In this document: in pieces, positions 1-40,546 of the stretch | Layout of the letters: the number at the start of each line of letters is the position of its first letter | Numbering within the stretch: position 1 is the first letter of the stretch | Assembly: GCA_043801885.1 (NCBI GenBank) | Contig: JAZDLP010000087.1 | Coordinates: forward strand, 1 to 40,546 | Length of the DNA: 40,546 bases | From: Planctomycetota bacterium | GTDB lineage: Bacteria > Planctomycetota > SZUA-567 > H5-PLA8 | Direction: 5' to 3' | Made by a program: the position numbers and the translations under genes | The notes under the pieces: generated by a model | Told to the model about the DNA's origin: nothing | The model's database searches: none | Seen by the model: only the letters and a program-made list of their open reading frames with translations

Positions 1-191
1 CTTACGGTCACGCATTGAATGCCATGCGATTCCCAAAACGGCAACCATTTCGCGCGGTGGGAATATGTCTCGCTCCGTTCATGTGTGGTATCTGAATGAA
101 TCGCCACGTCCACGCGCGGCAAGTCGCCAAAGGCAACCATCGCCTTGAGTGTGTTTGATTGTACGCCCTCACCGTCAGAAATTGTTATCAT
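1..191 (-). CDS. hypothetical protein, N-terminal part only (gene runs off the left edge); loosely PP-loop/PAPS-reductase-like
   Basis: ATG at 191..189 is preceded by a GAGGGAGGG Shine-Dalgarno. The frame is open to position 1. The translation MITISDGEGVQSNTLKAMVAFGDLPRVDVAIHSDTTHERSETYSH only loosely recalls the SGGxxS...DTGxE..ET pattern of phage PAPS-reductase-like proteins (from memory, not searched). Confidence 0.45.
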   Translation of the reverse strand, partial: MITISDGEGVQSNTLKAMVAFGDLPRVDVAIHSDTTHERSETYSHRAKWLPFWESHGIQCVTV

Positions 192-202
192 CCCGCCCTC
201 CC

Positions 203-403
203 TCACTCGCCCACCACGTTTTCGATCCGCAGCGCGATGCGCCGCTTAACGACTGGATTCACGAACCGCCAGTTCGCCGTCACGGCTGCACCCCGCCGAA
301 TATCACAGAGCGTCATTCCCGCCGTGAGCAGGAGTTGCACGCGGTCGGGGTAGTCAAGGTCATCCCACTGGTTCACAATCTTAATTACTGCTTCATGTTC
401 CAT
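203..403 (-). CDS. hypothetical protein (66 aa)
   Basis: ORF track. The ATG shares one base with the stop of the upstream gene (TGATG), the coupling pattern seen throughout this operon. Confidence 0.5.
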   Translation of the reverse strand: MEHEAVIKIVNQWDDLDYPDRVQLLLTAGMTLCDIRRGAAVTANWRFVNPVVKRRIALRIENVVGE

Positions 404-612
404 CAGGAAATGCTCTTCGCGGTTCCGTCAATAACGACTGGTGCATCGCCGCGCAATTCAAATTTACCCGTCGGGCAATCCTCCACATTGCATGGATGTA
501 GTCTCCAGCGTGTAATCGGAAAATCATTCAGCGGCATCAACTCACAGCGCGGATCGTCGTCAGTGCCGGCGAGTATGCGGTCTTTGCAATACCGTAAAGA
601 GTGAATGTCCAT
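403..612 (-). CDS. hypothetical Cys-containing protein (69 aa)
   Basis: Internal ATG at 612 is preceded by GGGGGAGGGAAACG. The longer 403..696 form has no SD. Confidence 0.55.
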   Translation of the reverse strand: MDIHSLRYCKDRILAGTDDDPRCELMPLNDFPITRWRLHPCNVEDCPTGKFELRGDAPVVIDGTAKSIS

Positions 613-662
613 CGTTTCCCTCCCCCTGCCGCACGACCCTCGCCGCGCGGTCACTTCGTGCA

Positions 663-983
663 TTAGGCATTGCCACCATCCGGGCAGTAGTGGCATTTGC
701 CACCAACGCTCAGATTACCGCACGATTCGCAATGGTACACGTCCGACAGGATGATCGCGGTCGAGTATTTTGGTGGCAAATATCGGATTGCCACTACCCC
801 GCCCGACTTCCTGTAATCGTGCAGGGCTTGCTGGACAATTTCGATCCATTGTGCGGGAGTAAGAGCGGCAATTTTTCTGGTAGGCGGCTTGACGTTCTGG
901 AGCGAGAGTTCCAAATCTGCCGCCATAGCGAGACTCTCGCCGCTTGCCACTACCGCGTCGCCAGCCCCAATACTTGCCACCAT
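663..983 (-). CDS. hypothetical protein with C-terminal CxxC...CxxC zinc-ribbon-like motif
   Basis: ORF track. The C-terminus reads YHCESCGNLSVGGKCHYCPDGG. The start is uncertain (983 or ATG at 926). Its translation looks more protein-like than the overlapping ORF 715..1092. Confidence 0.5.
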   Translation of the reverse strand: MVASIGAGDAVVASGESLAMAADLELSLQNVKPPTRKIAALTPAQWIEIVQQALHDYRKSGGVVAIRYLPPKYSTAIILSDVYHCESCGNLSVGGKCHYCPDGGNA

Positions 984-1086
984 TCTTGACCTCGATTCGC
1001 CAGTTTAGCGTAGACAGATTGCCACTATCTTTTGGCGCATCTGCCACCAATTCCAGACTTGCCACCAAGTCGGCGTCTGGTGGCAA
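670..1086. repeat. array of 11 copies of the 9-bp motif TTGCCAC(C/T)A (iteron-like)
   Basis: Read directly. Plus-orientation copies start at 670, 697, 788, 944, 974, 1019, 1041 (CTGCCACCA) and 1059. Reverse-orientation copies are at 688 (ATGCCACTA), 771 and 1078. Confidence 0.85.
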
Positions 1087-1124
1087 ATCCATCTCTGCCG
1101 CGCCTTCGACTGGCGCGGCTTTGG

Positions 1125-1844
1125 TTAGTTTGGGCTTGTCGGGTCCTTGCCGTTACCACTAACGCGTTCGGTCTCTGCGACTGGGATGCGCTCAACCTCG
1201 TTTTTTCGAAACGTGATTTTTGCTGCCTGACCCGCAACATCCTGCGCTGCCCGCGCCGCCAACTGACGAGCACCCCCCAAGATTGCTTGTTGATTCACAG
1301 GATCGTCAATCTCGGTTTGCATTTGGATCGCCATCGCATTGATTGAGGAGACTCTCGCTTCAAGCGCCACGTTTGCCAGCTTCAACTCTGCATCACGGAT
1401 TTTGGCATTGGGATCGGTGGAATAGATCATGTACGCACCCACTGCCGCAACAATCATAATGAGTGCGGGCGCGGCAAACGTGCGGTAGAAAGTCCACAGG
1501 GCGTCTAGCGATGAGGTATTCCCCCAAACCACAGAGTTCAGGATCAGGACAGCCAGCATGACTATGTGGCTGATCAGCGACCACATCCGCTGGTCACCGG
1601 CGGTACTACGCGCACACATGAGCGAGCCAAACGAAAAGACCTCGCCGGTAGCAGCTGCGATTCCGCCAATGATAAGCAACATCCCCGACAGACCCATCAC
1701 AAGCAACGGAATGTTGTGTGAGAGAGTCCAAAGATGGATGAACACCTCGACTAACACGATGAACGCGAAAATCTCATTTCCGCGATACCGTGCCTTCGCT
1801 TCCTTCAGAAGTTGTCCGGGTGTTTTGGTAAGTGTGTCCGACAT
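1125..1844 (-). CDS. integral membrane protein (about 5 TM segments) with C-terminal coiled-coil-like tail
   Basis: ATG at 1844 is preceded by GAAGGGGGAAAA. Hydrophobic stretches include IFAFIVLVEVFIHLW, LLVMGLSGMLLIIGGIAAA, ISHIVMLAVLILNSVVW and ALIMIVAAVGAYMIY. Confidence 0.7.
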   Translation of the reverse strand: MSDTLTKTPGQLLKEAKARYRGNEIFAFIVLVEVFIHLWTLSHNIPLLVMGLSGMLLIIGGIAAATGEVFSFGSLMCARSTAGDQRMWSLISHIVMLAVLILNSVVWGNTSSLDALWTFYRTFAAPALIMIVAAVGAYMIYSTDPNAKIRDAELKLANVALEARVSSINAMAIQMQTEIDDPVNQQAILGGARQLAARAAQDVAGQAAKITFRKNEVERIPVAETERVSGNGKDPTSPN

Positions 1845-1937
1845 TTTTCCCCCTTCTTGGCAGGAACAGGTTAGTCCCGTTCGCTGCAATCACAAACCAT
1901 TCGATATTGTTGCCTCGCCCACGTCTCACTACACAAG

Positions 1938-2168
1938 TCACCTCACAAACGCGGGCAGCATAATCAGCGCAGACAGAATCGCGAACAGTCCGACCGCAAT
2001 CGCACCAAAGAATCCGCCCCACGCGCGCTCTTTGCGTGATGGCGCTCCAATGATAAAGCCACCCCGCCTCATTTTCTCGCGCGCTTTTTCGTTAGGACAG
2101 ACGAGTCCCCACATAAACCACGCCGCCCACATCACGACAAGCGTTCCGACTAGAATCATTTCACCCAC
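1938..2168 (-). CDS. small membrane protein (76 aa, 2 TM)
   Basis: ORF track. The start abuts the stop of the upstream gene. Hydrophobic segments are ILVGTLVVMWAAWFMWGLV and FFGAIAVGLFAILSALIML. Confidence 0.6.
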   Translation of the reverse strand: MGEMILVGTLVVMWAAWFMWGLVCPNEKAREKMRRGGFIIGAPSRKERAWGGFFGAIAVGLFAILSALIMLPAFVR

Positions 2169-2327
2169 TCAGCGCGCCGGTCCGTGAATCTCGATATAGA
2201 TAATCGCGATGAGAAACAATGCAACGACCTTCCAGAATGGGAACGGAATAACCAACTCAAACGCTGGAGTCGTGATGTAAAACTCCAAATTGATTCTTCC
2301 GCCAATCCACTCTACAAGATTTTTCAT
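2169..2327 (-). CDS. small membrane protein (52 aa)
   Basis: ATG at 2327 is preceded by AGGAG and forms an ATGA overlap with the upstream stop. C-terminal hydrophobic segment: FWKVVALFLIAIIYI. Confidence 0.55.
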   Translation of the reverse strand: MKNLVEWIGGRINLEFYITTPAFELVIPFPFWKVVALFLIAIIYIEIHGPAR

Positions 2328-2539
2328 TTCGCCAACTCCTGCAATCCCCGCGCCGCGACCTTGCCGAACACGTCGAGCCACGGCACATCGGGCGCGAGAT
2401 ACAGCGCCGCCAGCACGACGATGACAACGAGCACGATCAGCATAATCGCCAAGTCGCGGTTGTGCGCGGCTTGTTTGCGGTTATGGACACTGCGCCAGGA
2501 CTGATAGTACCCGTGATCCCTATGATGCGGATGATACAT
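2324..2539 (-). CDS. small membrane protein (71 aa, His-rich N-terminus, 1 TM)
   Basis: ORF track. TM segment LAIMLIVLVVIVVLAALYLA. Start and stop overlaps on both sides. Confidence 0.6.
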   Translation of the reverse strand: MYHPHHRDHGYYQSWRSVHNRKQAAHNRDLAIMLIVLVVIVVLAALYLAPDVPWLDVFGKVAARGLQELAK

Positions 2540-2871
2540 CAGAATATTCCCCCATCCCCTGGACTTCCCACCTCAATGCGATTCTGCCCAATGCCGGTTT
2601 CGCCAAGAAAAAGAATGTCCTCATCATAGTTTTGCAACAGCGTGGGGTAAACATATTTCGCCCGGCGCAGGGCTTCGTCGATTGTATCCAGTGCCTCAAG
2701 GACGCCGCCGTAGATTTTATTATTCAACGCGACGCCGCCGTCACGCAAGATACCGGCAAGTCCTTCGTTGTCAAAATTCTCGTCCTGCTCAATCCAGATG
2801 TGCCCATCCATACCAACCAGGTATGCGCCCATTTGTCCAAGCGCGAGTAGCCGCCTTGCCAATGTGTCCAT
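2539..2871 (-). CDS. hypothetical protein (110 aa)
   Basis: ATG at 2871 overlaps the upstream stop by one base (TGATG). The longer track ORF starts in an Arg/Gly-rich stretch. Confidence 0.6.
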   Translation of the reverse strand: MDTLARRLLALGQMGAYLVGMDGHIWIEQDENFDNEGLAGILRDGGVALNNKIYGGVLEALDTIDEALRRAKYVYPTLLQNYDEDILFLGETGIGQNRIEVGSPGDGGIF

Positions 2872-3080
2872 CACGCGCCGCCTTCCGTGTCCGCGTCCTT
2901 CGGCTCCATCACGCCCACACACTTGAAAATCAAGAACGTGTCGCGCGGCTGTGCCTCGGAAAGCCGCAGCGCTTCAGCGCGCGCTTCGTCAAGCGTCGCG
3001 TGTTCTTTCGTCGCGCGGAGTACGCGCCCCGCCTTGACCACGATAAATGTTTCCTTCATTTTTCCCTCCGCCTGTTTCAT
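2871..3080 (-). CDS. hypothetical protein (69 aa)
   Basis: ORF track; overlapping start and stop codons with its neighbours. Confidence 0.55.
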   Translation of the reverse strand: MKQAEGKMKETFIVVKAGRVLRATKEHATLDEARAEALRLSEAQPRDTFLIFKCVGVMEPKDADTEGGA

Positions 3081-3319
3081 CTTGCAATCTCCGCGTATCG
3101 GTCAACAAACTTTCGTAGCGCCGCAATCGTCAGTGTCGCCGCGACTCGCCCCGTTCCCAGCGCGCCCGGTAGCCCCGTGATTCGCTCGGCTTGTCGCGCC
3201 GGCAGACACAACACGATTTCCTTCTGCTCGAACAGCGGGCAATCTGTGCAGGTCAATCGTTCGCACTCCTCGAAGCACCCGAAGTCGATGGCGGTTCCGC
3301 CCGGCGCGTGTTCAATCAT
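3077..3319 (-). CDS. hypothetical Cys-rich protein (80 aa)
   Basis: ORF track; contains CFEECERLTCTDCPLF; ATGA-type overlaps. Confidence 0.55.
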   Translation of the reverse strand: MIEHAPGGTAIDFGCFEECERLTCTDCPLFEQKEIVLCLPARQAERITGLPGALGTGRVAATLTIAALRKFVDRYAEIAR

Positions 3320-4017
3320 GCCATCACCAACGCGGGTTGCTTCTGTGCATCCGCGATGCGCCTCTGCGCGATGGCGAAGTAGTCAAGATTGATTTCCATG
3401 CCAATAAAATTGCGATTCAGTTTGACGCACGCCACGCCCGTTGTGCCGCTACCCATGAACGGGTCAAGAATGGTATCGCCTTCGTTGGTAAGTGTTGCGA
3501 TAAGAGTGATTATGTTTGGCAGGTATTTCTCTGTGGGGTGTTCGGTTTCGCCGTGTCCGCCGTTTGCCTCAAGGAATGCCTCCTCGAATTTGTGCATGCG
3601 ATGAAACGTCCACTTGCCACGCGCTCCCCATAGTCCAAACTCAAAAGAACTGACAAACATTCTGTCTCGATTCGTCGGAACGGGGTTTCTTTTCTTAATC
3701 ACAATTGGACGCTTGGCGTTAATTCCGTTCGCCTGCAGGCACTCCGCGATTAGTCCTAGATTCTGCCAAGAATTAAATATGACGATATTGGAGTCCACCT
3801 TCAATTTCGGCGCGGCACGGGCAATCCAATCGGTTTGATTAAACCCCTTGTCCCATTCCCCGAAATCAATCCCCTTGTAGGAATTGTATCGCTCCATTGT
3901 GGCAAAGTTGTTTTCGCGACTCACGTTGTACGGCGGGTCAGTAATCACCGCGTCCACGCTCGCATCGGGCATCTCGCGCATCAGTTCAAGGCAATCGCCT
4001 AGCCGCAAATCAATCAT
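3316..4017 (-). CDS. DNA methyltransferase, beta-class amino-MTase (N6-adenine or N4-cytosine)
   Basis: Motif IV ITDPPYNV lies near the N-terminus. Motif I ILDPFMGSGTTGVA plus HPTEK lie near the C-terminus. This is the same order as CcrM/HinfI-type enzymes. Confidence 0.9.
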   Translation of the reverse strand: MIDLRLGDCLELMREMPDASVDAVITDPPYNVSRENNFATMERYNSYKGIDFGEWDKGFNQTDWIARAAPKLKVDSNIVIFNSWQNLGLIAECLQANGINAKRPIVIKKRNPVPTNRDRMFVSSFEFGLWGARGKWTFHRMHKFEEAFLEANGGHGETEHPTEKYLPNIITLIATLTNEGDTILDPFMGSGTTGVACVKLNRNFIGMEINLDYFAIAQRRIADAQKQPALVMA

Positions 4018-4463
4018 CGCTGCACCGCCTCGGCGTACTCGCCGTCAAACCACGCCTTCGGCTTTCCGCGTGCATATTCCGCGACAATCTTCCCAACCAG
4101 CGCATACGGGTCAACCTGCAACGCCCATCGCTCGAACCATTCCAAGAGGCATAGCCGATCAACTGCCTCGCCTAGTCCCTTCGCGTCGCCCTTGCATTGC
4201 GTGAGAACGGCGACCGCTGCCGCGCGGGACTTCGGCATTCGCTCCCGCGTCGATCCGCATAGTTTCGCCAAGTCATCGGCGACCAAATCGATCAGTCCCT
4301 TGTCGTCTCTCCACGCGTTCGGGTCCGCGACGTTTGCGTCGTAGTCAGATTGATGCTCTGTGCATGCCGTTCGCGTCAGCGGTACGCCCGCGCGATAAAC
4401 GCTGTGGTCGATAATGTCTTGCCAGTCTACGGGTATGGATGTATCGGCTGTTACTGTGCTCAT
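4014..4463 (-). CDS. hypothetical protein (149 aa)
   Basis: ORF track; 4-nt overlaps with both neighbours. Confidence 0.6.
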   Translation of the reverse strand: MSTVTADTSIPVDWQDIIDHSVYRAGVPLTRTACTEHQSDYDANVADPNAWRDDKGLIDLVADDLAKLCGSTRERMPKSRAAAVAVLTQCKGDAKGLGEAVDRLCLLEWFERWALQVDPYALVGKIVAEYARGKPKAWFDGEYAEAVQR

Positions 4464-4942
4464 GGTTTCACCTCGAACTGCGTCTGCCGCATCGCGTCGT
4501 GGTCAAGCGCAACAGACACGCGCGCTTCACCGCCGTGCTTGCGACCATAATCAGCGGGTATCTCGCCCCACGCTTGGGTATCCCATGCTAGTACCTTGGA
4601 GTGCTTAGGGTGATTCGCCAGCCATGTCTCGGCGTGCCTAATCATTGCAGCAAGTTCTATATTATACGTATGGTGCTTCGTATTGAATCGCTTTTTAGCA
4701 ATCCACGTCCGCGCCGTGAAGGAATCAGAGTAGACCGGATCGGTGCGGTTGTGTTTCGCAAGCCACGCCAGCGCGTGTACGATCGCGAGTGCCTCGCCGA
4801 TGTTGTTTGTGCCATCTGGATATTGCTTGTTGGCAAATATCTGTTTGCCCGTTGCAATATCCACAATACACCATTCGATAATGCCGGGGTTGCCTTGCGT
4901 TCCTACATCTACCGCAATCCCGCTGGTTGGTTTGCTACTCAT
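4460..4942 (-). CDS. RNase H-like protein
   Basis: ATG at 4942 is preceded by CAGGAGG. GIAVDVGTQGNPG ... TNNIGEALAIVHAL ... YSDSFTA resembles the D-E-D catalytic pattern of RNase HI. Confidence 0.6.
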   Translation of the reverse strand: MSSKPTSGIAVDVGTQGNPGIIEWCIVDIATGKQIFANKQYPDGTNNIGEALAIVHALAWLAKHNRTDPVYSDSFTARTWIAKKRFNTKHHTYNIELAAMIRHAETWLANHPKHSKVLAWDTQAWGEIPADYGRKHGGEARVSVALDHDAMRQTQFEVKP

Positions 4943-5074
4943 TCTGCGTGCCTCCTGTTTTGGTTGGCTCGTTAAATGCAAAGCAAGGAAACGGCTAGAA
5001 ACGCTTTCCCCCATTGCTGGGGGATTGCAGATTGCACGAGCTGAGGTATCCGTGTAGTTTCCTGCTCAATCGGC

Positions 5075-5266
5075 TTATCCTTGCGGTCGCGCCCTGGTCA
5101 CTCTGTAACGCTTCCCGATTGCCCTGCGGATCCAAAATCCGCGCGTGACGGGATGTGTGGACTGCTTATTTGTCCACGCAGTGGGTTCGGCGTCATGATC
5201 ATACTGCATTGAGAGTCCGATTTGAACGGATGGATGAAGGCGCGAACGCTTTGATCCCTGGGTCAT
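5075..5266 (-). CDS. questionable small ORF (63 aa, basic)
   Basis: ORF track only. No convincing SD. It lies in an otherwise coding-poor 367-bp gap. Confidence 0.25.
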   Translation of the reverse strand: MTQGSKRSRLHPSVQIGLSMQYDHDAEPTAWTNKQSTHPVTRGFWIRRAIGKRYRVTRARPQG

Positions 5267-5381
5267 CCCAATGCCGCCGTTTGGTTCACTACGTTTTGCG
5301 CTCCCCTACGGGTTGGCTTCGCGCTAAGTTCTTTGACAGATGCTAATCGCCGTAGCAGCGCCGCATCTTTTATGTGGCGTG

Positions 5382-5624
5382 CTACTCCCAAACAATCTTT
5401 TTGATTTTTACGCGTGCTTCGTCAATTCGTTGTGGCAGAACGGTTTTCGGTGGAATTGGCTTGGCTTCGCGTCGCTCTGCTTGCTCTGCGGCATAATCGG
5501 ATTTGTCTTGCGCCGTGCCGAATCGTTCAATAAAACACTTTTGGCAACACCTAGATACCTGTGCCTTGAGGTGTAACCCCGGTGTTTCTTCAAGCAAATG
5601 CCCACAGAATTTACAGCCAGACAT
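5382..5624 (-). CDS. small zinc-ribbon-like protein (80 aa)
   Basis: Contains CKFCGH ... CCQKC. Overlaps the upstream gene by 14 nt. Confidence 0.55.
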   Translation of the reverse strand: MSGCKFCGHLLEETPGLHLKAQVSRCCQKCFIERFGTAQDKSDYAAEQAERREAKPIPPKTVLPQRIDEARVKIKKIVWE

Positions 5625-6000
5625 TATCGTCCTCTCCGAAGAAAACCTCTACCTGATCTACTCTCAAAGCGAACCGCTTTCGCAGTTCCGCCTTAAGGCA
5701 TTGGGGACAGAGACAATTTTCATTGACGCGCGAGGTATCCGCACCGTGTGCATTCAAAGTAACGTCCGTTCCATTCTGAGAGCGCTTGGCACTTGGGGCA
5801 ATTGCTAGTCGCCACAAGGCAACGCATTGCCGATAGTAATTTTTTGAGCATGTCACGCACCATCCTTTCGGAATATCGATATTGCCAGACTTAGGAGAAA
5901 TCGAGTAACCATCATTGCGCGCCGCAAACCACAGGGCGTTTGTTCGGAGAAACCGATACGCCGCCCAGCCTGCATCCGGCGCAATGATTGAATCGATCAC
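5611..6000 (-). CDS. hypothetical protein (129 aa, GTG start)
   Basis: ORF track. The start codon reads GTG on the minus strand. Confidence 0.5.
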   Translation of the reverse strand: MIDSIIAPDAGWAAYRFLRTNALWFAARNDGYSISPKSGNIDIPKGWCVTCSKNYYRQCVALWRLAIAPSAKRSQNGTDVTLNAHGADTSRVNENCLCPQCLKAELRKRFALRVDQVEVFFGEDDNVWL

Positions 6001-6153
6001 GCCGCCTCGTCGTCATCGGACATTGCGGCTTGGACTGAATCCCAGTACAGGATTTGTGATAGCCACACTCCGCCCGCCACGCTTTTCATCACACGCGCCA
6101 GGTACGGATGATACGCAATCGGTCGGTCGCCAAGAATAATTCTAAGTACTCGC

Positions 6154-8049
6154 CTATTCATTCTTGCTCCTGTTTTTGACGCGCTCGATCAACTCGCGCG
6201 CCATAGAATATTTCGATTTGTCGTCATCCAGCACGCCATCGCTCGCCGCGTCTACCGTGCTGCGCTTGGTCGCAATCAGGTCATAGATGTCCTCGTCGAT
6301 CGTGCCCTCACCAACGAGATACCAGGCGTTGACCGATTCGGTTTGCCCGATGCGATGCACGCGATCCTCTGCCTGATCCATCGTGCCGGGATTCCATCCA
6401 AACTCTACAAACGCGACGTTGCTCGCGGCGGTCAGTGTCAGTCCAAGTCCGCCGCTCTGGATATTTAGCACAATCAATTTGCACGCATCGTCATTCTGGA
6501 ATCGGTCAACCGCATTTTGAAGTACCTGTTTGTCCACGCCGCCGATGATGCAATCCACACGCGTTCCGAGTTCTGCGCTGAATGTCTGTGCGAGCGATTC
6601 GGCGGTATCGCGGTGCCACGCAAATAAAACGAGTTTGCCGTCGCTGTCCAGAAAGTTCTTGACCCATTCCGTCACCGCGTTCATTTTTCCGGCGGCGGCG
6701 AGTTGTTTCAATTCCTCGATGCGAACCAAGTGCGCACCGGGTTCGTCCGGGATTTCCGAATCTGCCAATTTGTCATATTCGCGGCGATTTGAGATTGTGA
6801 GCGGAACGATGCTGCGCTGTTTGGCGGGAAGTTCGGTCAGTACGTCTTTTTTCAATCGGCGGATGTAGCACGTTGCGCGCATCTTTTGATTGAGTTCGTC
6901 CAGGTGATAGCCGCCCTTTTCAAATCCGCGCCCCTGCACATAGCCGCAATAGCGATTTGCGATATTCCAGAATCCGCCCAGGTCGTCCAGGCGTCCGAGT
7001 ATTCCTAGTTGCGACAATAGTTCAGACGGATGATTGAGTAGCGGCGTGCCGCTCATTAGCAAACGATATTCAATCCCCTTCGCAATTGATTTCAGATGTT
7101 CGGTGCGTTGTGCCTTGTAATTTTTTACATAGTGGCATTCGTCTGATACCAGCATTCGGAATTTTATTGCAGACAATGATTCCAAAAACTTGCCCAAAAT
7201 ATCATAATTGACGATGATAATATCCGCGCTCTGCCAATCCTCGACGGTTTTGCCATTTAGCACAACGGCGCGTCGGTTCGGTATCCATTTGCGCGCCTCA
7301 CGTTGCCAGTTTAGTTTCAGCGACGCCGGGCAAACCACGAGTGCGGGGAACGCTTGCGCCGCTTGCATCGTGGCGAGAGCCTCGATTGTTTTCCCGAGAC
7401 CCATTTCATCCGCGATAAAAACGCGCTTGTTGGTGAGCGCATACGCCGTGCCACCGCGCTGGAATGGTCGGAGTTCCCCGCCCAGTCCCTCGATTTTGAT
7501 TTCCGCATCTACCGATGCGCTCGCGGCAACGTTCGCAGATTGTTTCGCGCTAAGGTTTTCAAACGCCGCCCGCGCTTTTTCGTCAATCTCAAAGTCAGGG
7601 AATCTGTCCACGCAGTTTTGAAACTGCGCGATTGGTGCAGTCCAAAACTTATTGTTGCCGTCGAAGCGGCGTCCCTCGATTCCGCGCACGCGGTCAACGA
7701 GTTTCGGATCGTATCCGAATTTGATAATGAGCGAGTTCGCGCCAAGTAAAATTTTGCCGTGTGTTTGGGGTTTCGGTTGTGGCGCAACCCGGGGAGTTAA
7801 ATTGTTGGTGAGAAGCGATTCGGGCGCGGGTAATTCAATGCCGCGCTTTTCGAGTTGCGCGGAATATTTCGTCAGCATTTTCAGCGCGGCAACACTCTGG
7901 TTCTCTGTCAGCGTTTGTCCACCGCGAATGCGCGCGGTGAGCGATTTGCCAAAAGCAGAATCGAATGCGTTGAATCCAGATGCGTCCAACGCCTGCGCGC
8001 CGTCGCATACGGAATCGAGATAGAGTAGTGCGTCATTGATTTGATTCAT
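6154..8049 (-). CDS. SNF2-family helicase/translocase with HARP-like N-terminal region
   Basis: Motifs seen: DEMGLGKT (I), VSDECHYVKN (II), MSGTPLLNHPSEL (III), QAEDRVHRIGQ (VI). The N-terminal segment IKFGYDPKLVDRVRGIEGRRFDGNNKFWTAP resembles a HARP annealing-helicase domain (from memory). Confidence 0.9.
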   Translation of the reverse strand: MNQINDALLYLDSVCDGAQALDASGFNAFDSAFGKSLTARIRGGQTLTENQSVAALKMLTKYSAQLEKRGIELPAPESLLTNNLTPRVAPQPKPQTHGKILLGANSLIIKFGYDPKLVDRVRGIEGRRFDGNNKFWTAPIAQFQNCVDRFPDFEIDEKARAAFENLSAKQSANVAASASVDAEIKIEGLGGELRPFQRGGTAYALTNKRVFIADEMGLGKTIEALATMQAAQAFPALVVCPASLKLNWQREARKWIPNRRAVVLNGKTVEDWQSADIIIVNYDILGKFLESLSAIKFRMLVSDECHYVKNYKAQRTEHLKSIAKGIEYRLLMSGTPLLNHPSELLSQLGILGRLDDLGGFWNIANRYCGYVQGRGFEKGGYHLDELNQKMRATCYIRRLKKDVLTELPAKQRSIVPLTISNRREYDKLADSEIPDEPGAHLVRIEELKQLAAAGKMNAVTEWVKNFLDSDGKLVLFAWHRDTAESLAQTFSAELGTRVDCIIGGVDKQVLQNAVDRFQNDDACKLIVLNIQSGGLGLTLTAASNVAFVEFGWNPGTMDQAEDRVHRIGQTESVNAWYLVGEGTIDEDIYDLIATKRSTVDAASDGVLDDDKSKYSMARELIERVKNRSKNE

Positions 8050-8094
8050 TAAAAATTCCTTGCTCTGTCTTGCGGGGCAATTCTGGCTGCATGG

Positions 8095-8319
8095 TCAAGT
8101 CGCCGCCTCCGCGTTTGCGTGGGACATATCGTCAAGCCACATTTCCTCGGCTGCCTCAATTGGCATAACCGCGTTCGGCATTTTGGCGACAAACTCAATT
8201 GCCGCATCGATCCCGTTACATGCCAGAATAGTTGCTGCCATCCGCACCTGCAACTCGGAAACATAGACTTGCTTTTGCCGTTCTCGAATCGCCGTAACAA
8301 GTTTCCGCGAATCACTCAT
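8095..8319 (-). CDS. hypothetical protein (74 aa)
   Basis: ORF track; ATGA-type overlap with the upstream gene. Confidence 0.55.
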   Translation of the reverse strand: MSDSRKLVTAIRERQKQVYVSELQVRMAATILACNGIDAAIEFVAKMPNAVMPIEAAEEMWLDDMSHANAEAAT

Positions 8320-8525
8320 TCAGTCACCTCCGAGCTCGCGAACAGCGGCAACGCGAGTTGGCGGAACGAATCGGGCGCGGCGAACGAATTGCCCGTGCGT
8401 AAGCCCGCCCCGATCTGCTCGCTGATTAGATAGATGAAGTAAGATTCGTCCGGCGTGACGACGCGGAAGCCGGCTTGCTGCATCGCGACAACGCGGCGGA
8501 ATGTATCGTCAGCGTCGTTATTCAT
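8316..8525 (-). CDS. hypothetical protein (69 aa)
   Basis: Internal ATG at 8525 (MNNDADDTFRR...). The upstream part of the track ORF is out-of-frame junk that overlaps the acidic micro-ORF. Confidence 0.5.
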   Translation of the reverse strand: MNNDADDTFRRVVAMQQAGFRVVTPDESYFIYLISEQIGAGLRTGNSFAAPDSFRQLALPLFASSEVTE

Positions 8526-8655
8526 CGACTTCGCCATCCTCTTCCTCTTCGCAATCTTCGCAGATTTCATCAAAGCCGATGCCGTGCTCGCATACATCCT
8601 CGTTTTCTTCGCTCTCGTCAAATTCGTGTTCCAACACATCGCCAATGTCAAACAT
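8518..8655 (-). CDS. hyper-acidic micro-protein (45 aa, 23 D/E, no K/R)
   Basis: Not in the ORF track because it is under 60 aa. ATG at 8655 is preceded by GGAGGGGGTGAG. Translation: MFDIGDVLEHEFDESEENEDVCEHGIGFDEICEDCEEEEDGEVDE. Confidence 0.6.
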   Translation of the reverse strand: MFDIGDVLEHEFDESEENEDVCEHGIGFDEICEDCEEEEDGEVDE

Positions 8656-8669
8656 CTCACCCCCTCCGA

Positions 8670-8837
8670 CTAATCCATCCCGATCCGCAGGTGCATCAGC
8701 GGGTCTCGTCTGTGTTGAAAATCCAACGAGAGCAAAGCCCAGTCCGCGCCGTTATCGAAATTCACGATCTCGCAAAGCGACAAGCGCCATCCGTTCGGAC
8801 GCAGATACAGTTTCAAGAGATAAAATTCAATGTTCAT
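8670..8837 (-). CDS. hypothetical protein (55 aa)
   Basis: ATG at 8837 is preceded by GGGAGGGTGAGGGA, 4 nt after the upstream stop. Confidence 0.5.
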   Translation of the reverse strand: MNIEFYLLKLYLRPNGWRLSLCEIVNFDNGADWALLSLDFQHRRDPLMHLRIGMD

Positions 8838-8841
8838 TCCC

Positions 8842-9090
8842 TCACCCTCCCGCGCCCGCTGCGAATGCATCGACCTTCCCTGGACGCATAATATCCGCGC
8901 CAAAGTTTGGAGGATCGAACTCGACCACGAGCATCCTTCCGCCATAAGTAGTGTCATTAACTTCTACAACCGTACCGGTATTGCATAACGAAGCATCAAA
9001 CGAGGATACTACGATCCCATTCCTACGAGACTCTCTCTTGCCAGCAATGCTGATCTTAACCCTCTGTCCAACTTGGCAGTTACGAATCAT
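8842..9090 (-). CDS. hypothetical protein (82 aa)
   Basis: ATG at 9090 is preceded by GCAGGAGGGTGAG. Confidence 0.55.
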   Translation of the reverse strand: MIRNCQVGQRVKISIAGKRESRRNGIVVSSFDASLCNTGTVVEVNDTTYGGRMLVVEFDPPNFGADIMRPGKVDAFAAGAGG

Positions 9091-9158
9091 CTCACCCTCC
9101 TGCTGCGAGCGCAATCGCCGACAGCGCGAGCGCAATGAAGAACGCGATGCGCCAGGTG

Positions 9159-9632
9159 CTAGGCAGACCGAATGGCACTGACGGCATTGTCAGTCTCCTG
9201 GAATTGCGACAGGTCTTTCATATGTTCGCCGCGCATATCCAAAATCAGTACCCGCGCCGCGTATTCACTGTCCACGATCTCATACGGTACGCCGGCGAGA
9301 AGACACTTGGTTCGCAATCCTTGCTCTACCTCGGTCAGTTCCCAACGCGGAGACGATTTATGCTCCACGATCCGCAGATCGAAATTACAGAACAGCAAAA
9401 TATCTGCTCCGTCATCGCGCTGGAGAAATTGCCAAGTGCCGCCGTGCTGCTTGTAGATGGCGAGATAGCGCGGCTCCGCTTTGTCGCGGCGATTGAACGC
9501 GTAACTCATTTGTCCTTCGCCCTCGTCAGACATTGCCTGCATGTTTCCAGCGTGCCACCATTGAGTAGCTGAAGCGGCTTGTCGAGTGGATAGAGCGCGG
9601 ACAGCGTTCGCCGTGACAGTTTTCTGCCGCAA
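9159..9632 (-). CDS. PD-(D/E)XK nuclease, VRR-NUC-like
   Basis: GADILLFCNFDLRIVEHK gives a D...ExK motif. It is followed by LTEVEQGLRTKCLLAGVPYEIV, matching the VRR-NUC pattern (ExK ... Q ... G ... v) from memory. The start is uncertain: TTG at 9632, or internal ATGs at 9542 or 9509. Confidence 0.5.
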   Translation of the reverse strand: MRQKTVTANAVRALSTRQAASATQWWHAGNMQAMSDEGEGQMSYAFNRRDKAEPRYLAIYKQHGGTWQFLQRDDGADILLFCNFDLRIVEHKSSPRWELTEVEQGLRTKCLLAGVPYEIVDSEYAARVLILDMRGEHMKDLSQFQETDNAVSAIRSA

Positions 9633-9678
9633 GCCAGTTTACGCTTGCCGATTTCCAGGTGGACGATTCGTCGCTTGT

Positions 9679-10446
9679 TCATCCCGCCTCCCGCCTGGCG
9701 AGCGCGCGGCGAACGGCGGGCAGCGCGGCGAGTTCGTCGGTGATGTCGTTAAGCGCATCGTATACGGCAGTATATTTTGCCTTGACTGCGGTGGATGAAT
9801 ATTTGTCTATGATGTTAATGATCTGCTCCGCGTGGCTTGGCTTGTGCGCCGCGCTGTGTCCGTTGGCGTCTGCGATGTATTCCTTGACCCGACTAGTTCC
9901 CCATCCATTTGCAAGCGCGGTGTCGAATCCGCCGAGCGCGCGTGCGTCTTCTTTGACCGCCGCAAACTTGCACGCAAGATAAAGCGTCCACCAGTCATCG
10001 GTTGTCTCGATCACGTCTTTGAACAATTCCGCCGCGTGCTTGAGTGCTTTCGGGCTGATTCCACCACGCTGTTTGATGCGGGCAAGAACCTGTTTGCTTG
10101 CTATGCCATTCGTGCCGGCACAAACGCCAATGCGCCACTTGGTCAGCGCGATTTCAAGCGCGTCTGCCTCGTCTACGTCCCGGACCGTTACGATTGGTTT
10201 CCTTGTTTTGTCTGCCGTCATCGCGCTGCCTTCCGAGCGTTTTTCGCGGCGAGGTATCGATTTACAGACGCAACCATCTTGCGCCAGGGTATTTTGATAT
10301 GGAGTGGATGCCCGATCCGCTCTGGTAACTCGTGGATCATCTCTAGCCCACTGCGTTCTTCGTAGTACCAAGTCTCCTTTGAGATATTCTGTGGTCTGTA
10401 GCTTAATTCTGGTTATTTCCGTTTTGTCATAATATCCCCCATTCAT
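9679..10446 (-). CDS. hypothetical protein (start uncertain: 10446 or ATG at 10221)
   Basis: ORF track. The first 75 codons are AT-rich and lack an SD. The ATG at 10221 (MTADKTRKP...) follows GAAGG. Confidence 0.5.
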   Translation of the reverse strand: MNGGYYDKTEITRIKLQTTEYLKGDLVLRRTQWARDDPRVTRADRASTPYQNTLAQDGCVCKSIPRREKRSEGSAMTADKTRKPIVTVRDVDEADALEIALTKWRIGVCAGTNGIASKQVLARIKQRGGISPKALKHAAELFKDVIETTDDWWTLYLACKFAAVKEDARALGGFDTALANGWGTSRVKEYIADANGHSAAHKPSHAEQIINIIDKYSSTAVKAKYTAVYDALNDITDELAALPAVRRALARREAG

Positions 10447-10585
10447 TGATGATTGTTCAGGACGCGGAGCGGAGAAGAAGTAGGAGACTCCGCGCCCTGT
10501 TACACACCCCGCGACCCCGTCTACAGTGAGCCGACTTGCTCATCATCTGCGATACCTCGCGTCACAAAGGCGGCAGGGCTTGGTG

Positions 10586-10879
10586 CTAGATTGCCATTTC
10601 GGTCTGACCGTGTTCGTGCTGGTAGTCCAACGCGAATTGATTGCATTCTTTCATCGCGCGCTCGCTGGGCAAGAAGGGACTCTCGTAGGCTTCCCAGATT
10701 TCGAGCATCGACTTGATCTCCGTGTCGGTCAGGTCTGCGCTTGATCCGATCTCGCGCTTGACGAATCCCGAGTACGCCGCGTGGCGGAGCGCGTCGCGCG
10801 TCTTGCCTGGTTGCGTCGCGAAACACTTTCCGACAATTGCCGCGAGCCGTTGTGCGGGTGTGGTTGCGTGCTTGTCCAT
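10586..10879 (-). CDS. hypothetical protein (97 aa)
   Basis: ATG at 10879 overlaps the ERF stop (TAATG). The longer track ORF is a Gly/Arg-rich out-of-frame extension. Confidence 0.6.
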   Translation of the reverse strand: MDKHATTPAQRLAAIVGKCFATQPGKTRDALRHAAYSGFVKREIGSSADLTDTEIKSMLEIWEAYESPFLPSERAMKECNQFALDYQHEHGQTEMAI

Positions 10880-11517
10880 TACTTCTTCTCCGCCTTCTTG
10901 TCCGCCCACGCCGACGCCGCCTTGTTCAGTGTAGCGAATACCGTATCGTCGTCCATTCCGAATGTGATTGTTCCGTGCTTGGTCAGGTAGTCCAATGACT
11001 TGATCGCGTTTGCCGCCTCGCCGGAGAGGTACGGGATTTCCTTTGCGGCGCGGGTAACCAAGTCTTTTCGTCCAAACCAAACAACCGGAGCGGATTTCTT
11101 TTTGTCGTCACCCGCGCCTGCGCCATTGTTTCCGTCGGCGTCCTCGTCGGCATATGCCCCGATGATCGCGGCGTATGAATAACGGCGCAGATAGGTGATA
11201 ATTGACCCGGCGGATTGTGCCAGCGACCGTCCCTTCTCGTCGCCAATTGGCATCGCGATGGTGGACTCAAGCCACTGCCCCGACTTGTGCATCAGGATCG
11301 TCGTCAGGGAAATGCTTCCGTTGTCACTCCCCGGCAGTTGTGAGATTGAGAGTCCGTTGTCGCGGAGTGGTTCGCGCGCCGCCTCGATGATTGCGCCCAG
11401 GTCAGCGTACTTGTTTTTGAGAAACGGATTGACGGCGTTCATTTTCACGCCAGCCAATTTGCTTTGTGCCGCGACCAGCGCGGTTGCGATCTGGTCGATG
11501 TTTTCGCTTTTGTTCAT
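10879..11517 (-). CDS. erf: ERF-family single-strand annealing protein (recombinase)
   Basis: NPFLKNKYADLGAIIEAAREPLRDNGLSISQ ... TILMHKSGQW ... QSAGSIITYLRRYSYAAIIG matches the conserved ERF signature (from memory). SD is GAGGGGAG. Confidence 0.8.
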   Translation of the reverse strand: MNKSENIDQIATALVAAQSKLAGVKMNAVNPFLKNKYADLGAIIEAAREPLRDNGLSISQLPGSDNGSISLTTILMHKSGQWLESTIAMPIGDEKGRSLAQSAGSIITYLRRYSYAAIIGAYADEDADGNNGAGAGDDKKKSAPVVWFGRKDLVTRAAKEIPYLSGEAANAIKSLDYLTKHGTITFGMDDDTVFATLNKAASAWADKKAEKK

Positions 11518-11586
11518 CTTGGTATCTCCCCTCTGTGTGACGTGCTTCGTTGCGGCTTGCCAGTCCGCGTCTAGGCGTTGTCCTCC

Positions 11587-11802
11587 TCACGCGCCGCTCG
11601 TTGGCGGCGTCGCTTCGAATTCGAGTTCGTCCGGGGTGATCTCGCGCGGCGCGGTTCGCTTCGGTGGTAAGTCTTGTGCCGCACGCATACAGTTCTCGGA
11701 GCAACACGGGTACGCGCCGGCGTACCAAACTTGGTTGTAATTATTCCAAACGAAATCCCTGCGGCATCCCGCGCAGTTCCCCGTGTGTTGTTGGCTGTTC
11801 AT
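11587..11802 (-). CDS. small Cys-rich (zinc-finger-like) protein (71 aa)
   Basis: ATG at 11802 is preceded by GAAGGCGG. Contains CAGC ... CCSENC. Confidence 0.55.
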   Translation of the reverse strand: MNSQQHTGNCAGCRRDFVWNNYNQVWYAGAYPCCSENCMRAAQDLPPKRTAPREITPDELEFEATPPTSGA

Positions 11803-11963
11803 CGCGCCGCCTTCGCCACTTCTGCGCGGAGCCACGCGGTCAACTGTTCGCGCGGCATTGCCCGCAGGATCGCCGCGATGTGCGAGGCGACGAGGTCGGC
11901 AGCAGCGCGTCCCGCGTCATACGCGGCTTGGTTGCGCTCGTCGCGCTCTTGCCATTTTGCCAA
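11799..11963 (-). CDS. possible small protein (54 aa) with non-canonical TTG start
   Basis: Open frame ending in an ATGA overlap with the next gene. The translation ...WQERDERNQAAYDAGRAAADLVASHIAAILRAMPREQLTAWLRAEVAKAAR looks protein-like. The only in-frame start is TTG at 11963, with no SD. Confidence 0.3.
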   Translation of the reverse strand: MAKWQERDERNQAAYDAGRAAADLVASHIAAILRAMPREQLTAWLRAEVAKAAR

Positions 11964-12025
11964 TTTGGGCGTCCATAGTGCGTCTATCGTGTGTCTCCCC
12001 TTTGCTATGAATGATTGCGAACCCG

Positions 12026-12574
12026 TTAATCCTTTGAATGCATTAACCCATAAAGCGTAGCCACGCGCGCGGTGATCTCACTGTTTTCCTCGCACGTGCC
12101 AACGTGGCAACGAGACAGGCGATACTTGCCATCCGTCGTGGTTGGGATGCAGGCAATGTCGGAGGCAATATGATGGATAACCTTAACGCGATGGGATGGT
12201 TCATAGTTCTTCAAAACCCACGCGAGTGTTCCCACATTGATACCACTGGCGCATGTTTGATTAGGGTCTGTGTTCGCATCTGCGACTAACAACTCTGCAT
12301 TGTCAGCATAAATAAGACCGCCATTGAAGATGCCCTCATCCCTCTGGTTGGTCAATTTGTAACTAACCATACTTCCTAATTGGTCTTTGAGAATGAGAAG
12401 GTCACAAACCAATTCTGGAATAATCCCGATGGCGTAACTCAGATTGGCGGAACTCAGATCGGCGGAACTCAGATCGGCGGAACTGGCAATTGCTTTCACA
12501 ATAGCATCTCGTTGTGAGTCTGCCTCGGTTTCAAAAATCACAACTCCGCTTCCGTTTTTGATTTGGATGTTCAT
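12026..12574 (-). CDS. pentapeptide-repeat protein with C-terminal domain of unknown function
   Basis: ATG at 12574 is preceded by GGCGGAGG. The N-terminus NIQIKNGSGVVIFETEADS...ASSADLSSADLSSANLSYA is a typical pentapeptide-repeat lead-in. The C-terminal half recalls DUF5758-like phage proteins (memory only). Confidence 0.75.
   Translation of the reverse strand: MNIQIKNGSGVVIFETEADSQRDAIVKAIASSADLSSADLSSANLSYAIGIIPELVCDLLILKDQLGSMVSYKLTNQRDEGIFNGGLIYADNAELLVADANTDPNQTCASGINVGTLAWVLKNYEPSHRVKVIHHIASDIACIPTTTDGKYRLSRCHVGTCEENSEITARVATLYGLMHSKD
12440..12484. repeat. three tandem 15-bp repeats (CAGAT(T/C)GGCGGAACT)
   Basis: Read directly. The repeats are in-frame, and each unit encodes one pentapeptide (SSA(D/N)L) of the minus-strand gene. 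Confidence 0.9.
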
Positions 12575-12888
12575 GTTGCCTCCGCCCATTCCGTGCGCCC
12601 GCGTGCCGCGCGTTCCGCTCGTGCCGCCAACTCGCGCGCCTCAGTGATCGGGTCGCGCACAACATCCGTGCCGAAATCTTCCACCCATACCACGTCATCA
12701 CCGACCTGCAATATCTCGCCGCGATACAACCGCGACATTCCACTCGTGCCCAGTTCGTCCTTGATCGTGGACTTCATCCACCGCTCAAGATTAGGAGCCA
12801 CCACGCGGGGCAGGGTGTTCTCATCGCCGTTGGCGTTCAGCGTGACGTAGACGATCTTCTTGATGTGGACGATCTGTGGTTGATTCAT
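12571..12888 (-). CDS. first gene of the leftward early operon, hypothetical (105 aa)
   Basis: ATG at 12888 is preceded by GAGGACGCG. The track start at 12936 is TTG and would run through the inverted repeats. Confidence 0.6.
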   Translation of the reverse strand: MNQPQIVHIKKIVYVTLNANGDENTLPRVVAPNLERWMKSTIKDELGTSGMSRLYRGEILQVGDDVVWVEDFGTDVVRDPITEARELAARAERAARGRTEWAEAT

Positions 12889-12901
12889 CGCGTCCTCATG
12901 T

Positions 12902-12991
12902 AAACAAAATCTAGAGAGCGACCTTTCCCCATTCAACCTGCCGGATGTTTAGGGTCGAGCCACTCTCTAGATTCTGTTTGCATCCGGCAGG
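12902..12991 (-). promoter_or_regulatory. two interleaved inverted-repeat pairs in the leftward leader (operators or alternative RNA hairpins)
   Basis: A1 12902..12918 pairs with A2 12963..12979 (17 bp; the single mismatch is a G-U pair only in the minus-strand RNA). B1 12937..12947 pairs with B2 12981..12991 (11 bp, perfect). The order along the sequence is A1-B1-A2-B2. Confidence 0.7.
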
Positions 12992-13008
12992 ATTGTTTCA
13001 TCGGGGTC

Positions 13009-13037
13009 ATTGTAACCGAAGTCCCCGCCAATGTCAA
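13009..13037 (-). promoter_or_regulatory. sigma70-type promoter, leftward (early operon)
   Basis: The minus strand reads TTGACA (13037..13032), a 17-nt spacer, then TACAAT (13014..13009). Confidence 0.7.
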
Positions 13038-13122
13038 GCGTTTTGGAGACGAGTTGTACTAGAGTTTCTGTGCGCCGCCGCATACGTGAGTATTAAGATT
13101 TCGTTAAAGCCACAAAAAGGGC

Positions 13123-13150
13123 TTGACTCGGATCGGATTCGTGGTATAAT
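13123..13150 (+). promoter_or_regulatory. sigma70-type promoter with extended -10, rightward
   Basis: TTGACT (13123..13128), a 16-nt spacer, then TGg-TATAAT (13142..13150). Confidence 0.75.
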
Positions 13151-13170
13151 CACCCATAGGGAAATGAATT

Positions 13171-13199
13171 GCGCCGACTTCAGCGGCGTTTCGTATTTA
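13171..13199 (+). terminator. promoter-proximal hairpin plus U-rich tail (attenuator-like)
   Basis: GCGCCG-acttca-GCGGCGT followed by TTTCGTATTT, about 15-45 nt after the predicted start site. The stem is short, so termination is uncertain. Confidence 0.3.
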
Positions 13200-13207
13200 G
13201 CAACCTA

Positions 13208-13244
13208 GCCGGGTGTCTCGCGTCTGAAGCGCGGGATGCCCGGC
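13208..13244 (+). ncRNA. long leader hairpin (15-bp stem, 7-nt loop) in the 5' UTR of the rightward cassette
   Basis: Positions 13208..13222 pair with 13230..13244. Three of the pairs are G-U only in the plus-strand RNA. The SD GGAG of the first gene follows 10 nt later. Confidence 0.55.
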
Positions 13245-13264
13245 GATCTGTTTGGAGACACTCA

Positions 13265-13468
13265 ATGTCAACGTTCCGCAAACTCTCGATTGATGAATAC
13301 TCTCAACTCTACAACGCGTTGAGCGACGCCCTTGATGCAGACAGTGGACAGTCCAACCGCTGCGGGAATCATTTTGTACTTATCGCAGTGCTGGGCAACC
13401 TCGGATTCAGCGCGCGGGGAAGCGAACAAGCCGAATCGCTTTCACAACGGATATTGGATGGACAATAA
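13265..13468 (+). CDS. ORFan 1 of rightward cassette (67 aa)
   Basis: ATG at 13265 is preceded by TTGGAGAC. The longer track ORF would start inside the structured leader. Confidence 0.6.
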   Translation: MSTFRKLSIDEYSQLYNALSDALDADSGQSNRCGNHFVLIAVLGNLGFSARGSEQAESLSQRILDGQ

Positions 13469-13737
13469 TGATACCCTCCGTCGGTGACTATGTACGTGTC
13501 AACGTTTGGAATGGAGTCGTGCGCGCCGTGTTTCGGGTCGAAGGCGCACCAGATAATCCGTTCGTTGAAATTGAGTTTGTCAAGAATATCTTTAAGGGTC
13601 AGCCGAGCGAGACGCATCGCTGGCTTGACCTCGCGCCGCATACCGCCACCGTATCGTGGCAAGCCCTGTTAAATGAAATTGTGACAACCCAAGAGCGAAT
13701 GCAAATCCGCTTTGACGCGCTAGGAGTACCAGAATAA
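13468..13737 (+). CDS. ORFan 2 (89 aa)
   Basis: ORF track. The start overlaps the upstream stop by one base (TAATG). Confidence 0.65.
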   Translation: MIPSVGDYVRVNVWNGVVRAVFRVEGAPDNPFVEIEFVKNIFKGQPSETHRWLDLAPHTATVSWQALLNEIVTTQERMQIRFDALGVPE

Positions 13738-13774
13738 ATTTGATAGCCCGCCCCGCGCGGGCGAAAGGAGTGAC

Positions 13775-14029
13775 ATGGAAATCATTCGAGACAACGAACT
13801 GGGCGGCGTTATGATGATCCCGCTTTTTGTTGATTGGCAGATTCGCAGATGCAACGTGAAGGGTTGCCGCGCCGTGCCGACGACGATTATCGCGGGACAC
13901 GATGAGGCGGGACGCGCCTACGGGCTTTGCGAAGTCCATTTCCAGCAAGGCAACCAACCCGAAGGGGCGAACCTGACCATTGAGTTTGACGCCTTCGATG
14001 CGTTCAAAAGCGAAAGGAGCGGGTGGTGA
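13775..14029 (+). CDS. ORFan 3 (84 aa), CxxxxC...CxxH zinc-binding-like
   Basis: AAAGGAG SD sits 7 nt upstream. Contains RRCNVKGC ... LCEVHF. Confidence 0.65.
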   Translation: MEIIRDNELGGVMMIPLFVDWQIRRCNVKGCRAVPTTIIAGHDEAGRAYGLCEVHFQQGNQPEGANLTIEFDAFDAFKSERSGW

Positions 14030-14229
14030 AAGAGAAAACCTACACGATCACAGTCAGAATGAATTGGATGAGCCGCCTTACCGACGAACTTACCAATTGG
14101 CAAATTCCGCCCTCGCGTTACACCATCAAGGAAAACGTTCTCACCACCACCAGCACGGATGTTGTGGACGTGGCGACGGAAACATTCTTGCGCCAACCTG
14201 AAGTCATCAAGATCGAGGTGACGAAATGA
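14023..14229 (+). CDS. ORFan 4 (68 aa)
   Basis: ORF track; 7-nt overlap with ORFan 3. The alternative GTG/ATG start cannot be resolved. Confidence 0.55.
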   Translation: MVKEKTYTITVRMNWMSRLTDELTNWQIPPSRYTIKENVLTTTSTDVVDVATETFLRQPEVIKIEVTK

Positions 14230-14489
14230 GCAACACACCAACCGAAGCGGAACTGAAACTGGCGCAAGAAATTGCGGACAGATTGGAAGTTGAACATTTC
14301 ATCGTGCTCGACAATGAATCGGATGCCACTAACATCGTCGCCGCTCTTCTCGCCGCGCACCGCGACGAGGGCGAGTTGGCGCGGTTGCTGGCGCTGGCTC
14401 GAAAGATGGAACACACCGAAAGCATAGGCGCGCGAAACAAGTGGTTGTGTGACATTGACGCCGCGCTGGCGCAACACGAGCAGGCATAG
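14226..14489 (+). CDS. ORFan 5 (87 aa, acidic, helical-looking)
   Basis: ORF track; ATGA overlap with ORFan 4. Confidence 0.6.
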   Translation: MSNTPTEAELKLAQEIADRLEVEHFIVLDNESDATNIVAALLAAHRDEGELARLLALARKMEHTESIGARNKWLCDIDAALAQHEQA

Positions 14490-14623
14490 CGAACAGTCCC
14501 CGCGCTGGAAGGGGGAGCGTCCAGCACGAGGATTGTCGCGCCGCCTCGCTTGTAGCCCTGGGTGAACCCATGCTGTTGATCACAAGGCGGACGCGCGCCA
14601 AGTCCGCAAGGACAGGGCGCGCG

Positions 14624-14854
14624 TTACTTGCCCTGCGCCCGATCCATCGCTTGTTTTGTCGCGATACTATTCAACCCTGCACCGCCGACTACAGACACAC
14701 CAACCGTCAACATCGTCTTCACAAGTTCAAACGCGTTCGGGTCAAGGGCTTTGCCAAACAGCGAAGCCCCCACCGTGACCAGTACTGCCAACACGCCGCC
14801 AAGTCCGAATCCCAACAGGACGACCTGCGGGGCTTTGTCAAGAATAGTACTCAT
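14624..14854 (-). CDS. holin-like small membrane protein (76 aa, 2 TM, charged C-terminus)
   Basis: ATG at 14854 is preceded by GGAGGA. TM segments VVLLGFGLGGVLAVLVTVGASLF and TMLTVGVSVVGGAGL, with tail KQAMDRAQGK. It is the last gene of the late operon. Confidence 0.5.
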   Translation of the reverse strand: MSTILDKAPQVVLLGFGLGGVLAVLVTVGASLFGKALDPNAFELVKTMLTVGVSVVGGAGLNSIATKQAMDRAQGK

Positions 14855-14956
14855 AGCCATTTCCTCCATGGTGAATCGATTGTACTCGCCGCGCAGACCG
14901 CGACGAGTCCGAACACTTGGAACGCGAACCATCCCCTATGACAAGTCCGTCCCAGT

Positions 14957-15295
14957 TTAGGTCAAGCAATTTTCAATCTCCCCGCTAATCAATTCGTCCA
15001 TTCCGAAATAGACCCGTTTCCCTAACGCCCACGCCAATTGCACCTCGGCGTTTGCTCCGAATGATTCGCCGGGTAGTCGCAGCACTACATCACACGCGGC
15101 GAGCCATTCATTATCCAGCGCGTACCAAAACTTGATTTTGTGCGGCAACACCAAGTGCCAGAAATGGGTAAGGTGGGGCACGAACGGAGTAAATCCGCGG
15201 ATCGCCAACTCATCTGCTGTCTCAATTGCTTTCCGCACATTCAGCACGGCATCGCCGTGAGTGTAGGGTGCGGCAATGTAAACCTTGGTTTTCAT
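14957..15295 (-). CDS. DUF1937-like / nucleoside 2-deoxyribosyltransferase-fold protein
   Basis: The N-terminal VYIAAPYTHGD plus CDVVLRLPGESFGANAEVQLA matches the YLASPYSH...W..S.G...E pattern that I recall for DUF1937/DUF4406. Confidence 0.55.
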   Translation of the reverse strand: MKTKVYIAAPYTHGDAVLNVRKAIETADELAIRGFTPFVPHLTHFWHLVLPHKIKFWYALDNEWLAACDVVLRLPGESFGANAEVQLAWALGKRVYFGMDELISGEIENCLT

Positions 15296-15363
15296 CTATC
15301 ACTCCCGGTGGTAGAGTTATCACGAGTGGTGGTAACTTTCACTTTTCGTTGTGTTACCGCGAA

Positions 15364-15588
15364 TTAAACTTCAATCCAGTAAACGATATGCCGGCATTTC
15401 TGATTCGCCACATTCAGCCCCGGTACTGACGCCGAACGCAATTGTCCCAGGTCGGCGTAGTGGTGAATAATTTGCATCGCCCGATCCTCTGAAATTCCAA
15501 GCCGCCGCGCGATCTGAACCGTTCTCTCTGCACCTTCTTTGTCGCCGGCTATCGGCGGGATTTCGACTTGCTTTTTCCTCTTTGCCAT
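15364..15588 (-). CDS. small putative DNA-binding (HTH-like) protein
   Basis: ATG at 15588 is preceded by GGGGAG. Basic N-terminus, then TVQIARRLGISEDRAMQII, which looks like a helix-turn-helix. Confidence 0.45.
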   Translation of the reverse strand: MAKRKKQVEIPPIAGDKEGAERTVQIARRLGISEDRAMQIIHHYADLGQLRSASVPGLNVANQKCRHIVYWIEV

Positions 15589-16421
15589 TGTTCTCCCCAC
15601 AGTGTTAAGCCATCGGATAGTAGCTCAGGTATGAATCCATCTCTGGATTTGTGAAGAATCAGCGCACCGTTCCTCATCTTGGGTCGCGTAGTGTCGCGGC
15701 GCATATAGTACGCCAATCGTTCTGTGTCTACGCAATACCCAATCTCTAAGCCCCAATGCCGCCCGTCGGCAGTCTGTTGCATTCCAACCAGGTGATTATG
15801 CGCCATCGCGACGTTGCAGTTGTTTGCCGTTGCGATTGCCTTCGCCGCGTTTGCGGGGACCGTGTTGGTTGCTTTGGGATGAACAATGCGCCAGCGATCC
15901 TCGCCCTCGCCGACCCAGCAATAGAAGTAATCGCTCGCCTTGACCTTGCGCTCAAATTCCGCCGCGAGTTTCGGCGGAATGACTAGCCGTGTCATTTTGT
16001 CCGCGCCGATGAATCTGTCCAACGTAATCTGTGGTCGGCGGTCGTGATTGCCTGCGATGTAAAAGATTCGCTCAAAGGGTCGGATGAACGATTCGATGTG
16101 TTGCTCGATTTGCTCGATCTCTTCATCGGTGTCTTTTTCACTCTCGAAAAAGTGCGCCAACGATCCCCAGTGAAACCAATCGCCCGCGAAGATTGCGGCA
16201 CGAATCCCGTACCCTAGCGCGCGTTCGATGCAACGATTCACAAACGCCGCGTTGTGTAGCGGAATCTCGACATCGGGCAGAATCAGACAGGATTCGTCAA
16301 GACAAAGTGCGTCTAGGAACTTCGGTGCCGGGCTTTCAGGAACGCGCAGTGCATCGGAAATCCTCACGGCTTGCCCCCTATTCGATTTTGAATGTACGGT
16401 ATTATCTCGTCTATTTCGCAT
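15549..16421 (-). CDS. calcineurin-like metallophosphoesterase
   Basis: Motifs PDVEIPLH (DxH-like), FAGDWFHW (GD), IAGNHDRR (GNHD) and AMAHNH. The start is uncertain (ATG at 16421 or a downstream GTG). Confidence 0.75.
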   Translation of the reverse strand: MRNRRDNTVHSKSNRGQAVRISDALRVPESPAPKFLDALCLDESCLILPDVEIPLHNAAFVNRCIERALGYGIRAAIFAGDWFHWGSLAHFFESEKDTDEEIEQIEQHIESFIRPFERIFYIAGNHDRRPQITLDRFIGADKMTRLVIPPKLAAEFERKVKASDYFYCWVGEGEDRWRIVHPKATNTVPANAAKAIATANNCNVAMAHNHLVGMQQTADGRHWGLEIGYCVDTERLAYYMRRDTTRPKMRNGALILHKSRDGFIPELLSDGLTLWGEQWQRGKSKSKSRR

Positions 16422-16566
16422 CCTTTGCTCTGCAGAGCGCAGCGCGGGCATCCGCCTCAATCAGCGCGATCGTCTGCCCCGCGTCAGCGTAGTACGACCA
16501 TAGCCACGCGCGGAGATCCGCAAGTGCATCCATGATGAAATGCCAAAAAGGCGAGTGGTGCATCAT
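16411..16566 (-). CDS. possible small protein (51 aa)
   Basis: Not in the track. The ATG forms an ATGA overlap with the XhlA-like stop. The frame is open to TAG at 16413..16411. Confidence 0.3.
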   Translation of the reverse strand: MMHHSPFWHFIMDALADLRAWLWSYYADAGQTIALIEADARAALCRAKDAK

Positions 16567-16868
16567 CGCCTCAGGAGTGTTTCAAGTGGCGTACCGAAAA
16601 TCAACAGAATCCATCCGATGCCGCCGATGGCAAGGATAAATGTCAAAATGACGGGGTAGACCAGGCGGTCAATTTTCTTGTCAACGCCTTTTTTCCATTC
16701 AAGCAGATCGTGAATATCGCGCGTAATGCCGTCATCCCCTTTTTCGCCAAAGAGGACGCGCGCGGATTGCTTGACTGCCTCGTTTGTTTCGCGCACTTCG
16801 ATTGTCAACGCCTTAACACTGGCAATGAGTTCAATAATCTCACGCTCGGAAACTTCAGCAAGGGGCAT
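16563..16868 (-). CDS. XhlA-like membrane-anchored protein (lysis-associated?)
   Basis: N-terminal coiled-coil-like region plus a single C-terminal TM (LVYPVILTFILAIGGIGWILLIF). The architecture recalls PBSX XhlA. SD is GGAG. Confidence 0.4.
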   Translation of the reverse strand: MPLAEVSEREIIELIASVKALTIEVRETNEAVKQSARVLFGEKGDDGITRDIHDLLEWKKGVDKKIDRLVYPVILTFILAIGGIGWILLIFGTPLETLLRR

Positions 16869-16934
16869 TCGATTCTCCGGTTACAGTGAAATGTTTACCA
16901 CGCTGTTTTGTCGTACACCCTATTCATTTTGTCC

Positions 16935-18218
16935 TCACATAAAGAAGAAGATCGGCGCACGCGCTGCCGTGCTATACACCGCCGCCAGCACCGGGCGATT
17001 TCCCGGTGTTGCATCGTTGGCCGATCGTATCGGTGCATATTCATAAGGACCCACTGGCTGTGTGGCGGCAATGTCTCTACTGCTGATTAGGGAATAGTAA
17101 GTAATTCCCGTTTTATTGATGTATGCTGTATTCAGGTTCCCGCTGGTGTACCGGGTGTTATTTGCCAATGCCAATGAATTTTGCCAGATGTTATCGTCGG
17201 CTGTTCCGGCAAGGCAATTGTCATACGCGGCTTCACGGTTGCCCGCCGCGAGCGGGTCTTGAGCGCTCCAGTCCTGCTTGATAATTACAATATCGAAATT
17301 CACGCCGCTGACTTCGAGAGTTCCGGTGGTCAATTTCCAGTTGACTTGCGTCACTGTGTTGCCGCCGCCAATCGAGGATGTATCCACTTTCAAGAATGAG
17401 CGGTCACATTCATAGAGGAGGGTCTGTCCGACATACAAAAGCGCTCCGCCAAAGAGACCGGTAGAGGTGGAACGTGCTGTTGCATAGGTTCCGCTTTGTC
17501 CATAAACTGCGTCATCTGCGGTATCGCTAGTGAAATCAGGGTCAATCGCCACCGGGAATTTTGCGTTCGCCAATGCCGCCAGCGGAACACCGGTGAAAAT
17601 GATTTGCTTCCCTGCCGCCTGCCGCGTGATGCGTTTCGCTAGCAGTCGCTTGCCGTTTGCATCCGTCACAGTTGGCGGTGGAAACCGATACCCTGCGCTC
17701 TGAAAATCTTGCAAGTCGCCATCGCCGAATGGGTCGCTAACCAACGTCTCAAACACCAACCAGTCATTCGCTTTTCCTGATGGCATAGATGCGACAATCA
17801 TCTCGCTACATGCGCCATGCTCCGTTAGTCGCATTCGGTGCTCAAAAATCCCTGATGAGCGAACAATAGAGTCGCCATCGATCTTGCCATCCGGCAACGT
17901 TGCCAACGGCGAAAACGCGCGCGTCCCCGGCGTGAATAGTCCAATCCGCTTTGTTTGCTGCGCGTGTGTGCCAGCACGAATCGATCCATCCGCGCGAAAG
18001 AAGATCGGAATGCCGGGGGCAGAGAACTCCGCGCCAACTGGCTTGAGCGCGGTGTCAATCGGTTGCCACTCGTTCGCCGTGTCGAGATAGTGACACGGCT
18101 TGCCGACAAAATCCGCTTGAACCAATCCGTCAGGTCGCGTGAAATGGATGCCATATCGAGCGCGTTTCGCCACCGGCAAGCCGATGAGTTGTTCTTGGTG
18201 GGATGCCCAGTTAGCCAT
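16935..18218 (-). CDS. virion-associated/fibre-region protein of unknown function (427 aa)
   Basis: Assigned by position after the fibre-like genes. The segment YECDRSFLKVDTSSIGGGNTVTQVNWKL recalls DNRLRE/CBM96-type carbohydrate-binding domains (weak, memory only). Confidence 0.6.
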   Translation of the reverse strand: MANWASHQEQLIGLPVAKRARYGIHFTRPDGLVQADFVGKPCHYLDTANEWQPIDTALKPVGAEFSAPGIPIFFRADGSIRAGTHAQQTKRIGLFTPGTRAFSPLATLPDGKIDGDSIVRSSGIFEHRMRLTEHGACSEMIVASMPSGKANDWLVFETLVSDPFGDGDLQDFQSAGYRFPPPTVTDANGKRLLAKRITRQAAGKQIIFTGVPLAALANAKFPVAIDPDFTSDTADDAVYGQSGTYATARSTSTGLFGGALLYVGQTLLYECDRSFLKVDTSSIGGGNTVTQVNWKLTTGTLEVSGVNFDIVIIKQDWSAQDPLAAGNREAAYDNCLAGTADDNIWQNSLALANNTRYTSGNLNTAYINKTGITYYSLISSRDIAATQPVGPYEYAPIRSANDATPGNRPVLAAVYSTAARAPIFFFM

Positions 18219-18237
18219 TATATATTCTGCCCCAGAA

Positions 18238-18387
18238 TCAGATTACATTCTGCCATTTTCCCCGTGCCTTTCCGTCCCCATGTTTCAGTCTTCTTATGAC
18301 ATTCCTTATCCAGTATCGAATACTGTGACTACCCTTTTTGTAAAACATCTTGCCGCATTGCCTGCACGTCTTAGTTAGACCATCCAT
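18238..18387 (-). CDS. possible small basic CxxC protein (49 aa)
   Basis: ATG at 18387 lies 1 nt after the upstream stop. Translation begins MDGLTKTCRQCGKMFYKKG... Confidence 0.3.
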   Translation of the reverse strand: MDGLTKTCRQCGKMFYKKGSHSIRYWIRNVIRRLKHGDGKARGKWQNVI

Positions 18388-18388
18388 A

Positions 18389-19231
18389 TCAGATCGCCTG
18401 TCCCAAAACGTAGCCGTCGAACGTATTCGCCGCCGTTGCGACAAACCCGAACGTATCCGCTTTGTTGATCGTCGTCGTCAGGGTCGGCGCGCTTCCGCCC
18501 GCCCAACTGATTGTCGTAAACCACGTAACTGTTCGCGTCCCCGTTCCATCCTGTGTGAGTTTGAGGACAAACTTCATTCCCGCGACCACGTTGGAGAGCG
18601 CGAGCGTGCGGTTGCCGCCCAGCGTGACCTTCTGCCAAAGCCCCGTTGCCAGATTGAATGTTACCGTTGCCTCATCAGTCGCGGCGACATAGTCCTGGAA
18701 AGGCGTCGCGTATTTCACGCCTGCCGTTTGCGATGAGTCAGCCACGAGCGCAAGCCCATTCGTTCCCACCGCGACGCGCACCGGCGTTGACGCTCCACTT
18801 GCCGCGTAGACATCGCCTTTGGTCGTTAGTGTTGCCTTTTGCGCGTACTGCGTGTGATCATCTGCTGCCAATCCTGACAACGAGCCGTGATAGGTTATAC
18901 CGCTGTCTGCGTTCCATCCTGATTCAGAATCGTAAACGAGGGATGCGCCTGCCGCCAGCGTGGCTTTGCGAATGATTCGCAGGGTTGTGTTATCATTGTA
19001 CTGGACATAGACTGTCGCGTTGACCGTATCAGCATTGTAGATTTCAACATGCCGCACCAGTCCTGCGGCTGCCGCGCACAGGTCAACCGCCGTCGCGTTG
19101 TTGCTCACGCCATTGGTTGCAGTAACGGCATCGGCGGTCGTGATGGTCGTCGCGATAAACGGCAGTTGATTTGTCGTGACCGCGCCGCCGAGATAAAATT
19201 GAAGTTTCTGATTCGTGGAAACGTAAATCAT
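18389..19231 (-). CDS. tail fibre-like protein
   Basis: The motif LSGLAADDHTQYAQK is common in phage fibre proteins (memory). The sequence is Thr/Ala/Gly-rich and looks beta-rich. Its position also fits. Confidence 0.55.
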   Translation of the reverse strand: MIYVSTNQKLQFYLGGAVTTNQLPFIATTITTADAVTATNGVSNNATAVDLCAAAAGLVRHVEIYNADTVNATVYVQYNDNTTLRIIRKATLAAGASLVYDSESGWNADSGITYHGSLSGLAADDHTQYAQKATLTTKGDVYAASGASTPVRVAVGTNGLALVADSSQTAGVKYATPFQDYVAATDEATVTFNLATGLWQKVTLGGNRTLALSNVVAGMKFVLKLTQDGTGTRTVTWFTTISWAGGSAPTLTTTINKADTFGFVATAANTFDGYVLGQAI

Positions 19232-19232
19232 T

Positions 19233-19583
19233 TTACACTCCCGCCCAAGTTTTCCATCGGGCTGTGCGTGCCGAAATATCTGTAATCATCTTCGCGGTCA
19301 ATGTCAGGCGAACATCGTCGCCAACGATGATCGTCCGCGCCGATGTTCCCTCTTGCTGCCGTGTGATCGTCAGCGTGTCCGTTGAGATAACCGTCACGCG
19401 CACGATTTCCGCGTTCGCGGCATCCGGCTCGACGCCGGACGGCTTGACCGTCATACTGAACGGCGCGGCGGGCAACGTTGCGCCTTGCCCCGCCGTGAGG
19501 ACGAGTGATGTTCCGCTGGTCGCGGGACTGGGCGCGGTGGCAACCGTGCATAAAATGAAATTGGCGACTGCATCAAGTGCCAT
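19233..19583 (-). CDS. tail/baseplate-associated small protein (116 aa)
   Basis: ORF track; assigned by position. AEIVRVTVISTDTLTITRQQEGTSA resembles a motif common upstream of phage fibre genes. Confidence 0.5.
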   Translation of the reverse strand: MALDAVANFILCTVATAPSPATSGTSLVLTAGQGATLPAAPFSMTVKPSGVEPDAANAEIVRVTVISTDTLTITRQQEGTSARTIIVGDDVRLTLTAKMITDISARTARWKTWAGV

Positions 19584-19586
19584 CAG

Positions 19587-19805
19587 TTATTTCTCCTCGT
19601 GCGTGTGCGCGGGTTGCGCGTGCGCGTAGTCCCACATGTCGGCGCGGACCGTGTCTAGTTTCTCGCGCGCTTCGATAACGCCGATCCCGTGCACCGTCCA
19701 TTGCGCGGGCTTGTCGTTTGCGAATTCGACGTGAATCCAGACCCGTCCATCGTCCGGCGGATTCTCGCCGCGTGCGGTTGCCGCAATCGTTTCGTCAATG
19801 GTCAT
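19587..19805 (-). CDS. hypothetical protein (72 aa)
   Basis: ATG at 19805 is preceded by GAGGATGAA. Confidence 0.5.
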   Translation of the reverse strand: MTIDETIAATARGENPPDDGRVWIHVEFANDKPAQWTVHGIGVIEAREKLDTVRADMWDYAHAQPAHTHEEK

Positions 19806-19942
19806 TTCATCCTCAGCGCAATGATGGCATAATAGATTGCTGAAAAAACTAACCAATCTGCCATCCAGTACTTTTGAGTCACTTGCATTGCAATCGCCAA
19901 GATCATCAACAGTACTGAACCCGCCACCAAAATCTTGTCCAT
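19802..19942 (-). CDS. micro membrane protein (46 aa, 2 TM)
   Basis: Not in the track. ATG at 19942 is preceded by AAAGGA. The stop forms ATGA with the next gene. Translation: MDKILVAGSVLLMILAIAMQVTQKYWMADWLVFSAIYYAIIALRMK. Confidence 0.45.
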   Translation of the reverse strand: MDKILVAGSVLLMILAIAMQVTQKYWMADWLVFSAIYYAIIALRMK

Positions 19943-19955
19943 ACGATTGTCCTTT

Positions 19956-22367
19956 CTACGCAACGGTAATCAACTGCGTCGTCATCAGTGAGCGTACTGT
20001 TGCGACGACCGTTCCCTGACCGCCGGTGCAGGAGAACACCAGTGTATGCGCCTGCCGCAATCCGCCCGCGGCATTAACAATGTATGTCGTCACGTCCAAG
20101 ACCACATTCGCCGCGCCGCCGGCGTTTTGCCAAGTCCCGCCGAGCGCGGTTGTGCGGTCAATGCCGTCAATCGCGAGCGAAATAGTTGTCGGGTACGCCG
20201 TGTCGTCGTAAATACCGTAAGTGATCGTCGTGCCGTGCGAGTGATCGGAAACGGTATGGGTATGATCGGCGACTGTGTGCGTATGCGCTGAAATTGAGAC
20301 TGTGTGCGTGTGGTCGCTGACGGTATGTGAATGTCCCGAACCCACATCGTAACCGGTGCTTTTGAATCCACTTGCCCCGCTTCCCCAGTAAAGCGTGCCG
20401 GGTGATCCCGGATTGGCTGTAACGGGATCAGAGCCAGTCCCATTGGAAATAGTGAATGTATGATAATGATTTCCGCCCGTGGATGTGGTTTGCCCGCCGC
20501 CACTCGAGCTTGTTGGCGTCTGTCCGCCGCTACTACTCGACGTTTGTCCGCCGCCGCTGCTTGATGTTTGCCCGCCGCCAGCCGCGACGCTCGTCGCCGT
20601 GATCGTCGAACGAAGCGGGCGCGTCTGCAAACGAACTTTGCACGAATTAAGATAGAGAACACGCGAATCAATTTCGACGGGCAGCGTGACCGTGTGACTT
20701 GGCGCAAGTTCCTCGCGGTACACAAATGTTTCAGCCGACGGATATGGCTGCACGAATGTCTGCATGACCTTGACCGCTTGCAATGCGCCGATGACGATTG
20801 CCGCGTCGTCAATCTGCCGCCGCCCCAAGTTGGAGAGCAGTAGCACCGTCTGCGCCGATCCGCTGGCGTCAAACGTGTCCGTCCGCTCCATCACGTAGAA
20901 CAGGTCGTTGATGTCCGCCCATTTGAACGCTGCGCCGCGCTGCGTGACGACCCCGCGGTATTCCAATCGAATCTTATCGCCGCATTTGACCGACCACGCG
21001 ACCTGTCGCGCGGTGACGTTGTAGATCAGGTGTGCGTCTTTGTACCATTGCAGGTATGCCGACGCCTTGTCGTAAAGCGCGTTCGCTCCATTGATAATAT
21101 CCGCATCGCTATTCGATAGCGGGTTAATGTCGGTAAACGGAAGAACTTTAACGCGTGTTCCATTCGTCGCCACGCTTGCCGCGTCGGCGAGATACCAATA
21201 CGAACTACTGTCTGGATTTGTGCCAGTCTGGATCGTGTACGGCGTTGTGCGCGTGCTGGTCTGGAGCGTCAGTGCGCCTAGTCCCTGACCGCCGCCCAGG
21301 GGAACAATCGTATTCCAGATTTCATCCGTGTCGGTGACTTCCTCGATGCTCTCCGCAATGCCGGCGAGTGTGTTCGCGTTCAGGTCGCTCGTCATCAGTT
21401 GCGGCATAACCAACCGCTTGCCGCTGTCTACGCCCATTGCGCCAAAGTCCAGCGTCCGCGCGGTTGCCCCTTCGCGGAAGTGGAGTTTCATCCGCGAGCC
21501 AATCGCCGCAATCGCCTCGAAGATGGATTGCCCCTCGTATGCTACCGTGATATTCCCAAGTGAGCCGTCGATTGTTCCGGGCGTCCATCCTGTTCCGTAG
21601 AGCAGTCCGTAGAGATTGCCGCTCACGTTCGCAACGGAGAGCACCGTCGATACCGCGATGTTATTATACTGTCGCCGCAGATAAGTGTTGGCGAAAACCA
21701 ACTCCTGCATCAGCGACCAGCCCTCGTAGCGGATCTCGGTCTGGCTGACCGATTTCGTCGGCTTGCGGAGAATGTATTCGCCGATGTAGCCATTCGTTTT
21801 GTGGTACGCCTTGACGTGGACCCCGCCGACGAGATTCGCGGTCATCGGGTCTGTCGCGGGAACAGAGAACGAGAGCGAACCGATCTGGTCAAGCGCGAAT
21901 CGAACGTTAATGCCTCGTGCCGTGAACAGTCCGCCGAGCGCGGTCCCGCCCGAACTGAACAGGTCGAGTCGCAGCGCGCCGACGGAGATCGTCTCGTAGT
22001 CGGCTTTGATGAGATAGCCGACGACACTAGCCGTTACATAGAGTGTGGGTTCGGCAACCGCGCGCACGGACGCAGTAAGCGATTTGACGACCTGTGCCTG
22101 CGCGGCGACGCTTGCCGTAACCGTTCGCGTGTATTGTGCTTGCGCCGCGACGCTTGCGGTTAACTGACGCGTGAATTGCGCCTGTGCCGCGACGCTCGCG
22201 GTAATGGTGAGTGTTACCGCTACCGCTGCCGCAACGCTTGCGGTCAGTGATTTTGTTAATGTGCCTTTGGCTGCTACGGACGCCGTGAGAGACTTAACGA
22301 CAGTGACTTTACCGCCGCTTGTGCCGCCGTAGTACGTCGAGCCAAAATACCCGCCGCCATACGCCAT
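19956..22367 (-). CDS. large tail tip protein (Tal-like) with N-terminal TASVAA repeats, G/S/T/Q linker and C-terminal HxH repeats
   Basis: 803 aa, positioned after Dit-like and small tail genes. The repeats were read in the translation. Confidence 0.7.
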   Translation of the reverse strand: MAYGGGYFGSTYYGGTSGGKVTVVKSLTASVAAKGTLTKSLTASVAAAVAVTLTITASVAAQAQFTRQLTASVAAQAQYTRTVTASVAAQAQVVKSLTASVRAVAEPTLYVTASVVGYLIKADYETISVGALRLDLFSSGGTALGGLFTARGINVRFALDQIGSLSFSVPATDPMTANLVGGVHVKAYHKTNGYIGEYILRKPTKSVSQTEIRYEGWSLMQELVFANTYLRRQYNNIAVSTVLSVANVSGNLYGLLYGTGWTPGTIDGSLGNITVAYEGQSIFEAIAAIGSRMKLHFREGATARTLDFGAMGVDSGKRLVMPQLMTSDLNANTLAGIAESIEEVTDTDEIWNTIVPLGGGQGLGALTLQTSTRTTPYTIQTGTNPDSSSYWYLADAASVATNGTRVKVLPFTDINPLSNSDADIINGANALYDKASAYLQWYKDAHLIYNVTARQVAWSVKCGDKIRLEYRGVVTQRGAAFKWADINDLFYVMERTDTFDASGSAQTVLLLSNLGRRQIDDAAIVIGALQAVKVMQTFVQPYPSAETFVYREELAPSHTVTLPVEIDSRVLYLNSCKVRLQTRPLRSTITATSVAAGGGQTSSSGGGQTSSSSGGQTPTSSSGGGQTTSTGGNHYHTFTISNGTGSDPVTANPGSPGTLYWGSGASGFKSTGYDVGSGHSHTVSDHTHTVSISAHTHTVADHTHTVSDHSHGTTITYGIYDDTAYPTTISLAIDGIDRTTALGGTWQNAGGAANVVLDVTTYIVNAAGGLRQAHTLVFSCTGGQGTVVATVRSLMTTQLITVA

Positions 22368-22370
22368 CGG

Positions 22371-22697
22371 TTAACCCTCCAGCGTATTATGCTCTGTCGC
22401 GTTTCCTTGCGGGTCGATGAATAGGTATTTCTCTTTGCCATCCTTTTTTCGATAGCCCAGGATGTGAAATAAAACCTCGTCGGATGATTCATTCAAGCCG
22501 ACGACGCGAACGCGACGACGCCGAGCGAAGGGTTCCGCGCCGCGCGGAATACTGAATCGAAATTCCCTACCCTCGGCGTCAACAAACGCAATCGCCGTGA
22601 CAGGTTTCTCGATACTTGCCGTGAGAAAATTCGATTCGTGTCCGTCCTTGATTTGGTCGAGTACGGTTTTGTCTGAATAGATGATGCGCCAGTCCAT
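22371..22697 (-). CDS. tail-associated hypothetical protein (108 aa)
   Basis: ORF track; tight spacing within the tail module. Confidence 0.55.
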   Translation of the reverse strand: MDWRIIYSDKTVLDQIKDGHESNFLTASIEKPVTAIAFVDAEGREFRFSIPRGAEPFARRRRVRVVGLNESSDEVLFHILGYRKKDGKEKYLFIDPQGNATEHNTLEG

Positions 22698-22699
22698 TG

Positions 22700-23200
22700 T
22701 TAAATCTCATCGTATCTGAAATAATAGGTACGCCCAGTGCTAACACCCGGCGATGCCGTGCTCGCCATCAGGAGTTGCGCGACGACGAACTGACCAAAAT
22801 CGCCCGTCGTTGGATTCGATATGCTGCCGGTCAACGAGAGAGGCGCGCCCGTGGTATAGGTATAGAGATCGGTTGCGCCGGCGAGGATCGAAGCCCCATT
22901 TGCTACCGGGTCAACATACGTATCCGACGCCTTGCCCTTGACTGTGATGCCGGTCGCCCACGCCACGCCGTCAGAGTAGAATTTGAGGTTGTCGATGATG
23001 CTGGCGGGGGAGGTAGTCGCGTAGAGACGCAAATTCTTCAGCCACGAGTAGTTTGTGCCCGCCGCTGGAATGACCACCGGATTCGCCGTGTCGCCAGTGT
23101 CTACATCGGAAAGACGGAAACGCACGTCCGCGCTCGTTATATCCGCGCCACTACCCGCGCCCGCGCCATGCCAGGAATAAACCTTCACGTTGGCTGACAT
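22700..23200 (-). CDS. tail-associated hypothetical protein (166 aa)
   Basis: ORF track; tight spacing within the tail module. Confidence 0.6.
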   Translation of the reverse strand: MSANVKVYSWHGAGAGSGADITSADVRFRLSDVDTGDTANPVVIPAAGTNYSWLKNLRLYATTSPASIIDNLKFYSDGVAWATGITVKGKASDTYVDPVANGASILAGATDLYTYTTGAPLSLTGSISNPTTGDFGQFVVAQLLMASTASPGVSTGRTYYFRYDEI

Positions 23201-23209
23201 AATTCACCT

Positions 23210-23995
23210 CTATTGGTACGTAACTCGATAGATAATCGTTACCGTTCCCGACGGTGTGCCGCCACCCGCCGCGACGAAATCCACATCGTTGGCGCCGACA
23301 TCGTATTTGAACAAACCGACCTGCGTTGTGGGAATGACCTTATTCGCCCAATCGTCCGAGCCGGCGAGTTGAATCGTCTGCGCGCCGGCGTCTACTTCCC
23401 AGAGTTGCGACGTTATATCGCCATTGTGTTGGATGTAATAGCCGTTGGTGTTATTCAAAAACTTGGGGCTTTTCGCGGTCCCGTTGAAACGCATAATCAT
23501 TTTTACTAGCGGCGCAGTACCGGTGTTATTCAGGTCAATCACGGTCGGCGTCGCGCTCACGCTCGTCGTCTGTGTGACTTGCGTGTCGGCATACCAGAAG
23601 GGTTCGGCGACCGCAAACGTCAGCGCGATGTTCGCCGCACCGATCTTCGAATAGGACTCCCGCTGTGGCTTGGCATTCTTGCACTTGGCGAGTAGGCGCA
23701 GGTATGTCGTGCCATCATCGAGTAGCACGCGTAACCATTGCTGCCCGGTGAATAGATTCTGCTTGAGCGTTGCCAGTTCGGTGTCGATCGTCAGATAGGA
23801 CGCACGCAGGATCATGTTGAAGGTGATCGCGTTGCCGATCTTGGGCGATTGTGCGGTTCCATCGGCGTCGTACGCGCCGCTCGCGCCAGGTACCTTGATG
23901 AGATTCGACTCGAATTCAGTTATGCCATCGTCGTAACTGCGGAAGTGGAAATTGGATGTGGCGAAATTGAAATTCCCAAAGTCGGTGAGGATCAC
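23210..23995 (-). CDS. distal tail protein (Dit)-like
   Basis: Lies immediately downstream of the tape measure with a 4-nt overlap. Size (261 aa) and position fit. No motif check was possible. Confidence 0.55.
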   Translation of the reverse strand: MILTDFGNFNFATSNFHFRSYDDGITEFESNLIKVPGASGAYDADGTAQSPKIGNAITFNMILRASYLTIDTELATLKQNLFTGQQWLRVLLDDGTTYLRLLAKCKNAKPQRESYSKIGAANIALTFAVAEPFWYADTQVTQTTSVSATPTVIDLNNTGTAPLVKMIMRFNGTAKSPKFLNNTNGYYIQHNGDITSQLWEVDAGAQTIQLAGSDDWANKVIPTTQVGLFKYDVGANDVDFVAAGGGTPSGTVTIIYRVTYQ

Positions 23996-26163
23996 AGTGC
24001 CATCCCATGTGCGCGCAGAGCCGTCACCACTTCGTTTGCTGTTTTTCGCGCTGATGTTGTTTCGTAGACATTGACGGTGATGCCGCCGACGTTGGTTGTT
24101 TTGCCCACCGGCGTGATCTGCACGCGTTCGGCTCCGCCCTCACCTACGCCGATCAGGGTCGGACGATTGACCATAAAGTCACCGCCACTCGCGTACCAGC
24201 CCGCGGGCTTGGCGAACGTAGACATATCACCTGGTACCCAACTGCCCATTCCAACGGCAGAGCGAATGCCCTGAAGTTGCAGGGCTTTGCCAATCAGATA
24301 ATCATACGCGCCGCCTTGCAGCGTTTTCATCGCGGCTGCCAGTTTTTCGTTTTCAGTACTTTCGTCCTTGAGGAATTGGATTTTCGTTGCGCTGGCTGTT
24401 TTCGCCGCCGTAACGTTATCGGCATACGCTAGGTTTTCCACGTCGCGCCGATGGTTGATGCCGCGTTCGGTTTCTGCGAGCGTGGCTTGCAATGCCGCGA
24501 GCTGCTTGGTCTGCGCGTCCTTCGTCGCCGTGACTTGCTCGGCTGCCGTGCGCCGCGCCTGCGCGATTTGCGCTTCTCCCGTCGCCTGCGCCTTCGCGAT
24601 CTGGTCTTGCATCCCCTGCGATGCGAGTTCTTGTGTGTGCGCGTATTGCTGATCCGTCTGCTGGCGACGGTAATCGAATTCTGCTGCTTGCTCTTGCTCG
24701 CGCTCGGCAATTGCCGCGAGCCGATCTGTTTTCTGCTGCGCGGCATCTGTGCGCTGTGCGCCCGATTCCTTCTTGAGTTTAGCGATCTGCTTATTGTAAT
24801 CCGAATTGATCTTCGCGGCTTCCTCTTGTGACTGTTGATCGAGAAAGCCCTTGCGCGTCAACGTCTCTGCTTCGGTGTAGACCTTGCCCTGATCGAGTTG
24901 CAGCATGCCGTATTTCTTGCGGACTTCTTCGAGCGCTGCCTGGCGCTGCTCTTCGATGCCAGTGGCTTTGTCTTGCTGGTCGGCGTCGATCTTGGTGAGC
25001 GACTTGGTCAGTTCGGTTGCCGCGGCAAGGCGGTCTTTGGCTTCTGAAGCCGCGCTTTTGGTGATGTCGCGATTCAGGGACTTGATATTCTCGGCGTAAC
25101 CGTAATAATCCTCACTCAGTTTTCGCGTGTTCGCCAGTTCAATGTCTTGAATCTGCTGGACTGTGTTCGACTGGATGTCGACGATCTTCTGACCAAGTTG
25201 TGTGTTGAGTTGGTTGATTTTCTCGGTCGTGTCCTGCTCGATCTTGATGCGGTCGATGCCCGATTTGCGCGTCGCCTCCGATTCGTCATAGGCGAGCGAC
25301 TTCAGTGTGCTTTTGTGCGCGGTAGCGAGGTCGTTCAGTTTCGCGGTGAGTGCGGTCTGCTCCTCGGAAACGCCGATGATGGACTTTTTGTAGAGGTCGG
25401 TCAGACGCGTGTTTTCGAGGATGGCAGGGGCTTCCTTAATTGCCGCGTTGTAGGCATCAACCTGCCGTTTGGTTTTTCCCGTAAGTGCTTGAGTAAATAA
25501 TTCCATAATGCGCGTGCGGTCTTTTTCTGCATCGCCGCCCGCGAGGGTTATCTTCGCAACCTCAAGTCCAACCACGCCAAAGCCGTACAAGAGACGCGTG
25601 GCTTGCCCCGCCGTGTCGCCTAGTTTCTCGATTTCATTCTTTGGCTTATTGGCAGGGTCGCCAATCTCTTTCAGCGATAGTGCAAAGTCGTGATTGGCTT
25701 TCGCAGCCGCCAGCGCGACGGACGCCTGATCGCGGGTTGCGCCAGAGAGTTGTGCTAGTCCCTCTGCTGCTTGATCGGTTTCCGCTAATCCATCGATAGA
25801 TTTTTTGAACGCATCGGTTTGTGGCGTGGCTGTATTGAGCGCATTGACGAGCGCGCTAATTCCCATTCCCGCCGCCGCAATTCCAACCCCCACACCGCCG
25901 CCAAACATGAACGATTCGCCCAATTGCGTGACCATGCCGGTTGCCTGCGAAATAGACCGGCCCATCTCGCCGGTCTTACCGATGGCAGAGGTCAGATAGA
26001 ACGCGGCTTCGCTGCCCGTCCGCATCCACTCGCGGCGATTCATTCCCAGAGCTTCGTTTGATCTGCCAGTCGCGCCAACGACTTTGTTCAAACCCTGTTC
26101 GGCTTGCTCAAAGCCATCGCCGGTTTTCTTGGTAATGATTTGGATTTCAATCGGATCAGGCAT
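23992..26163 (-). CDS. tail tape measure protein
   Basis: 723 aa, Ala/Gln/Lys/Glu-rich and coiled-coil-like, with a Gly-rich hydrophobic patch (FMFGGGVGVGIAAAGMGISAL). It follows the G/GT chaperone. Confidence 0.85.
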   Translation of the reverse strand: MPDPIEIQIITKKTGDGFEQAEQGLNKVVGATGRSNEALGMNRREWMRTGSEAAFYLTSAIGKTGEMGRSISQATGMVTQLGESFMFGGGVGVGIAAAGMGISALVNALNTATPQTDAFKKSIDGLAETDQAAEGLAQLSGATRDQASVALAAAKANHDFALSLKEIGDPANKPKNEIEKLGDTAGQATRLLYGFGVVGLEVAKITLAGGDAEKDRTRIMELFTQALTGKTKRQVDAYNAAIKEAPAILENTRLTDLYKKSIIGVSEEQTALTAKLNDLATAHKSTLKSLAYDESEATRKSGIDRIKIEQDTTEKINQLNTQLGQKIVDIQSNTVQQIQDIELANTRKLSEDYYGYAENIKSLNRDITKSAASEAKDRLAAATELTKSLTKIDADQQDKATGIEEQRQAALEEVRKKYGMLQLDQGKVYTEAETLTRKGFLDQQSQEEAAKINSDYNKQIAKLKKESGAQRTDAAQQKTDRLAAIAEREQEQAAEFDYRRQQTDQQYAHTQELASQGMQDQIAKAQATGEAQIAQARRTAAEQVTATKDAQTKQLAALQATLAETERGINHRRDVENLAYADNVTAAKTASATKIQFLKDESTENEKLAAAMKTLQGGAYDYLIGKALQLQGIRSAVGMGSWVPGDMSTFAKPAGWYASGGDFMVNRPTLIGVGEGGAERVQITPVGKTTNVGGITVNVYETTSARKTANEVVTALRAHGMAL

Positions 26164-26182
26164 TTTCTTTATCTCGAATCCG

Positions 26183-26191
26183 TGTTATAAT
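26183..26191 (+). promoter_or_regulatory. extended -10 promoter element (TGtTATAAT) for the antisense moron
   Basis: Read directly. AGGAGG lies 8 nt downstream and the ATG is at 26210. The -35 region is poor (TTTTCT). Confidence 0.5.
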
Positions 26192-26209
26192 TCTGCCAGG
26201 AGGTGTGTC

Positions 26210-26518
26210 ATGCCAGACGAATCTATCGAGCAAACCATTCTCCGCTATATCGAATCGGGCTATCGCGTGATCTGGAAAGACATGTACTCTGCCCAACTCG
26301 TCAAGTCCAAGCGGTTGCGGGGAGGCGTGGTAGCCACCCTTGCCCTGTTCATCTCTTTTTTCGCCGTGCTTGTGCTGCCGCTACAGACCACTCTGACTAT
26401 CGCCGCGCTTTCCCTATTCGTATTGCTTCTACTTGCTTTTGACTACCTCAATGCGCGAGATGCAACAGTCTATCTTTACCTCAGCGAAGACGGCACAGTG
26501 CAATCCATCACCCGCTAA
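26210..26518 (+). CDS. moron-like membrane protein (102 aa, 2 TM), antisense to the tail operon
   Basis: ATG follows AGGAGGTGTGTC. TM segments VVATLALFISFFAVLVLPL and LTIAALSLFVLLLLAF. It fills the gap between the GT stop (26515) and the tape-measure start (26163). Confidence 0.7.
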   Translation: MPDESIEQTILRYIESGYRVIWKDMYSAQLVKSKRLRGGVVATLALFISFFAVLVLPLQTTLTIAALSLFVLLLLAFDYLNARDATVYLYLSEDGTVQSITR

Positions 26519-27071
26519 TCTTCCTCTTCCTCGCGTGCCCACTCCATCGCTTTGAGATCCGCTGGCGTCAAGTCCTTTGCCCAGTCCTCAGACTGCGCCG
26601 CACGTTCGTGCGCCTTCCGCGAGTTGCGCGCGTTCTCACGCAAGAGCCAGCGCAGCCATGTCCGCACCGTCACGATCTGTGGCACGCGCTGCGGGTCAAG
26701 GTGGAACTGCTCCGCGTACTGAAACTCCAGTTCCCACCGCGGTAGCGTATCGCCCTCACGCCGCGCCCACGCCTTGAACGCGGCTACGCTCCCGCTACTA
26801 AAGGGGGCGCGTCGCTCTCTCCATCTTTTGGTGGCGACTTCATGTCAATCAGCGCGTCGAAGAGTTGCTTGCGCACCACGTCTAGTTCCTTCCGCTTGAT
26901 CGCGTCGATTTCCTTGCGCGTCCAGCTCTTCTTGTGGTCGACGTGATCGAGCAGAAACTGGCGGAAGTCGTCAACCGCGTAGGTATCGCCGAACAGTGTG
27001 TGGCTTTCGCCGAGCGTGAGTTCGTCAGGGTCGTATTCAACGATGACAAGCGCGGTCTGCGGTATTGCCAT
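26515..27071 (-). CDS. tail assembly chaperone GT-like fusion made by a -1 programmed frameshift
   Basis: Manual translation shows the -1 frame is open for 96 codons, from the slippery site to TAG at 26517..26515. It reads PFSSGSVAAFKAWARREGDTLPRWELEFQYAEQFHLDPQRVPQIVTVRTWLRWLLRENARNSRKAHERAAQSEDWAKDLTPADLKAMEWAREEEED. Confidence 0.7.
26784..27071 (-). CDS. tail assembly chaperone (G-like, zero-frame product)
   Basis: 95 aa, acidic, between the major tail and tape-measure genes. It contains the slippery site 5 codons before its stop. Confidence 0.75.
   Translation of the reverse strand: MAIPQTALVIVEYDPDELTLGESHTLFGDTYAVDDFRQFLLDHVDHKKSWTRKEIDAIKRKELDVVRKQLFDALIDMKSPPKDGESDAPPLVAGA
26799..26805 (-). 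promoter_or_regulatory. -1 ribosomal slippery heptamer C CCT TTA
   Basis: The minus strand reads GCG CCC CCT TTA GTA, so X XXY YYZ = C CCU UUA in the zero frame. Confidence 0.7.
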
Positions 27072-27090
27072 GTAGTCCTCCTCGTGAAAT

Positions 27091-27600
27091 TTACGATCCT
27101 GCGGTTAGGGCTGCCGTGCCCCACGCCGGTACTGTTCCGCCCATGACCTCGAACTCGGCGGAATAGTCCGTGCCGTTGACGGTGTATTTTGTGCAGGCGT
27201 AACCGACACCGTTCGCGCTTACGCGGGCAAGCCCGAACTGTGGCTCATTGGTTGTCCAGGCATGTCTCACCCCGAATCGAATGTCCAGCGTATGCGGCAA
27301 TCCGTCGCCGCAGATGGCGGACAAAACGCCGTGCGCTCCAGAGAGCGCGTGCGCCTCAGTTGTCGCCGGCGCGGTCACCGCCGCGCTATTGTCGAAGCGT
27401 CCCGCAATTTTGATCGGCGCGGATGGCTGACCGGTCAACGCGTTCTTGACCGCGTCTTGCCAGACGGTTACGTCCTTCGCCTCGAACGCCAGCCCTACGT
27501 CGCCAATCGAGGTAACGTTGATCTCGCGCAGCGCGTTCGCGCTGTCGCCAACGATCACATACACCCATTTTTCAATGCTACGTCCGGTTTGTGCTGCCAT
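27091..27600 (-). CDS. tail tube-like protein, short paralogue (169 aa)
   Basis: Lies directly upstream of the chaperone. It shares the W-x-DAVK-x-A...GQ-x-S...FDN-[ST]-A block with the next gene. Confidence 0.65.
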   Translation of the reverse strand: MAAQTGRSIEKWVYVIVGDSANALREINVTSIGDVGLAFEAKDVTVWQDAVKNALTGQPSAPIKIAGRFDNSAAVTAPATTEAHALSGAHGVLSAICGDGLPHTLDIRFGVRHAWTTNEPQFGLARVSANGVGYACTKYTVNGTDYSAEFEVMGGTVPAWGTAALTAGS

Positions 27601-27618
27601 TCTGTGCCTCCTGAAATG

Positions 27619-28395
27619 TTACCCGCGAATAAACGCGAGCGCGAAATTGCATCCCGTGATTGTTGAAAACGAAATTTGCCAACGCGTGAATTGCCGAATG
27701 GTTGCGGTTGTCGCCAGCGCGATAATCCCCGCACTCGGCACGGCGGTATGCGCGATTGCGCCACTCGTCAATCCACTGACATTAGCAAAAGAAACGTCCG
27801 TATTGGTGGCGGCATCTTGAACGGTGAGTGTTACCGATCCCGTGCCGGTGACAGAGAAAATCTGCCAACACATAAACCCACCCGCCGTTGACTGTGCCAC
27901 GTCATCTATGCCAATGGCGGAGTTGACTGCCGTCTCATTCCCCTTCGCGTGGAGTAACTTGCCCCAGGGCTTGGTATAATTGATTGCCGCCGCGATAGCG
28001 TCCACCTCGCCGAATGGAATCGACGCGACGATGATGTTGTTATCGACTTGCGCCTTGTAATCCAACTGCTCAAATTCGCCACAGTAGACCGGATCGCCTT
28101 GCGCCGGCGCGCCACGCACGCCCTGCGGAATCATCACCACGCGCTTGACGCCCGCGCCATTCATTACAGTATGCAAGCCGCTCGTCGCCGTATTGTCAAA
28201 AAAGCCATTGAACGTGCCGATGCCGAGCGACGCTTGCCCGATAGCGATCGCGGCTTTGACCGCGTCTGTCCACGCGGCGTCAACAGGCACAACGTGTTCC
28301 CATTTCAAGTCGCCTGTCTTGCGCGTGTGCCCGGACAAATCCACACCGTCCACGTAGAATCGCCGATCCTGCTCACGAATTCTACCCGTTGCCAT
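27619..28395 (-). CDS. tail tube-like protein, long paralogue (258 aa)
   Basis: Assigned by position. Its N-terminal ~70 aa resemble 27091..27600. Confidence 0.6.
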   Translation of the reverse strand: MATGRIREQDRRFYVDGVDLSGHTRKTGDLKWEHVVPVDAAWTDAVKAAIAIGQASLGIGTFNGFFDNTATSGLHTVMNGAGVKRVVMIPQGVRGAPAQGDPVYCGEFEQLDYKAQVDNNIIVASIPFGEVDAIAAAINYTKPWGKLLHAKGNETAVNSAIGIDDVAQSTAGGFMCWQIFSVTGTGSVTLTVQDAATNTDVSFANVSGLTSGAIAHTAVPSAGIIALATTATIRQFTRWQISFSTITGCNFALAFIRG

Positions 28396-28660
28396 CCGTC
28401 ACCTCGCTTTTATCCCAACTCTTTGTGTGAGTTGTTTTGACTGGCTGTGCTTTCGGCTTTGGCGCGTCACTTCCGAACACAGACGACCCGCCGCCGACCG
28501 CCGCACTCACCCGCGGTAACTTGATCGCGCCGACTGGCTCCGCTTGCTCGTTCGTCATCAACTCCTGCGCAACCCCATCGTCTACGTCGATCTCCTGTCC
28601 AATCCGCGCACTGAATCCATCTGACCGCGAGATGCTTACCAACATTCTTACAACCATCAT
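28382..28660 (-). CDS. hypothetical neck/tail protein (92 aa)
   Basis: ATG at 28660 is preceded by AGGTGAA. The C-terminus overlaps the next gene's start by 14 nt. Confidence 0.5.
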   Translation of the reverse strand: MMVVRMLVSISRSDGFSARIGQEIDVDDGVAQELMTNEQAEPVGAIKLPRVSAAVGGGSSVFGSDAPKPKAQPVKTTHTKSWDKSEVTDGNG

Positions 28661-28665
28661 TTCAC

Positions 28666-29112
28666 CTATCCCTGGAAGACATGACACTTGACCGGAATCT
28701 GCTCGATGAAGTACGCCGCGCCGCCCTCGAACTGAACATCAGTCGCGGTTGTGCGTCCCGCGAATTGCAGGTCATCCCATAATCCCGCCGCGCTCGTGTT
28801 GTCTTGCACTACATCCGCAATCGTCTTCTCGATTAGGTCGCGCTTGTCCTCTGCCTGTGCCTCTGTCCAGTTCGTGTCCTTCTGGATCACGAATGTCCAA
28901 ATGTCGAGATAGATCCACACGTCAAATGTTTGATCGCTTGGATTCTGTGTGCGTTCCGTTCCCGCGCTCGTGACAATCACCGCCGAAAGGGGCTTGCCAA
29001 AGTCGCCGACGAGATAGCCATAGGACTTGTCAACGGGCTTGCCCGTGCCGACAAGTGCGGTCGCCAGGAGTGCCGCGAGTCCATCGCGATAGGTTTCTCG
29101 ATTCACACTCAT
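28666..29112 (-). CDS. tail terminator / head-tail joining-like protein
   Basis: Assigned by position and size (148 aa) only. Confidence 0.45.
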   Translation of the reverse strand: MSVNRETYRDGLAALLATALVGTGKPVDKSYGYLVGDFGKPLSAVIVTSAGTERTQNPSDQTFDVWIYLDIWTFVIQKDTNWTEAQAEDKRDLIEKTIADVVQDNTSAAGLWDDLQFAGRTTATDVQFEGGAAYFIEQIPVKCHVFQG

Positions 29113-29600
29113 CGCGCGCCTTCCTCGAAATTCATTCGCGCAAACGCGCCGTGAAGTTGCAACGCGGCGCCATCGTAGGTGCGCGCGGCATCCGTTGTGT
29201 CAGCAAAATGACCGAGATAAATTACCTTGCCGTTGACCTTGATTTGAGCGCGCCACTTGCGGCGCGTGGAATCATACGACACGCCTTTAAGCCCGCTCGT
29301 ATTATTTTGGTACTTCCCGCGATTGCGCTGATTCTCGGCATGCGTAGCCAGTCGCAGGTTCGAACGCCGATGGTCAAGCGTGTCACCGGAAACATGATCG
29401 ACTTCCGTGCCAGCGGGCGCGTTCAGAATTTCGCGCGCCATCAGCACTCTCTTTCGATGCGGGTTCTTGCCTGTGCTCCGCACCGCGTAAAACCTACCAC
29501 TGCGAACCTTCATCGCGTACCATTTATGCGCGCTCAGCCGCTCATAGTCTTCGTTGTCAACGAGCGCGACCTGTCCTTGCGTAAGCTTGATTTGCTTCAT
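29109..29600 (-). CDS. HNH endonuclease with AP2 DNA-binding domain (free-standing homing endonuclease)
   Basis: VDHVSGDTLDHRRSNLRLATHAENQRN is an HNH_3-type motif. SGLKGVSYDSTRRKWRAQIKVNGKVIYLGHFADTTDAARTYDGAALQLHGAFARMNF is AP2-like. Confidence 0.85.
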   Translation of the reverse strand: MKQIKLTQGQVALVDNEDYERLSAHKWYAMKVRSGRFYAVRSTGKNPHRKRVLMAREILNAPAGTEVDHVSGDTLDHRRSNLRLATHAENQRNRGKYQNNTSGLKGVSYDSTRRKWRAQIKVNGKVIYLGHFADTTDAARTYDGAALQLHGAFARMNFEEGAR

Positions 29601-30091
29601 GTCAGTTTCAATCTCCTACTCACCATCCCGATATGCTCCGCAATGTCTTGCGGCAAACCGCGGACCGCCTTCTCCATCGTGTCGCGCACCATCACCCACC
29701 GATTGCGATGGATATTCGATTGCCGATTTCCGTACGCATCGCCGCCGATGTACTTCGCAATGGGCGAGCCGTGAATAAGCGAGTAGCCATCCTGTGCGCG
29801 CGATGGGCGCGGATTGCGCCGAATATACCATCCCTTTTCGTATGCGCCGGTACGCCGATAGGGAATGCCGGCACCGAATCCGTCACTGGCAAAGTATGCC
29901 CGCCGCTGCCGTTCGCTATCCCAGTTGACCGGATAGCGAATCGGCTTCCCTGCCGTTTTCATCAACGCCTGCGCTTTGAGCAGTGCCGCATAGATTCGCT
30001 GCGCTCCGATGGTCGGTATCTCGGCGTCAAGGTTTTCGAGGGCTTGTGCTTTCATCTGCGCGCCCTTGACTTGAATCGAGAGCGTGGTCAT
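29597..30091 (-). CDS. head-tail connector/neck protein (164 aa)
   Basis: Assigned by position; ATGA overlaps on both sides. Confidence 0.5.
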   Translation of the reverse strand: MTTLSIQVKGAQMKAQALENLDAEIPTIGAQRIYAALLKAQALMKTAGKPIRYPVNWDSERQRRAYFASDGFGAGIPYRRTGAYEKGWYIRRNPRPSRAQDGYSLIHGSPIAKYIGGDAYGNRQSNIHRNRWVMVRDTMEKAVRGLPQDIAEHIGMVSRRLKLT

Positions 30092-30417
30092 TTCAGACTT
30101 TCAACCGCGATTCGCAGGAAACCGCTTGAATCCCCCGCGTAACATTCCTTCAGTTGAAATTCCGCCTTTGTGATGACGCGTTGCTGCAAGTCGTTCGCGG
30201 CAGGGTCAAGCGGGGTCACGTAGAGCGAGGCGATATTCGTCGCCGGGTCGCCGCGTAGTCCACCGCTGATTGCCGGCGCGCGCTTGGTGCTGGCGGCTGT
30301 ATTCGCGTCTGTCACGAATGTTGACGATGCTCCCCATCCGCTCCACGCGCCGACGAAGCGAATCGGATATTGTGTTGAGCCGATCACCAGAATATCGCCA
30401 ACCAGAATATCAAGCAT
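30088..30417 (-). CDS. head-tail adaptor-like protein (109 aa)
   Basis: Assigned by position and size only. Confidence 0.45.
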   Translation of the reverse strand: MLDILVGDILVIGSTQYPIRFVGAWSGWGASSTFVTDANTAASTKRAPAISGGLRGDPATNIASLYVTPLDPAANDLQQRVITKAEFQLKECYAGDSSGFLRIAVESLK

Positions 30418-30845
30418 CAGCTCACTCGAATATATTTCACAGAATCCGTTGTCAGTTCCGAGCCGTCTTCCTCAACTAGCGTATTCCAATCGTGGTACGC
30501 ATCATCGCGCATTGAATCGATGCAGAACGAGCCCGTGCTTGCTTCGCCGTACTCGACCGCCAGCGCGTCTGCGAGTTTGAGGAAATTGTCTACCTGTGCG
30601 TTTGCCTCGGAGCGTCCGCCCATCGTCTTTTGACTGGCAATCATCGACCAGCGCGCGGCAATGCGCTTGCAGAGCCATACGGACGCCGCGCCAACCGATC
30701 CCTGCGCGGTGATCGCCGCGCCAACAGTCGCATCGGTTAGATTCGCCGCACCGGGTAGTACACCCGTGCCACTGACGGTATCTCCGATGTTGAAACGCGT
30801 TTTTGCTAGGTCGGTAGACAAATCATCTGCGAAAGTGAACGCCAT
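30417..30845 (-). CDS. head-tail connector-like protein (142 aa)
   Basis: Assigned by position and size only. Confidence 0.45.
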   Translation of the reverse strand: MAFTFADDLSTDLAKTRFNIGDTVSGTGVLPGAANLTDATVGAAITAQGSVGAASVWLCKRIAARWSMIASQKTMGGRSEANAQVDNFLKLADALAVEYGEASTGSFCIDSMRDDAYHDWNTLVEEDGSELTTDSVKYIRVS

Positions 30846-31066
30846 TATTTTTTGCCTTTATGGACTTGTTCTGCTATCGCTTCTAGCAGATTGGCAACGG
30901 CTTCGCATTGAGTCACGGCAGCCGCGAGCGGGTCGCGCTCGACCGATGCCGTGTCAATCCAGCGCGGCAGGGCAGAGAGATCGTACCGACTTTCCAGTAC
31001 CTTTGCCGCGTCAAGTGTTCGCGCGCGCGCTTGCGAGATTCGATTCGCGGCTTGTCGATTGTCCAT
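30845..31066 (-). CDS. hypothetical protein (73 aa)
   Basis: ATG at 31066 is preceded by AAAGGAATCATC. Confidence 0.45.
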   Translation of the reverse strand: MDNRQAANRISQARARTLDAAKVLESRYDLSALPRWIDTASVERDPLAAAVTQCEAVANLLEAIAEQVHKGKK

Positions 31067-31107
31067 GATGATTCCTTTGGGGCAAACTTGCGCTTGCCCC
31101 TCTTTTA

Positions 31108-31950
31108 CTACTTCGTGCCGATTGCGCACCAGTCCACTGCGACCGGCGTAGTTGCCGCCGTTATCGTAATCGGTTCAGACGCCCAAACCTTGAGTGTAAC
31201 AACCGCCGTCGCATTTGTCCAGGTGACCGATGCGCCGTCCGCCGTTGGATCGTTTGCCAATCCCGCCGTGACGTAGGATGGCGTCGCAAGCCCATGCACT
31301 ATCGTGCCCGTGCCGGTGATCGTATTCGTGCCACAGACTTGATAGAGTCCGCCGCTGATTTGCGGAGTTGCGGTAGCCACTGCCGGAATCGCTGTCGCCC
31401 AGAAAACGGGCGTACCCTGTACACTGACCGAGGTAGAGACTGCCAGGGTATTGATGTTGGCAATTACCGTCGGCGCAGTATAGGCATAAGTCGGCTGCGG
31501 TGTATTAAACGCGATGACCGGCGTGCCCGCAATCGACACGCTGGTAGTGAACACGCCCGTATTTCCTGTGATGCTGCCCGCGACCACCGCCGTGGCATTC
31601 GGCAGGTTGTTCATCGGCGTCGCAGTTGCTACCGCTGGAATTGGTGTCGCGGTTGCAACGGCGGGGATCGCCGTGCCCCAGAACACCGGCGTACCGTTGA
31701 TGCTCACCGCTGTCGCGACGACCGCGCCCTTGAACGTTACTGCCTGATTGAACGTCTCCGGACTATCGTGCCTGACCGGTTGCAAGCCGAGCGCGCCGAT
31801 CCCGCCTTGCGGTGCGGGCGCGAGCGCGCCATTGATGACCGCCACAATCGCGACCACCAGCACGACGAACGCAGAGAGAGCCGCGCGCCCGAATTCCTTC
31901 ATCGCCGCTTGCACCTTTGGATTGGCGAACCATTCTTTGAGTTTGTCCAT
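31108..31950 (-). CDS. repeat-containing protein with N-terminal hydrophobic anchor, encoded just after the capsid gene
   Basis: ATG at 31950 is preceded by GGAGAATGATAAA (alternative ATG at 31965). TM-like segment AALSAFVVLVVAIVAVING. Three ~45-aa modules contain GTPVFW(G/A)TAIPAVATATP. Confidence 0.65.
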   Translation of the reverse strand: MDKLKEWFANPKVQAAMKEFGRAALSAFVVLVVAIVAVINGALAPAPQGGIGALGLQPVRHDSPETFNQAVTFKGAVVATAVSINGTPVFWGTAIPAVATATPIPAVATATPMNNLPNATAVVAGSITGNTGVFTTSVSIAGTPVIAFNTPQPTYAYTAPTVIANINTLAVSTSVSVQGTPVFWATAIPAVATATPQISGGLYQVCGTNTITGTGTIVHGLATPSYVTAGLANDPTADGASVTWTNATAVVTLKVWASEPITITAATTPVAVDWCAIGTK

Positions 31951-32005
31951 TTTATCATTCTCCATAGAGGCGGATATTGCTACCCGCCTCTGATTGGTTT
32001 TACGC

Positions 32006-33109
32006 TCAGGCGATAGACGGCTCGCTCCACGCGCCCGCCGTATTTTTGTAAACTGCCGCGCCGACGCGATCTGCAACACCCACTCCGAATTCGAGGAAGA
32101 GCATCGCGCCTTCGAGAGGGAATTGTTTGATGGGGAATTGACGCCCGCTCATTAGCACCGCGCCGAGTCCGTAGTCCGCCGATTGGCGGATCTTCAGCGG
32201 ATTGCGCGCGTCGCCTGCGCCGTAGGACTTGTAGACGCCCCAAAACGCGGTTGGAATACGCGCGTTGGCGATCACCTGCACCTCGCCGTAGACACTCGTT
32301 TCAATTGCGCCGATGAATTGGCTATCCACCGCTGCAATATCCGTTTGTGTTCCGTAGCGAATCAGAGTTGCACCGCGCTTGACCCAACCAGTCACATTGG
32401 TTGTGTTGCTCCACGAACCGGTATCCGCCTGCGCGATCAGTAGTGTGAACGGCGCGTCGTATCCATGTTCCCACAGATTCGCAACTGCCGCTTCGAGCCC
32501 CGCTTGCGAGATTCCGTTGTACGGGGCGATGTGATCGTGCGAAGAGGCAAACGCTGACGCTCGCTCAGGGCGATTGACCGGGATATATGCGCTATCCGCA
32601 GTGCCAGCATCCGCCAACGGCATGGACTTGCCGCTCGCGCCGACCGCGTCATACGTGCCCTTGAACAGACGCGACAAAACCGCGTTCTGGAATTTGTCTT
32701 TGAGATCCGCGATGGCACTATCGACATTCGCATCGAGTTGTGCTGACCGCGCGCTCCGCAGATAATCCCACGTCCAATCCAGCATCCGGTCGTAGCCGAT
32801 CAGTGGCAACATCGTGCCGGTCGTTACCGCGCGCTTGCCATCCGGCAGTCCGTACTCAGTGTGCGGCTGAAAGCCGTTCGACACACCGATTTGGTATTCC
32901 AGCGACGCCTCGTCAGTCGTCGAGCAGAGCGATGCGACCAGAGGGTCAGCCATCAGCCCTTGATTGGCGATAGACAATGCCGAGGCAAGATCGTTCAGAT
33001 ATTCGTCGTACGTTCGCCCGTCCTTGAGCGTCAACTGCGAAAGGTACGCAGTATCAAACCCAGCGGGCAGGGCGATTTGCTTCAGGTCGTTTGGACCAAG
33101 AGTAGCCAT
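32006..33109 (-). CDS. major capsid protein
   Basis: 367 aa, downstream of the scaffold and decoration-like genes. Assigned by position and size; the family was not identified. Confidence 0.7.
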   Translation of the reverse strand: MATLGPNDLKQIALPAGFDTAYLSQLTLKDGRTYDEYLNDLASALSIANQGLMADPLVASLCSTTDEASLEYQIGVSNGFQPHTEYGLPDGKRAVTTGTMLPLIGYDRMLDWTWDYLRSARSAQLDANVDSAIADLKDKFQNAVLSRLFKGTYDAVGASGKSMPLADAGTADSAYIPVNRPERASAFASSHDHIAPYNGISQAGLEAAVANLWEHGYDAPFTLLIAQADTGSWSNTTNVTGWVKRGATLIRYGTQTDIAAVDSQFIGAIETSVYGEVQVIANARIPTAFWGVYKSYGAGDARNPLKIRQSADYGLGAVLMSGRQFPIKQFPLEGAMLFLEFGVGVADRVGAAVYKNTAGAWSEPSIA

Positions 33110-33141
33110 TTTATTTTACTCCATTTGAGATTTCACAAGCC

Positions 33142-33576
33142 CTAGACGGACTTGATTGCGACTTGCGGATTGACGTACACGGTCGATGCCGATTCCGCAA
33201 TGCCAACGATACACGATTTCGTGCCAACAACGGTCGAGAGACGCCCAACGGTGTCACTCAGCCAGATGTTCGCACCCGGCGTCATGGACGAGAACCCGGT
33301 AACGGGACCATGTGTCACGACATCAACGGGATCGCCCAGCGCGATGGAAGTCGCGCCAGGATTCGCCGGGTTGCCAGCAACGGCAAGACCCCAGCAGACC
33401 AAGAGCGCATCAACCGCGCTCGCGTCAGCCTTACTCACGTTCGGAATGTTGCCCGTCGCAGAGTCGATGTAGATGGGATCACCGAACGCAAGGGCTTCGG
33501 TGGCTTTCGCACGTCTGATGATCGCGCCGCCCAGCGGTCGCACATCAGCAGTGGTTACGGTAACTTCGTTTGCCAT
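33142..33576 (-). CDS. DUF2190-like head decoration/cement-like protein
   Basis: 144 aa, Gly/Ala/Val-rich and beta-looking, between the scaffold and capsid genes. The pattern is recalled from DUF2190. Confidence 0.5.
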   Translation of the reverse strand: MANEVTVTTADVRPLGGAIIRRAKATEALAFGDPIYIDSATGNIPNVSKADASAVDALLVCWGLAVAGNPANPGATSIALGDPVDVVTHGPVTGFSSMTPGANIWLSDTVGRLSTVVGTKSCIVGIAESASTVYVNPQVAIKSV

Positions 33577-33593
33577 TTTGTACCTCTCTCTTC

Positions 33594-34229
33594 TTAGATT
33601 TTGAGACGCGGGAAACGCTGGAGGAGTTCTTTCCTCTTCGCATCCGCATCAGTACCAGAATTCACGGTGGTCGAGTTCGTCGCGGGCAAGGTGGGCTTAG
33701 CTTGCGCCAACAGGTGTTCATTCTCATTGGCAAGTTTTTCGAGCGCCGCGTCCAGTCCGACAAACTTGTCGCCGTCCTGAGTTACGCCAGTCAAATCCGC
33801 CAGCAAGTACGCCTGATCGGGCTTGATGAAAGCGCGCTTGCCCTTGCCCCACTTTGCTTGTGCCGCTTCGCGTTCGATGGCTTGTCGCCGCAGGAGTTGG
33901 CTTTGCTTTTCCGTCAAATCCTTCAGCGCCGCATCGCGTTCCGCAATCTGGTTTTTCAGTTTGTCGACTTCGGATAATTCGGCGTCCTTCACCGCCTTAT
34001 CTTTTGCCTCACGGTCAGCAACGATTTTCGCAAGCCGCTTATTTTCTTTAGCCAGGGCTTCCTCGCTAGCACGCTGCTTGCGGATCGTCTCCAATGCGCG
34101 TTCCTTGTCAAAGGTCTCTTCGACTGCTTGCGCGTTTTCGTTCACGGCGGCATCCGCCGTTACTTGCGCCGCGCCTTGCGCGGTTGCACTCTGGACGCCT
34201 TGCGCCGTTGTGCTGGTTGCGTCTGTCAT
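33594..34229 (-). CDS. scaffolding protein
   Basis: 211 aa, highly charged and coiled-coil-like (AKEKLR-rich), directly upstream of the capsid genes. Confidence 0.65.
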   Translation of the reverse strand: MTDATSTTAQGVQSATAQGAAQVTADAAVNENAQAVEETFDKERALETIRKQRASEEALAKENKRLAKIVADREAKDKAVKDAELSEVDKLKNQIAERDAALKDLTEKQSQLLRRQAIEREAAQAKWGKGKRAFIKPDQAYLLADLTGVTQDGDKFVGLDAALEKLANENEHLLAQAKPTLPATNSTTVNSGTDADAKRKELLQRFPRLKI

Positions 34230-34248
34230 CTCAATTTGTCCTTTCGTG

Positions 34249-34288
34249 AAAATAAAAAACGCAGGTTAACTTTTTCGAGTCAACCTGC
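34249..34288 (-). terminator. intrinsic terminator inside the late operon
   Basis: The minus-strand RNA reads GCAGGUUGAC-UCGAAAAA-GUUAACCUGC. That is a 10-bp stem with one G-U that would be C-A on the other strand. It is followed by GUUUUUUAUUUU. Confidence 0.7.
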
Positions 34289-34356
34289 GAAGTGCTTTTG
34301 AGTGTCGCAGTCGCCGCGCGGTTTTGCCGCGCCGCGTATGTGGTTGTAGAATCGGT

Positions 34357-34551
34357 CTATCCCAAGATTTCCCTCTTCGCTTCGATCATAGCGATAATCG
34401 CCAATCCCGCCGCCGTCACTTCCAGCCACACGATTATCGGCTTGTCACGGAGCGACCGCAAACGCAGAATCAAATTCCGTTCCGCCGCGCTCACGTCTAA
34501 AGTGATTCTACCACGTTCCAGAGACGGTGTCAATTGAGTCGCATTAATCAT
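34357..34551 (-). CDS. hypothetical protein (64 aa)
   Basis: ORF track; 8-nt overlap with the upstream gene. Confidence 0.45.
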   Translation of the reverse strand: MINATQLTPSLERGRITLDVSAAERNLILRLRSLRDKPIIVWLEVTAAGLAIIAMIEAKREILG

Positions 34552-35182
34552 TTTGGAATATGAATTCGCACAAGCAATTGGTGAGACATTGCTGTGATCC
34601 GATTGGTGGAAGAGTTCCTAGCGGTTGCCAGCCCTTTGCTGCCTGCTCGATACATCCATCGCAATGTTCCGAGCCGTGCATCATACGTCGCTCCTGTTTC
34701 ATTCCGCGCTCATCCATTGCTGCACGTTCCGATTCCGCGAATGTCGCATTGCCCGCCTTTGCGTACATCTGTACCCGTTGCATGAACTGCCCGTTCAATT
34801 TCTGCTTACCCGATTCGATTTGTCCGATCATGTTGTTGAATCGGTTGTATTGGTACCGCAGGCGTCCGCCGACTTGCCCGTAAGAGGCTTGCGTCATCTG
34901 CGCCCAACCACCCTTTGCCGCCGTTGCCTGCGAGACGTGTAAGACTTTCAACTGTTGCATCGTTGCAACTCGATAATCGGCAACGGATATTGTTTTGGCT
35001 TTCAGCTGCTCCGCAAGCCCCAGCATCGCATTGCGCGACTTGGTGACCTGCCGCGTCGAGATGGATTTGATCGTTTGGCGCGGTACGAATTTGCCAGTCT
35101 TCAGGCTGACGTAGCGGTTCGCCGTTGTGTTGTAGCCGTATTTCGGCGTGCTAGGATTGCGCTTGACGTTTGGGTTCGGCAT
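34544..35182 (-). CDS. head morphogenesis protein (MuF / SPP1 gp7-like)
   Basis: Lies after the portal. The C-terminal Cys cluster HCDGCIEQAAKGWQPLGTLPPIGSQQCLTNCLCEF is as recalled for gp7/MuF-family proteins. Confidence 0.55.
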   Translation of the reverse strand: MPNPNVKRNPSTPKYGYNTTANRYVSLKTGKFVPRQTIKSISTRQVTKSRNAMLGLAEQLKAKTISVADYRVATMQQLKVLHVSQATAAKGGWAQMTQASYGQVGGRLRYQYNRFNNMIGQIESGKQKLNGQFMQRVQMYAKAGNATFAESERAAMDERGMKQERRMMHGSEHCDGCIEQAAKGWQPLGTLPPIGSQQCLTNCLCEFIFQND

Positions 35183-35318
35183 CGGTTATCGGCACGGCAT
35201 TGAGCAGCGCGGCAAATTCCGCGTCGAGCATCGCCATTTCCTCGTCAGTTAGTTGCACGGCGTCGGCAGTCGTCAGTCGCGCAATCTCTTCGTCGGATAA
35301 AGCAATAGGTGGTATCAT
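35151..35318 (-). CDS. possible small acidic protein (55 aa)
   Basis: Not in the track. The ATG forms ATGA with the portal stop. Translation begins MIPPIALSDEEIARLTTADAVQLTDEEMAMLDAEFAALLNAVPITDAEPKRQAQS. It overlaps the next gene by 32 nt. Confidence 0.35.
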   Translation of the reverse strand: MIPPIALSDEEIARLTTADAVQLTDEEMAMLDAEFAALLNAVPITDAEPKRQAQS

Positions 35319-36802
35319 GTCGGCATCACCAGTTGCTCATTCGGCATAGATTCGTAAATCGCGCCAATGTCCTCGTCGCTCCATCCGTTGCGCGCGAGAT
35401 AGGTTTCGAGCGGCAGACCCGCTGCGACTGCCTGTGCTGCCGCCGTCCAGAACGGCACAGGATTCTCGCGGTCATCTGCGCGCGTGGTCAGGGGTTGCCA
35501 TTGCGTTTCCAAAGTTTCGTTTTCATCCAGTCCGCCCGCGCCGAATACGTTAATCAATCGCCGCGCCATTGCGAAACAATCCTCCCAGGAGTTACCGAAC
35601 ATCGTTTGAATCGCGCCAATGCGCGCGAGCATCGGCGCTTCGAGTTGCTTCTGCGTCCCCTCGGCGGGGATCTGCGCATTTAATTGGAAACGTGCAGCGG
35701 GGATATCTTTCGCCTGCGCGATCCAGGCGATGGCTTTGTCGACAACCGACACTAACGGAGCAGGATCAATCGGCGGCTCACGCAGTGCATCTACCTCAGT
35801 GCGTGATTTCGTGGTCCCGATGATCGTATTCGGTTTGAGTTTCAGCCGATTCGAGCCATCCGATTTTAAGTCCCTGCCATCGCTCGTTGGGTAGAATCCA
35901 AAGAACTTCCAGATAGGAAATCCGTGCGTATCGTTCGATTCAACCAAGTCAACCAGTGCGTGGTTAATCACGTTTTGCATCGAAACGACCGTGCTGTCAA
36001 TCTCGCACTTGCGCCCGCGATTGCAAAAATGGATGATCGGTATTCCGAGTGGTGCGCCTGTGCCGTCCACCCAGGGGACGAAGCCGCGCGCATCTACTGA
36101 TTCAGGGATGAATCCCAATACGCCGCCGGCGTCGATGATCTGTACGTTGTCACGTACCGGCGTCCATTTGCCGCGATCTAGCACATATCGCTCGAAATGG
36201 TCTGGGTAGTAAAGTGTCATTCGTTGCCGTGCGGTCGTCATGCCGTTTTTGCCGATCATTGTTTCCGCCCAGCGTTTGGCAACGTAGAGCATCGGCTGTG
36301 TCTCATCGTCGTTTGGGTAGAATGCCTTGCAGCCGAATCCGCTACCATCATTTGTTGTGTCACAGAATCGCGGATGGGGATTGAAGCGAGGAAGTCCACT
36401 GGAATCGAGGTCAACGAATACGAACGATTCGCCATCGCGCAGGGTGTTCTCGTAAATTGAGGATTCTTTCGCGTCGAGGCGATTTGCCGCCCACCATTCG
36501 CCCGCTAGCGTGCCGAGCGATTCGTCGCTTGAAGTGAACGAATCAACGTGCATCCGGTCCGTGAGCGCGTAAACCACCTTGTCGGAGACATTCAGATGCA
36601 GGAGTTGATTCGGGTCAGGCGCACCGGAGAGGTCTAGGATTTCGCGCAGGCGCGCAGATAAGTACGCGTACTGTTCGCCATCGAAGTATTTGCGTGCGCG
36701 GACAATCGCTTTCTGACGGTCGTTTTCCTCTTCATCCGCCCAACTCGCCCACGCGAGCGCGAGCGCGACTTGTGCGTTTTCATTCGCTGCGATTTCCAAC
36801 AT
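35315..36802 (-). CDS. portal protein
   Basis: 495 aa, immediately downstream of the large terminase. Confidence 0.8.
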   Translation of the reverse strand: MLEIAANENAQVALALAWASWADEEENDRQKAIVRARKYFDGEQYAYLSARLREILDLSGAPDPNQLLHLNVSDKVVYALTDRMHVDSFTSSDESLGTLAGEWWAANRLDAKESSIYENTLRDGESFVFVDLDSSGLPRFNPHPRFCDTTNDGSGFGCKAFYPNDDETQPMLYVAKRWAETMIGKNGMTTARQRMTLYYPDHFERYVLDRGKWTPVRDNVQIIDAGGVLGFIPESVDARGFVPWVDGTGAPLGIPIIHFCNRGRKCEIDSTVVSMQNVINHALVDLVESNDTHGFPIWKFFGFYPTSDGRDLKSDGSNRLKLKPNTIIGTTKSRTEVDALREPPIDPAPLVSVVDKAIAWIAQAKDIPAARFQLNAQIPAEGTQKQLEAPMLARIGAIQTMFGNSWEDCFAMARRLINVFGAGGLDENETLETQWQPLTTRADDRENPVPFWTAAAQAVAAGLPLETYLARNGWSDEDIGAIYESMPNEQLVMPT

Positions 36803-36823
36803 TTATTTTACTCCACGCTCCCG

Positions 36824-38077
36824 CTATCTCGCCCTGCCGACAAAGTTCTGGTATTGTTCACCGATCAATTCCGTGCAACTCCAAACGTGCGCATCCATTC
36901 GTCCAGGCGATGGGTCGCCTGGTTGCCATTGGCACTGCTCATCTTCCAAGTAAAAGAATGTCCCAACGTGATGCTCTCGCCCCTGCTCGCAGATTGCGCT
37001 GATCGGCTCGGCGCGAATCGCCTTGCCGCGCGACGCGCTAACCAATTTGACCGGTACATTCGCATCGACTTGGTTGATAACCGTCCGTACCATTTCGCCG
37101 CCGAAATTCTGCTCGGCTACGATGTAATTCGCTTTGAGTTTGTAGTAGAGCGTAATCGCCGCTCTTGCCCAAACATCGGGCGATGCCTGCAAACTTGCGT
37201 CCTCTAGTGTGTAGATATGGATCGCGTCGCCAATCCGCGCGCTGCCATTTGCAACGATTCCGCATTCGTCGCCCGATCCCGCCTTGCTACCGCTTGGGTC
37301 AACACCGACGACGATGTGCTCCAGTTCCGGCGCGCGCGTTACGCGGTTTGCCTCAATGTCCGCTCGCTTCCACAACGCGCCCGGCGAGTCCTCTTTGTCC
37401 TCAGCTAGAATCTCTTGCTCATATGCCAGCCGTGTCATGTCGCGCGTAATGTCAATCAATGCCTCTTTGCTAATGTGTGGATTCTCGTGCGATGCGAAGT
37501 GAAACGCCTGCCAGCGCCCTGTTGTATTCTCTTGCGCCCGCTTGAACAATTTCGCCGCGTGCCGCTTGTCATGCGCCTTTGATGCACTTGACGTTCGCAG
37601 ACTTGGCGGCGTGTAGATGAACACGGCGTCACCGTTATTATCCAGGAGCATTGGCGCACCTACCACGCCCCAAGCATCTTCGTCCATCAACTGAAACTCG
37701 TCCAGTATCAATAGGTCGCCGTAATCACCGCGTAGGGTGTTCGCGTTCCATGCCGTTTTTGCACGAATCCGATTGAGTGTGCGTGGCACTTCAATCACGT
37801 GTTCTGTCTCGTTTTTGTAAAGAGCTTTGGCGTCGATGGGTGCTGCCAACGCGCTAGTCACTTCGTACCAGAATCGTTCGATCTGGTCAGCCGTCGGCGT
37901 CGCATACAGAACGCGCCGATGGTCTAGGAATGCTTTGATGGCAATGATTGCCGCGCCGACGGTTTTACCGCCGCGTCTGCCGGCGCGGATGATGCGCCGC
38001 TTTGCCGTACTATCGATAAACTCCCGCTGCCGTTCGTGCGGTCGCGGCAAATGAATCGTGAAGTCATCATTTGTCAT
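36824..38077 (-). CDS. terL: terminase large subunit
   Basis: Walker A AGRRGGKTVGAA, Walker B LLILDEFQ, and nuclease-domain VGVDPSGSKAGSGDECGIV. Confidence 0.9.
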   Translation of the reverse strand: MTNDDFTIHLPRPHERQREFIDSTAKRRIIRAGRRGGKTVGAAIIAIKAFLDHRRVLYATPTADQIERFWYEVTSALAAPIDAKALYKNETEHVIEVPRTLNRIRAKTAWNANTLRGDYGDLLILDEFQLMDEDAWGVVGAPMLLDNNGDAVFIYTPPSLRTSSASKAHDKRHAAKLFKRAQENTTGRWQAFHFASHENPHISKEALIDITRDMTRLAYEQEILAEDKEDSPGALWKRADIEANRVTRAPELEHIVVGVDPSGSKAGSGDECGIVANGSARIGDAIHIYTLEDASLQASPDVWARAAITLYYKLKANYIVAEQNFGGEMVRTVINQVDANVPVKLVSASRGKAIRAEPISAICEQGREHHVGTFFYLEDEQCQWQPGDPSPGRMDAHVWSCTELIGEQYQNFVGRAR

Positions 38078-38387
38078 CGTAAACGACGTGCATCGTTATC
38101 ACCCCGGTCGCCTCTACGCCCATCGGCTCGCTGCGCGCCATCAGTTCGCGCAGAATCGCCGCGTTGCCGAGCGCCGCTTGCCGATACGCCGCCGCGACCA
38201 CGGTTTTTTTCCAGCATGTTCCGTCAGGCAAGCCCGCAATCGCCGTGATGTCCCTTGGCGTTGCTGTCTCGCCGTAGGAACGAATCAACTCAGCCCAAGA
38301 CGTGCCGAGCGGCGTCATAGTCGATTTGCGCTTGATTCCCTTCTGGCGTCCCTTTTCGAGATTTGCCTTCGATTTTTCGCTAACCAT
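38067..38387 (-). CDS. terminase small subunit (putative)
   Basis: 106 aa with a basic N-terminus. It overlaps the terL start by 11 nt. Confidence 0.5.
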   Translation of the reverse strand: MVSEKSKANLEKGRQKGIKRKSTMTPLGTSWAELIRSYGETATPRDITAIAGLPDGTCWKKTVVAAAYRQAALGNAAILRELMARSEPMGVEATGVITMHVVYDDK

Positions 38388-38412
38388 ATCCTAAATTTTC
38401 CCTAACCGTGCG

Positions 38413-38443
38413 ATTATGCCGATTCGATGCGCTCACACGTCAA
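38413..38443 (-). promoter_or_regulatory. weak candidate promoter upstream of the terminase genes
   Basis: The minus strand reads TTGACG (38443..38438), a 19-nt spacer, then CATAAT (38418..38413). The spacer is longer than optimal. Confidence 0.25.
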
Positions 38444-38457
38444 GCCGAGCGCGGAAA

Positions 38458-39057
38458 CTATGCGTCAACAGGTACCAAGTTTCTCCAATCGCACAAACTA
38501 GCAACCACTGATTTATCAATAATCACAAATGGATCACACGAACCATTTGCACTACGGCGATTCAAATCTGTCACTTCGTTTCTAACCGCAAATTCTTCGA
38601 CAAGTGACGCGACAAACTCATTCTTGCGAACAGGTGGAATAAAAATCGTTCTGATTTTCGGCAACCGACTAACCCAAAAACCAAACTCTTGACTGTTGAC
38701 GCGGCAGACATATAGGCAATCTATGAATCTGCGTTTTTGTAAATGAATCAGTAAGGGCAAAACCTCGAGCGACAAATCGGAATACTGTTTGCTTGAATGG
38801 GTCTTGATCTCGAACTCGAATATCCGATTGCGCCCAATCGCTAAACGGTCTGCGCGCCCACGTACATACAATGCCGAAATACTATGTGACTTAATCAATA
38901 AATCTTGGATTGTCTGCGGCAATGTTTCGTGATATGTTTGTGCGTGAATACTATAACCACACGCCTGAATGTAGTTGACCGCAATGTCTTCTAGTTTTGC
39001 GTGTGGCTCAAAAGACGGGTCAATTCTTGGCGATGCGACTTTTTGCGATGTTAGCAT
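38458..39057 (-). CDS. PD-(D/E)XK-type nuclease candidate (restriction-endonuclease-like)
   Basis: GRADRLAIGRNRIFEFEIKTH gives a D-x12-ExK motif. GC is about 42% in two hand-counted 60-nt lines, against about 55% in flanking genes. Its start overlaps the MTase 3' end by 38 nt. Confidence 0.5.
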   Translation of the reverse strand: MLTSQKVASPRIDPSFEPHAKLEDIAVNYIQACGYSIHAQTYHETLPQTIQDLLIKSHSISALYVRGRADRLAIGRNRIFEFEIKTHSSKQYSDLSLEVLPLLIHLQKRRFIDCLYVCRVNSQEFGFWVSRLPKIRTIFIPPVRKNEFVASLVEEFAVRNEVTDLNRRSANGSCDPFVIIDKSVVASLCDWRNLVPVDA

Positions 39058-40111
39058 TGTCCTCGTCTATTTCGATACCGATTGAATTGCGATTCAGTTG
39101 ATGCGCGGCAATCAGTGTTGTGCCTGACCCTGCAAACGGGTCTAAGATTGTATCGCCCTCGTTAGTCAAATGTTCGATGTAATAGCGCGCCTCTGCGTCG
39201 CTTTGTTGCCAGTCGTGATCGTCTTTAGTTGGCAAACTCGATTCGATTAGGTCAGAGACAAAATCGAGGTTGCCGCCGCGCGTGTCTTTTACAAACCACA
39301 GCATCGGCTTCCACGCCACGAAAACATTGACACCAGTCAGCCGCGCCGAGTTTCCGTTGTGCTTGCAGCACAGTGTCCACCAGTACCGCAAATGCGGAGT
39401 CATTAGATTTAGTATTTCTGGAATGGCATAATGCCCGGCATAACAAATCAGACTGCCGCCCGGCTTCAAAACCCGTGCCGCCTCACGCGCCAAGTCCTCA
39501 TACAACGGAATGGATTCTCTGTCATAGGGCGGATCGGTAAAAACGAGGTCAACGGAATTGTCTGGAATGTCTTTGACGCGCTCCCGAAAATCGCCCACTC
39601 GCAAATCAACACCACAGGGCAACGCGACTGACTTGCCCGCCTTTGCGCGCTTCGTCCGCTCCGCTTGTTTTCGCTCGCTCTTCGCAACCCCCAAGACAGT
39701 AGTTGTAGTCAGCTCTTTTTCTTTCCCGAGCTCCTCCGCAATGGTCGTTTCCAGCTTTGCTTCGGGTAGTTCTCCCATTTGTTGAGTCCGCGATGATTCG
39801 TTTCGGGTTATTCCAAGTTCGTCCAACGTAACCGTAACTGTCCCATCTTGGGACAGTTTGGGTGTTTTCCCCTCTCGCAACTCGCCTGATTTCTTCATCT
39901 GTGCGAGTATCTGACCCTCTTTCCATTGCGCCTTGATCTTTATTTCGGCGGCATTATTCTGCGCTTCTAATCCAAGTCCCGCCTTGCGCGCGTACTGCCT
40001 AGCCGCCTCGGCTAGGTTTGCAACCTGTCGAGCGTCTGACACGGTTTTGATCTCTGCTAGCATCCGCGTTGCTTCGGTCAGTTTTGTTAAAGTGCCATTA
40101 CCGTTACTCAT
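39020..40111 (-). CDS. DNA methyltransferase (beta-class amino-MTase) with ~170-aa N-terminal DNA-binding-like extension
   Basis: VFTDPPYDR (motif IV) precedes ILDPFAGSGTTLIAA (motif I). The N-terminal region is AEIKIKAQWKEGQIL...LDELGITRNESSRTQQMGELPE. SD is GAGGTTGAA. Confidence 0.85.
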   Translation of the reverse strand: MSNGNGTLTKLTEATRMLAEIKTVSDARQVANLAEAARQYARKAGLGLEAQNNAAEIKIKAQWKEGQILAQMKKSGELREGKTPKLSQDGTVTVTLDELGITRNESSRTQQMGELPEAKLETTIAEELGKEKELTTTTVLGVAKSERKQAERTKRAKAGKSVALPCGVDLRVGDFRERVKDIPDNSVDLVFTDPPYDRESIPLYEDLAREAARVLKPGGSLICYAGHYAIPEILNLMTPHLRYWWTLCCKHNGNSARLTGVNVFVAWKPMLWFVKDTRGGNLDFVSDLIESSLPTKDDHDWQQSDAEARYYIEHLTNEGDTILDPFAGSGTTLIAAHQLNRNSIGIEIDEDNANIAKSRIAKN

Positions 40112-40204
40112 TTCAACCTCTGCATTGAATTCTCTGACCTTATTCAGACTGGCAGGCGATTCAGAGTTATCGCTTTTCGGGTGTACTGCCCTAGCCAGTC
40201 TTAG

Positions 40205-40396
40205 TTATGCCGCCTTGTTCGTTCCGCAGCGCGGCGTCCGCGCCCGAAATCCGTACCAGTGCGAGTTTTCCTCTTGCACGAGTTTCCGCAATTCGGATTG
40301 CAATAAGTCGAATAATTCTCCCTTATCGGGATTCGTTTCTGTGATGACCGCGGTGAGATTCAGCGTGGCGAACCAAATCAATTCCTCTTGGGTCAT
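40205..40396 (-). CDS. hypothetical protein (63 aa)
   Basis: ORF track; ATGA overlap with the upstream open frame. Confidence 0.45.
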   Translation of the reverse strand: MTQEELIWFATLNLTAVITETNPDKGELFDLLQSELRKLVQEENSHWYGFRARTPRCGTNKAA

Positions 40397-40546
40397 GATT
40401 TTCCACGTGACAGATACAATTTGACCAACTCTAAATCAATCAAGTCGATTTCATTGGCGAGATACTTTTTCATATCGGGTTCTCTCTCTCGCCAAAAGTC
40501 GCGGCAGAATGATTCTTTCATCCCGCGCAAAACGTCGCGGCGGCGC
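40393..40546 (-). CDS. 3' end of a gene entering from the right edge (or short ORF starting at ATG 40521 or 40473)
   Basis: The minus-strand frame is open from the window edge to TGA at 40395..40393. Translation: ...RRRDVLRGMKESFCRDFWREREPDMKKYLANEIDLIDLELVKLYLSRGKS. Confidence 0.4.
   Translation of the reverse strand, partial: RRRDVLRGMKESFCRDFWREREPDMKKYLANEIDLIDLELVKLYLSRGKS

Follow-up and report, generated by a model that had tools for sequence, protein, structure and literature searches.

A pair of small overlapping genes, a membrane-protein partner and a shared array of short sites: a cassette of phages and other mobile elements of Chloroflexota

The window, as the whole analysed stretch of 40,546 bases is called here, has near its left end an array in which the nine-base motif TTGCCACYA recurs in and beside two small overlapping genes, A and B, that are preceded by the gene of a membrane protein. 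The features to be discussed are the following, read from left to right.

663..983, minus strand: gene B, in the +1 frame relative to gene A, with a C-terminal CxxC..CxxC zinc ribbon
670..796: downstream site cluster, five copies (788-796, 771-779, 697-705, 688-696, 670-678) in the 3' third of gene B
715..1092, minus strand: gene A, its longest open reading frame, with a candidate sequence-specific DNA-binding domain in its core
751..779, minus strand: sigma-70-like promoter match TTGCCA-17-GATCAT, the only coding-strand match in 1..2500
944..982: core sites, copies 974-982 and 944-952, in the conserved core of gene A, over codons for N-G-G-K and G-S-G-K
1019..1086: upstream site cluster, four copies in a part of gene A that is not conserved, its leader or N-terminal extension (1078-1086 is TTGCCACCA on the minus strand; 1059-1067, 1041-1049 and 1019-1027 are TRGTGGCAR on the minus strand)
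1097..1119: G+C-rich hairpin with 8 G-C pairs, between the membrane-protein stop codon and the first site
1125..1847, minus strand: polytopic membrane protein of 240 amino acids with a helical C-terminal tail (profile match, E 2.6e-14)
1153..1161, plus strand: twelfth copy, a weak one with a single mismatch (TTACCACTA), over the final codons of the membrane-protein gene
36824..38077: large terminase
38067..38387: candidate small-terminase open reading frame, by position only and with no family match
39020..40111: methyltransferase

All nine exact copies of TTGCCACYA in the window fall within 670..1086, on the plus strand at 670, 697, 788, 944, 974, 1019 and 1059 and on the minus strand at 771 and 1078, whereas shuffled sequence gives an expectation of 0.48 for the window and a largest value of 2; the other parts of the window have none. 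By our own arithmetic the chance of nine uniformly placed sites sharing one 417-bp span is about 1e-15. With the one-mismatch copies at 688 (ATGCCACTA) and 1041 (CTGCCACCA) they make up the eleven copies counted in a previous sequence-only reading, whose impression by eye that the clustering occurs nowhere else in the window is borne out by these counts. With one mismatch allowed, 12 of 31 window matches, the weak copy at 1153 among them, lie inside 670..1161 and 13.5 would be expected for the whole window. Over the window as a whole the 6-mer TGCCAC by itself shows no enrichment (30 occurrences, 22.5 expected), but 11 of the 30 are within the array.

Orientation within the array is mixed, eight copies pointing one way and three the other, and start-to-start spacings of 18, 9, 74, 17, 156, 30, 45, 22, 18 and 19 bp are in no helical register. 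The units are of 9 bp, not the regular and helically phased units of about 17-22 bp by which iterons are defined, and a search for longer repeat units containing the array copies gave none, only families of 11-13 nt. Two inverted pairs had been pointed out before, 688/697 (abutting) and 771/788 (8-bp spacer), to which a third, 1059/1078 with a 10-bp spacer, can be added. The two clusters flank a 150-bp site-free core. Every one of the 11 copies is inside an open reading frame, 6 in frame A and 5 in frame B, one copy of the downstream cluster being spelled by the second zinc-knuckle codons of gene B, K-C-H-Y. Since the motif is read as L-V-A, G/S-G-K/N, L-P-P or C-H-Y in three codon phases, one more than the minimum of two frames previously noticed, the signal of the array is at the DNA level. 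Sites numbering 11-18, many of them in coding sequence, are beyond what an ordinary operator needs; such numbers are typical of centromeres and of iteron origins.

The region 984..1124 had been taken for a non-coding gap, and here the gene model has to be corrected: ORF 715..1092 runs through it on the minus strand. Judged by sequence comparison, this ORF, gene A, is a real, conserved gene. Its conserved core is of 41 residues (880..1002, WRIEV..YWGWRRGSGK..RYGGRF..L..ERQAAY), homologues are 47-73% identical with 23 invariant alignment columns, and this is the frame preferred by codon scoring between about 1145 and 990; the tail past about 870 overlaps gene B and is unconserved. The family has 168 representatives at E up to 0.001. 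The 150 of these that were listed are 53-273 amino acids long and carry the domain towards the C-terminal end of the ORF as called, apart from one of 819 amino acids that matches in 11 short stretches, its match probably being a repeat-encoded region; that exception set aside, none of the 150 is fused to a tyrosine-recombinase catalytic domain.

An AlphaFold2 model of A (pLDDT about 80-85) has strands at residues 32-36, 41-46 and 53-59 followed by a helix at 65-79, and this predicted three-stranded sheet with a helix is the topology of integrase arm-binding and AP2 domains. The match to Pfam Arm-DNA-bind_3 is weak and below threshold (13.8 bits against a cut-off of 27, E 0.067). The top Foldseek matches include arm-binding domains (3rmp_C and 3jtz at ranks 4 and 13, E 2.5-3.9, probability 0.12-0.14), Sac7d and AP2 domains, none of them significant; the best E was 1.7 against PDB and 0.24 against a viral library, so that the fold assignment is without statistical support, and a PDB sequence search gave no match. 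The protein encoded under the repeats is most likely a previously undescribed small DNA-binding protein, and it is the candidate binder. The sequence-only reading holds up in so far as it saw sites of a protein-binding type that act at the DNA level and go with a small DNA-binding gene. The likely binder, however, is not simply the zinc-ribbon ORF but the overlapping conserved gene A, which had been missed.

Gene B likely starts at the ATG at 926, which is formed by the TAT-GG of A's R-Y-G-G; an alternative is the ATG at 983, with GAGG in front. Its product has a helix (ALEILQ-type), short strands and the C-terminal zinc ribbon, in a structure model of low confidence (pLDDT 60) for which Foldseek gave no significant match. 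A weak match to Sigma70_r4_2 (E 0.03-0.04) was set aside, being unsupported by the model or by relatives. Queried alone, ORF B was an orphan both in IMG/VR and in a word-indexed protein search. The two frames would be joined by loss of one base from the A5 run at about 870, for which reason a +1 frameshift fusion of A to B was considered, and it was only with this hypothetical fusion as query that the A/B family surfaced; a profile search with B gave 38 protein clusters. Is B reached by programmed frameshifting or by its own initiation? In most loci the B ATG comes from a Tyr TAT codon followed by G. The locus L143 has a B-frame stop codon downstream of the RYGG-derived ATG position, so that there B either begins further 3' or is reached by frameshifting near A's Q-N. 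Given the TAT-G-derived ATG of most loci and the case of L143, independent initiation of B is the simpler reading. A B homologue lies in the +1 frame of A in all 50 of the 50 loci with enough downstream sequence. The zinc-knuckle codons can spell a locus's own site variant (CHYC as TGCCACTA in the window, CRYC as TGCCGATA in L153), a correspondence that is partial in L131, fails in L127-type loci and is suggestive only.

A homologue of the membrane protein is directly upstream of A in 40 of the 42 loci whose upstream sequence extends to 900 nt or more, and on this comparison the trio of A, B and membrane protein appears close to invariant. The membrane protein has no Pfam, PHROG, NCBIfam or PADLOC match and, queried alone in IMG/VR, returned nothing; A and B likewise have no PHROG, NCBIfam or PADLOC match and belong to no Pfam family. 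The hairpin that separates this gene from the first site has a terminator-like score on the plus (antisense) strand only, and an Rfam scan of 1..3000 found no RNA family. In the promoter match at 751..779 the -35 hexamer coincides with the site at 771-779, and this may be a regulated promoter reading out of the cassette, a candidate by consensus match only and of a kind no more frequent than in shuffles.

After A/B the window has small genes, then the methyltransferase, the candidate small terminase and the large terminase, when followed across the contig ends. With the ends joined, one ORF continues in frame from one to the other, and the contig has no terminal repeat. A by-eye label for this end-spanning ORF and its counterpart in L134, 'PAPS-reductase-like', was dropped as Pfam gives it no support. 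Gene order in L134 is the same as in the window, and the position of the cassette is also matched in L135, L137 and L168.

Gene A was found in 53 loci, and the cassette is common to phages, integrated elements and a mini-plasmid of Chloroflexota, the source names and MAGs that carry relatives being Anaerolineae and Thermoflexales of that phylum. In 18-19 of 28 non-redundant loci an 8-mer particular to the locus is present three times or more, the most being 18; each of these 8-mers conforms to T-R-N-Y-GGCA or to a near variant of it, and the variant differs from element to element. Over the same 28 loci the 200 bp ahead of the A core have the generalised motif at a density of 19-21 per kb, about 25 times the background of 0.81 per kb, with a second peak of 8-10 per kb at the B 3' end (+200..+400 from the A core). 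The array is undetectable in 9-10 of the 28 though A/B are kept. Some relatives have sites whose position is conserved while their flanks have diverged, as would be looked for in a conserved DNA signal according to the sequence-only reading, and the arrays of related 8-mers are at the same place. L129, the nearest relative, has the G-S-G-K copy (GGTAGTGGCAAGCG) unchanged. In many members of the family it is the Y-W-Q codons, TAC TGG CA(G), that form the motif, and L127 and L153 have contiguous runs of 8-bp sites.

The company that the cassette keeps is varied. It adjoins unrelated replication modules in different elements, at least four of them (SNF2, DEAD, D5, Prim-Pol), and is independent of replication-module type. 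In L135 it is just downstream of replication genes (DEAD/ResIII helicase). L159, a circular relative of 4,958 bp that is plasmid-like and has no terminase, carries it directly after its own Prim-Pol/D5 replicase gene and has a separate repeat-rich non-coding region of 550 bp. D5/alpha-type primase-helicases are present in L141, L142 and L159, the first two of which are without an array. L137 has, downstream of B, a promoter-like element of the extended -10 type that stands between two inverted sites, and a 200-bp A+T-rich stretch just after B that carries two sites. In L168 and L134 the late genes have promoters close to consensus (TTGACA-17-TAAAAT and TTGACA-17-TATGAT), placed 250-330 bp past the last site. 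In 6 loci the gene after B is that of a large serine recombinase; that integrated elements have this as the next gene, in place of late genes, counts against the reading favoured below.

Other routes to relatives were less rewarding. GenBank phages compared with 1..6000 by blastn in distant mode had only methyltransferase fragments in common, and relatives reached via the SNF2 helicase were too distant and without the motif. A three-copy motif scan of viral contigs gave 81 hits, mostly in-frame peptide repeats; the few intergenic arrays of the same 9-mer share no proteins with the window and were discarded as homologues.

For what, then, is the array used? We tentatively favour its being a set of cognate sites for A, alone or together with B, and its serving as an operator or a centromere-like complex, a reading that is possible but far from assured. 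Protein A, possibly with B, would occupy the two clusters of 8-9-bp sites, one ahead of A's core coding sequence and the other at the B 3' end, and so might build a higher-order nucleoprotein complex bracketing the A/B genes. The most likely consequence would be transcription control, namely autoregulation of A/B and gating of readout from the cassette, the gated point in this phage and its relatives being the boundary between early or replication genes and those for lysis or packaging; the membrane-protein tail may in addition hold the complex, which would then serve as a centromere-like handle. What we infer is the identity of A as the binder, the regulation of transcription by its binding and any contact with the membrane protein. 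The array-less A/B relatives sit better with a regulator acting in trans than with an origin or centromere acting only in cis. Yet simple regulation leaves the strict linkage to the membrane protein unexplained, as the main site peak is downstream of that gene and not at its promoter, and the near-consensus late promoters of L168 and L134, so far past the last site, are a poor fit to an obligate activator.

A control or anchoring site is more likely than a replication origin. Of the three functions offered earlier for the array (origin, centromere or operator cluster) the origin fares worst, and it is unlikely that the copies are iterons with A and/or B as an origin-binding protein recruiting a helicase. 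On this view the layout would resemble lambda ori inside gene O or P4 ori/crr with its type I repeats of 8 bp; the copies are numerous, point both ways and are spread through and around the gene that would encode the binder, the cassette adjoins replication genes in L135 and L159, and phages, a circular mini-replicon and integrative elements all need an origin. The absence of any initiator recognised in the window, which the ORF scans confirm, is on the same side, as is the A+T-rich stretch with two sites after B in L137. Against this, no A+T-rich unwinding stretch is found by the array of the window itself (GC 0.47-0.68 in all 40-bp windows of 660..1119), the sole DnaA-box match with at most 1 mismatch is far off at 4857, spacings from 9 to 156 bp are irregular and without helical register, orientation is mixed, and the cumulative GC skew has no turning point. 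A and B are tiny and without a Rep, winged-helix or ATPase signature. As SNF2, DEAD, D5 and Prim-Pol modules, at least four replication machineries, have all been combined with the cassette, it is not co-inherited with one helicase partner, which an origin-binding recruiter would lead one to expect; A/B persist where no array is detectable, and L159 has a self-sufficient type of replicase together with another repeat-rich region.

Quite unlikely, and a little more so than an origin, is a purely centromere-like handle that works without an NTPase, A (with or without B) coating the array and being tethered to the cytoplasmic tail of the membrane protein. Such a handle would hold, segregate or spread an episome in filamentous Chloroflexota, with the complex also autoregulating as ParR or omega does. 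It would account for the one nearly constant partner of the cassette (40 of 42 loci), for copy numbers of 7-18 and contiguous 8-bp runs resembling centromere arrays, and for retention of the cassette even in a 5-kb circular element, and it suits carriers that belong to Anaerolineae and Thermoflexales; the scanned ORFs of the window include no integrase, which leaves room for an episomal lifestyle. The same scans found no motor of ParA, ParM or TubZ type, however, and in L127 and L153 an actin-like ParM homologue is encoded separately, with repeats of its own. Integrated elements and lytic-looking phages are numerous among the carriers, and array-less members exist. Still less probable, decidedly a long shot, is that the membrane protein, the overlapping A/B pair and the array make a self-contained, motor-less DNA-anchoring system of a new kind. 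If this were true, A/B would coat sites that are written into their own codons and dock the DNA of the element, be it phage, plasmid or integrative element, to the membrane protein, and so position it, retain it or pass it between filamentous Chloroflexota cells.

It is highly improbable that the array is a packaging or recombination site, whether a pac/cos-type region for the small terminase or the arm-type accessory sites of an integrase attP. Two clusters flanking a site-free core invite comparison with P1 pac or the P and P' arms of lambda attP, the cassette is upstream of terminase genes, a large serine recombinase comes after B in six loci, and A has a predicted arm-domain topology. The array is, though, about 3 kb from the candidate small-terminase gene of the window with other genes between, and it is present in a plasmid-like element devoid of a terminase; for recombination, the ORF scans of the window show no integrase, the A domain is unfused to a recombinase in the representatives listed (150 of 168, the 819-residue exception set aside), and serine integrases are not known to use arm sites. 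That the array has no function at the DNA level, being a by-product of a repeated peptide, as most of the 81 three-copy hits in other viral contigs are, or of chance, can hardly be entertained: the copies are in three codon phases and both orientations, encode unrelated peptides, number nine where 0.48 are expected and are enriched family-wide at the same position with changing motif variants, so that frame analysis and family comparison already contradict it.

Whichever use prevails, an unannotated three-gene cassette with its own cis sites is now defined in a poorly studied phylum, and none of its three proteins has a Pfam, PHROG, NCBIfam or PADLOC family. It comes with predictions on four points: the site consensus (T-R-N-Y-GGCA), the candidate binder (about 45 residues), the conserved pairing of two genes in +1 overlap and the fixed membrane partner. 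Putative sites inside the coding sequence of their probable readers, variants specific to each element and an overlap kept in 50 of 50 testable loci are rare features, and should be of interest to those concerned with phage gene regulation, plasmid maintenance and overlapping genes.

Several known systems can be compared with the cassette. The Ltr superfamily of phage late activators (RinA, LtrC, ArpU) has 7-nt direct repeats just distal to its own gene (PMC3753634), and the corresponding genome position is occupied by the cassette in the window, L134, L135, L137 and L168. Five sites are at the B 3' end and one promoter-like match uses a site as its -35, but the near-consensus promoters of L168 and L134 are 250-330 bp further on. 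The window differs, though, in having 11 sites and not 3, mostly upstream of or inside the genes. A and B have no PHROG or Pfam homology that would place them with RinA, LtrA-C or ArpU, the downstream promoters of L168 and L134 look constitutive, and the cassette is also found outside phages. From iteron origins, whether lambda ori with O or the Rep-iteron plasmids, the cassette differs in having no recognisable initiator gene co-inherited with a helicase or loader.

At P4 ori/crr the alpha primase-helicase binds type I repeats of 8 bp (TGTTCACC) that point in either direction, and there the octamer size, mixed orientation, irregular spacing and two separated clusters are all as here; L141, L142 and L159 even carry primase-helicases of the D5/alpha type. 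Yet the P4 binder is the replicase itself, whereas the present sites travel with A/B and any replication module, and D5-carrying L141 and L142 have no array. The arm-binding domain of tyrosine integrases (lambda Int, P4-like/HPI; 3rmp, 3jtz) shares with A the predicted three-stranded sheet and helix, and arm-type sites resemble the 9-bp monomer-type sites, in both orientations and two arms, of the window; the differences are that A is below the Pfam threshold, non-significant in Foldseek and, in the representatives listed, unfused to a recombinase, in a window where no integrase was found.

Comparable too are the 7-bp heptads of pSM19035 with the omega protein and the 11-bp repeats of parC with ParR, arrays of short repeats bound by small sheet-type centromere or operator proteins. 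Those systems differ from the cassette in that the scanned ORFs of the window include neither ParA nor ParM, the conserved partner here being a membrane protein in place of an NTPase; the predicted fold of A is beta3-alpha, not ribbon-helix-helix, with no sequence relationship; and some of the present sites are embedded in codons and flank the gene pair on either side. What they have in common is many units of 7-11 bp, direct and inverted and partly contiguous (the 8-bp runs of L127 and L153), an array of at least 4 short repeats adjoining the gene of a very small putative DNA-binding protein and a complex that can, or in the cassette might, be operator and handle at once.

The nonamer TTGCCACYA (plus-strand spelling) occurs nine times in the whole window against 0.48 expected, and all nine copies lie within 670..1086. 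Tolerance of one mismatch adds those at 688 and 1041, together with a weak twelfth at 1153, and the cluster of eleven copies reported by the sequence-only reading is thereby borne out. The bare hexamer lacks window-wide enrichment, yet 11 of its 30 copies fall in the array region. Start-to-start spacings (18, 9, 74, 17, 156, 30, 45, 22, 18 and 19) are irregular, so that the array is without helical register; its copies are not parts of longer repeat units, and there are three inverted pairs, 688/697 abutting, 771/788 with the two 8 bp apart and 1059/1078 with 10 bp. The gap that had been taken for non-coding is covered by a second minus-strand ORF, here gene A, which together with the overlapping zinc-ribbon gene B and a membrane-protein gene makes up what is here termed the cassette:

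663..983, minus strand, gene B
715..1092, minus strand, gene A
880..1002, minus strand, core of A
1125..1847, minus strand, membrane-protein gene (profile E 2.6e-14)

None of the eleven sites is outside an ORF: A contains six and B the other five. They are read there as differing peptides (LPP, LVA, (G/S)G(K/N) or CHY), so that coding sequence here carries a repeat that is a signal at the DNA level.

By codon scoring, frame A is the preferred one between about 1145 and 990, and frame B between about 980 and 700. By word-indexed search B is an orphan; with the two frames joined into one query, the A part has homologues at 47-73% identity, and their alignment defines a core of 41 residues (WRIEV..G.YW.WRRG.G..R..RYGG.F..L..ERQAAY), invariant at 23 columns. 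Exhaustive profile search extended the A family to 168 representatives, those listed being 53-273 aa in length bar one of 819 aa, which matches over 11 short stretches, probably within the repeat-encoded region. On the family alignment, AlphaFold2 models the core as three strands plus a helix (pLDDT about 80-85), a topology that would be that of integrase arm-binding and AP2 domains, though as a weakly supported assignment: the match to Pfam Arm-DNA-bind_3 is weak (E 0.067), and none of the Foldseek matches, 3rmp, 3jtz, Sac7d and AP2 proteins included, is significant. Wherever downstream sequence is sufficient, in 50 loci of 50, B occupies the +1 frame with respect to A. Its ATG usually derives from a frame-A Tyr TAT codon followed by G (R-Y-G-G or Q-Y-E), as at 926 in the window, and its production may involve either internal initiation or a +1 shift near CAG-AAA-AAT. 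A, B and the membrane protein are named by no library searched.

Contexts of protein hits and profile-guided scans of IMG/VR, species genomes and metagenomes provided 53 A-core loci (28 non-redundant), and MAGs and source names point to Anaerolineae and Thermoflexales as carriers of the relatives. A membrane-protein homologue is immediately upstream of A in 40 of the 42 loci with sufficient upstream sequence. A locus-specific 8-mer is present near A, in at least three and up to 18 copies, at 18-19 of the 28 non-redundant loci, all such 8-mers matching T-R-N-Y-GGCA or a near variant (L-numbers are handles for related or compared contigs and loci):

Window: TRGTGGCA
L129: TAGTGGCA and TACTGGCA
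L130, L134, L137: TACTGGCA
L135, L168: TGCTGGCA
L127, L128: TRCTGGCAT, in contiguous 8-bp runs
L131: TGCTGTCA
L143, L153: TATCGGCA
L159: GTGCCACCATGGCAG, three copies

Pooled over the 28 loci and positioned relative to the A core, T-R-N-Y-GGCA has a density of 21 per kb at -200..-100, 19 at -100..0, 11 inside A, 8-10 at +200..+400 (the 3' end of B) and 0.81 beyond 1.5 kb. Conservation in relatives, on which the sequence-only reading had staked its array, thus extends to motif and class of position, not to exact number and spacing. L135 and L137 have some site positions in common with flanks drifting; the site spelling G-S-G-K is exactly identical in the window and L129; and codons of the second zinc knuckle spell the locus's own variant in the window and L153, a correspondence that fails in L127-type loci.

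The window is a tailed-phage genome with genes on the minus strand almost throughout:

36824..38077, large terminase
35315..36802, portal
32006..33109, major head protein
18389..19231, tail-fibre-like protein
10879..11517, Erf
6154..8049, SNF2-type helicase
4460..5014, RNase H-like protein
3316..4017 and 39020..40111, minus strand, two N6/N4-type DNA methyltransferases

An ORF starting at 191 (minus strand) exits the left end and is in frame across the joined ends (1..191, 40393..40546); there is no terminal repeat at the window ends. L134 has the window's gene order, including a 268-aa homologue of this ORF in the same place, which suggests that the genome is circularly permuted and close to complete, a short gap remaining. 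The by-eye label 'PAPS-reductase-like' for the ORF was dropped, being without Pfam support. The second methyltransferase has a 160-residue N-terminal extension without domain match. Between it and a candidate small-terminase ORF is a 199-aa ORF (38458..39057, minus strand) without family match, in the window's GC minimum per kilobase (0.49), which may be an inserted nuclease-type gene. Nucleoside 2-deoxyribosyltransferase-like and metallophosphoesterase-like genes (14957..15295 and 15549..16460, both minus strand) separate tail and recombination genes. Lysis or exclusion may be the role of three small membrane proteins predicted directly upstream of the cassette membrane-protein gene (76, 70 and 71 aa; 1938..2539, minus strand); the window yielded no identifiable endolysin.

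In phages the cassette is the end of the early region. L135 has, in order, helicase, primase-like ORF (named by eye, without Pfam match), membrane protein, array, A/B, holin-like protein, M23-type lysin (also by eye), small and large terminase and portal, and the layout of L137 resembles it. The L135 DEAD/ResIII helicase (5178..7739, 853 aa) has an insertion of about 400 residues after its helicase C domain that by eye looks intein-like. In L168, A/B is followed by TTGACA-17-TAAAAT and small-terminase-like (without Pfam match), large-terminase-like and portal-like ORFs, all three labelled by eye. Elsewhere (L131, L138, L141-L144) the cassette and a large serine recombinase lie side by side at the edge of integrated elements, which encode a tyrosine integrase and D5 primase-helicase as well; L127, L128 and L153 are cassette contigs with an actin-like ParM homologue, and in L176 the cassette adjoins an FtsK/SpoIIIE gene. 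In L127, units of ~18-21 nt are further repeated in tandem over about 12100..12700, with DETRLM / MRHVSR as their translation; this long array, which separates an actin-like (ALP_N) gene from one for a 231-aa protein, may serve the element as a centromere or origin of its own. L159 (1..5079) is a circle of 4,958 bp whose ends overlap by 121 bp. Its genes are just those for a Prim-Pol/PriCT/D5 replicase, a resolvase, the membrane protein, A and B; it offers a natural minimal chassis for the cassette, and its 550-bp non-coding stretch (about 1250..1810) carries GGGGGGAT/ATCCCCCC inverted repeats.

What, then, is the array for? The simplest reading, and a probable one, is that the sites are bound by A, perhaps jointly with B: they crowd on both sides of the genes for a small, conserved, putatively DNA-binding protein, and the motif variant differs between elements with its core retained. 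That array and putative binder form an operator-type nucleoprotein complex is the preferred, though tentative, proposal. A regulatory role is favoured by the autogenous layout, by the early/late boundary position, which parallels that of Ltr/RinA regulators with the repeats beside them (PMC3753634), by a promoter-like element in L137 flanked on both sides by sites, and by a promoter-like match in the window with a site as its -35; a simple activator is disfavoured by L168 and L134, where promoters close to consensus lie further downstream. A replication origin is rather unlikely: the window array has no adjacent A+T-rich stretch or DnaA box and is irregularly spaced, replication modules of four different kinds accompany the cassette, array-less family members exist, and L159 has its second repeat-rich non-coding region. 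The large number of site copies and a membrane partner that is almost always present would suit a motor-less centromere or membrane tether, a role judged improbable. A packaging or recombination site is very improbable, and an artefact scarcely credible, the remaining probability being assigned to none of these readings.

The same 9-mer is present in intergenic arrays of six unrelated viral contigs:

L117, 6276..6674, 11-12-bp tandem units GCACGCCACCA / GCCTTGCCACCA
L122, 2760..2975, the same tandem units
L049, 1982..2197, the same tandem units
L068, 8317..8417, four palindromes GTGGCATTTTTGCCAC
L105, 108..209
L106, 498..587

None of the six has a near-array protein in common with the window, so that these appear to be separate iteron-type regions, independent of it. 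The logic of many short sites served by a tiny cognate binder is already known from omega/ParR arrays, Ltr repeats, P4 type I repeats and integrase arm sites, and from each of these the cassette departs in one or more of the defining features tested. The libraries searched contain no description of the protein families, of the +1 overlap with its universal conservation, of the membrane partner or of sites embedded in coding sequence.

Follow-up and report, generated by a model that had tools for sequence, protein, structure and literature searches.

We tentatively read the two interleaved inverted repeats, A and B, that lie between divergent early promoters in the window (the whole stretch of DNA analysed here, 40,546 nt) as a cis-acting, two-state 5′ leader RNA of the leftward early operon, which would work by attenuation and/or RNase III-type processing, and not as operators. 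This reading is favoured because the conserved leader keeps its position and orientation in its relatives and because the helix that is made first excludes a more stable one, and a role of that more stable helix, A, in termination or processing is suggested by its terminator-like flanks and by a length that would suit an RNase III substrate. The leader probably represents a new element of control at the RNA level rather than a DNA switch worked by a repressor; at present it has the standing of a well-delimited candidate, not of an established element. To our knowledge, control of an early operon after initiation is known from a few model phages only, namely lambda N/nut, HK022 put, P4 CI RNA, and P1 c4, and the leader, if the reading is true, would add a new and compact case. 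It appears to move as one piece among early regions of uncultured groundwater phages that are otherwise unrelated, it may be a portable regulatory part that needs no dedicated protein, and with it a switch-like region without a repressor would become explicable at the RNA level.

The genes of the window lie almost all on the minus strand. The leftward operon, which runs from 12888 down to ~200, encodes an Erf-family annealing protein (10879..11517), an SNF2-type helicase, an RNase H-like protein, and a methyltransferase-like ORF assigned by eye from its DPPYN motif and not by a family scan. A second minus-strand block, from ~38.4 kb down to 14.6 kb, holds the large terminase and accessory genes, and its large ORFs are presumed structural on account of how large they are and where they lie. 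The plus strand carries five small ORFans (13265..14489) and one ORF at 26210, and no others. Among the window genes scanned there is no integrase and no other lysogeny gene, the larger unscanned ORFs being those of the structural block; the gene at 39020..40111, beside an Rfam int-alpA match, is a DNA methyltransferase. A 74-aa ORF (15364..15588) has sub-threshold HTH matches. The ends of the contig have no terminal overlap, and the contig may therefore be incomplete.

The ORF map of the window has a single large intergenic gap, the 376 bp between the leftward ATG (12888..12886) and the rightward ATG at 13265, and this is also the one place in the window at which strong promoters diverge. Each of the two promoters agrees with the consensus at 11 of 12 positions, and 85 bp (13038..13122) separate their -35 hexamers, so that both promoters and their spacers are as originally predicted (Table 1). 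Over the 40.5 kb, on both strands, there are three such 11/12 sites in total, the third being at 34533..34505 on the minus strand; it has the sequence CGTGGTA[T/G]AATCAC in common with the rightward promoter. These observations support the 376-bp gap as a divergent early-promoter region. The leftward start site is placed by promoter spacing. The rightward leader has a fold z of -3.3 and no conservation in the two relatives of the leftward leader described below.

Table 1. Positions of the promoters, leader elements, and flanking genes in the window
Feature	Position	Strand	Remarks
Leftward early promoter	13037..13009	minus	TTGACA-17-TACAAT; -35 at 13037..13032, -10 at 13014..13009; predicted start G13002 or A13001
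Rightward early promoter	13123..13150	plus	TTGACT-16-TGgTATAAT, extended -10; predicted start ~13156-13158
Rightward leader	13157..13264	plus	two terminator-like hairpins (13171-13189, 13208-13244), then SD GGAGA and ATG 13265
Rightward operon	13265..14489	plus	five ORFans (67, 69-89, 84, 68, and 87 aa); ends at hairpin 14591-14624 between convergent genes
Conserved leader block	12902..13001	minus	99/100 identical in L128 and L138
B2′, 5′ strand of helix B	12981..12991	minus	RNA CCUGCCGGAUG; 11/11 pairing
A2′, 5′ strand of helix A	12958..12983	minus	outer part A-rich, AAACAGAAU; wholly within the helix-B loop
B1′, 3′ strand of helix B	12937..12947	minus	RNA CAUCCGGCAGG; in the apical region of hairpin A
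A1′, 3′ strand of helix A	12898..12923	minus	outer part is the U-tract UUUUGUUU (12909..12902); ends 4 nt ahead of the SD
Possible upstream ORF, 22 codons	12933..13001	minus	MKQSCRMQTESREWLDPKHPAG; AUG at the predicted start, at the 5′ edge of the conserved block; speculative
Possible second short ORF, 15 codons	12885..12932	minus	begins right after the stop of the 22-codon ORF; speculative
SD and start codon of the first leftward gene	12897..12893 (SD GAGGA); 12888..12886 (ATG)	minus	GGGGGAcacaATG at the same place in L138
First leftward gene, 105 aa	12571..12888	minus	predicted by modelling to have an alpha/beta domain, then a conserved C-terminal Arg-rich helix (...RELAARAERAARGRTEW)

Repeat A pairs at 16 of 17 positions (12902-12918 with 12963-12979), the odd position being a G·U pair in the leftward RNA; it extends to 21 nt at 90% (12898-12918 with 12963-12983) and is the longest local inverted repeat of the entire 40.5-kb window, in which no other copy of it occurs at up to three mismatches (0.09 expected by chance). 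Repeat B (12937-12947 with 12981-12991) pairs perfectly at 11 of 11 positions and does not recur elsewhere in the window beyond chance, and a perfect inverted repeat of at least 11 nt arose in 2 of 3000 dinucleotide-preserving shuffles of the 123-nt leader. Two independent repeats of such size are not chance. The original prediction had described both repeats, their order A1-B1-A2-B2, the end of A1 13 nt ahead of the ATG and next to the SD, and the palindrome TCTAGA within the elements, and the inverted-repeat search recovers this arrangement, with TCTAGA present in each A arm. It had further used the single G·U pair to assign A to the leftward RNA. That argument fits the 17-bp repeat but loses force with the 21-nt one, in which the second mismatch (12901/12980) is C·A in the leftward RNA and U·G on the opposite strand, so that each strand has one wobble pair and the case for strand choice is weaker. 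The preference for the sense strand rests instead on a 5-bp, wobble-rich extension and on folding energies.

The leftward leader (13002..12880) folds to -52.6 kcal/mol (z = -7.2), a value reached by none of 200 shuffles, whereas the antisense strand has the poorer fold (-45.3 kcal/mol, z = -5.5). The structure predicted for the sense strand is a single long hairpin of 3 bp, a 1x1 mismatch, and 22 contiguous bp that include four G·U pairs, topped by a weak apical stem beyond a 3x3 internal loop. Helix B, with 11 bp of which 8 are G-C, can form once 66 nt have been transcribed and closes a 33-nt loop that holds the whole 5′ strand of helix A; when successive prefixes of the transcript are folded, it has the lowest energy of all folds at nascent lengths of 66-80 nt (-21.6 to -24 kcal/mol), and the minimum switches to helix A once the 3′ strand of the latter has been made, at ~90-102 nt. 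With helix B forced, the full leader reaches -32.8 kcal/mol against -52.6 kcal/mol for A, a gap of ~20 kcal/mol. Every A pair crosses every B pair, which makes the two helices mutually exclusive, and the barrier from B to A in a nested model is 26-28 kcal/mol; the order of synthesis should therefore matter. Mutually exclusive hairpins were one of two topologies originally proposed, and folding agrees with them; the other, a pseudoknot, appears sterically implausible at full length, where a linker of one nucleotide (12980) would have to cross a helix of 17-25 bp.

Helix A has terminator-like flanks. Its outer 9 bp have an A-rich 5′ side and UUUUGUUU on the 3′ side, and the inner A hairpin (12910..12971; 62 nt, -32.6 kcal/mol) resembles an intrinsic terminator because it is followed by that tail. 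The terminator score of the hairpin with its tail is +8.6, compared with +34.9 for a canonical terminator of the same genome (34289..34260), and a consensus terminator scan did not flag helix A, whose loop of more than 8 nt is too long for that scan. An attenuator also calls for an alternative helix that forms earlier and excludes the terminator, and helix B is such a helix. As to what might set the balance, no codon run, ligand, tRNA, or protein site was identifiable in the leader as a sensor. Rfam 15 gave no match in the region at gathering thresholds, and the best matches at E<=10 were RT-12 (20.1 bits vs 44.2 needed, E 0.39) and a miRNA hairpin. Partition-function calculations give the same SD accessibility in both states, and an anti-SD model, with the B2′ strand released in state A to pair with the SD, was rejected on the ground that SD pairing probabilities do not separate the states.

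A simpler account would keep helix A and discard the switch: A would be a plain processing or stability hairpin cut by host RNase III, helix B being incidental or a folding intermediate, and the hairpin would set mRNA stability or the translation of the first gene. RNase III needs a duplex of roughly 20 bp, or two helical turns, a length that helix A exceeds with its 22 contiguous pairs and 3 more across the 1x1 mismatch, and helix A is the thermodynamic ground state by ~20 kcal/mol. RNase III sites are carried by the lambda N leader and by the T7 early region, and the likeness extends to a long duplex in a 5′ leader, before the first gene of an early leftward operon with recombination genes (here the Erf-family gene); the place between the early promoter and the first gene is that of the lambda N-leader site. 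These sites have no counterpart to a second, competing helix, however, no nut-like boxA/boxB was recognised in the present leader, and cleavage here is putative. The account also leaves unexplained a perfect 11-bp helix B that is placed so as to exclude A, as well as the A-tract and U-tract flanks, and release of the SD by cleavage is unsupported, the SD staying paired in the modelled 3′ fragment. We consider processing by itself unlikely, if worth keeping in view.

The evidence that bears most directly on the choice between RNA and DNA comes from two relatives. Of the 20 loci found in a metagenome scan with the two B arms, 18 are unrelated hairpins and two, L128 and L138, are true relatives, both being short contigs from Hainich groundwater assemblies. 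Over 750 nt L128 and L138 show 98% identity, beyond which they diverge, so that with the window they represent two independent lineages only. The leader block is their sole blastn similarity to the window (100 nt, 99%), and a weaker similarity runs on from it to the SD and ATG. The block starts 1 nt (window) or ~9 nt (L138) after the predicted start site, the leftward promoter of L138 being TTTACT-17-TATAAT. Promoter DNA, first gene, and rightward region are unalignable between the window and the two contigs; the other alignable segment is window ~12585-12655, in the C-terminal coding part of the 105-aa gene, whose counterpart is the second gene in L138. That segment is ~89% identical (8 differences in 71, counted by hand on the alignment), and the leader, with 1 difference in 100, is better conserved. 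The DNA common to the relatives is thus the transcribed leader, while promoters and neighbouring genes differ, and for this reason the RNA reading, one of the two originally put forward, gains support and is the one we favour.

The conservation has its limits as evidence. The lone substitution in the block (12919 C to T) turns a U·G pair of helix A into U-A, and it keeps pairing on the opposite strand too; the L138 version of the leader folds to -51.2 kcal/mol (z = -5.8). Conservation and covariation in related phages had been proposed as a check: the first is found, at 99/100, but the number of compensatory changes in A or B across the two independent lineages is zero, which gives no support from covariation, and the 99% identity of the block could reflect recent exchange, not selection.

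The original prediction held that the same elements could equally be DNA operators, in which case A and/or B would bind an unrecognised phage or host protein that blocks leftward elongation or loops the DNA. The TCTAGA palindrome in each A arm speaks for this, and a DNA site would account just as well for conservation that lacks covariation. In L138, moreover, the block stands beside a divergent rightward operon that begins with an 86-aa ORFan and continues with an integrase-type serine recombinase (PF00239 1.6e-12; phrog_95 8e-20), which is a lysogeny-type layout; because its rightward side encodes this recombinase, the L138 phage looks temperate, as judged from sequence. A regulator could also lie outside a contig that may be incomplete, or be the 74-aa ORF mentioned above. 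Yet the repeats lie at +12 to +105 from the leftward start and are clear of the -35 and -10 of either promoter, their arms are separated by 33 bp and 44 bp, which is not dimer-operator geometry, and they have no further copy in 40.5 kb. The promoter DNA, the usual seat of operators, is not conserved, whereas the transcribed leader is, and the neighbouring candidate regulators of the window and L138 are unrelated. The operator model is weakened by the position of the repeats downstream of the start, by their 33/44-bp arm spacing, and by the lack of a co-conserved regulator; an operator read by the product of a neighbouring gene is unlikely, since the first rightward proteins (67 aa in the window, 86 aa in L138) are unrelated despite the same leader.

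No reader of the element emerges from the flanking proteins. As originally noted, no CI-, Cro-, or Xre-type HTH protein stands beside the region: the flanking ORFs have no match in Pfam or PHROG even at E<=5, no scanned ORF has a DNA-binding domain above family threshold, and neither the model of the 105-aa first leftward protein (pLDDT 76) nor that of the 67-aa first rightward protein (three helices, pLDDT 60) finds a fold match in the PDB. A reading by eye of the 86-aa protein (L138) and the 67-aa protein (window) as RHH proteins was dropped for want of support from Pfam, PHROG, or the PDB. The likeness to a CI/Cro switch consists in back-to-back strong promoters and, in L138, in the placing of this region between an integrase operon and early genes; the window differs from such a switch in having no repressor or Cro homologue, no operators that overlap a promoter, and no integrase, and the part that is conserved is the transcribed leader, not the promoter region. 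Of the description as a genetic-switch region, then, the divergent strong promoters and the serine integrase of L138 stand, against which the window itself has neither integrase nor repressor and its genes lie nearly all on one strand. On balance we regard DNA operators as quite unlikely.

Both the rarity of the leader and its isolation invite a further reading, that the block has no regulatory function and is self-complementary by accident, being either a mosaic junction left by recent exchange or what remains of a small mobile element. Three occurrences are known in all of the viral, metagenome, and genome collections scanned. Viral contigs scanned with the 105-aa and 67-aa proteins gave no match, nor did exact-protein look-ups of the flanking proteins, and a word-indexed homologue search with the 105-aa protein returned itself only. 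No relative was found by DNA search against GenBank phages, no relative of the window in IMG/VR, and nothing related to the leader in the GTDB genome collection, and a covariance model of the leader run on ~0.95 Mb of fetched loci found no further member. Pattern searches of viral contigs gave ten chance matches for the A arm, zero for B, and zero and two chance matches for two loop patterns. Loci reached through the Erf and SNF2 helicase genes had a single gene in common with the window and no synteny, homologues of the pentapeptide-repeat gene lay in unrelated contexts, and a homologue of the first gene of L138 was found mid-operon and without the leader. A shared GCGCGGGATGCC motif was discarded as occurring at chance level.

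Such rarity, a 99%-identity island in otherwise unalignable DNA, the weakly inverted ends of the block (AAACAAAATC / GATTGTTTCAT), and the missing covariation would all suit a functionless block. Against it, in both independent occurrences the block has one and the same orientation, lies between an early promoter and the first gene, and starts 1-9 nt from the predicted start site, and a neutral junction would not be expected to carry two significant, nested helices. A miniature inverted-repeat element is not indicated either, with ends that are weakly inverted, no target-site duplication, three occurrences, and no multi-copy spread in 596 Gb of genomes or in the metagenomes. We hold this reading to be very unlikely. 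An attP site for the L138 serine integrase (arm spacing wrong, window without integrase) and a CRISPR-repeat mimic (loop far too long) were rejected.

For the two-state leader, the following course of events may be proposed. Leftward transcription is predicted to start at ~13002, one nucleotide ahead of the conserved block. Helix B would be the kinetically favoured 'open' state, in which RNA polymerase reads through into the operon, and helix A the 'closed' state, a weak intrinsic terminator and, as a duplex of ~25 bp, a substrate for RNase III-type cleavage; termination or cleavage in state A would reduce or alter how the early genes downstream are expressed. Whatever takes up the 5′ strand of helix B should push the leader into state A; a ribosome that translates the short 5′-terminal ORF could do so, as could a protein or another RNA. 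The possible 22-codon ORF has its stop just past B1′ and has neither an SD nor a codon run; it would be leaderless in the window and have a leader of ~9 nt in L138. The UGA of the possible 15-codon ORF overlaps the AUG of the first gene (AUGA), and in L138 the AUG of the second short ORF is instead in frame with the first gene, so that the arrangement is not conserved in detail.

Set beside known systems, the leader most resembles attenuators of the trp/pyrBI type and riboswitch platforms, with which it has in common its place between promoter and first gene, a long hairpin with a U-tract before the SD, an earlier helix that excludes the hairpin, and a short ORF at the 5′ end. It differs from attenuators in that the would-be antiterminator excludes the terminator by enclosing its 5′ strand in a loop, with no shared nucleotides, and in that the putative terminator hairpin, at 62 nt and with a structured apex, is of unusual length and has a weak score.

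A second comparison is with phage RNAs that act without a protein repressor. The immunity mechanism of the P4 CI RNA, with its segments seqA and seqC, is summarised in PMC4825925, and it and the P1/P7 c4 RNA resemble the present leader in having crossed complementary segments in an early leader, no protein repressor, and a proposed premature termination. The arms of P4 CI and c4 are 6-9 nt, against 11 and ~25 bp here, the leader has no match to the Rfam C4 family at E<=10, no tRNA-like processed RNA is evident, and action in trans is conjecture. One might nevertheless imagine that the leader itself reads the switch, by RNA-only feedback or immunity, although we rate this a long shot at best. 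Leader RNAs ended in or cut from state A would expose the 5′ strand of helix B, which can pair at every position with the B1′ of nascent leaders; such pairing, in trans, would keep the latter from making their own helix B and send them into the terminator or processing state A, and the early operon would shut itself off without a protein repressor. Such a switch would follow a P4 CI-like logic with an unrelated RNA of different architecture. The Gifsy-1 IsrK RNA, whose short terminated form acts in trans on the long form (PMC4825925), is likewise the leader of a prophage, can take alternative structures, and has a terminator and an upstream short ORF, the translation of which gates a downstream gene; it has no sequence or family relationship to the present leader. 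By the tests run, then, what we have is a structured early-operon leader with alternative helices that falls in none of the systems compared.

The product of the first leftward gene has relatives of its own beyond the leader. Homologues of the 105-aa protein, at 40-64% identity, were found by exhaustive search only, and upstream of them in other contigs there was no related or unusually structured leader; they have in common with it the C-terminal Arg-rich helix, which ends in RTEWxEAV.

A third near-consensus promoter lies on the minus strand at 34533, within the block of structural genes downstream of the terminase, and shares with the rightward early promoter the sequence CGTGGTAnAATCAC. 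The strongest canonical terminator of the window, with a 12-bp stem and a T-run, follows about 210 nt 3' of it, and the unit delimited by the two has a fold z-score of -2.6 and no match in Pfam, PHROG, or Rfam. Because this promoter is contained within a called 64-aa open reading frame (34357..34551), the unit may alternatively specify a small RNA, or a shorter ORF whose start codon would be GTG 34494, 4 nt from the predicted transcription start.

The leader of the rightward operon is structured as well: it contains a 14-codon ORF (13166..13208, plus strand) and two hairpins, one of 6 bp that precedes UUUCGUAUUUA and, beyond this, one of 16 bp immediately 5' of the ribosome-binding site, with an alternative pairing possible between 13178-13188 and 13219-13229. 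Comparison with L138, one of the two Hainich groundwater contigs that carry the leftward leader, showed no conservation of this rightward leader. At the far end of the operon, where it converges on a leftward one, the right arm of a further hairpin extends as far as the leftward gene's stop codon, and this element is probably a bidirectional terminator.

Features of the window and its relatives discussed in this part
Feature	Position	Strand	Details
Pentapeptide-repeat protein	12026..12574	-	second leftward gene
105-aa family, window	12571..12888	-	first leftward gene
105-aa family, L128	454-774		Hainich contig
105-aa family, L138	299-631		Hainich contig
105-aa family, P0021-P0024			further family members
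Rightward leader	13157..13264	+	14-codon ORF, two hairpins
Hairpin, convergent operon junction	14591..14624		15-nt arms, 4-nt loop
Third promoter and terminator unit	34260..34533	-	TTGACA-17-TGgTAGAAT
199-aa ORF	38458..39057	-	third-position GC 0.42 vs ~0.6 elsewhere

In Rfam, the RT-12 RNA family aligns over its full length but below threshold to 12900..13036 on the minus strand (20.1 bits vs the 44.2 required, E 0.39), an alignment for which the long hairpin alone is probably responsible; none of the ORFs scanned was seen to encode a reverse transcriptase. The int-alpA RNA (RF02996) exceeds its gathering score at 40132..40201 (minus strand, 43.9 bits), and the gene directly downstream of it (39020..40111) encodes an N6/N4 DNA methyltransferase rather than an integrase or alpA. 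The 199-aa ORF, whose third-position GC is unusually low, has no family match and may be either a recently acquired gene or no gene at all.

The 105-aa family, in which exhaustive search found homologues at 54-64% identity that a word-indexed protein search had missed, is a mosaic that keeps the MNQPQ of its N-terminus and, at the C-terminus, an Arg-rich helix (...ARExAARAxRKARxRTEWxEAV), the middle being replaced in L128 and L138. A short distance downstream, within the early leftward operon, both of these relatives carry a tRNA-Met gene (L128 1433-1506, plus strand; L138 2-72, minus strand) that is absent from the corresponding region of the window. Homologues of the pentapeptide-repeat protein (loci L125 and L126) occur in unrelated phage contexts and vary greatly in repeat number: at the start of L126, tandem repeats of 15 nt extend over about 350 nt.

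Follow-up and report, generated by a model that had tools for sequence, protein, structure and literature searches.

A reversed membrane-protein moron between the tail assembly chaperone and tape-measure genes of a siphovirus-like genome: a candidate phage exclusion gene

Morons carried in late operons are a main source of prophage-encoded defence, and few of them have a known function. Exclusion genes are also found in lysogeny modules, as with lambda rexAB, which follows cI, and lactococcal sie2009, which lies between int and the repressor gene. T4 Imm, a small membrane protein made early by a lytic phage, blocks DNA injection and thereby shows that exclusion does not require lysogeny. For the slot between the chaperone and tape-measure genes, the reference case is HK97 gp15. 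gp15 (YebO-related; Juhala 2000, Cumby 2012) is described as residing in the inner membrane and as blocking the entry of DNA in a way that depends on the tail (PMC3594210). Tab, the tail assembly blocker of JBD26, has a specificity that is set by the tape-measure protein of the invading phage (PMC10884400), and the S. thermophilus exclusion gene ltp is located between int and the repressor gene (PMC3952083).

The locus described here lies in a stretch of 40,546 nucleotides (hereafter, the window), which is a siphovirus-like genome with every structural gene on the minus strand (Table 1). Scaffold and cement protein genes were also identified in this minus-strand structural set, and away from the late region, at 13.2-14.5 kb, there is a separate plus-strand operon. 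Between the tube-like gene and the tape-measure gene (TMP) are two overlapping ORFs with a -1 slippery heptamer and an open -1 frame, as in a tail assembly chaperone G and its frameshifted GT product. The G protein is 51-64% identical in four related loci (L001, L003, L006 and L009). Although the G/GT chaperone matched no Pfam or PHROG family by sequence, we consider its assignment sound because three related loci (L001, L003 and L006) retain the heptamer C CCT TTA. The TMP protein likewise gave no Pfam or PHROG match of its own. The 40.5-kb window, possibly incomplete, yielded neither an integrase nor a repressor. Scans of genome contigs with the G and tube profiles found no prophage relatives in 185,579 species genomes, viral contigs scanned with the G profile gave no match, and neither the region (blastn) nor the TMP (tblastn) matched any of 50,697 GenBank phages. 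The large terminase matched Methanosarcina virus MetMV; an archaeal host was not adopted, because only TerL matches and because the window has textbook bacterial promoters and Shine-Dalgarno (SD) sites.

Table 1. Features of the window and of the reversed gene, in window coordinates.
Feature	Position	Strand	Basis or context
Large terminase	36824-38077	minus	identified gene
SPP1-type portal	35315-36802	minus	identified gene
HNH-AP2 endonuclease	29109-29600	minus	identified gene
Tail-tube-like gene, 169 aa	27091..27600	minus	upstream of G
Tail assembly chaperone G, 95 aa	26784..27071	minus	between tube-like gene and TMP
Slippery heptamer C CCT TTA (-1 frameshift)	26799..26805	minus	read from sequence
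T frame of GT fusion, 94 codons and TAG	26515..26799	minus	open -1 frame
Inserted segment (moron), 351 nt	26164..26514		separates GT stop from TMP start
Extended -10 TGTTATAAT (TGtTATAAT), putative	26183..26191	plus	read from sequence
SD AGGAGG	26198..26203	plus	6 nt after -10, 6 nt before ATG
CDS of membrane protein P0001, 102 aa, TAA included	26210..26518	plus	open frame, dN/dS, codon usage
Residues 1-37: predicted cytoplasmic helix and beta-hairpin, GYRV..SAQLV.(P/S)K, KSKRLR patch	26210..26320	plus	AlphaFold2 and alignment
Residues 38-81: predicted TM helices 38-55 and 58-81	26321..26452	plus	hydropathy and AlphaFold2
Residues 82-102: predicted C-terminal beta-hairpin, D.T.YLY...G.V	26453..26515	plus	AlphaFold2; conserved D84, G95
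Tape-measure gene (TMP), 723 aa	23992..26163	minus	between GT and Dit-like gene
Dit-like gene	23210-23995	minus	weak SPP1_Dit match, E 0.0024, below Pfam cut-off

The first-pass annotation, made from the DNA letters alone, had placed an antisense gene for a 102-aa protein between the GT chaperone and TMP genes, and this gene was found as described, with its ATG at 26210 and its TAA at 26516..26518. The TAA shares 2 nt with the TAG of the T frame on the minus strand (26515..26517), another detail given at the outset. Position 26183, from which the annotated feature had been counted, is the first base of the promoter element; it is not the start of the ORF. Comparison with the homologous ORF of the metagenomic contig L001 gave 29/17/48 substitutions at codon positions 1/2/3 and a dN/dS of 0.24/1.22 = 0.20, a value that comes from one sequence pair. 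The moron frame was the only frame free of stops in both the window and L001. On a codon-usage log-odds score trained on 17 long window genes, the ORF scored +0.174 per codon (real genes, 0.07-0.32), the other five frames being negative. Owing to the dN/dS of 0.20, the single open frame and the gene-like codon usage, we conclude that the ORF is a genuine protein-coding gene under purifying selection. A gene on the minus strand of the gap was ruled out, since the minus frames of the homologous locus carry 3-7 stops each and dN there is about equal to dS; the claim that the 351-nt gap is otherwise empty was thus borne out. The same applies to the claim that this is the sole plus-strand gene of the late region, given that all other plus-strand ORFs of at least 90 aa between 14.6 and 40.5 kb had negative coding scores. 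Rfam and tRNA scans of the gap found nothing, and as for target-site duplications or terminal inverted repeats, the surroundings of the insert yielded only short matches of chance size. The N-termini of the moron and TMP proteins (MPDESIEQTI and MPDPIEIQII) were considered as a possible inverted duplication, which was rejected because DNA identity is about 16/30 and because the likeness is not kept in L014 or L003.

In related genomes, the junction that holds the segment is closed. In L003 (tube 69% and G 60% identical to those of the window), the TMP ATG lies within the last T codons, with overlap of GT and TMP, and in L006 (tube 46%, G 61% identical) the T stop and the TMP start are shared in ATGGCTGA. 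In 17 more distant IMG/VR relatives (tube 37-51% identical), the tube, chaperone, T and TMP genes are packed tightly, and neither an antisense gene nor a family member was found in any of the 17. The synteny comparison that had been proposed at the start therefore gave an overlapping GT-TMP junction in two relatives and contiguous tail genes in the others, from which we conclude that the segment is an insertion between genes that are adjacent in relatives. This is the core of the moron definition, and the segment is a moron in the classical (Hendrix/Juhala) sense. Its base composition is unlike that of its flanks, another moron feature and one noticed earlier: GC is 52.1% in the ORF and 51.0% in the gap compared with 55.1% in the window and 57-64% in the flanks, a modest difference. 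As for a terminator of its own, none follows the moron stop in the window, where one has to go 285 nt downstream to reach a plus-strand hairpin and hairpins are no more numerous than expected by chance; the homologues in L007 and L010 have hairpins after their stops.

Two comparisons indicate how the cassette moves. Three genes of L014 have counterparts in the window, namely the moron (32% identical), the TMP beside which it again lies antisense (49%) and the Dit (47%), yet the L014 chaperone is unrelated to that of the window and has the slippery site AAAAAAC instead, so that the moron goes with the TMP side. Identity between L035 and L001 is 95% across the last 79 nt for which sequence is available (the moron end and the 3' end of T), whereas their moron proteins are 41% identical and one of them carries a zinc ribbon; this boundary is a recombination joint at the edge of the cassette. 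Such cassette swapping is typical of genes engaged in a phage-phage arms race. The contigs L001, L008, L035, L007 and L009 come from the same sample set (ERZ13693045, ERZ13693046 and ERZ13693099).

The TMP gene, with its ATG at 26163..26161, is divergent from the moron start, 46 nt apart. The extended -10 and the AGGAGG SD were both present where the first-pass annotation had read them. The -35 of this promoter-like element is poor (TTTCTT, about 26164-26169), and for this reason a generic two-hexamer scan for -35 and -10 called no promoter at the moron. Three matches to the motif TGNTATAAT were found in the window, where 0.40 would be expected by chance; all three lie on the plus strand, and a count of three was reached in 2 of 100 shuffles. 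One match heads the plus-strand operon at 13.2-14.5 kb and has a TTGACT -35 at 16 nt, one precedes the moron, and one is inside a 258-aa gene. The layout GTGnTATA(A/C)T-6-GGAGG-6/7-ATG is invariant in the window, L001, L014 and L035, the proteins of which are 32-64% identical; within it, the -10 reads TGaTATAAT in L001 and L035 and TGaTATACT in L014, and GGAGG is invariant in the alignment of the window with L001 and L014. The L003 homologue is preceded by TTGCCA-18-TATAAT and GGAGG-5-GTG, and the L007 homologue by CATAAT only. The conservation of this motif suggests that the moron may have an active promoter of its own. A distance of 23 nt separates the -10 from the start codon of the TMP gene, which is on the opposite strand, and late transcription and moron initiation would thus have to compete for the same DNA. 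It had been suggested that the inverted orientation creates antisense RNA against the chaperone and tape-measure junction. A moron transcript would oppose the intercistronic spacer and the 3' region of T and G; it would not oppose the TMP coding sequence, because the TMP gene is divergent from the moron promoter.

The moron product, P0001, belongs to a sparse family. Among 5.8 billion protein clusters, its only close homologue was P0002, encoded on the 1.9-kb contig L001 and 64% identical globally (63% by BLASTP); L001 is laid out as the window is, with the TMP start, the T frame and G all on the minus strand and the ORF on the plus strand. When 1.84 billion representative proteins were searched with a profile, 17 of them scored at E <= 1e-3. 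Members have an N-terminal helix, the motif GYRV..SAQLV.(P/S)K, a hydrophobic segment that consists of two helices or, in distant members, of one shorter stretch, and the C-terminal motif D.T.YLYVD..G.V; both motifs flank the hydrophobic segment of P0001. In alignments A2, A3 and A5, G17 and Q29 are invariant and Y18, K34, Y79, D84 and G95 near-invariant. Some members add an N-terminal zinc ribbon.

Each of the five nearest homologues (26-64% identical) is a lone antisense gene in a tail operon. Three occupy the GT/TMP site, namely P0002 (L001), P0003 (L035) and P0004 (L014), and two the neighbouring tube/G site, namely P0005 (L007-L009, six contigs) and P0006 (L003, a 47-kb contig); these tail-embedded homologues are related by descent and hence do not count as independent cases. 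The 213-nt tube/G spacer of L006 holds an apparent decayed antisense copy in the expected place and orientation, with a zinc-ribbon fragment (KCPQCGEANG) in one frame and ERSAFIYLDAEGNAQTIE in another. The latter matches the C-terminal motif weakly (E 0.4), and yet was the top match outside the family. More distant members, which have a single hydrophobic stretch, are found elsewhere. The L010 member directly follows a CI-like HTH_3 repressor and has a clean terminator after it; its phage also encodes a large serine recombinase. The L004 member lies directly downstream of a tyrosine integrase, and the L013 member within an integrase-bearing element. Two others are located in cellular loci, beside an ABC transporter (L011) and beside a Flp pilin gene (L005).

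Searches of Pfam, NCBIfam and PADLOC assigned P0001 to no significant family, and its core was covered by no model in these collections; a match to S_4TM (E 0.12) was non-significant and was set aside. In PADLOC-DB v2, P0001 had no match and one relative had a marginal match (Aga2, E 0.0097). P0001 matched no PHROG at E <= 1, but seven of the 17 family members matched phrog_34413, which is unannotated (best E 3.5e-15), and the wider family is thus already present in sequenced phages. Three family members searched by tblastn against 50,697 GenBank phage records gave no match, and a hit to the family profile among viral contigs (L002) was a spurious match to a short motif. We found no description of this family, or of its reverse orientation at two adjacent tail junctions, in the literature searched.

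An AlphaFold2 model of P0001, built with 13 sequences (mean pLDDT 84), agrees with hydropathy in predicting the two transmembrane (TM) helices that had been proposed. The predicted elements are a helix (residues 6-15), strands 18-23 and 27-32, helices 38-55 and 58-81, and strands 85-91 and 97-101. There are four positive charges ahead of the first TM helix, and the loop VLPLQT is uncharged, features that predict an N-in/C-in orientation. On this prediction, P0001 would be a helical hairpin that has both termini inside the cell and a conserved alpha/beta domain in the cytoplasm. Conservation in the family is highest in the soluble N- and C-terminal parts, residues 1-37 being the best conserved segment, and lowest in the TM helices. 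This pattern suggests that the protein probably acts through a small cytoplasmic alpha/beta domain held at the membrane. A Foldseek search of the model against BFVD and PDB found nothing below E 0.04, and matches to eRF1 and proteasome structures were dismissed for their rmsd of 17-20 A.

Taken together, recurrent antisense placement by the chaperone and TMP genes, linkage to the TMP, allele swapping and relatives in lysogeny modules point to a conflict gene made when the late genes are silent, and the likely task of the moron protein is to guard the infected cell from competing phages. Our first choice of mechanism is exclusion at the inner membrane, at a probability of about 0.45. In this mechanism, a host sigma-70-type extended -10 promoter would drive a short-leader mRNA. 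Being convergent with the late operon, the gene would be expressed while late transcription is off, that is, early in infection or, if the phage is temperate, in the lysogen, and its expression would be damped once late transcription runs through it. The product would insert in the cytoplasmic membrane as an N-in/C-in hairpin, with both beta-hairpins forming the predicted cytoplasmic alpha/beta domain, and would protect the infected or lysogenic cell against related phages. It may act there on a step that depends on the tail or tape measure, such as DNA entry, as HK97 gp15 does, or possibly a later TMP-dependent step. Indirect support for this reading comes from the distant members that have a CI-like repressor or an integrase as neighbour. 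Counting somewhat against it, no lysogeny genes were detected in the window and the conserved part of the protein would face the cytoplasm; with cytoplasmic conserved residues and an external loop of about 4-6 uncharged residues, P0001 fits poorly to a blocker acting on the periplasmic side. No likeness in sequence or fold to known exclusion or defence proteins was found with Pfam, PHROGs, NCBIfam, PADLOC, Foldseek or BLASTP against gp15.

The cytoplasmic location of the conserved part would suit a defence that acts after entry, our second choice, which we still hold to be unlikely. Here, the alpha/beta domain would recognize the TMP or chaperone of a competitor, and the TM hairpin would sequester that protein, as a Tab-like block of tail assembly, or permeabilize the membrane, as an abortive-infection effector; the phage's own late transcription would silence the gene convergently. 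Linkage of the gene to the TMP module, the members beside a repressor or integrase, and the precedent of Tab as a prophage late-operon moron that targets the TMP (PMC10884400) are in keeping with this proposal, as is the S_4TM similarity, an effector-domain match that is weak and non-significant. Against it, no PADLOC model matched, Tab is soluble and encoded between terminase genes (PMC10884400), and the moron has no evident partner or counter-defence gene next to it. Somewhat less probable than this is an accessory membrane protein outside phage-phage conflict, serving lysogenic conversion, host physiology or an early membrane role in the phage's own cycle, for which the tail position would simply be a tolerated insertion site. 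The family's cellular members, some with zinc ribbons (L005 and L011), mean that its basic activity need not be antiviral; these homologues in non-phage contexts, the lack of any family annotation and the tolerance of junctions around the chaperone gene to insertions, as in HK97, all suit an accessory role. However, the nearest homologues are all tail-embedded, and a conflict gene better explains why the antisense placement recurs at two neighbouring junctions, why cassettes are swapped and why there is an apparent decayed copy. Doubtful, and ranked lower again, is a stronger form of the preferred reading, in which the clade with two TM helices would be a dedicated exclusion or defence cassette of the tail module and its obligatory antisense placement would itself confer self-immunity. 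Host-type transcription would make the blocker whenever the late genes are silent, and convergent interference would stop it exactly when the phage's own TMP and chaperone are made; late convergent transcription would thus replace an anti-Tab-like partner, and allele swapping would set mutual-exclusion groups.

Two further explanations were considered. Regulation at the RNA or DNA level, in which convergent transcription or antisense RNA would tune GT and TMP or uncouple their translation, with the peptide secondary, draws on the facts that the insertion has parted the T stop and the TMP start, which overlap in L003 and L006, that the -10 is so near the TMP start codon, and that a transcript without a terminator would run antisense into T and G. 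As a main function it is nevertheless very improbable: purifying selection on the protein is strong, the family is kept to about 26% identity across different junctions and contexts, Rfam gave no match, and the protein also occurs where there is no tail gene to regulate (L010 and L004). Least probable of all is a lysis-related role as a class II-like holin or antiholin, or a regulator of lysis timing. The small size, the two TM helices and the predicted cytoplasmic N- and C-termini do correspond to class II holin topology, Pfam found no endolysin or holin elsewhere in the window, and a Rhodococcus phage holin appeared far down the fold-search list (E 2.3). Yet the gene is antisense to the late operon, has a putative host-type promoter and lies far from any lysis cassette with no neighbouring lysin; conservation is in the soluble parts and not in the TM helices; relatives occur beside a repressor or integrase and in cellular loci; and the moron is absent from 17 related phages. 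A holin was rejected, as neither the context nor the pattern of conservation fits one.

If P0001 is an exclusion or defence protein, it would represent a new family with a simple positional signature by which further members may be found, would offer a test of convergent transcription as built-in self-protection, and would give access to the inner-membrane steps that depend on the tape measure. Otherwise, the locus would still show cleanly how cassettes are exchanged in mosaic fashion within a tail operon. In either case, an unrelated, unannotated family is added that occurs repeatedly in the chaperone/TMP slot and the neighbouring slot, always reversed, in several metagenomic phage lineages.

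With regard to the known systems, the likeness to T4 Imm is one of description, with no homology claimed, and the genomic contexts differ. The slot of rexAB, sie2009 and ltp, next to a repressor or integrase gene, is occupied by the distant family members of L010 (after the repressor) and L004 (after the integrase); the likeness is by slot alone; those genes sit in lysogeny modules and the window copy in the tail operon. JBD26 Tab is likewise a small moron inside a late operon, and it is expressed when the late genes are off, as is proposed for the window moron. The two are set apart by description, P0001 having matched nothing in PHROGs or PADLOC: Tab has 83 aa, with no transmembrane segment mentioned in its account (PMC10884400), and a dedicated anti-Tab partner, whereas P0001 has 102 aa and two TM helices and no such partner is evident beside its gene. 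The closest precedent is HK97 gp15, which the first-pass annotation had cited as a moron of the tail-gene region that makes a superinfection-exclusion role plausible. The comparison proved closer than stated in that the junction is the same, and the likeness is positional only, as no BLASTP alignment between gp15 and P0001 was obtained at E <= 100. gp15 runs in the direction of the tail genes and has an annotated terminator behind it, whereas the window moron is antisense and has none; gp15 has 62 aa and one N-terminal TM segment, whereas P0001 has its 102 aa, two TM helices and a conserved cytoplasmic alpha/beta domain; and HK97 is demonstrably temperate, whereas the window phage has no detected integrase or repressor. 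Both, however, are small inner-membrane proteins, in the case of P0001 by prediction, encoded between a -1 frameshifted chaperone product and the TMP (HK97 record), both are insertions absent from related phages, and each may have transcription signals of its own.

The antisense membrane-protein gene lying between the tail chaperone (GT) and tape-measure genes belongs to a family whose members in related loci include a recombined pair and an apparent decayed copy. Positions 1726-1804 of L035, another locus with an antisense copy at the GT/tape-measure junction, were 95% identical to 423-501 of L001, the 1.9-kb metagenomic contig carrying the closest homologue, a stretch that takes in the final 27 nt of the membrane-protein gene and runs into the 3' end of T; outside this shared end the two proteins were 41% identical, with a zinc ribbon in only one. 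This is a sharp recombination joint. In L006, a relative with overlapping GT and tape-measure genes, the spacer between the tube-like gene and G (4684-4896) contained, on the antisense strand, an apparent decayed family copy, with a zinc-ribbon fragment in one frame, the C-terminal motif (ERSAFIYLDAEGNAQTIE) in another and the membrane part deleted.

In L001 (982-1925), the place before G is taken not by a tube gene but by a divergent promoter region (TTGACA-17-TATACT) followed by a set of three plus-strand genes, of which one encodes HTH_17; these genes have counterparts in neither the window nor the other loci. Possible explanations for this segment are a different mosaic, a satellite-like element and a chimera in a low-coverage (2.4x) assembly. 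Among more distant IMG/VR relatives, some carry tandem tube-like paralogues, with three in L023 (4984-6507) and two in L031 (5479-6498).

The divergent tape-measure (26134-26163, minus strand) and membrane-protein (26210-26239, plus strand) genes open with similar peptides, MPDPIEIQII and MPDESIEQTI. This likeness is probably due to chance, since the DNA matches at only about 16 of 30 positions and the likeness is not retained in L014 or L003, which have homologues at the GT/tape-measure and tube/G junctions, respectively.

Other features of the window
Feature	Position	Strand	Remark
N6/N4 DNA methylase genes (two)	3316-4017; 39020-40111	-	one per contig end
Promoter TTGACT, 16 nt, TGgTATAAT	13123-13150	+	near-consensus; at head of small-gene operon
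Operon, about five small genes	13265-13468; 13468-13737; 13775-14029; 14023-14229; 14226-14489	+	whole unit 13123-14489
Distal tail protein, 803 aa	19956-22367	-	N-terminal repeats (LTASVAAQAQ...), GGGQTSSS repeats
Third extended -10 (TGGTATAAT)	27972-27980	+	within 258-aa minus-strand gene 27619-28395
HNH_3 + AP2 gene	29109-29600	-	among head-tail connector genes; domain pair typical of homing endonucleases
Large terminase	36824-38077	-	

The plus-strand operon, whose small genes had no Pfam matches, is divergent from the minus-strand replication and recombination genes and convergent with the late operon; it possibly serves as an early or switch region. The third extended -10 could be an antisense promoter or a chance occurrence; no convincing plus-strand ORF was found downstream of it. 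The distal tail protein, also without a Pfam match, has a histidine-rich HTHTVSDH repeat block close to its C-terminus.

The contig showed no terminal overlap, and hence, the phage genome may be incomplete. The tape-measure protein had no match among GenBank phages. The best match to the large terminase came from Methanosarcina virus MetMV (MK170447), at 60% identity across 89% of the terminase length; the next best matches were 32-47% identical. Despite this terminase being nearest to that of MetMV, the promoters and Shine-Dalgarno sites of the phage look bacterial.
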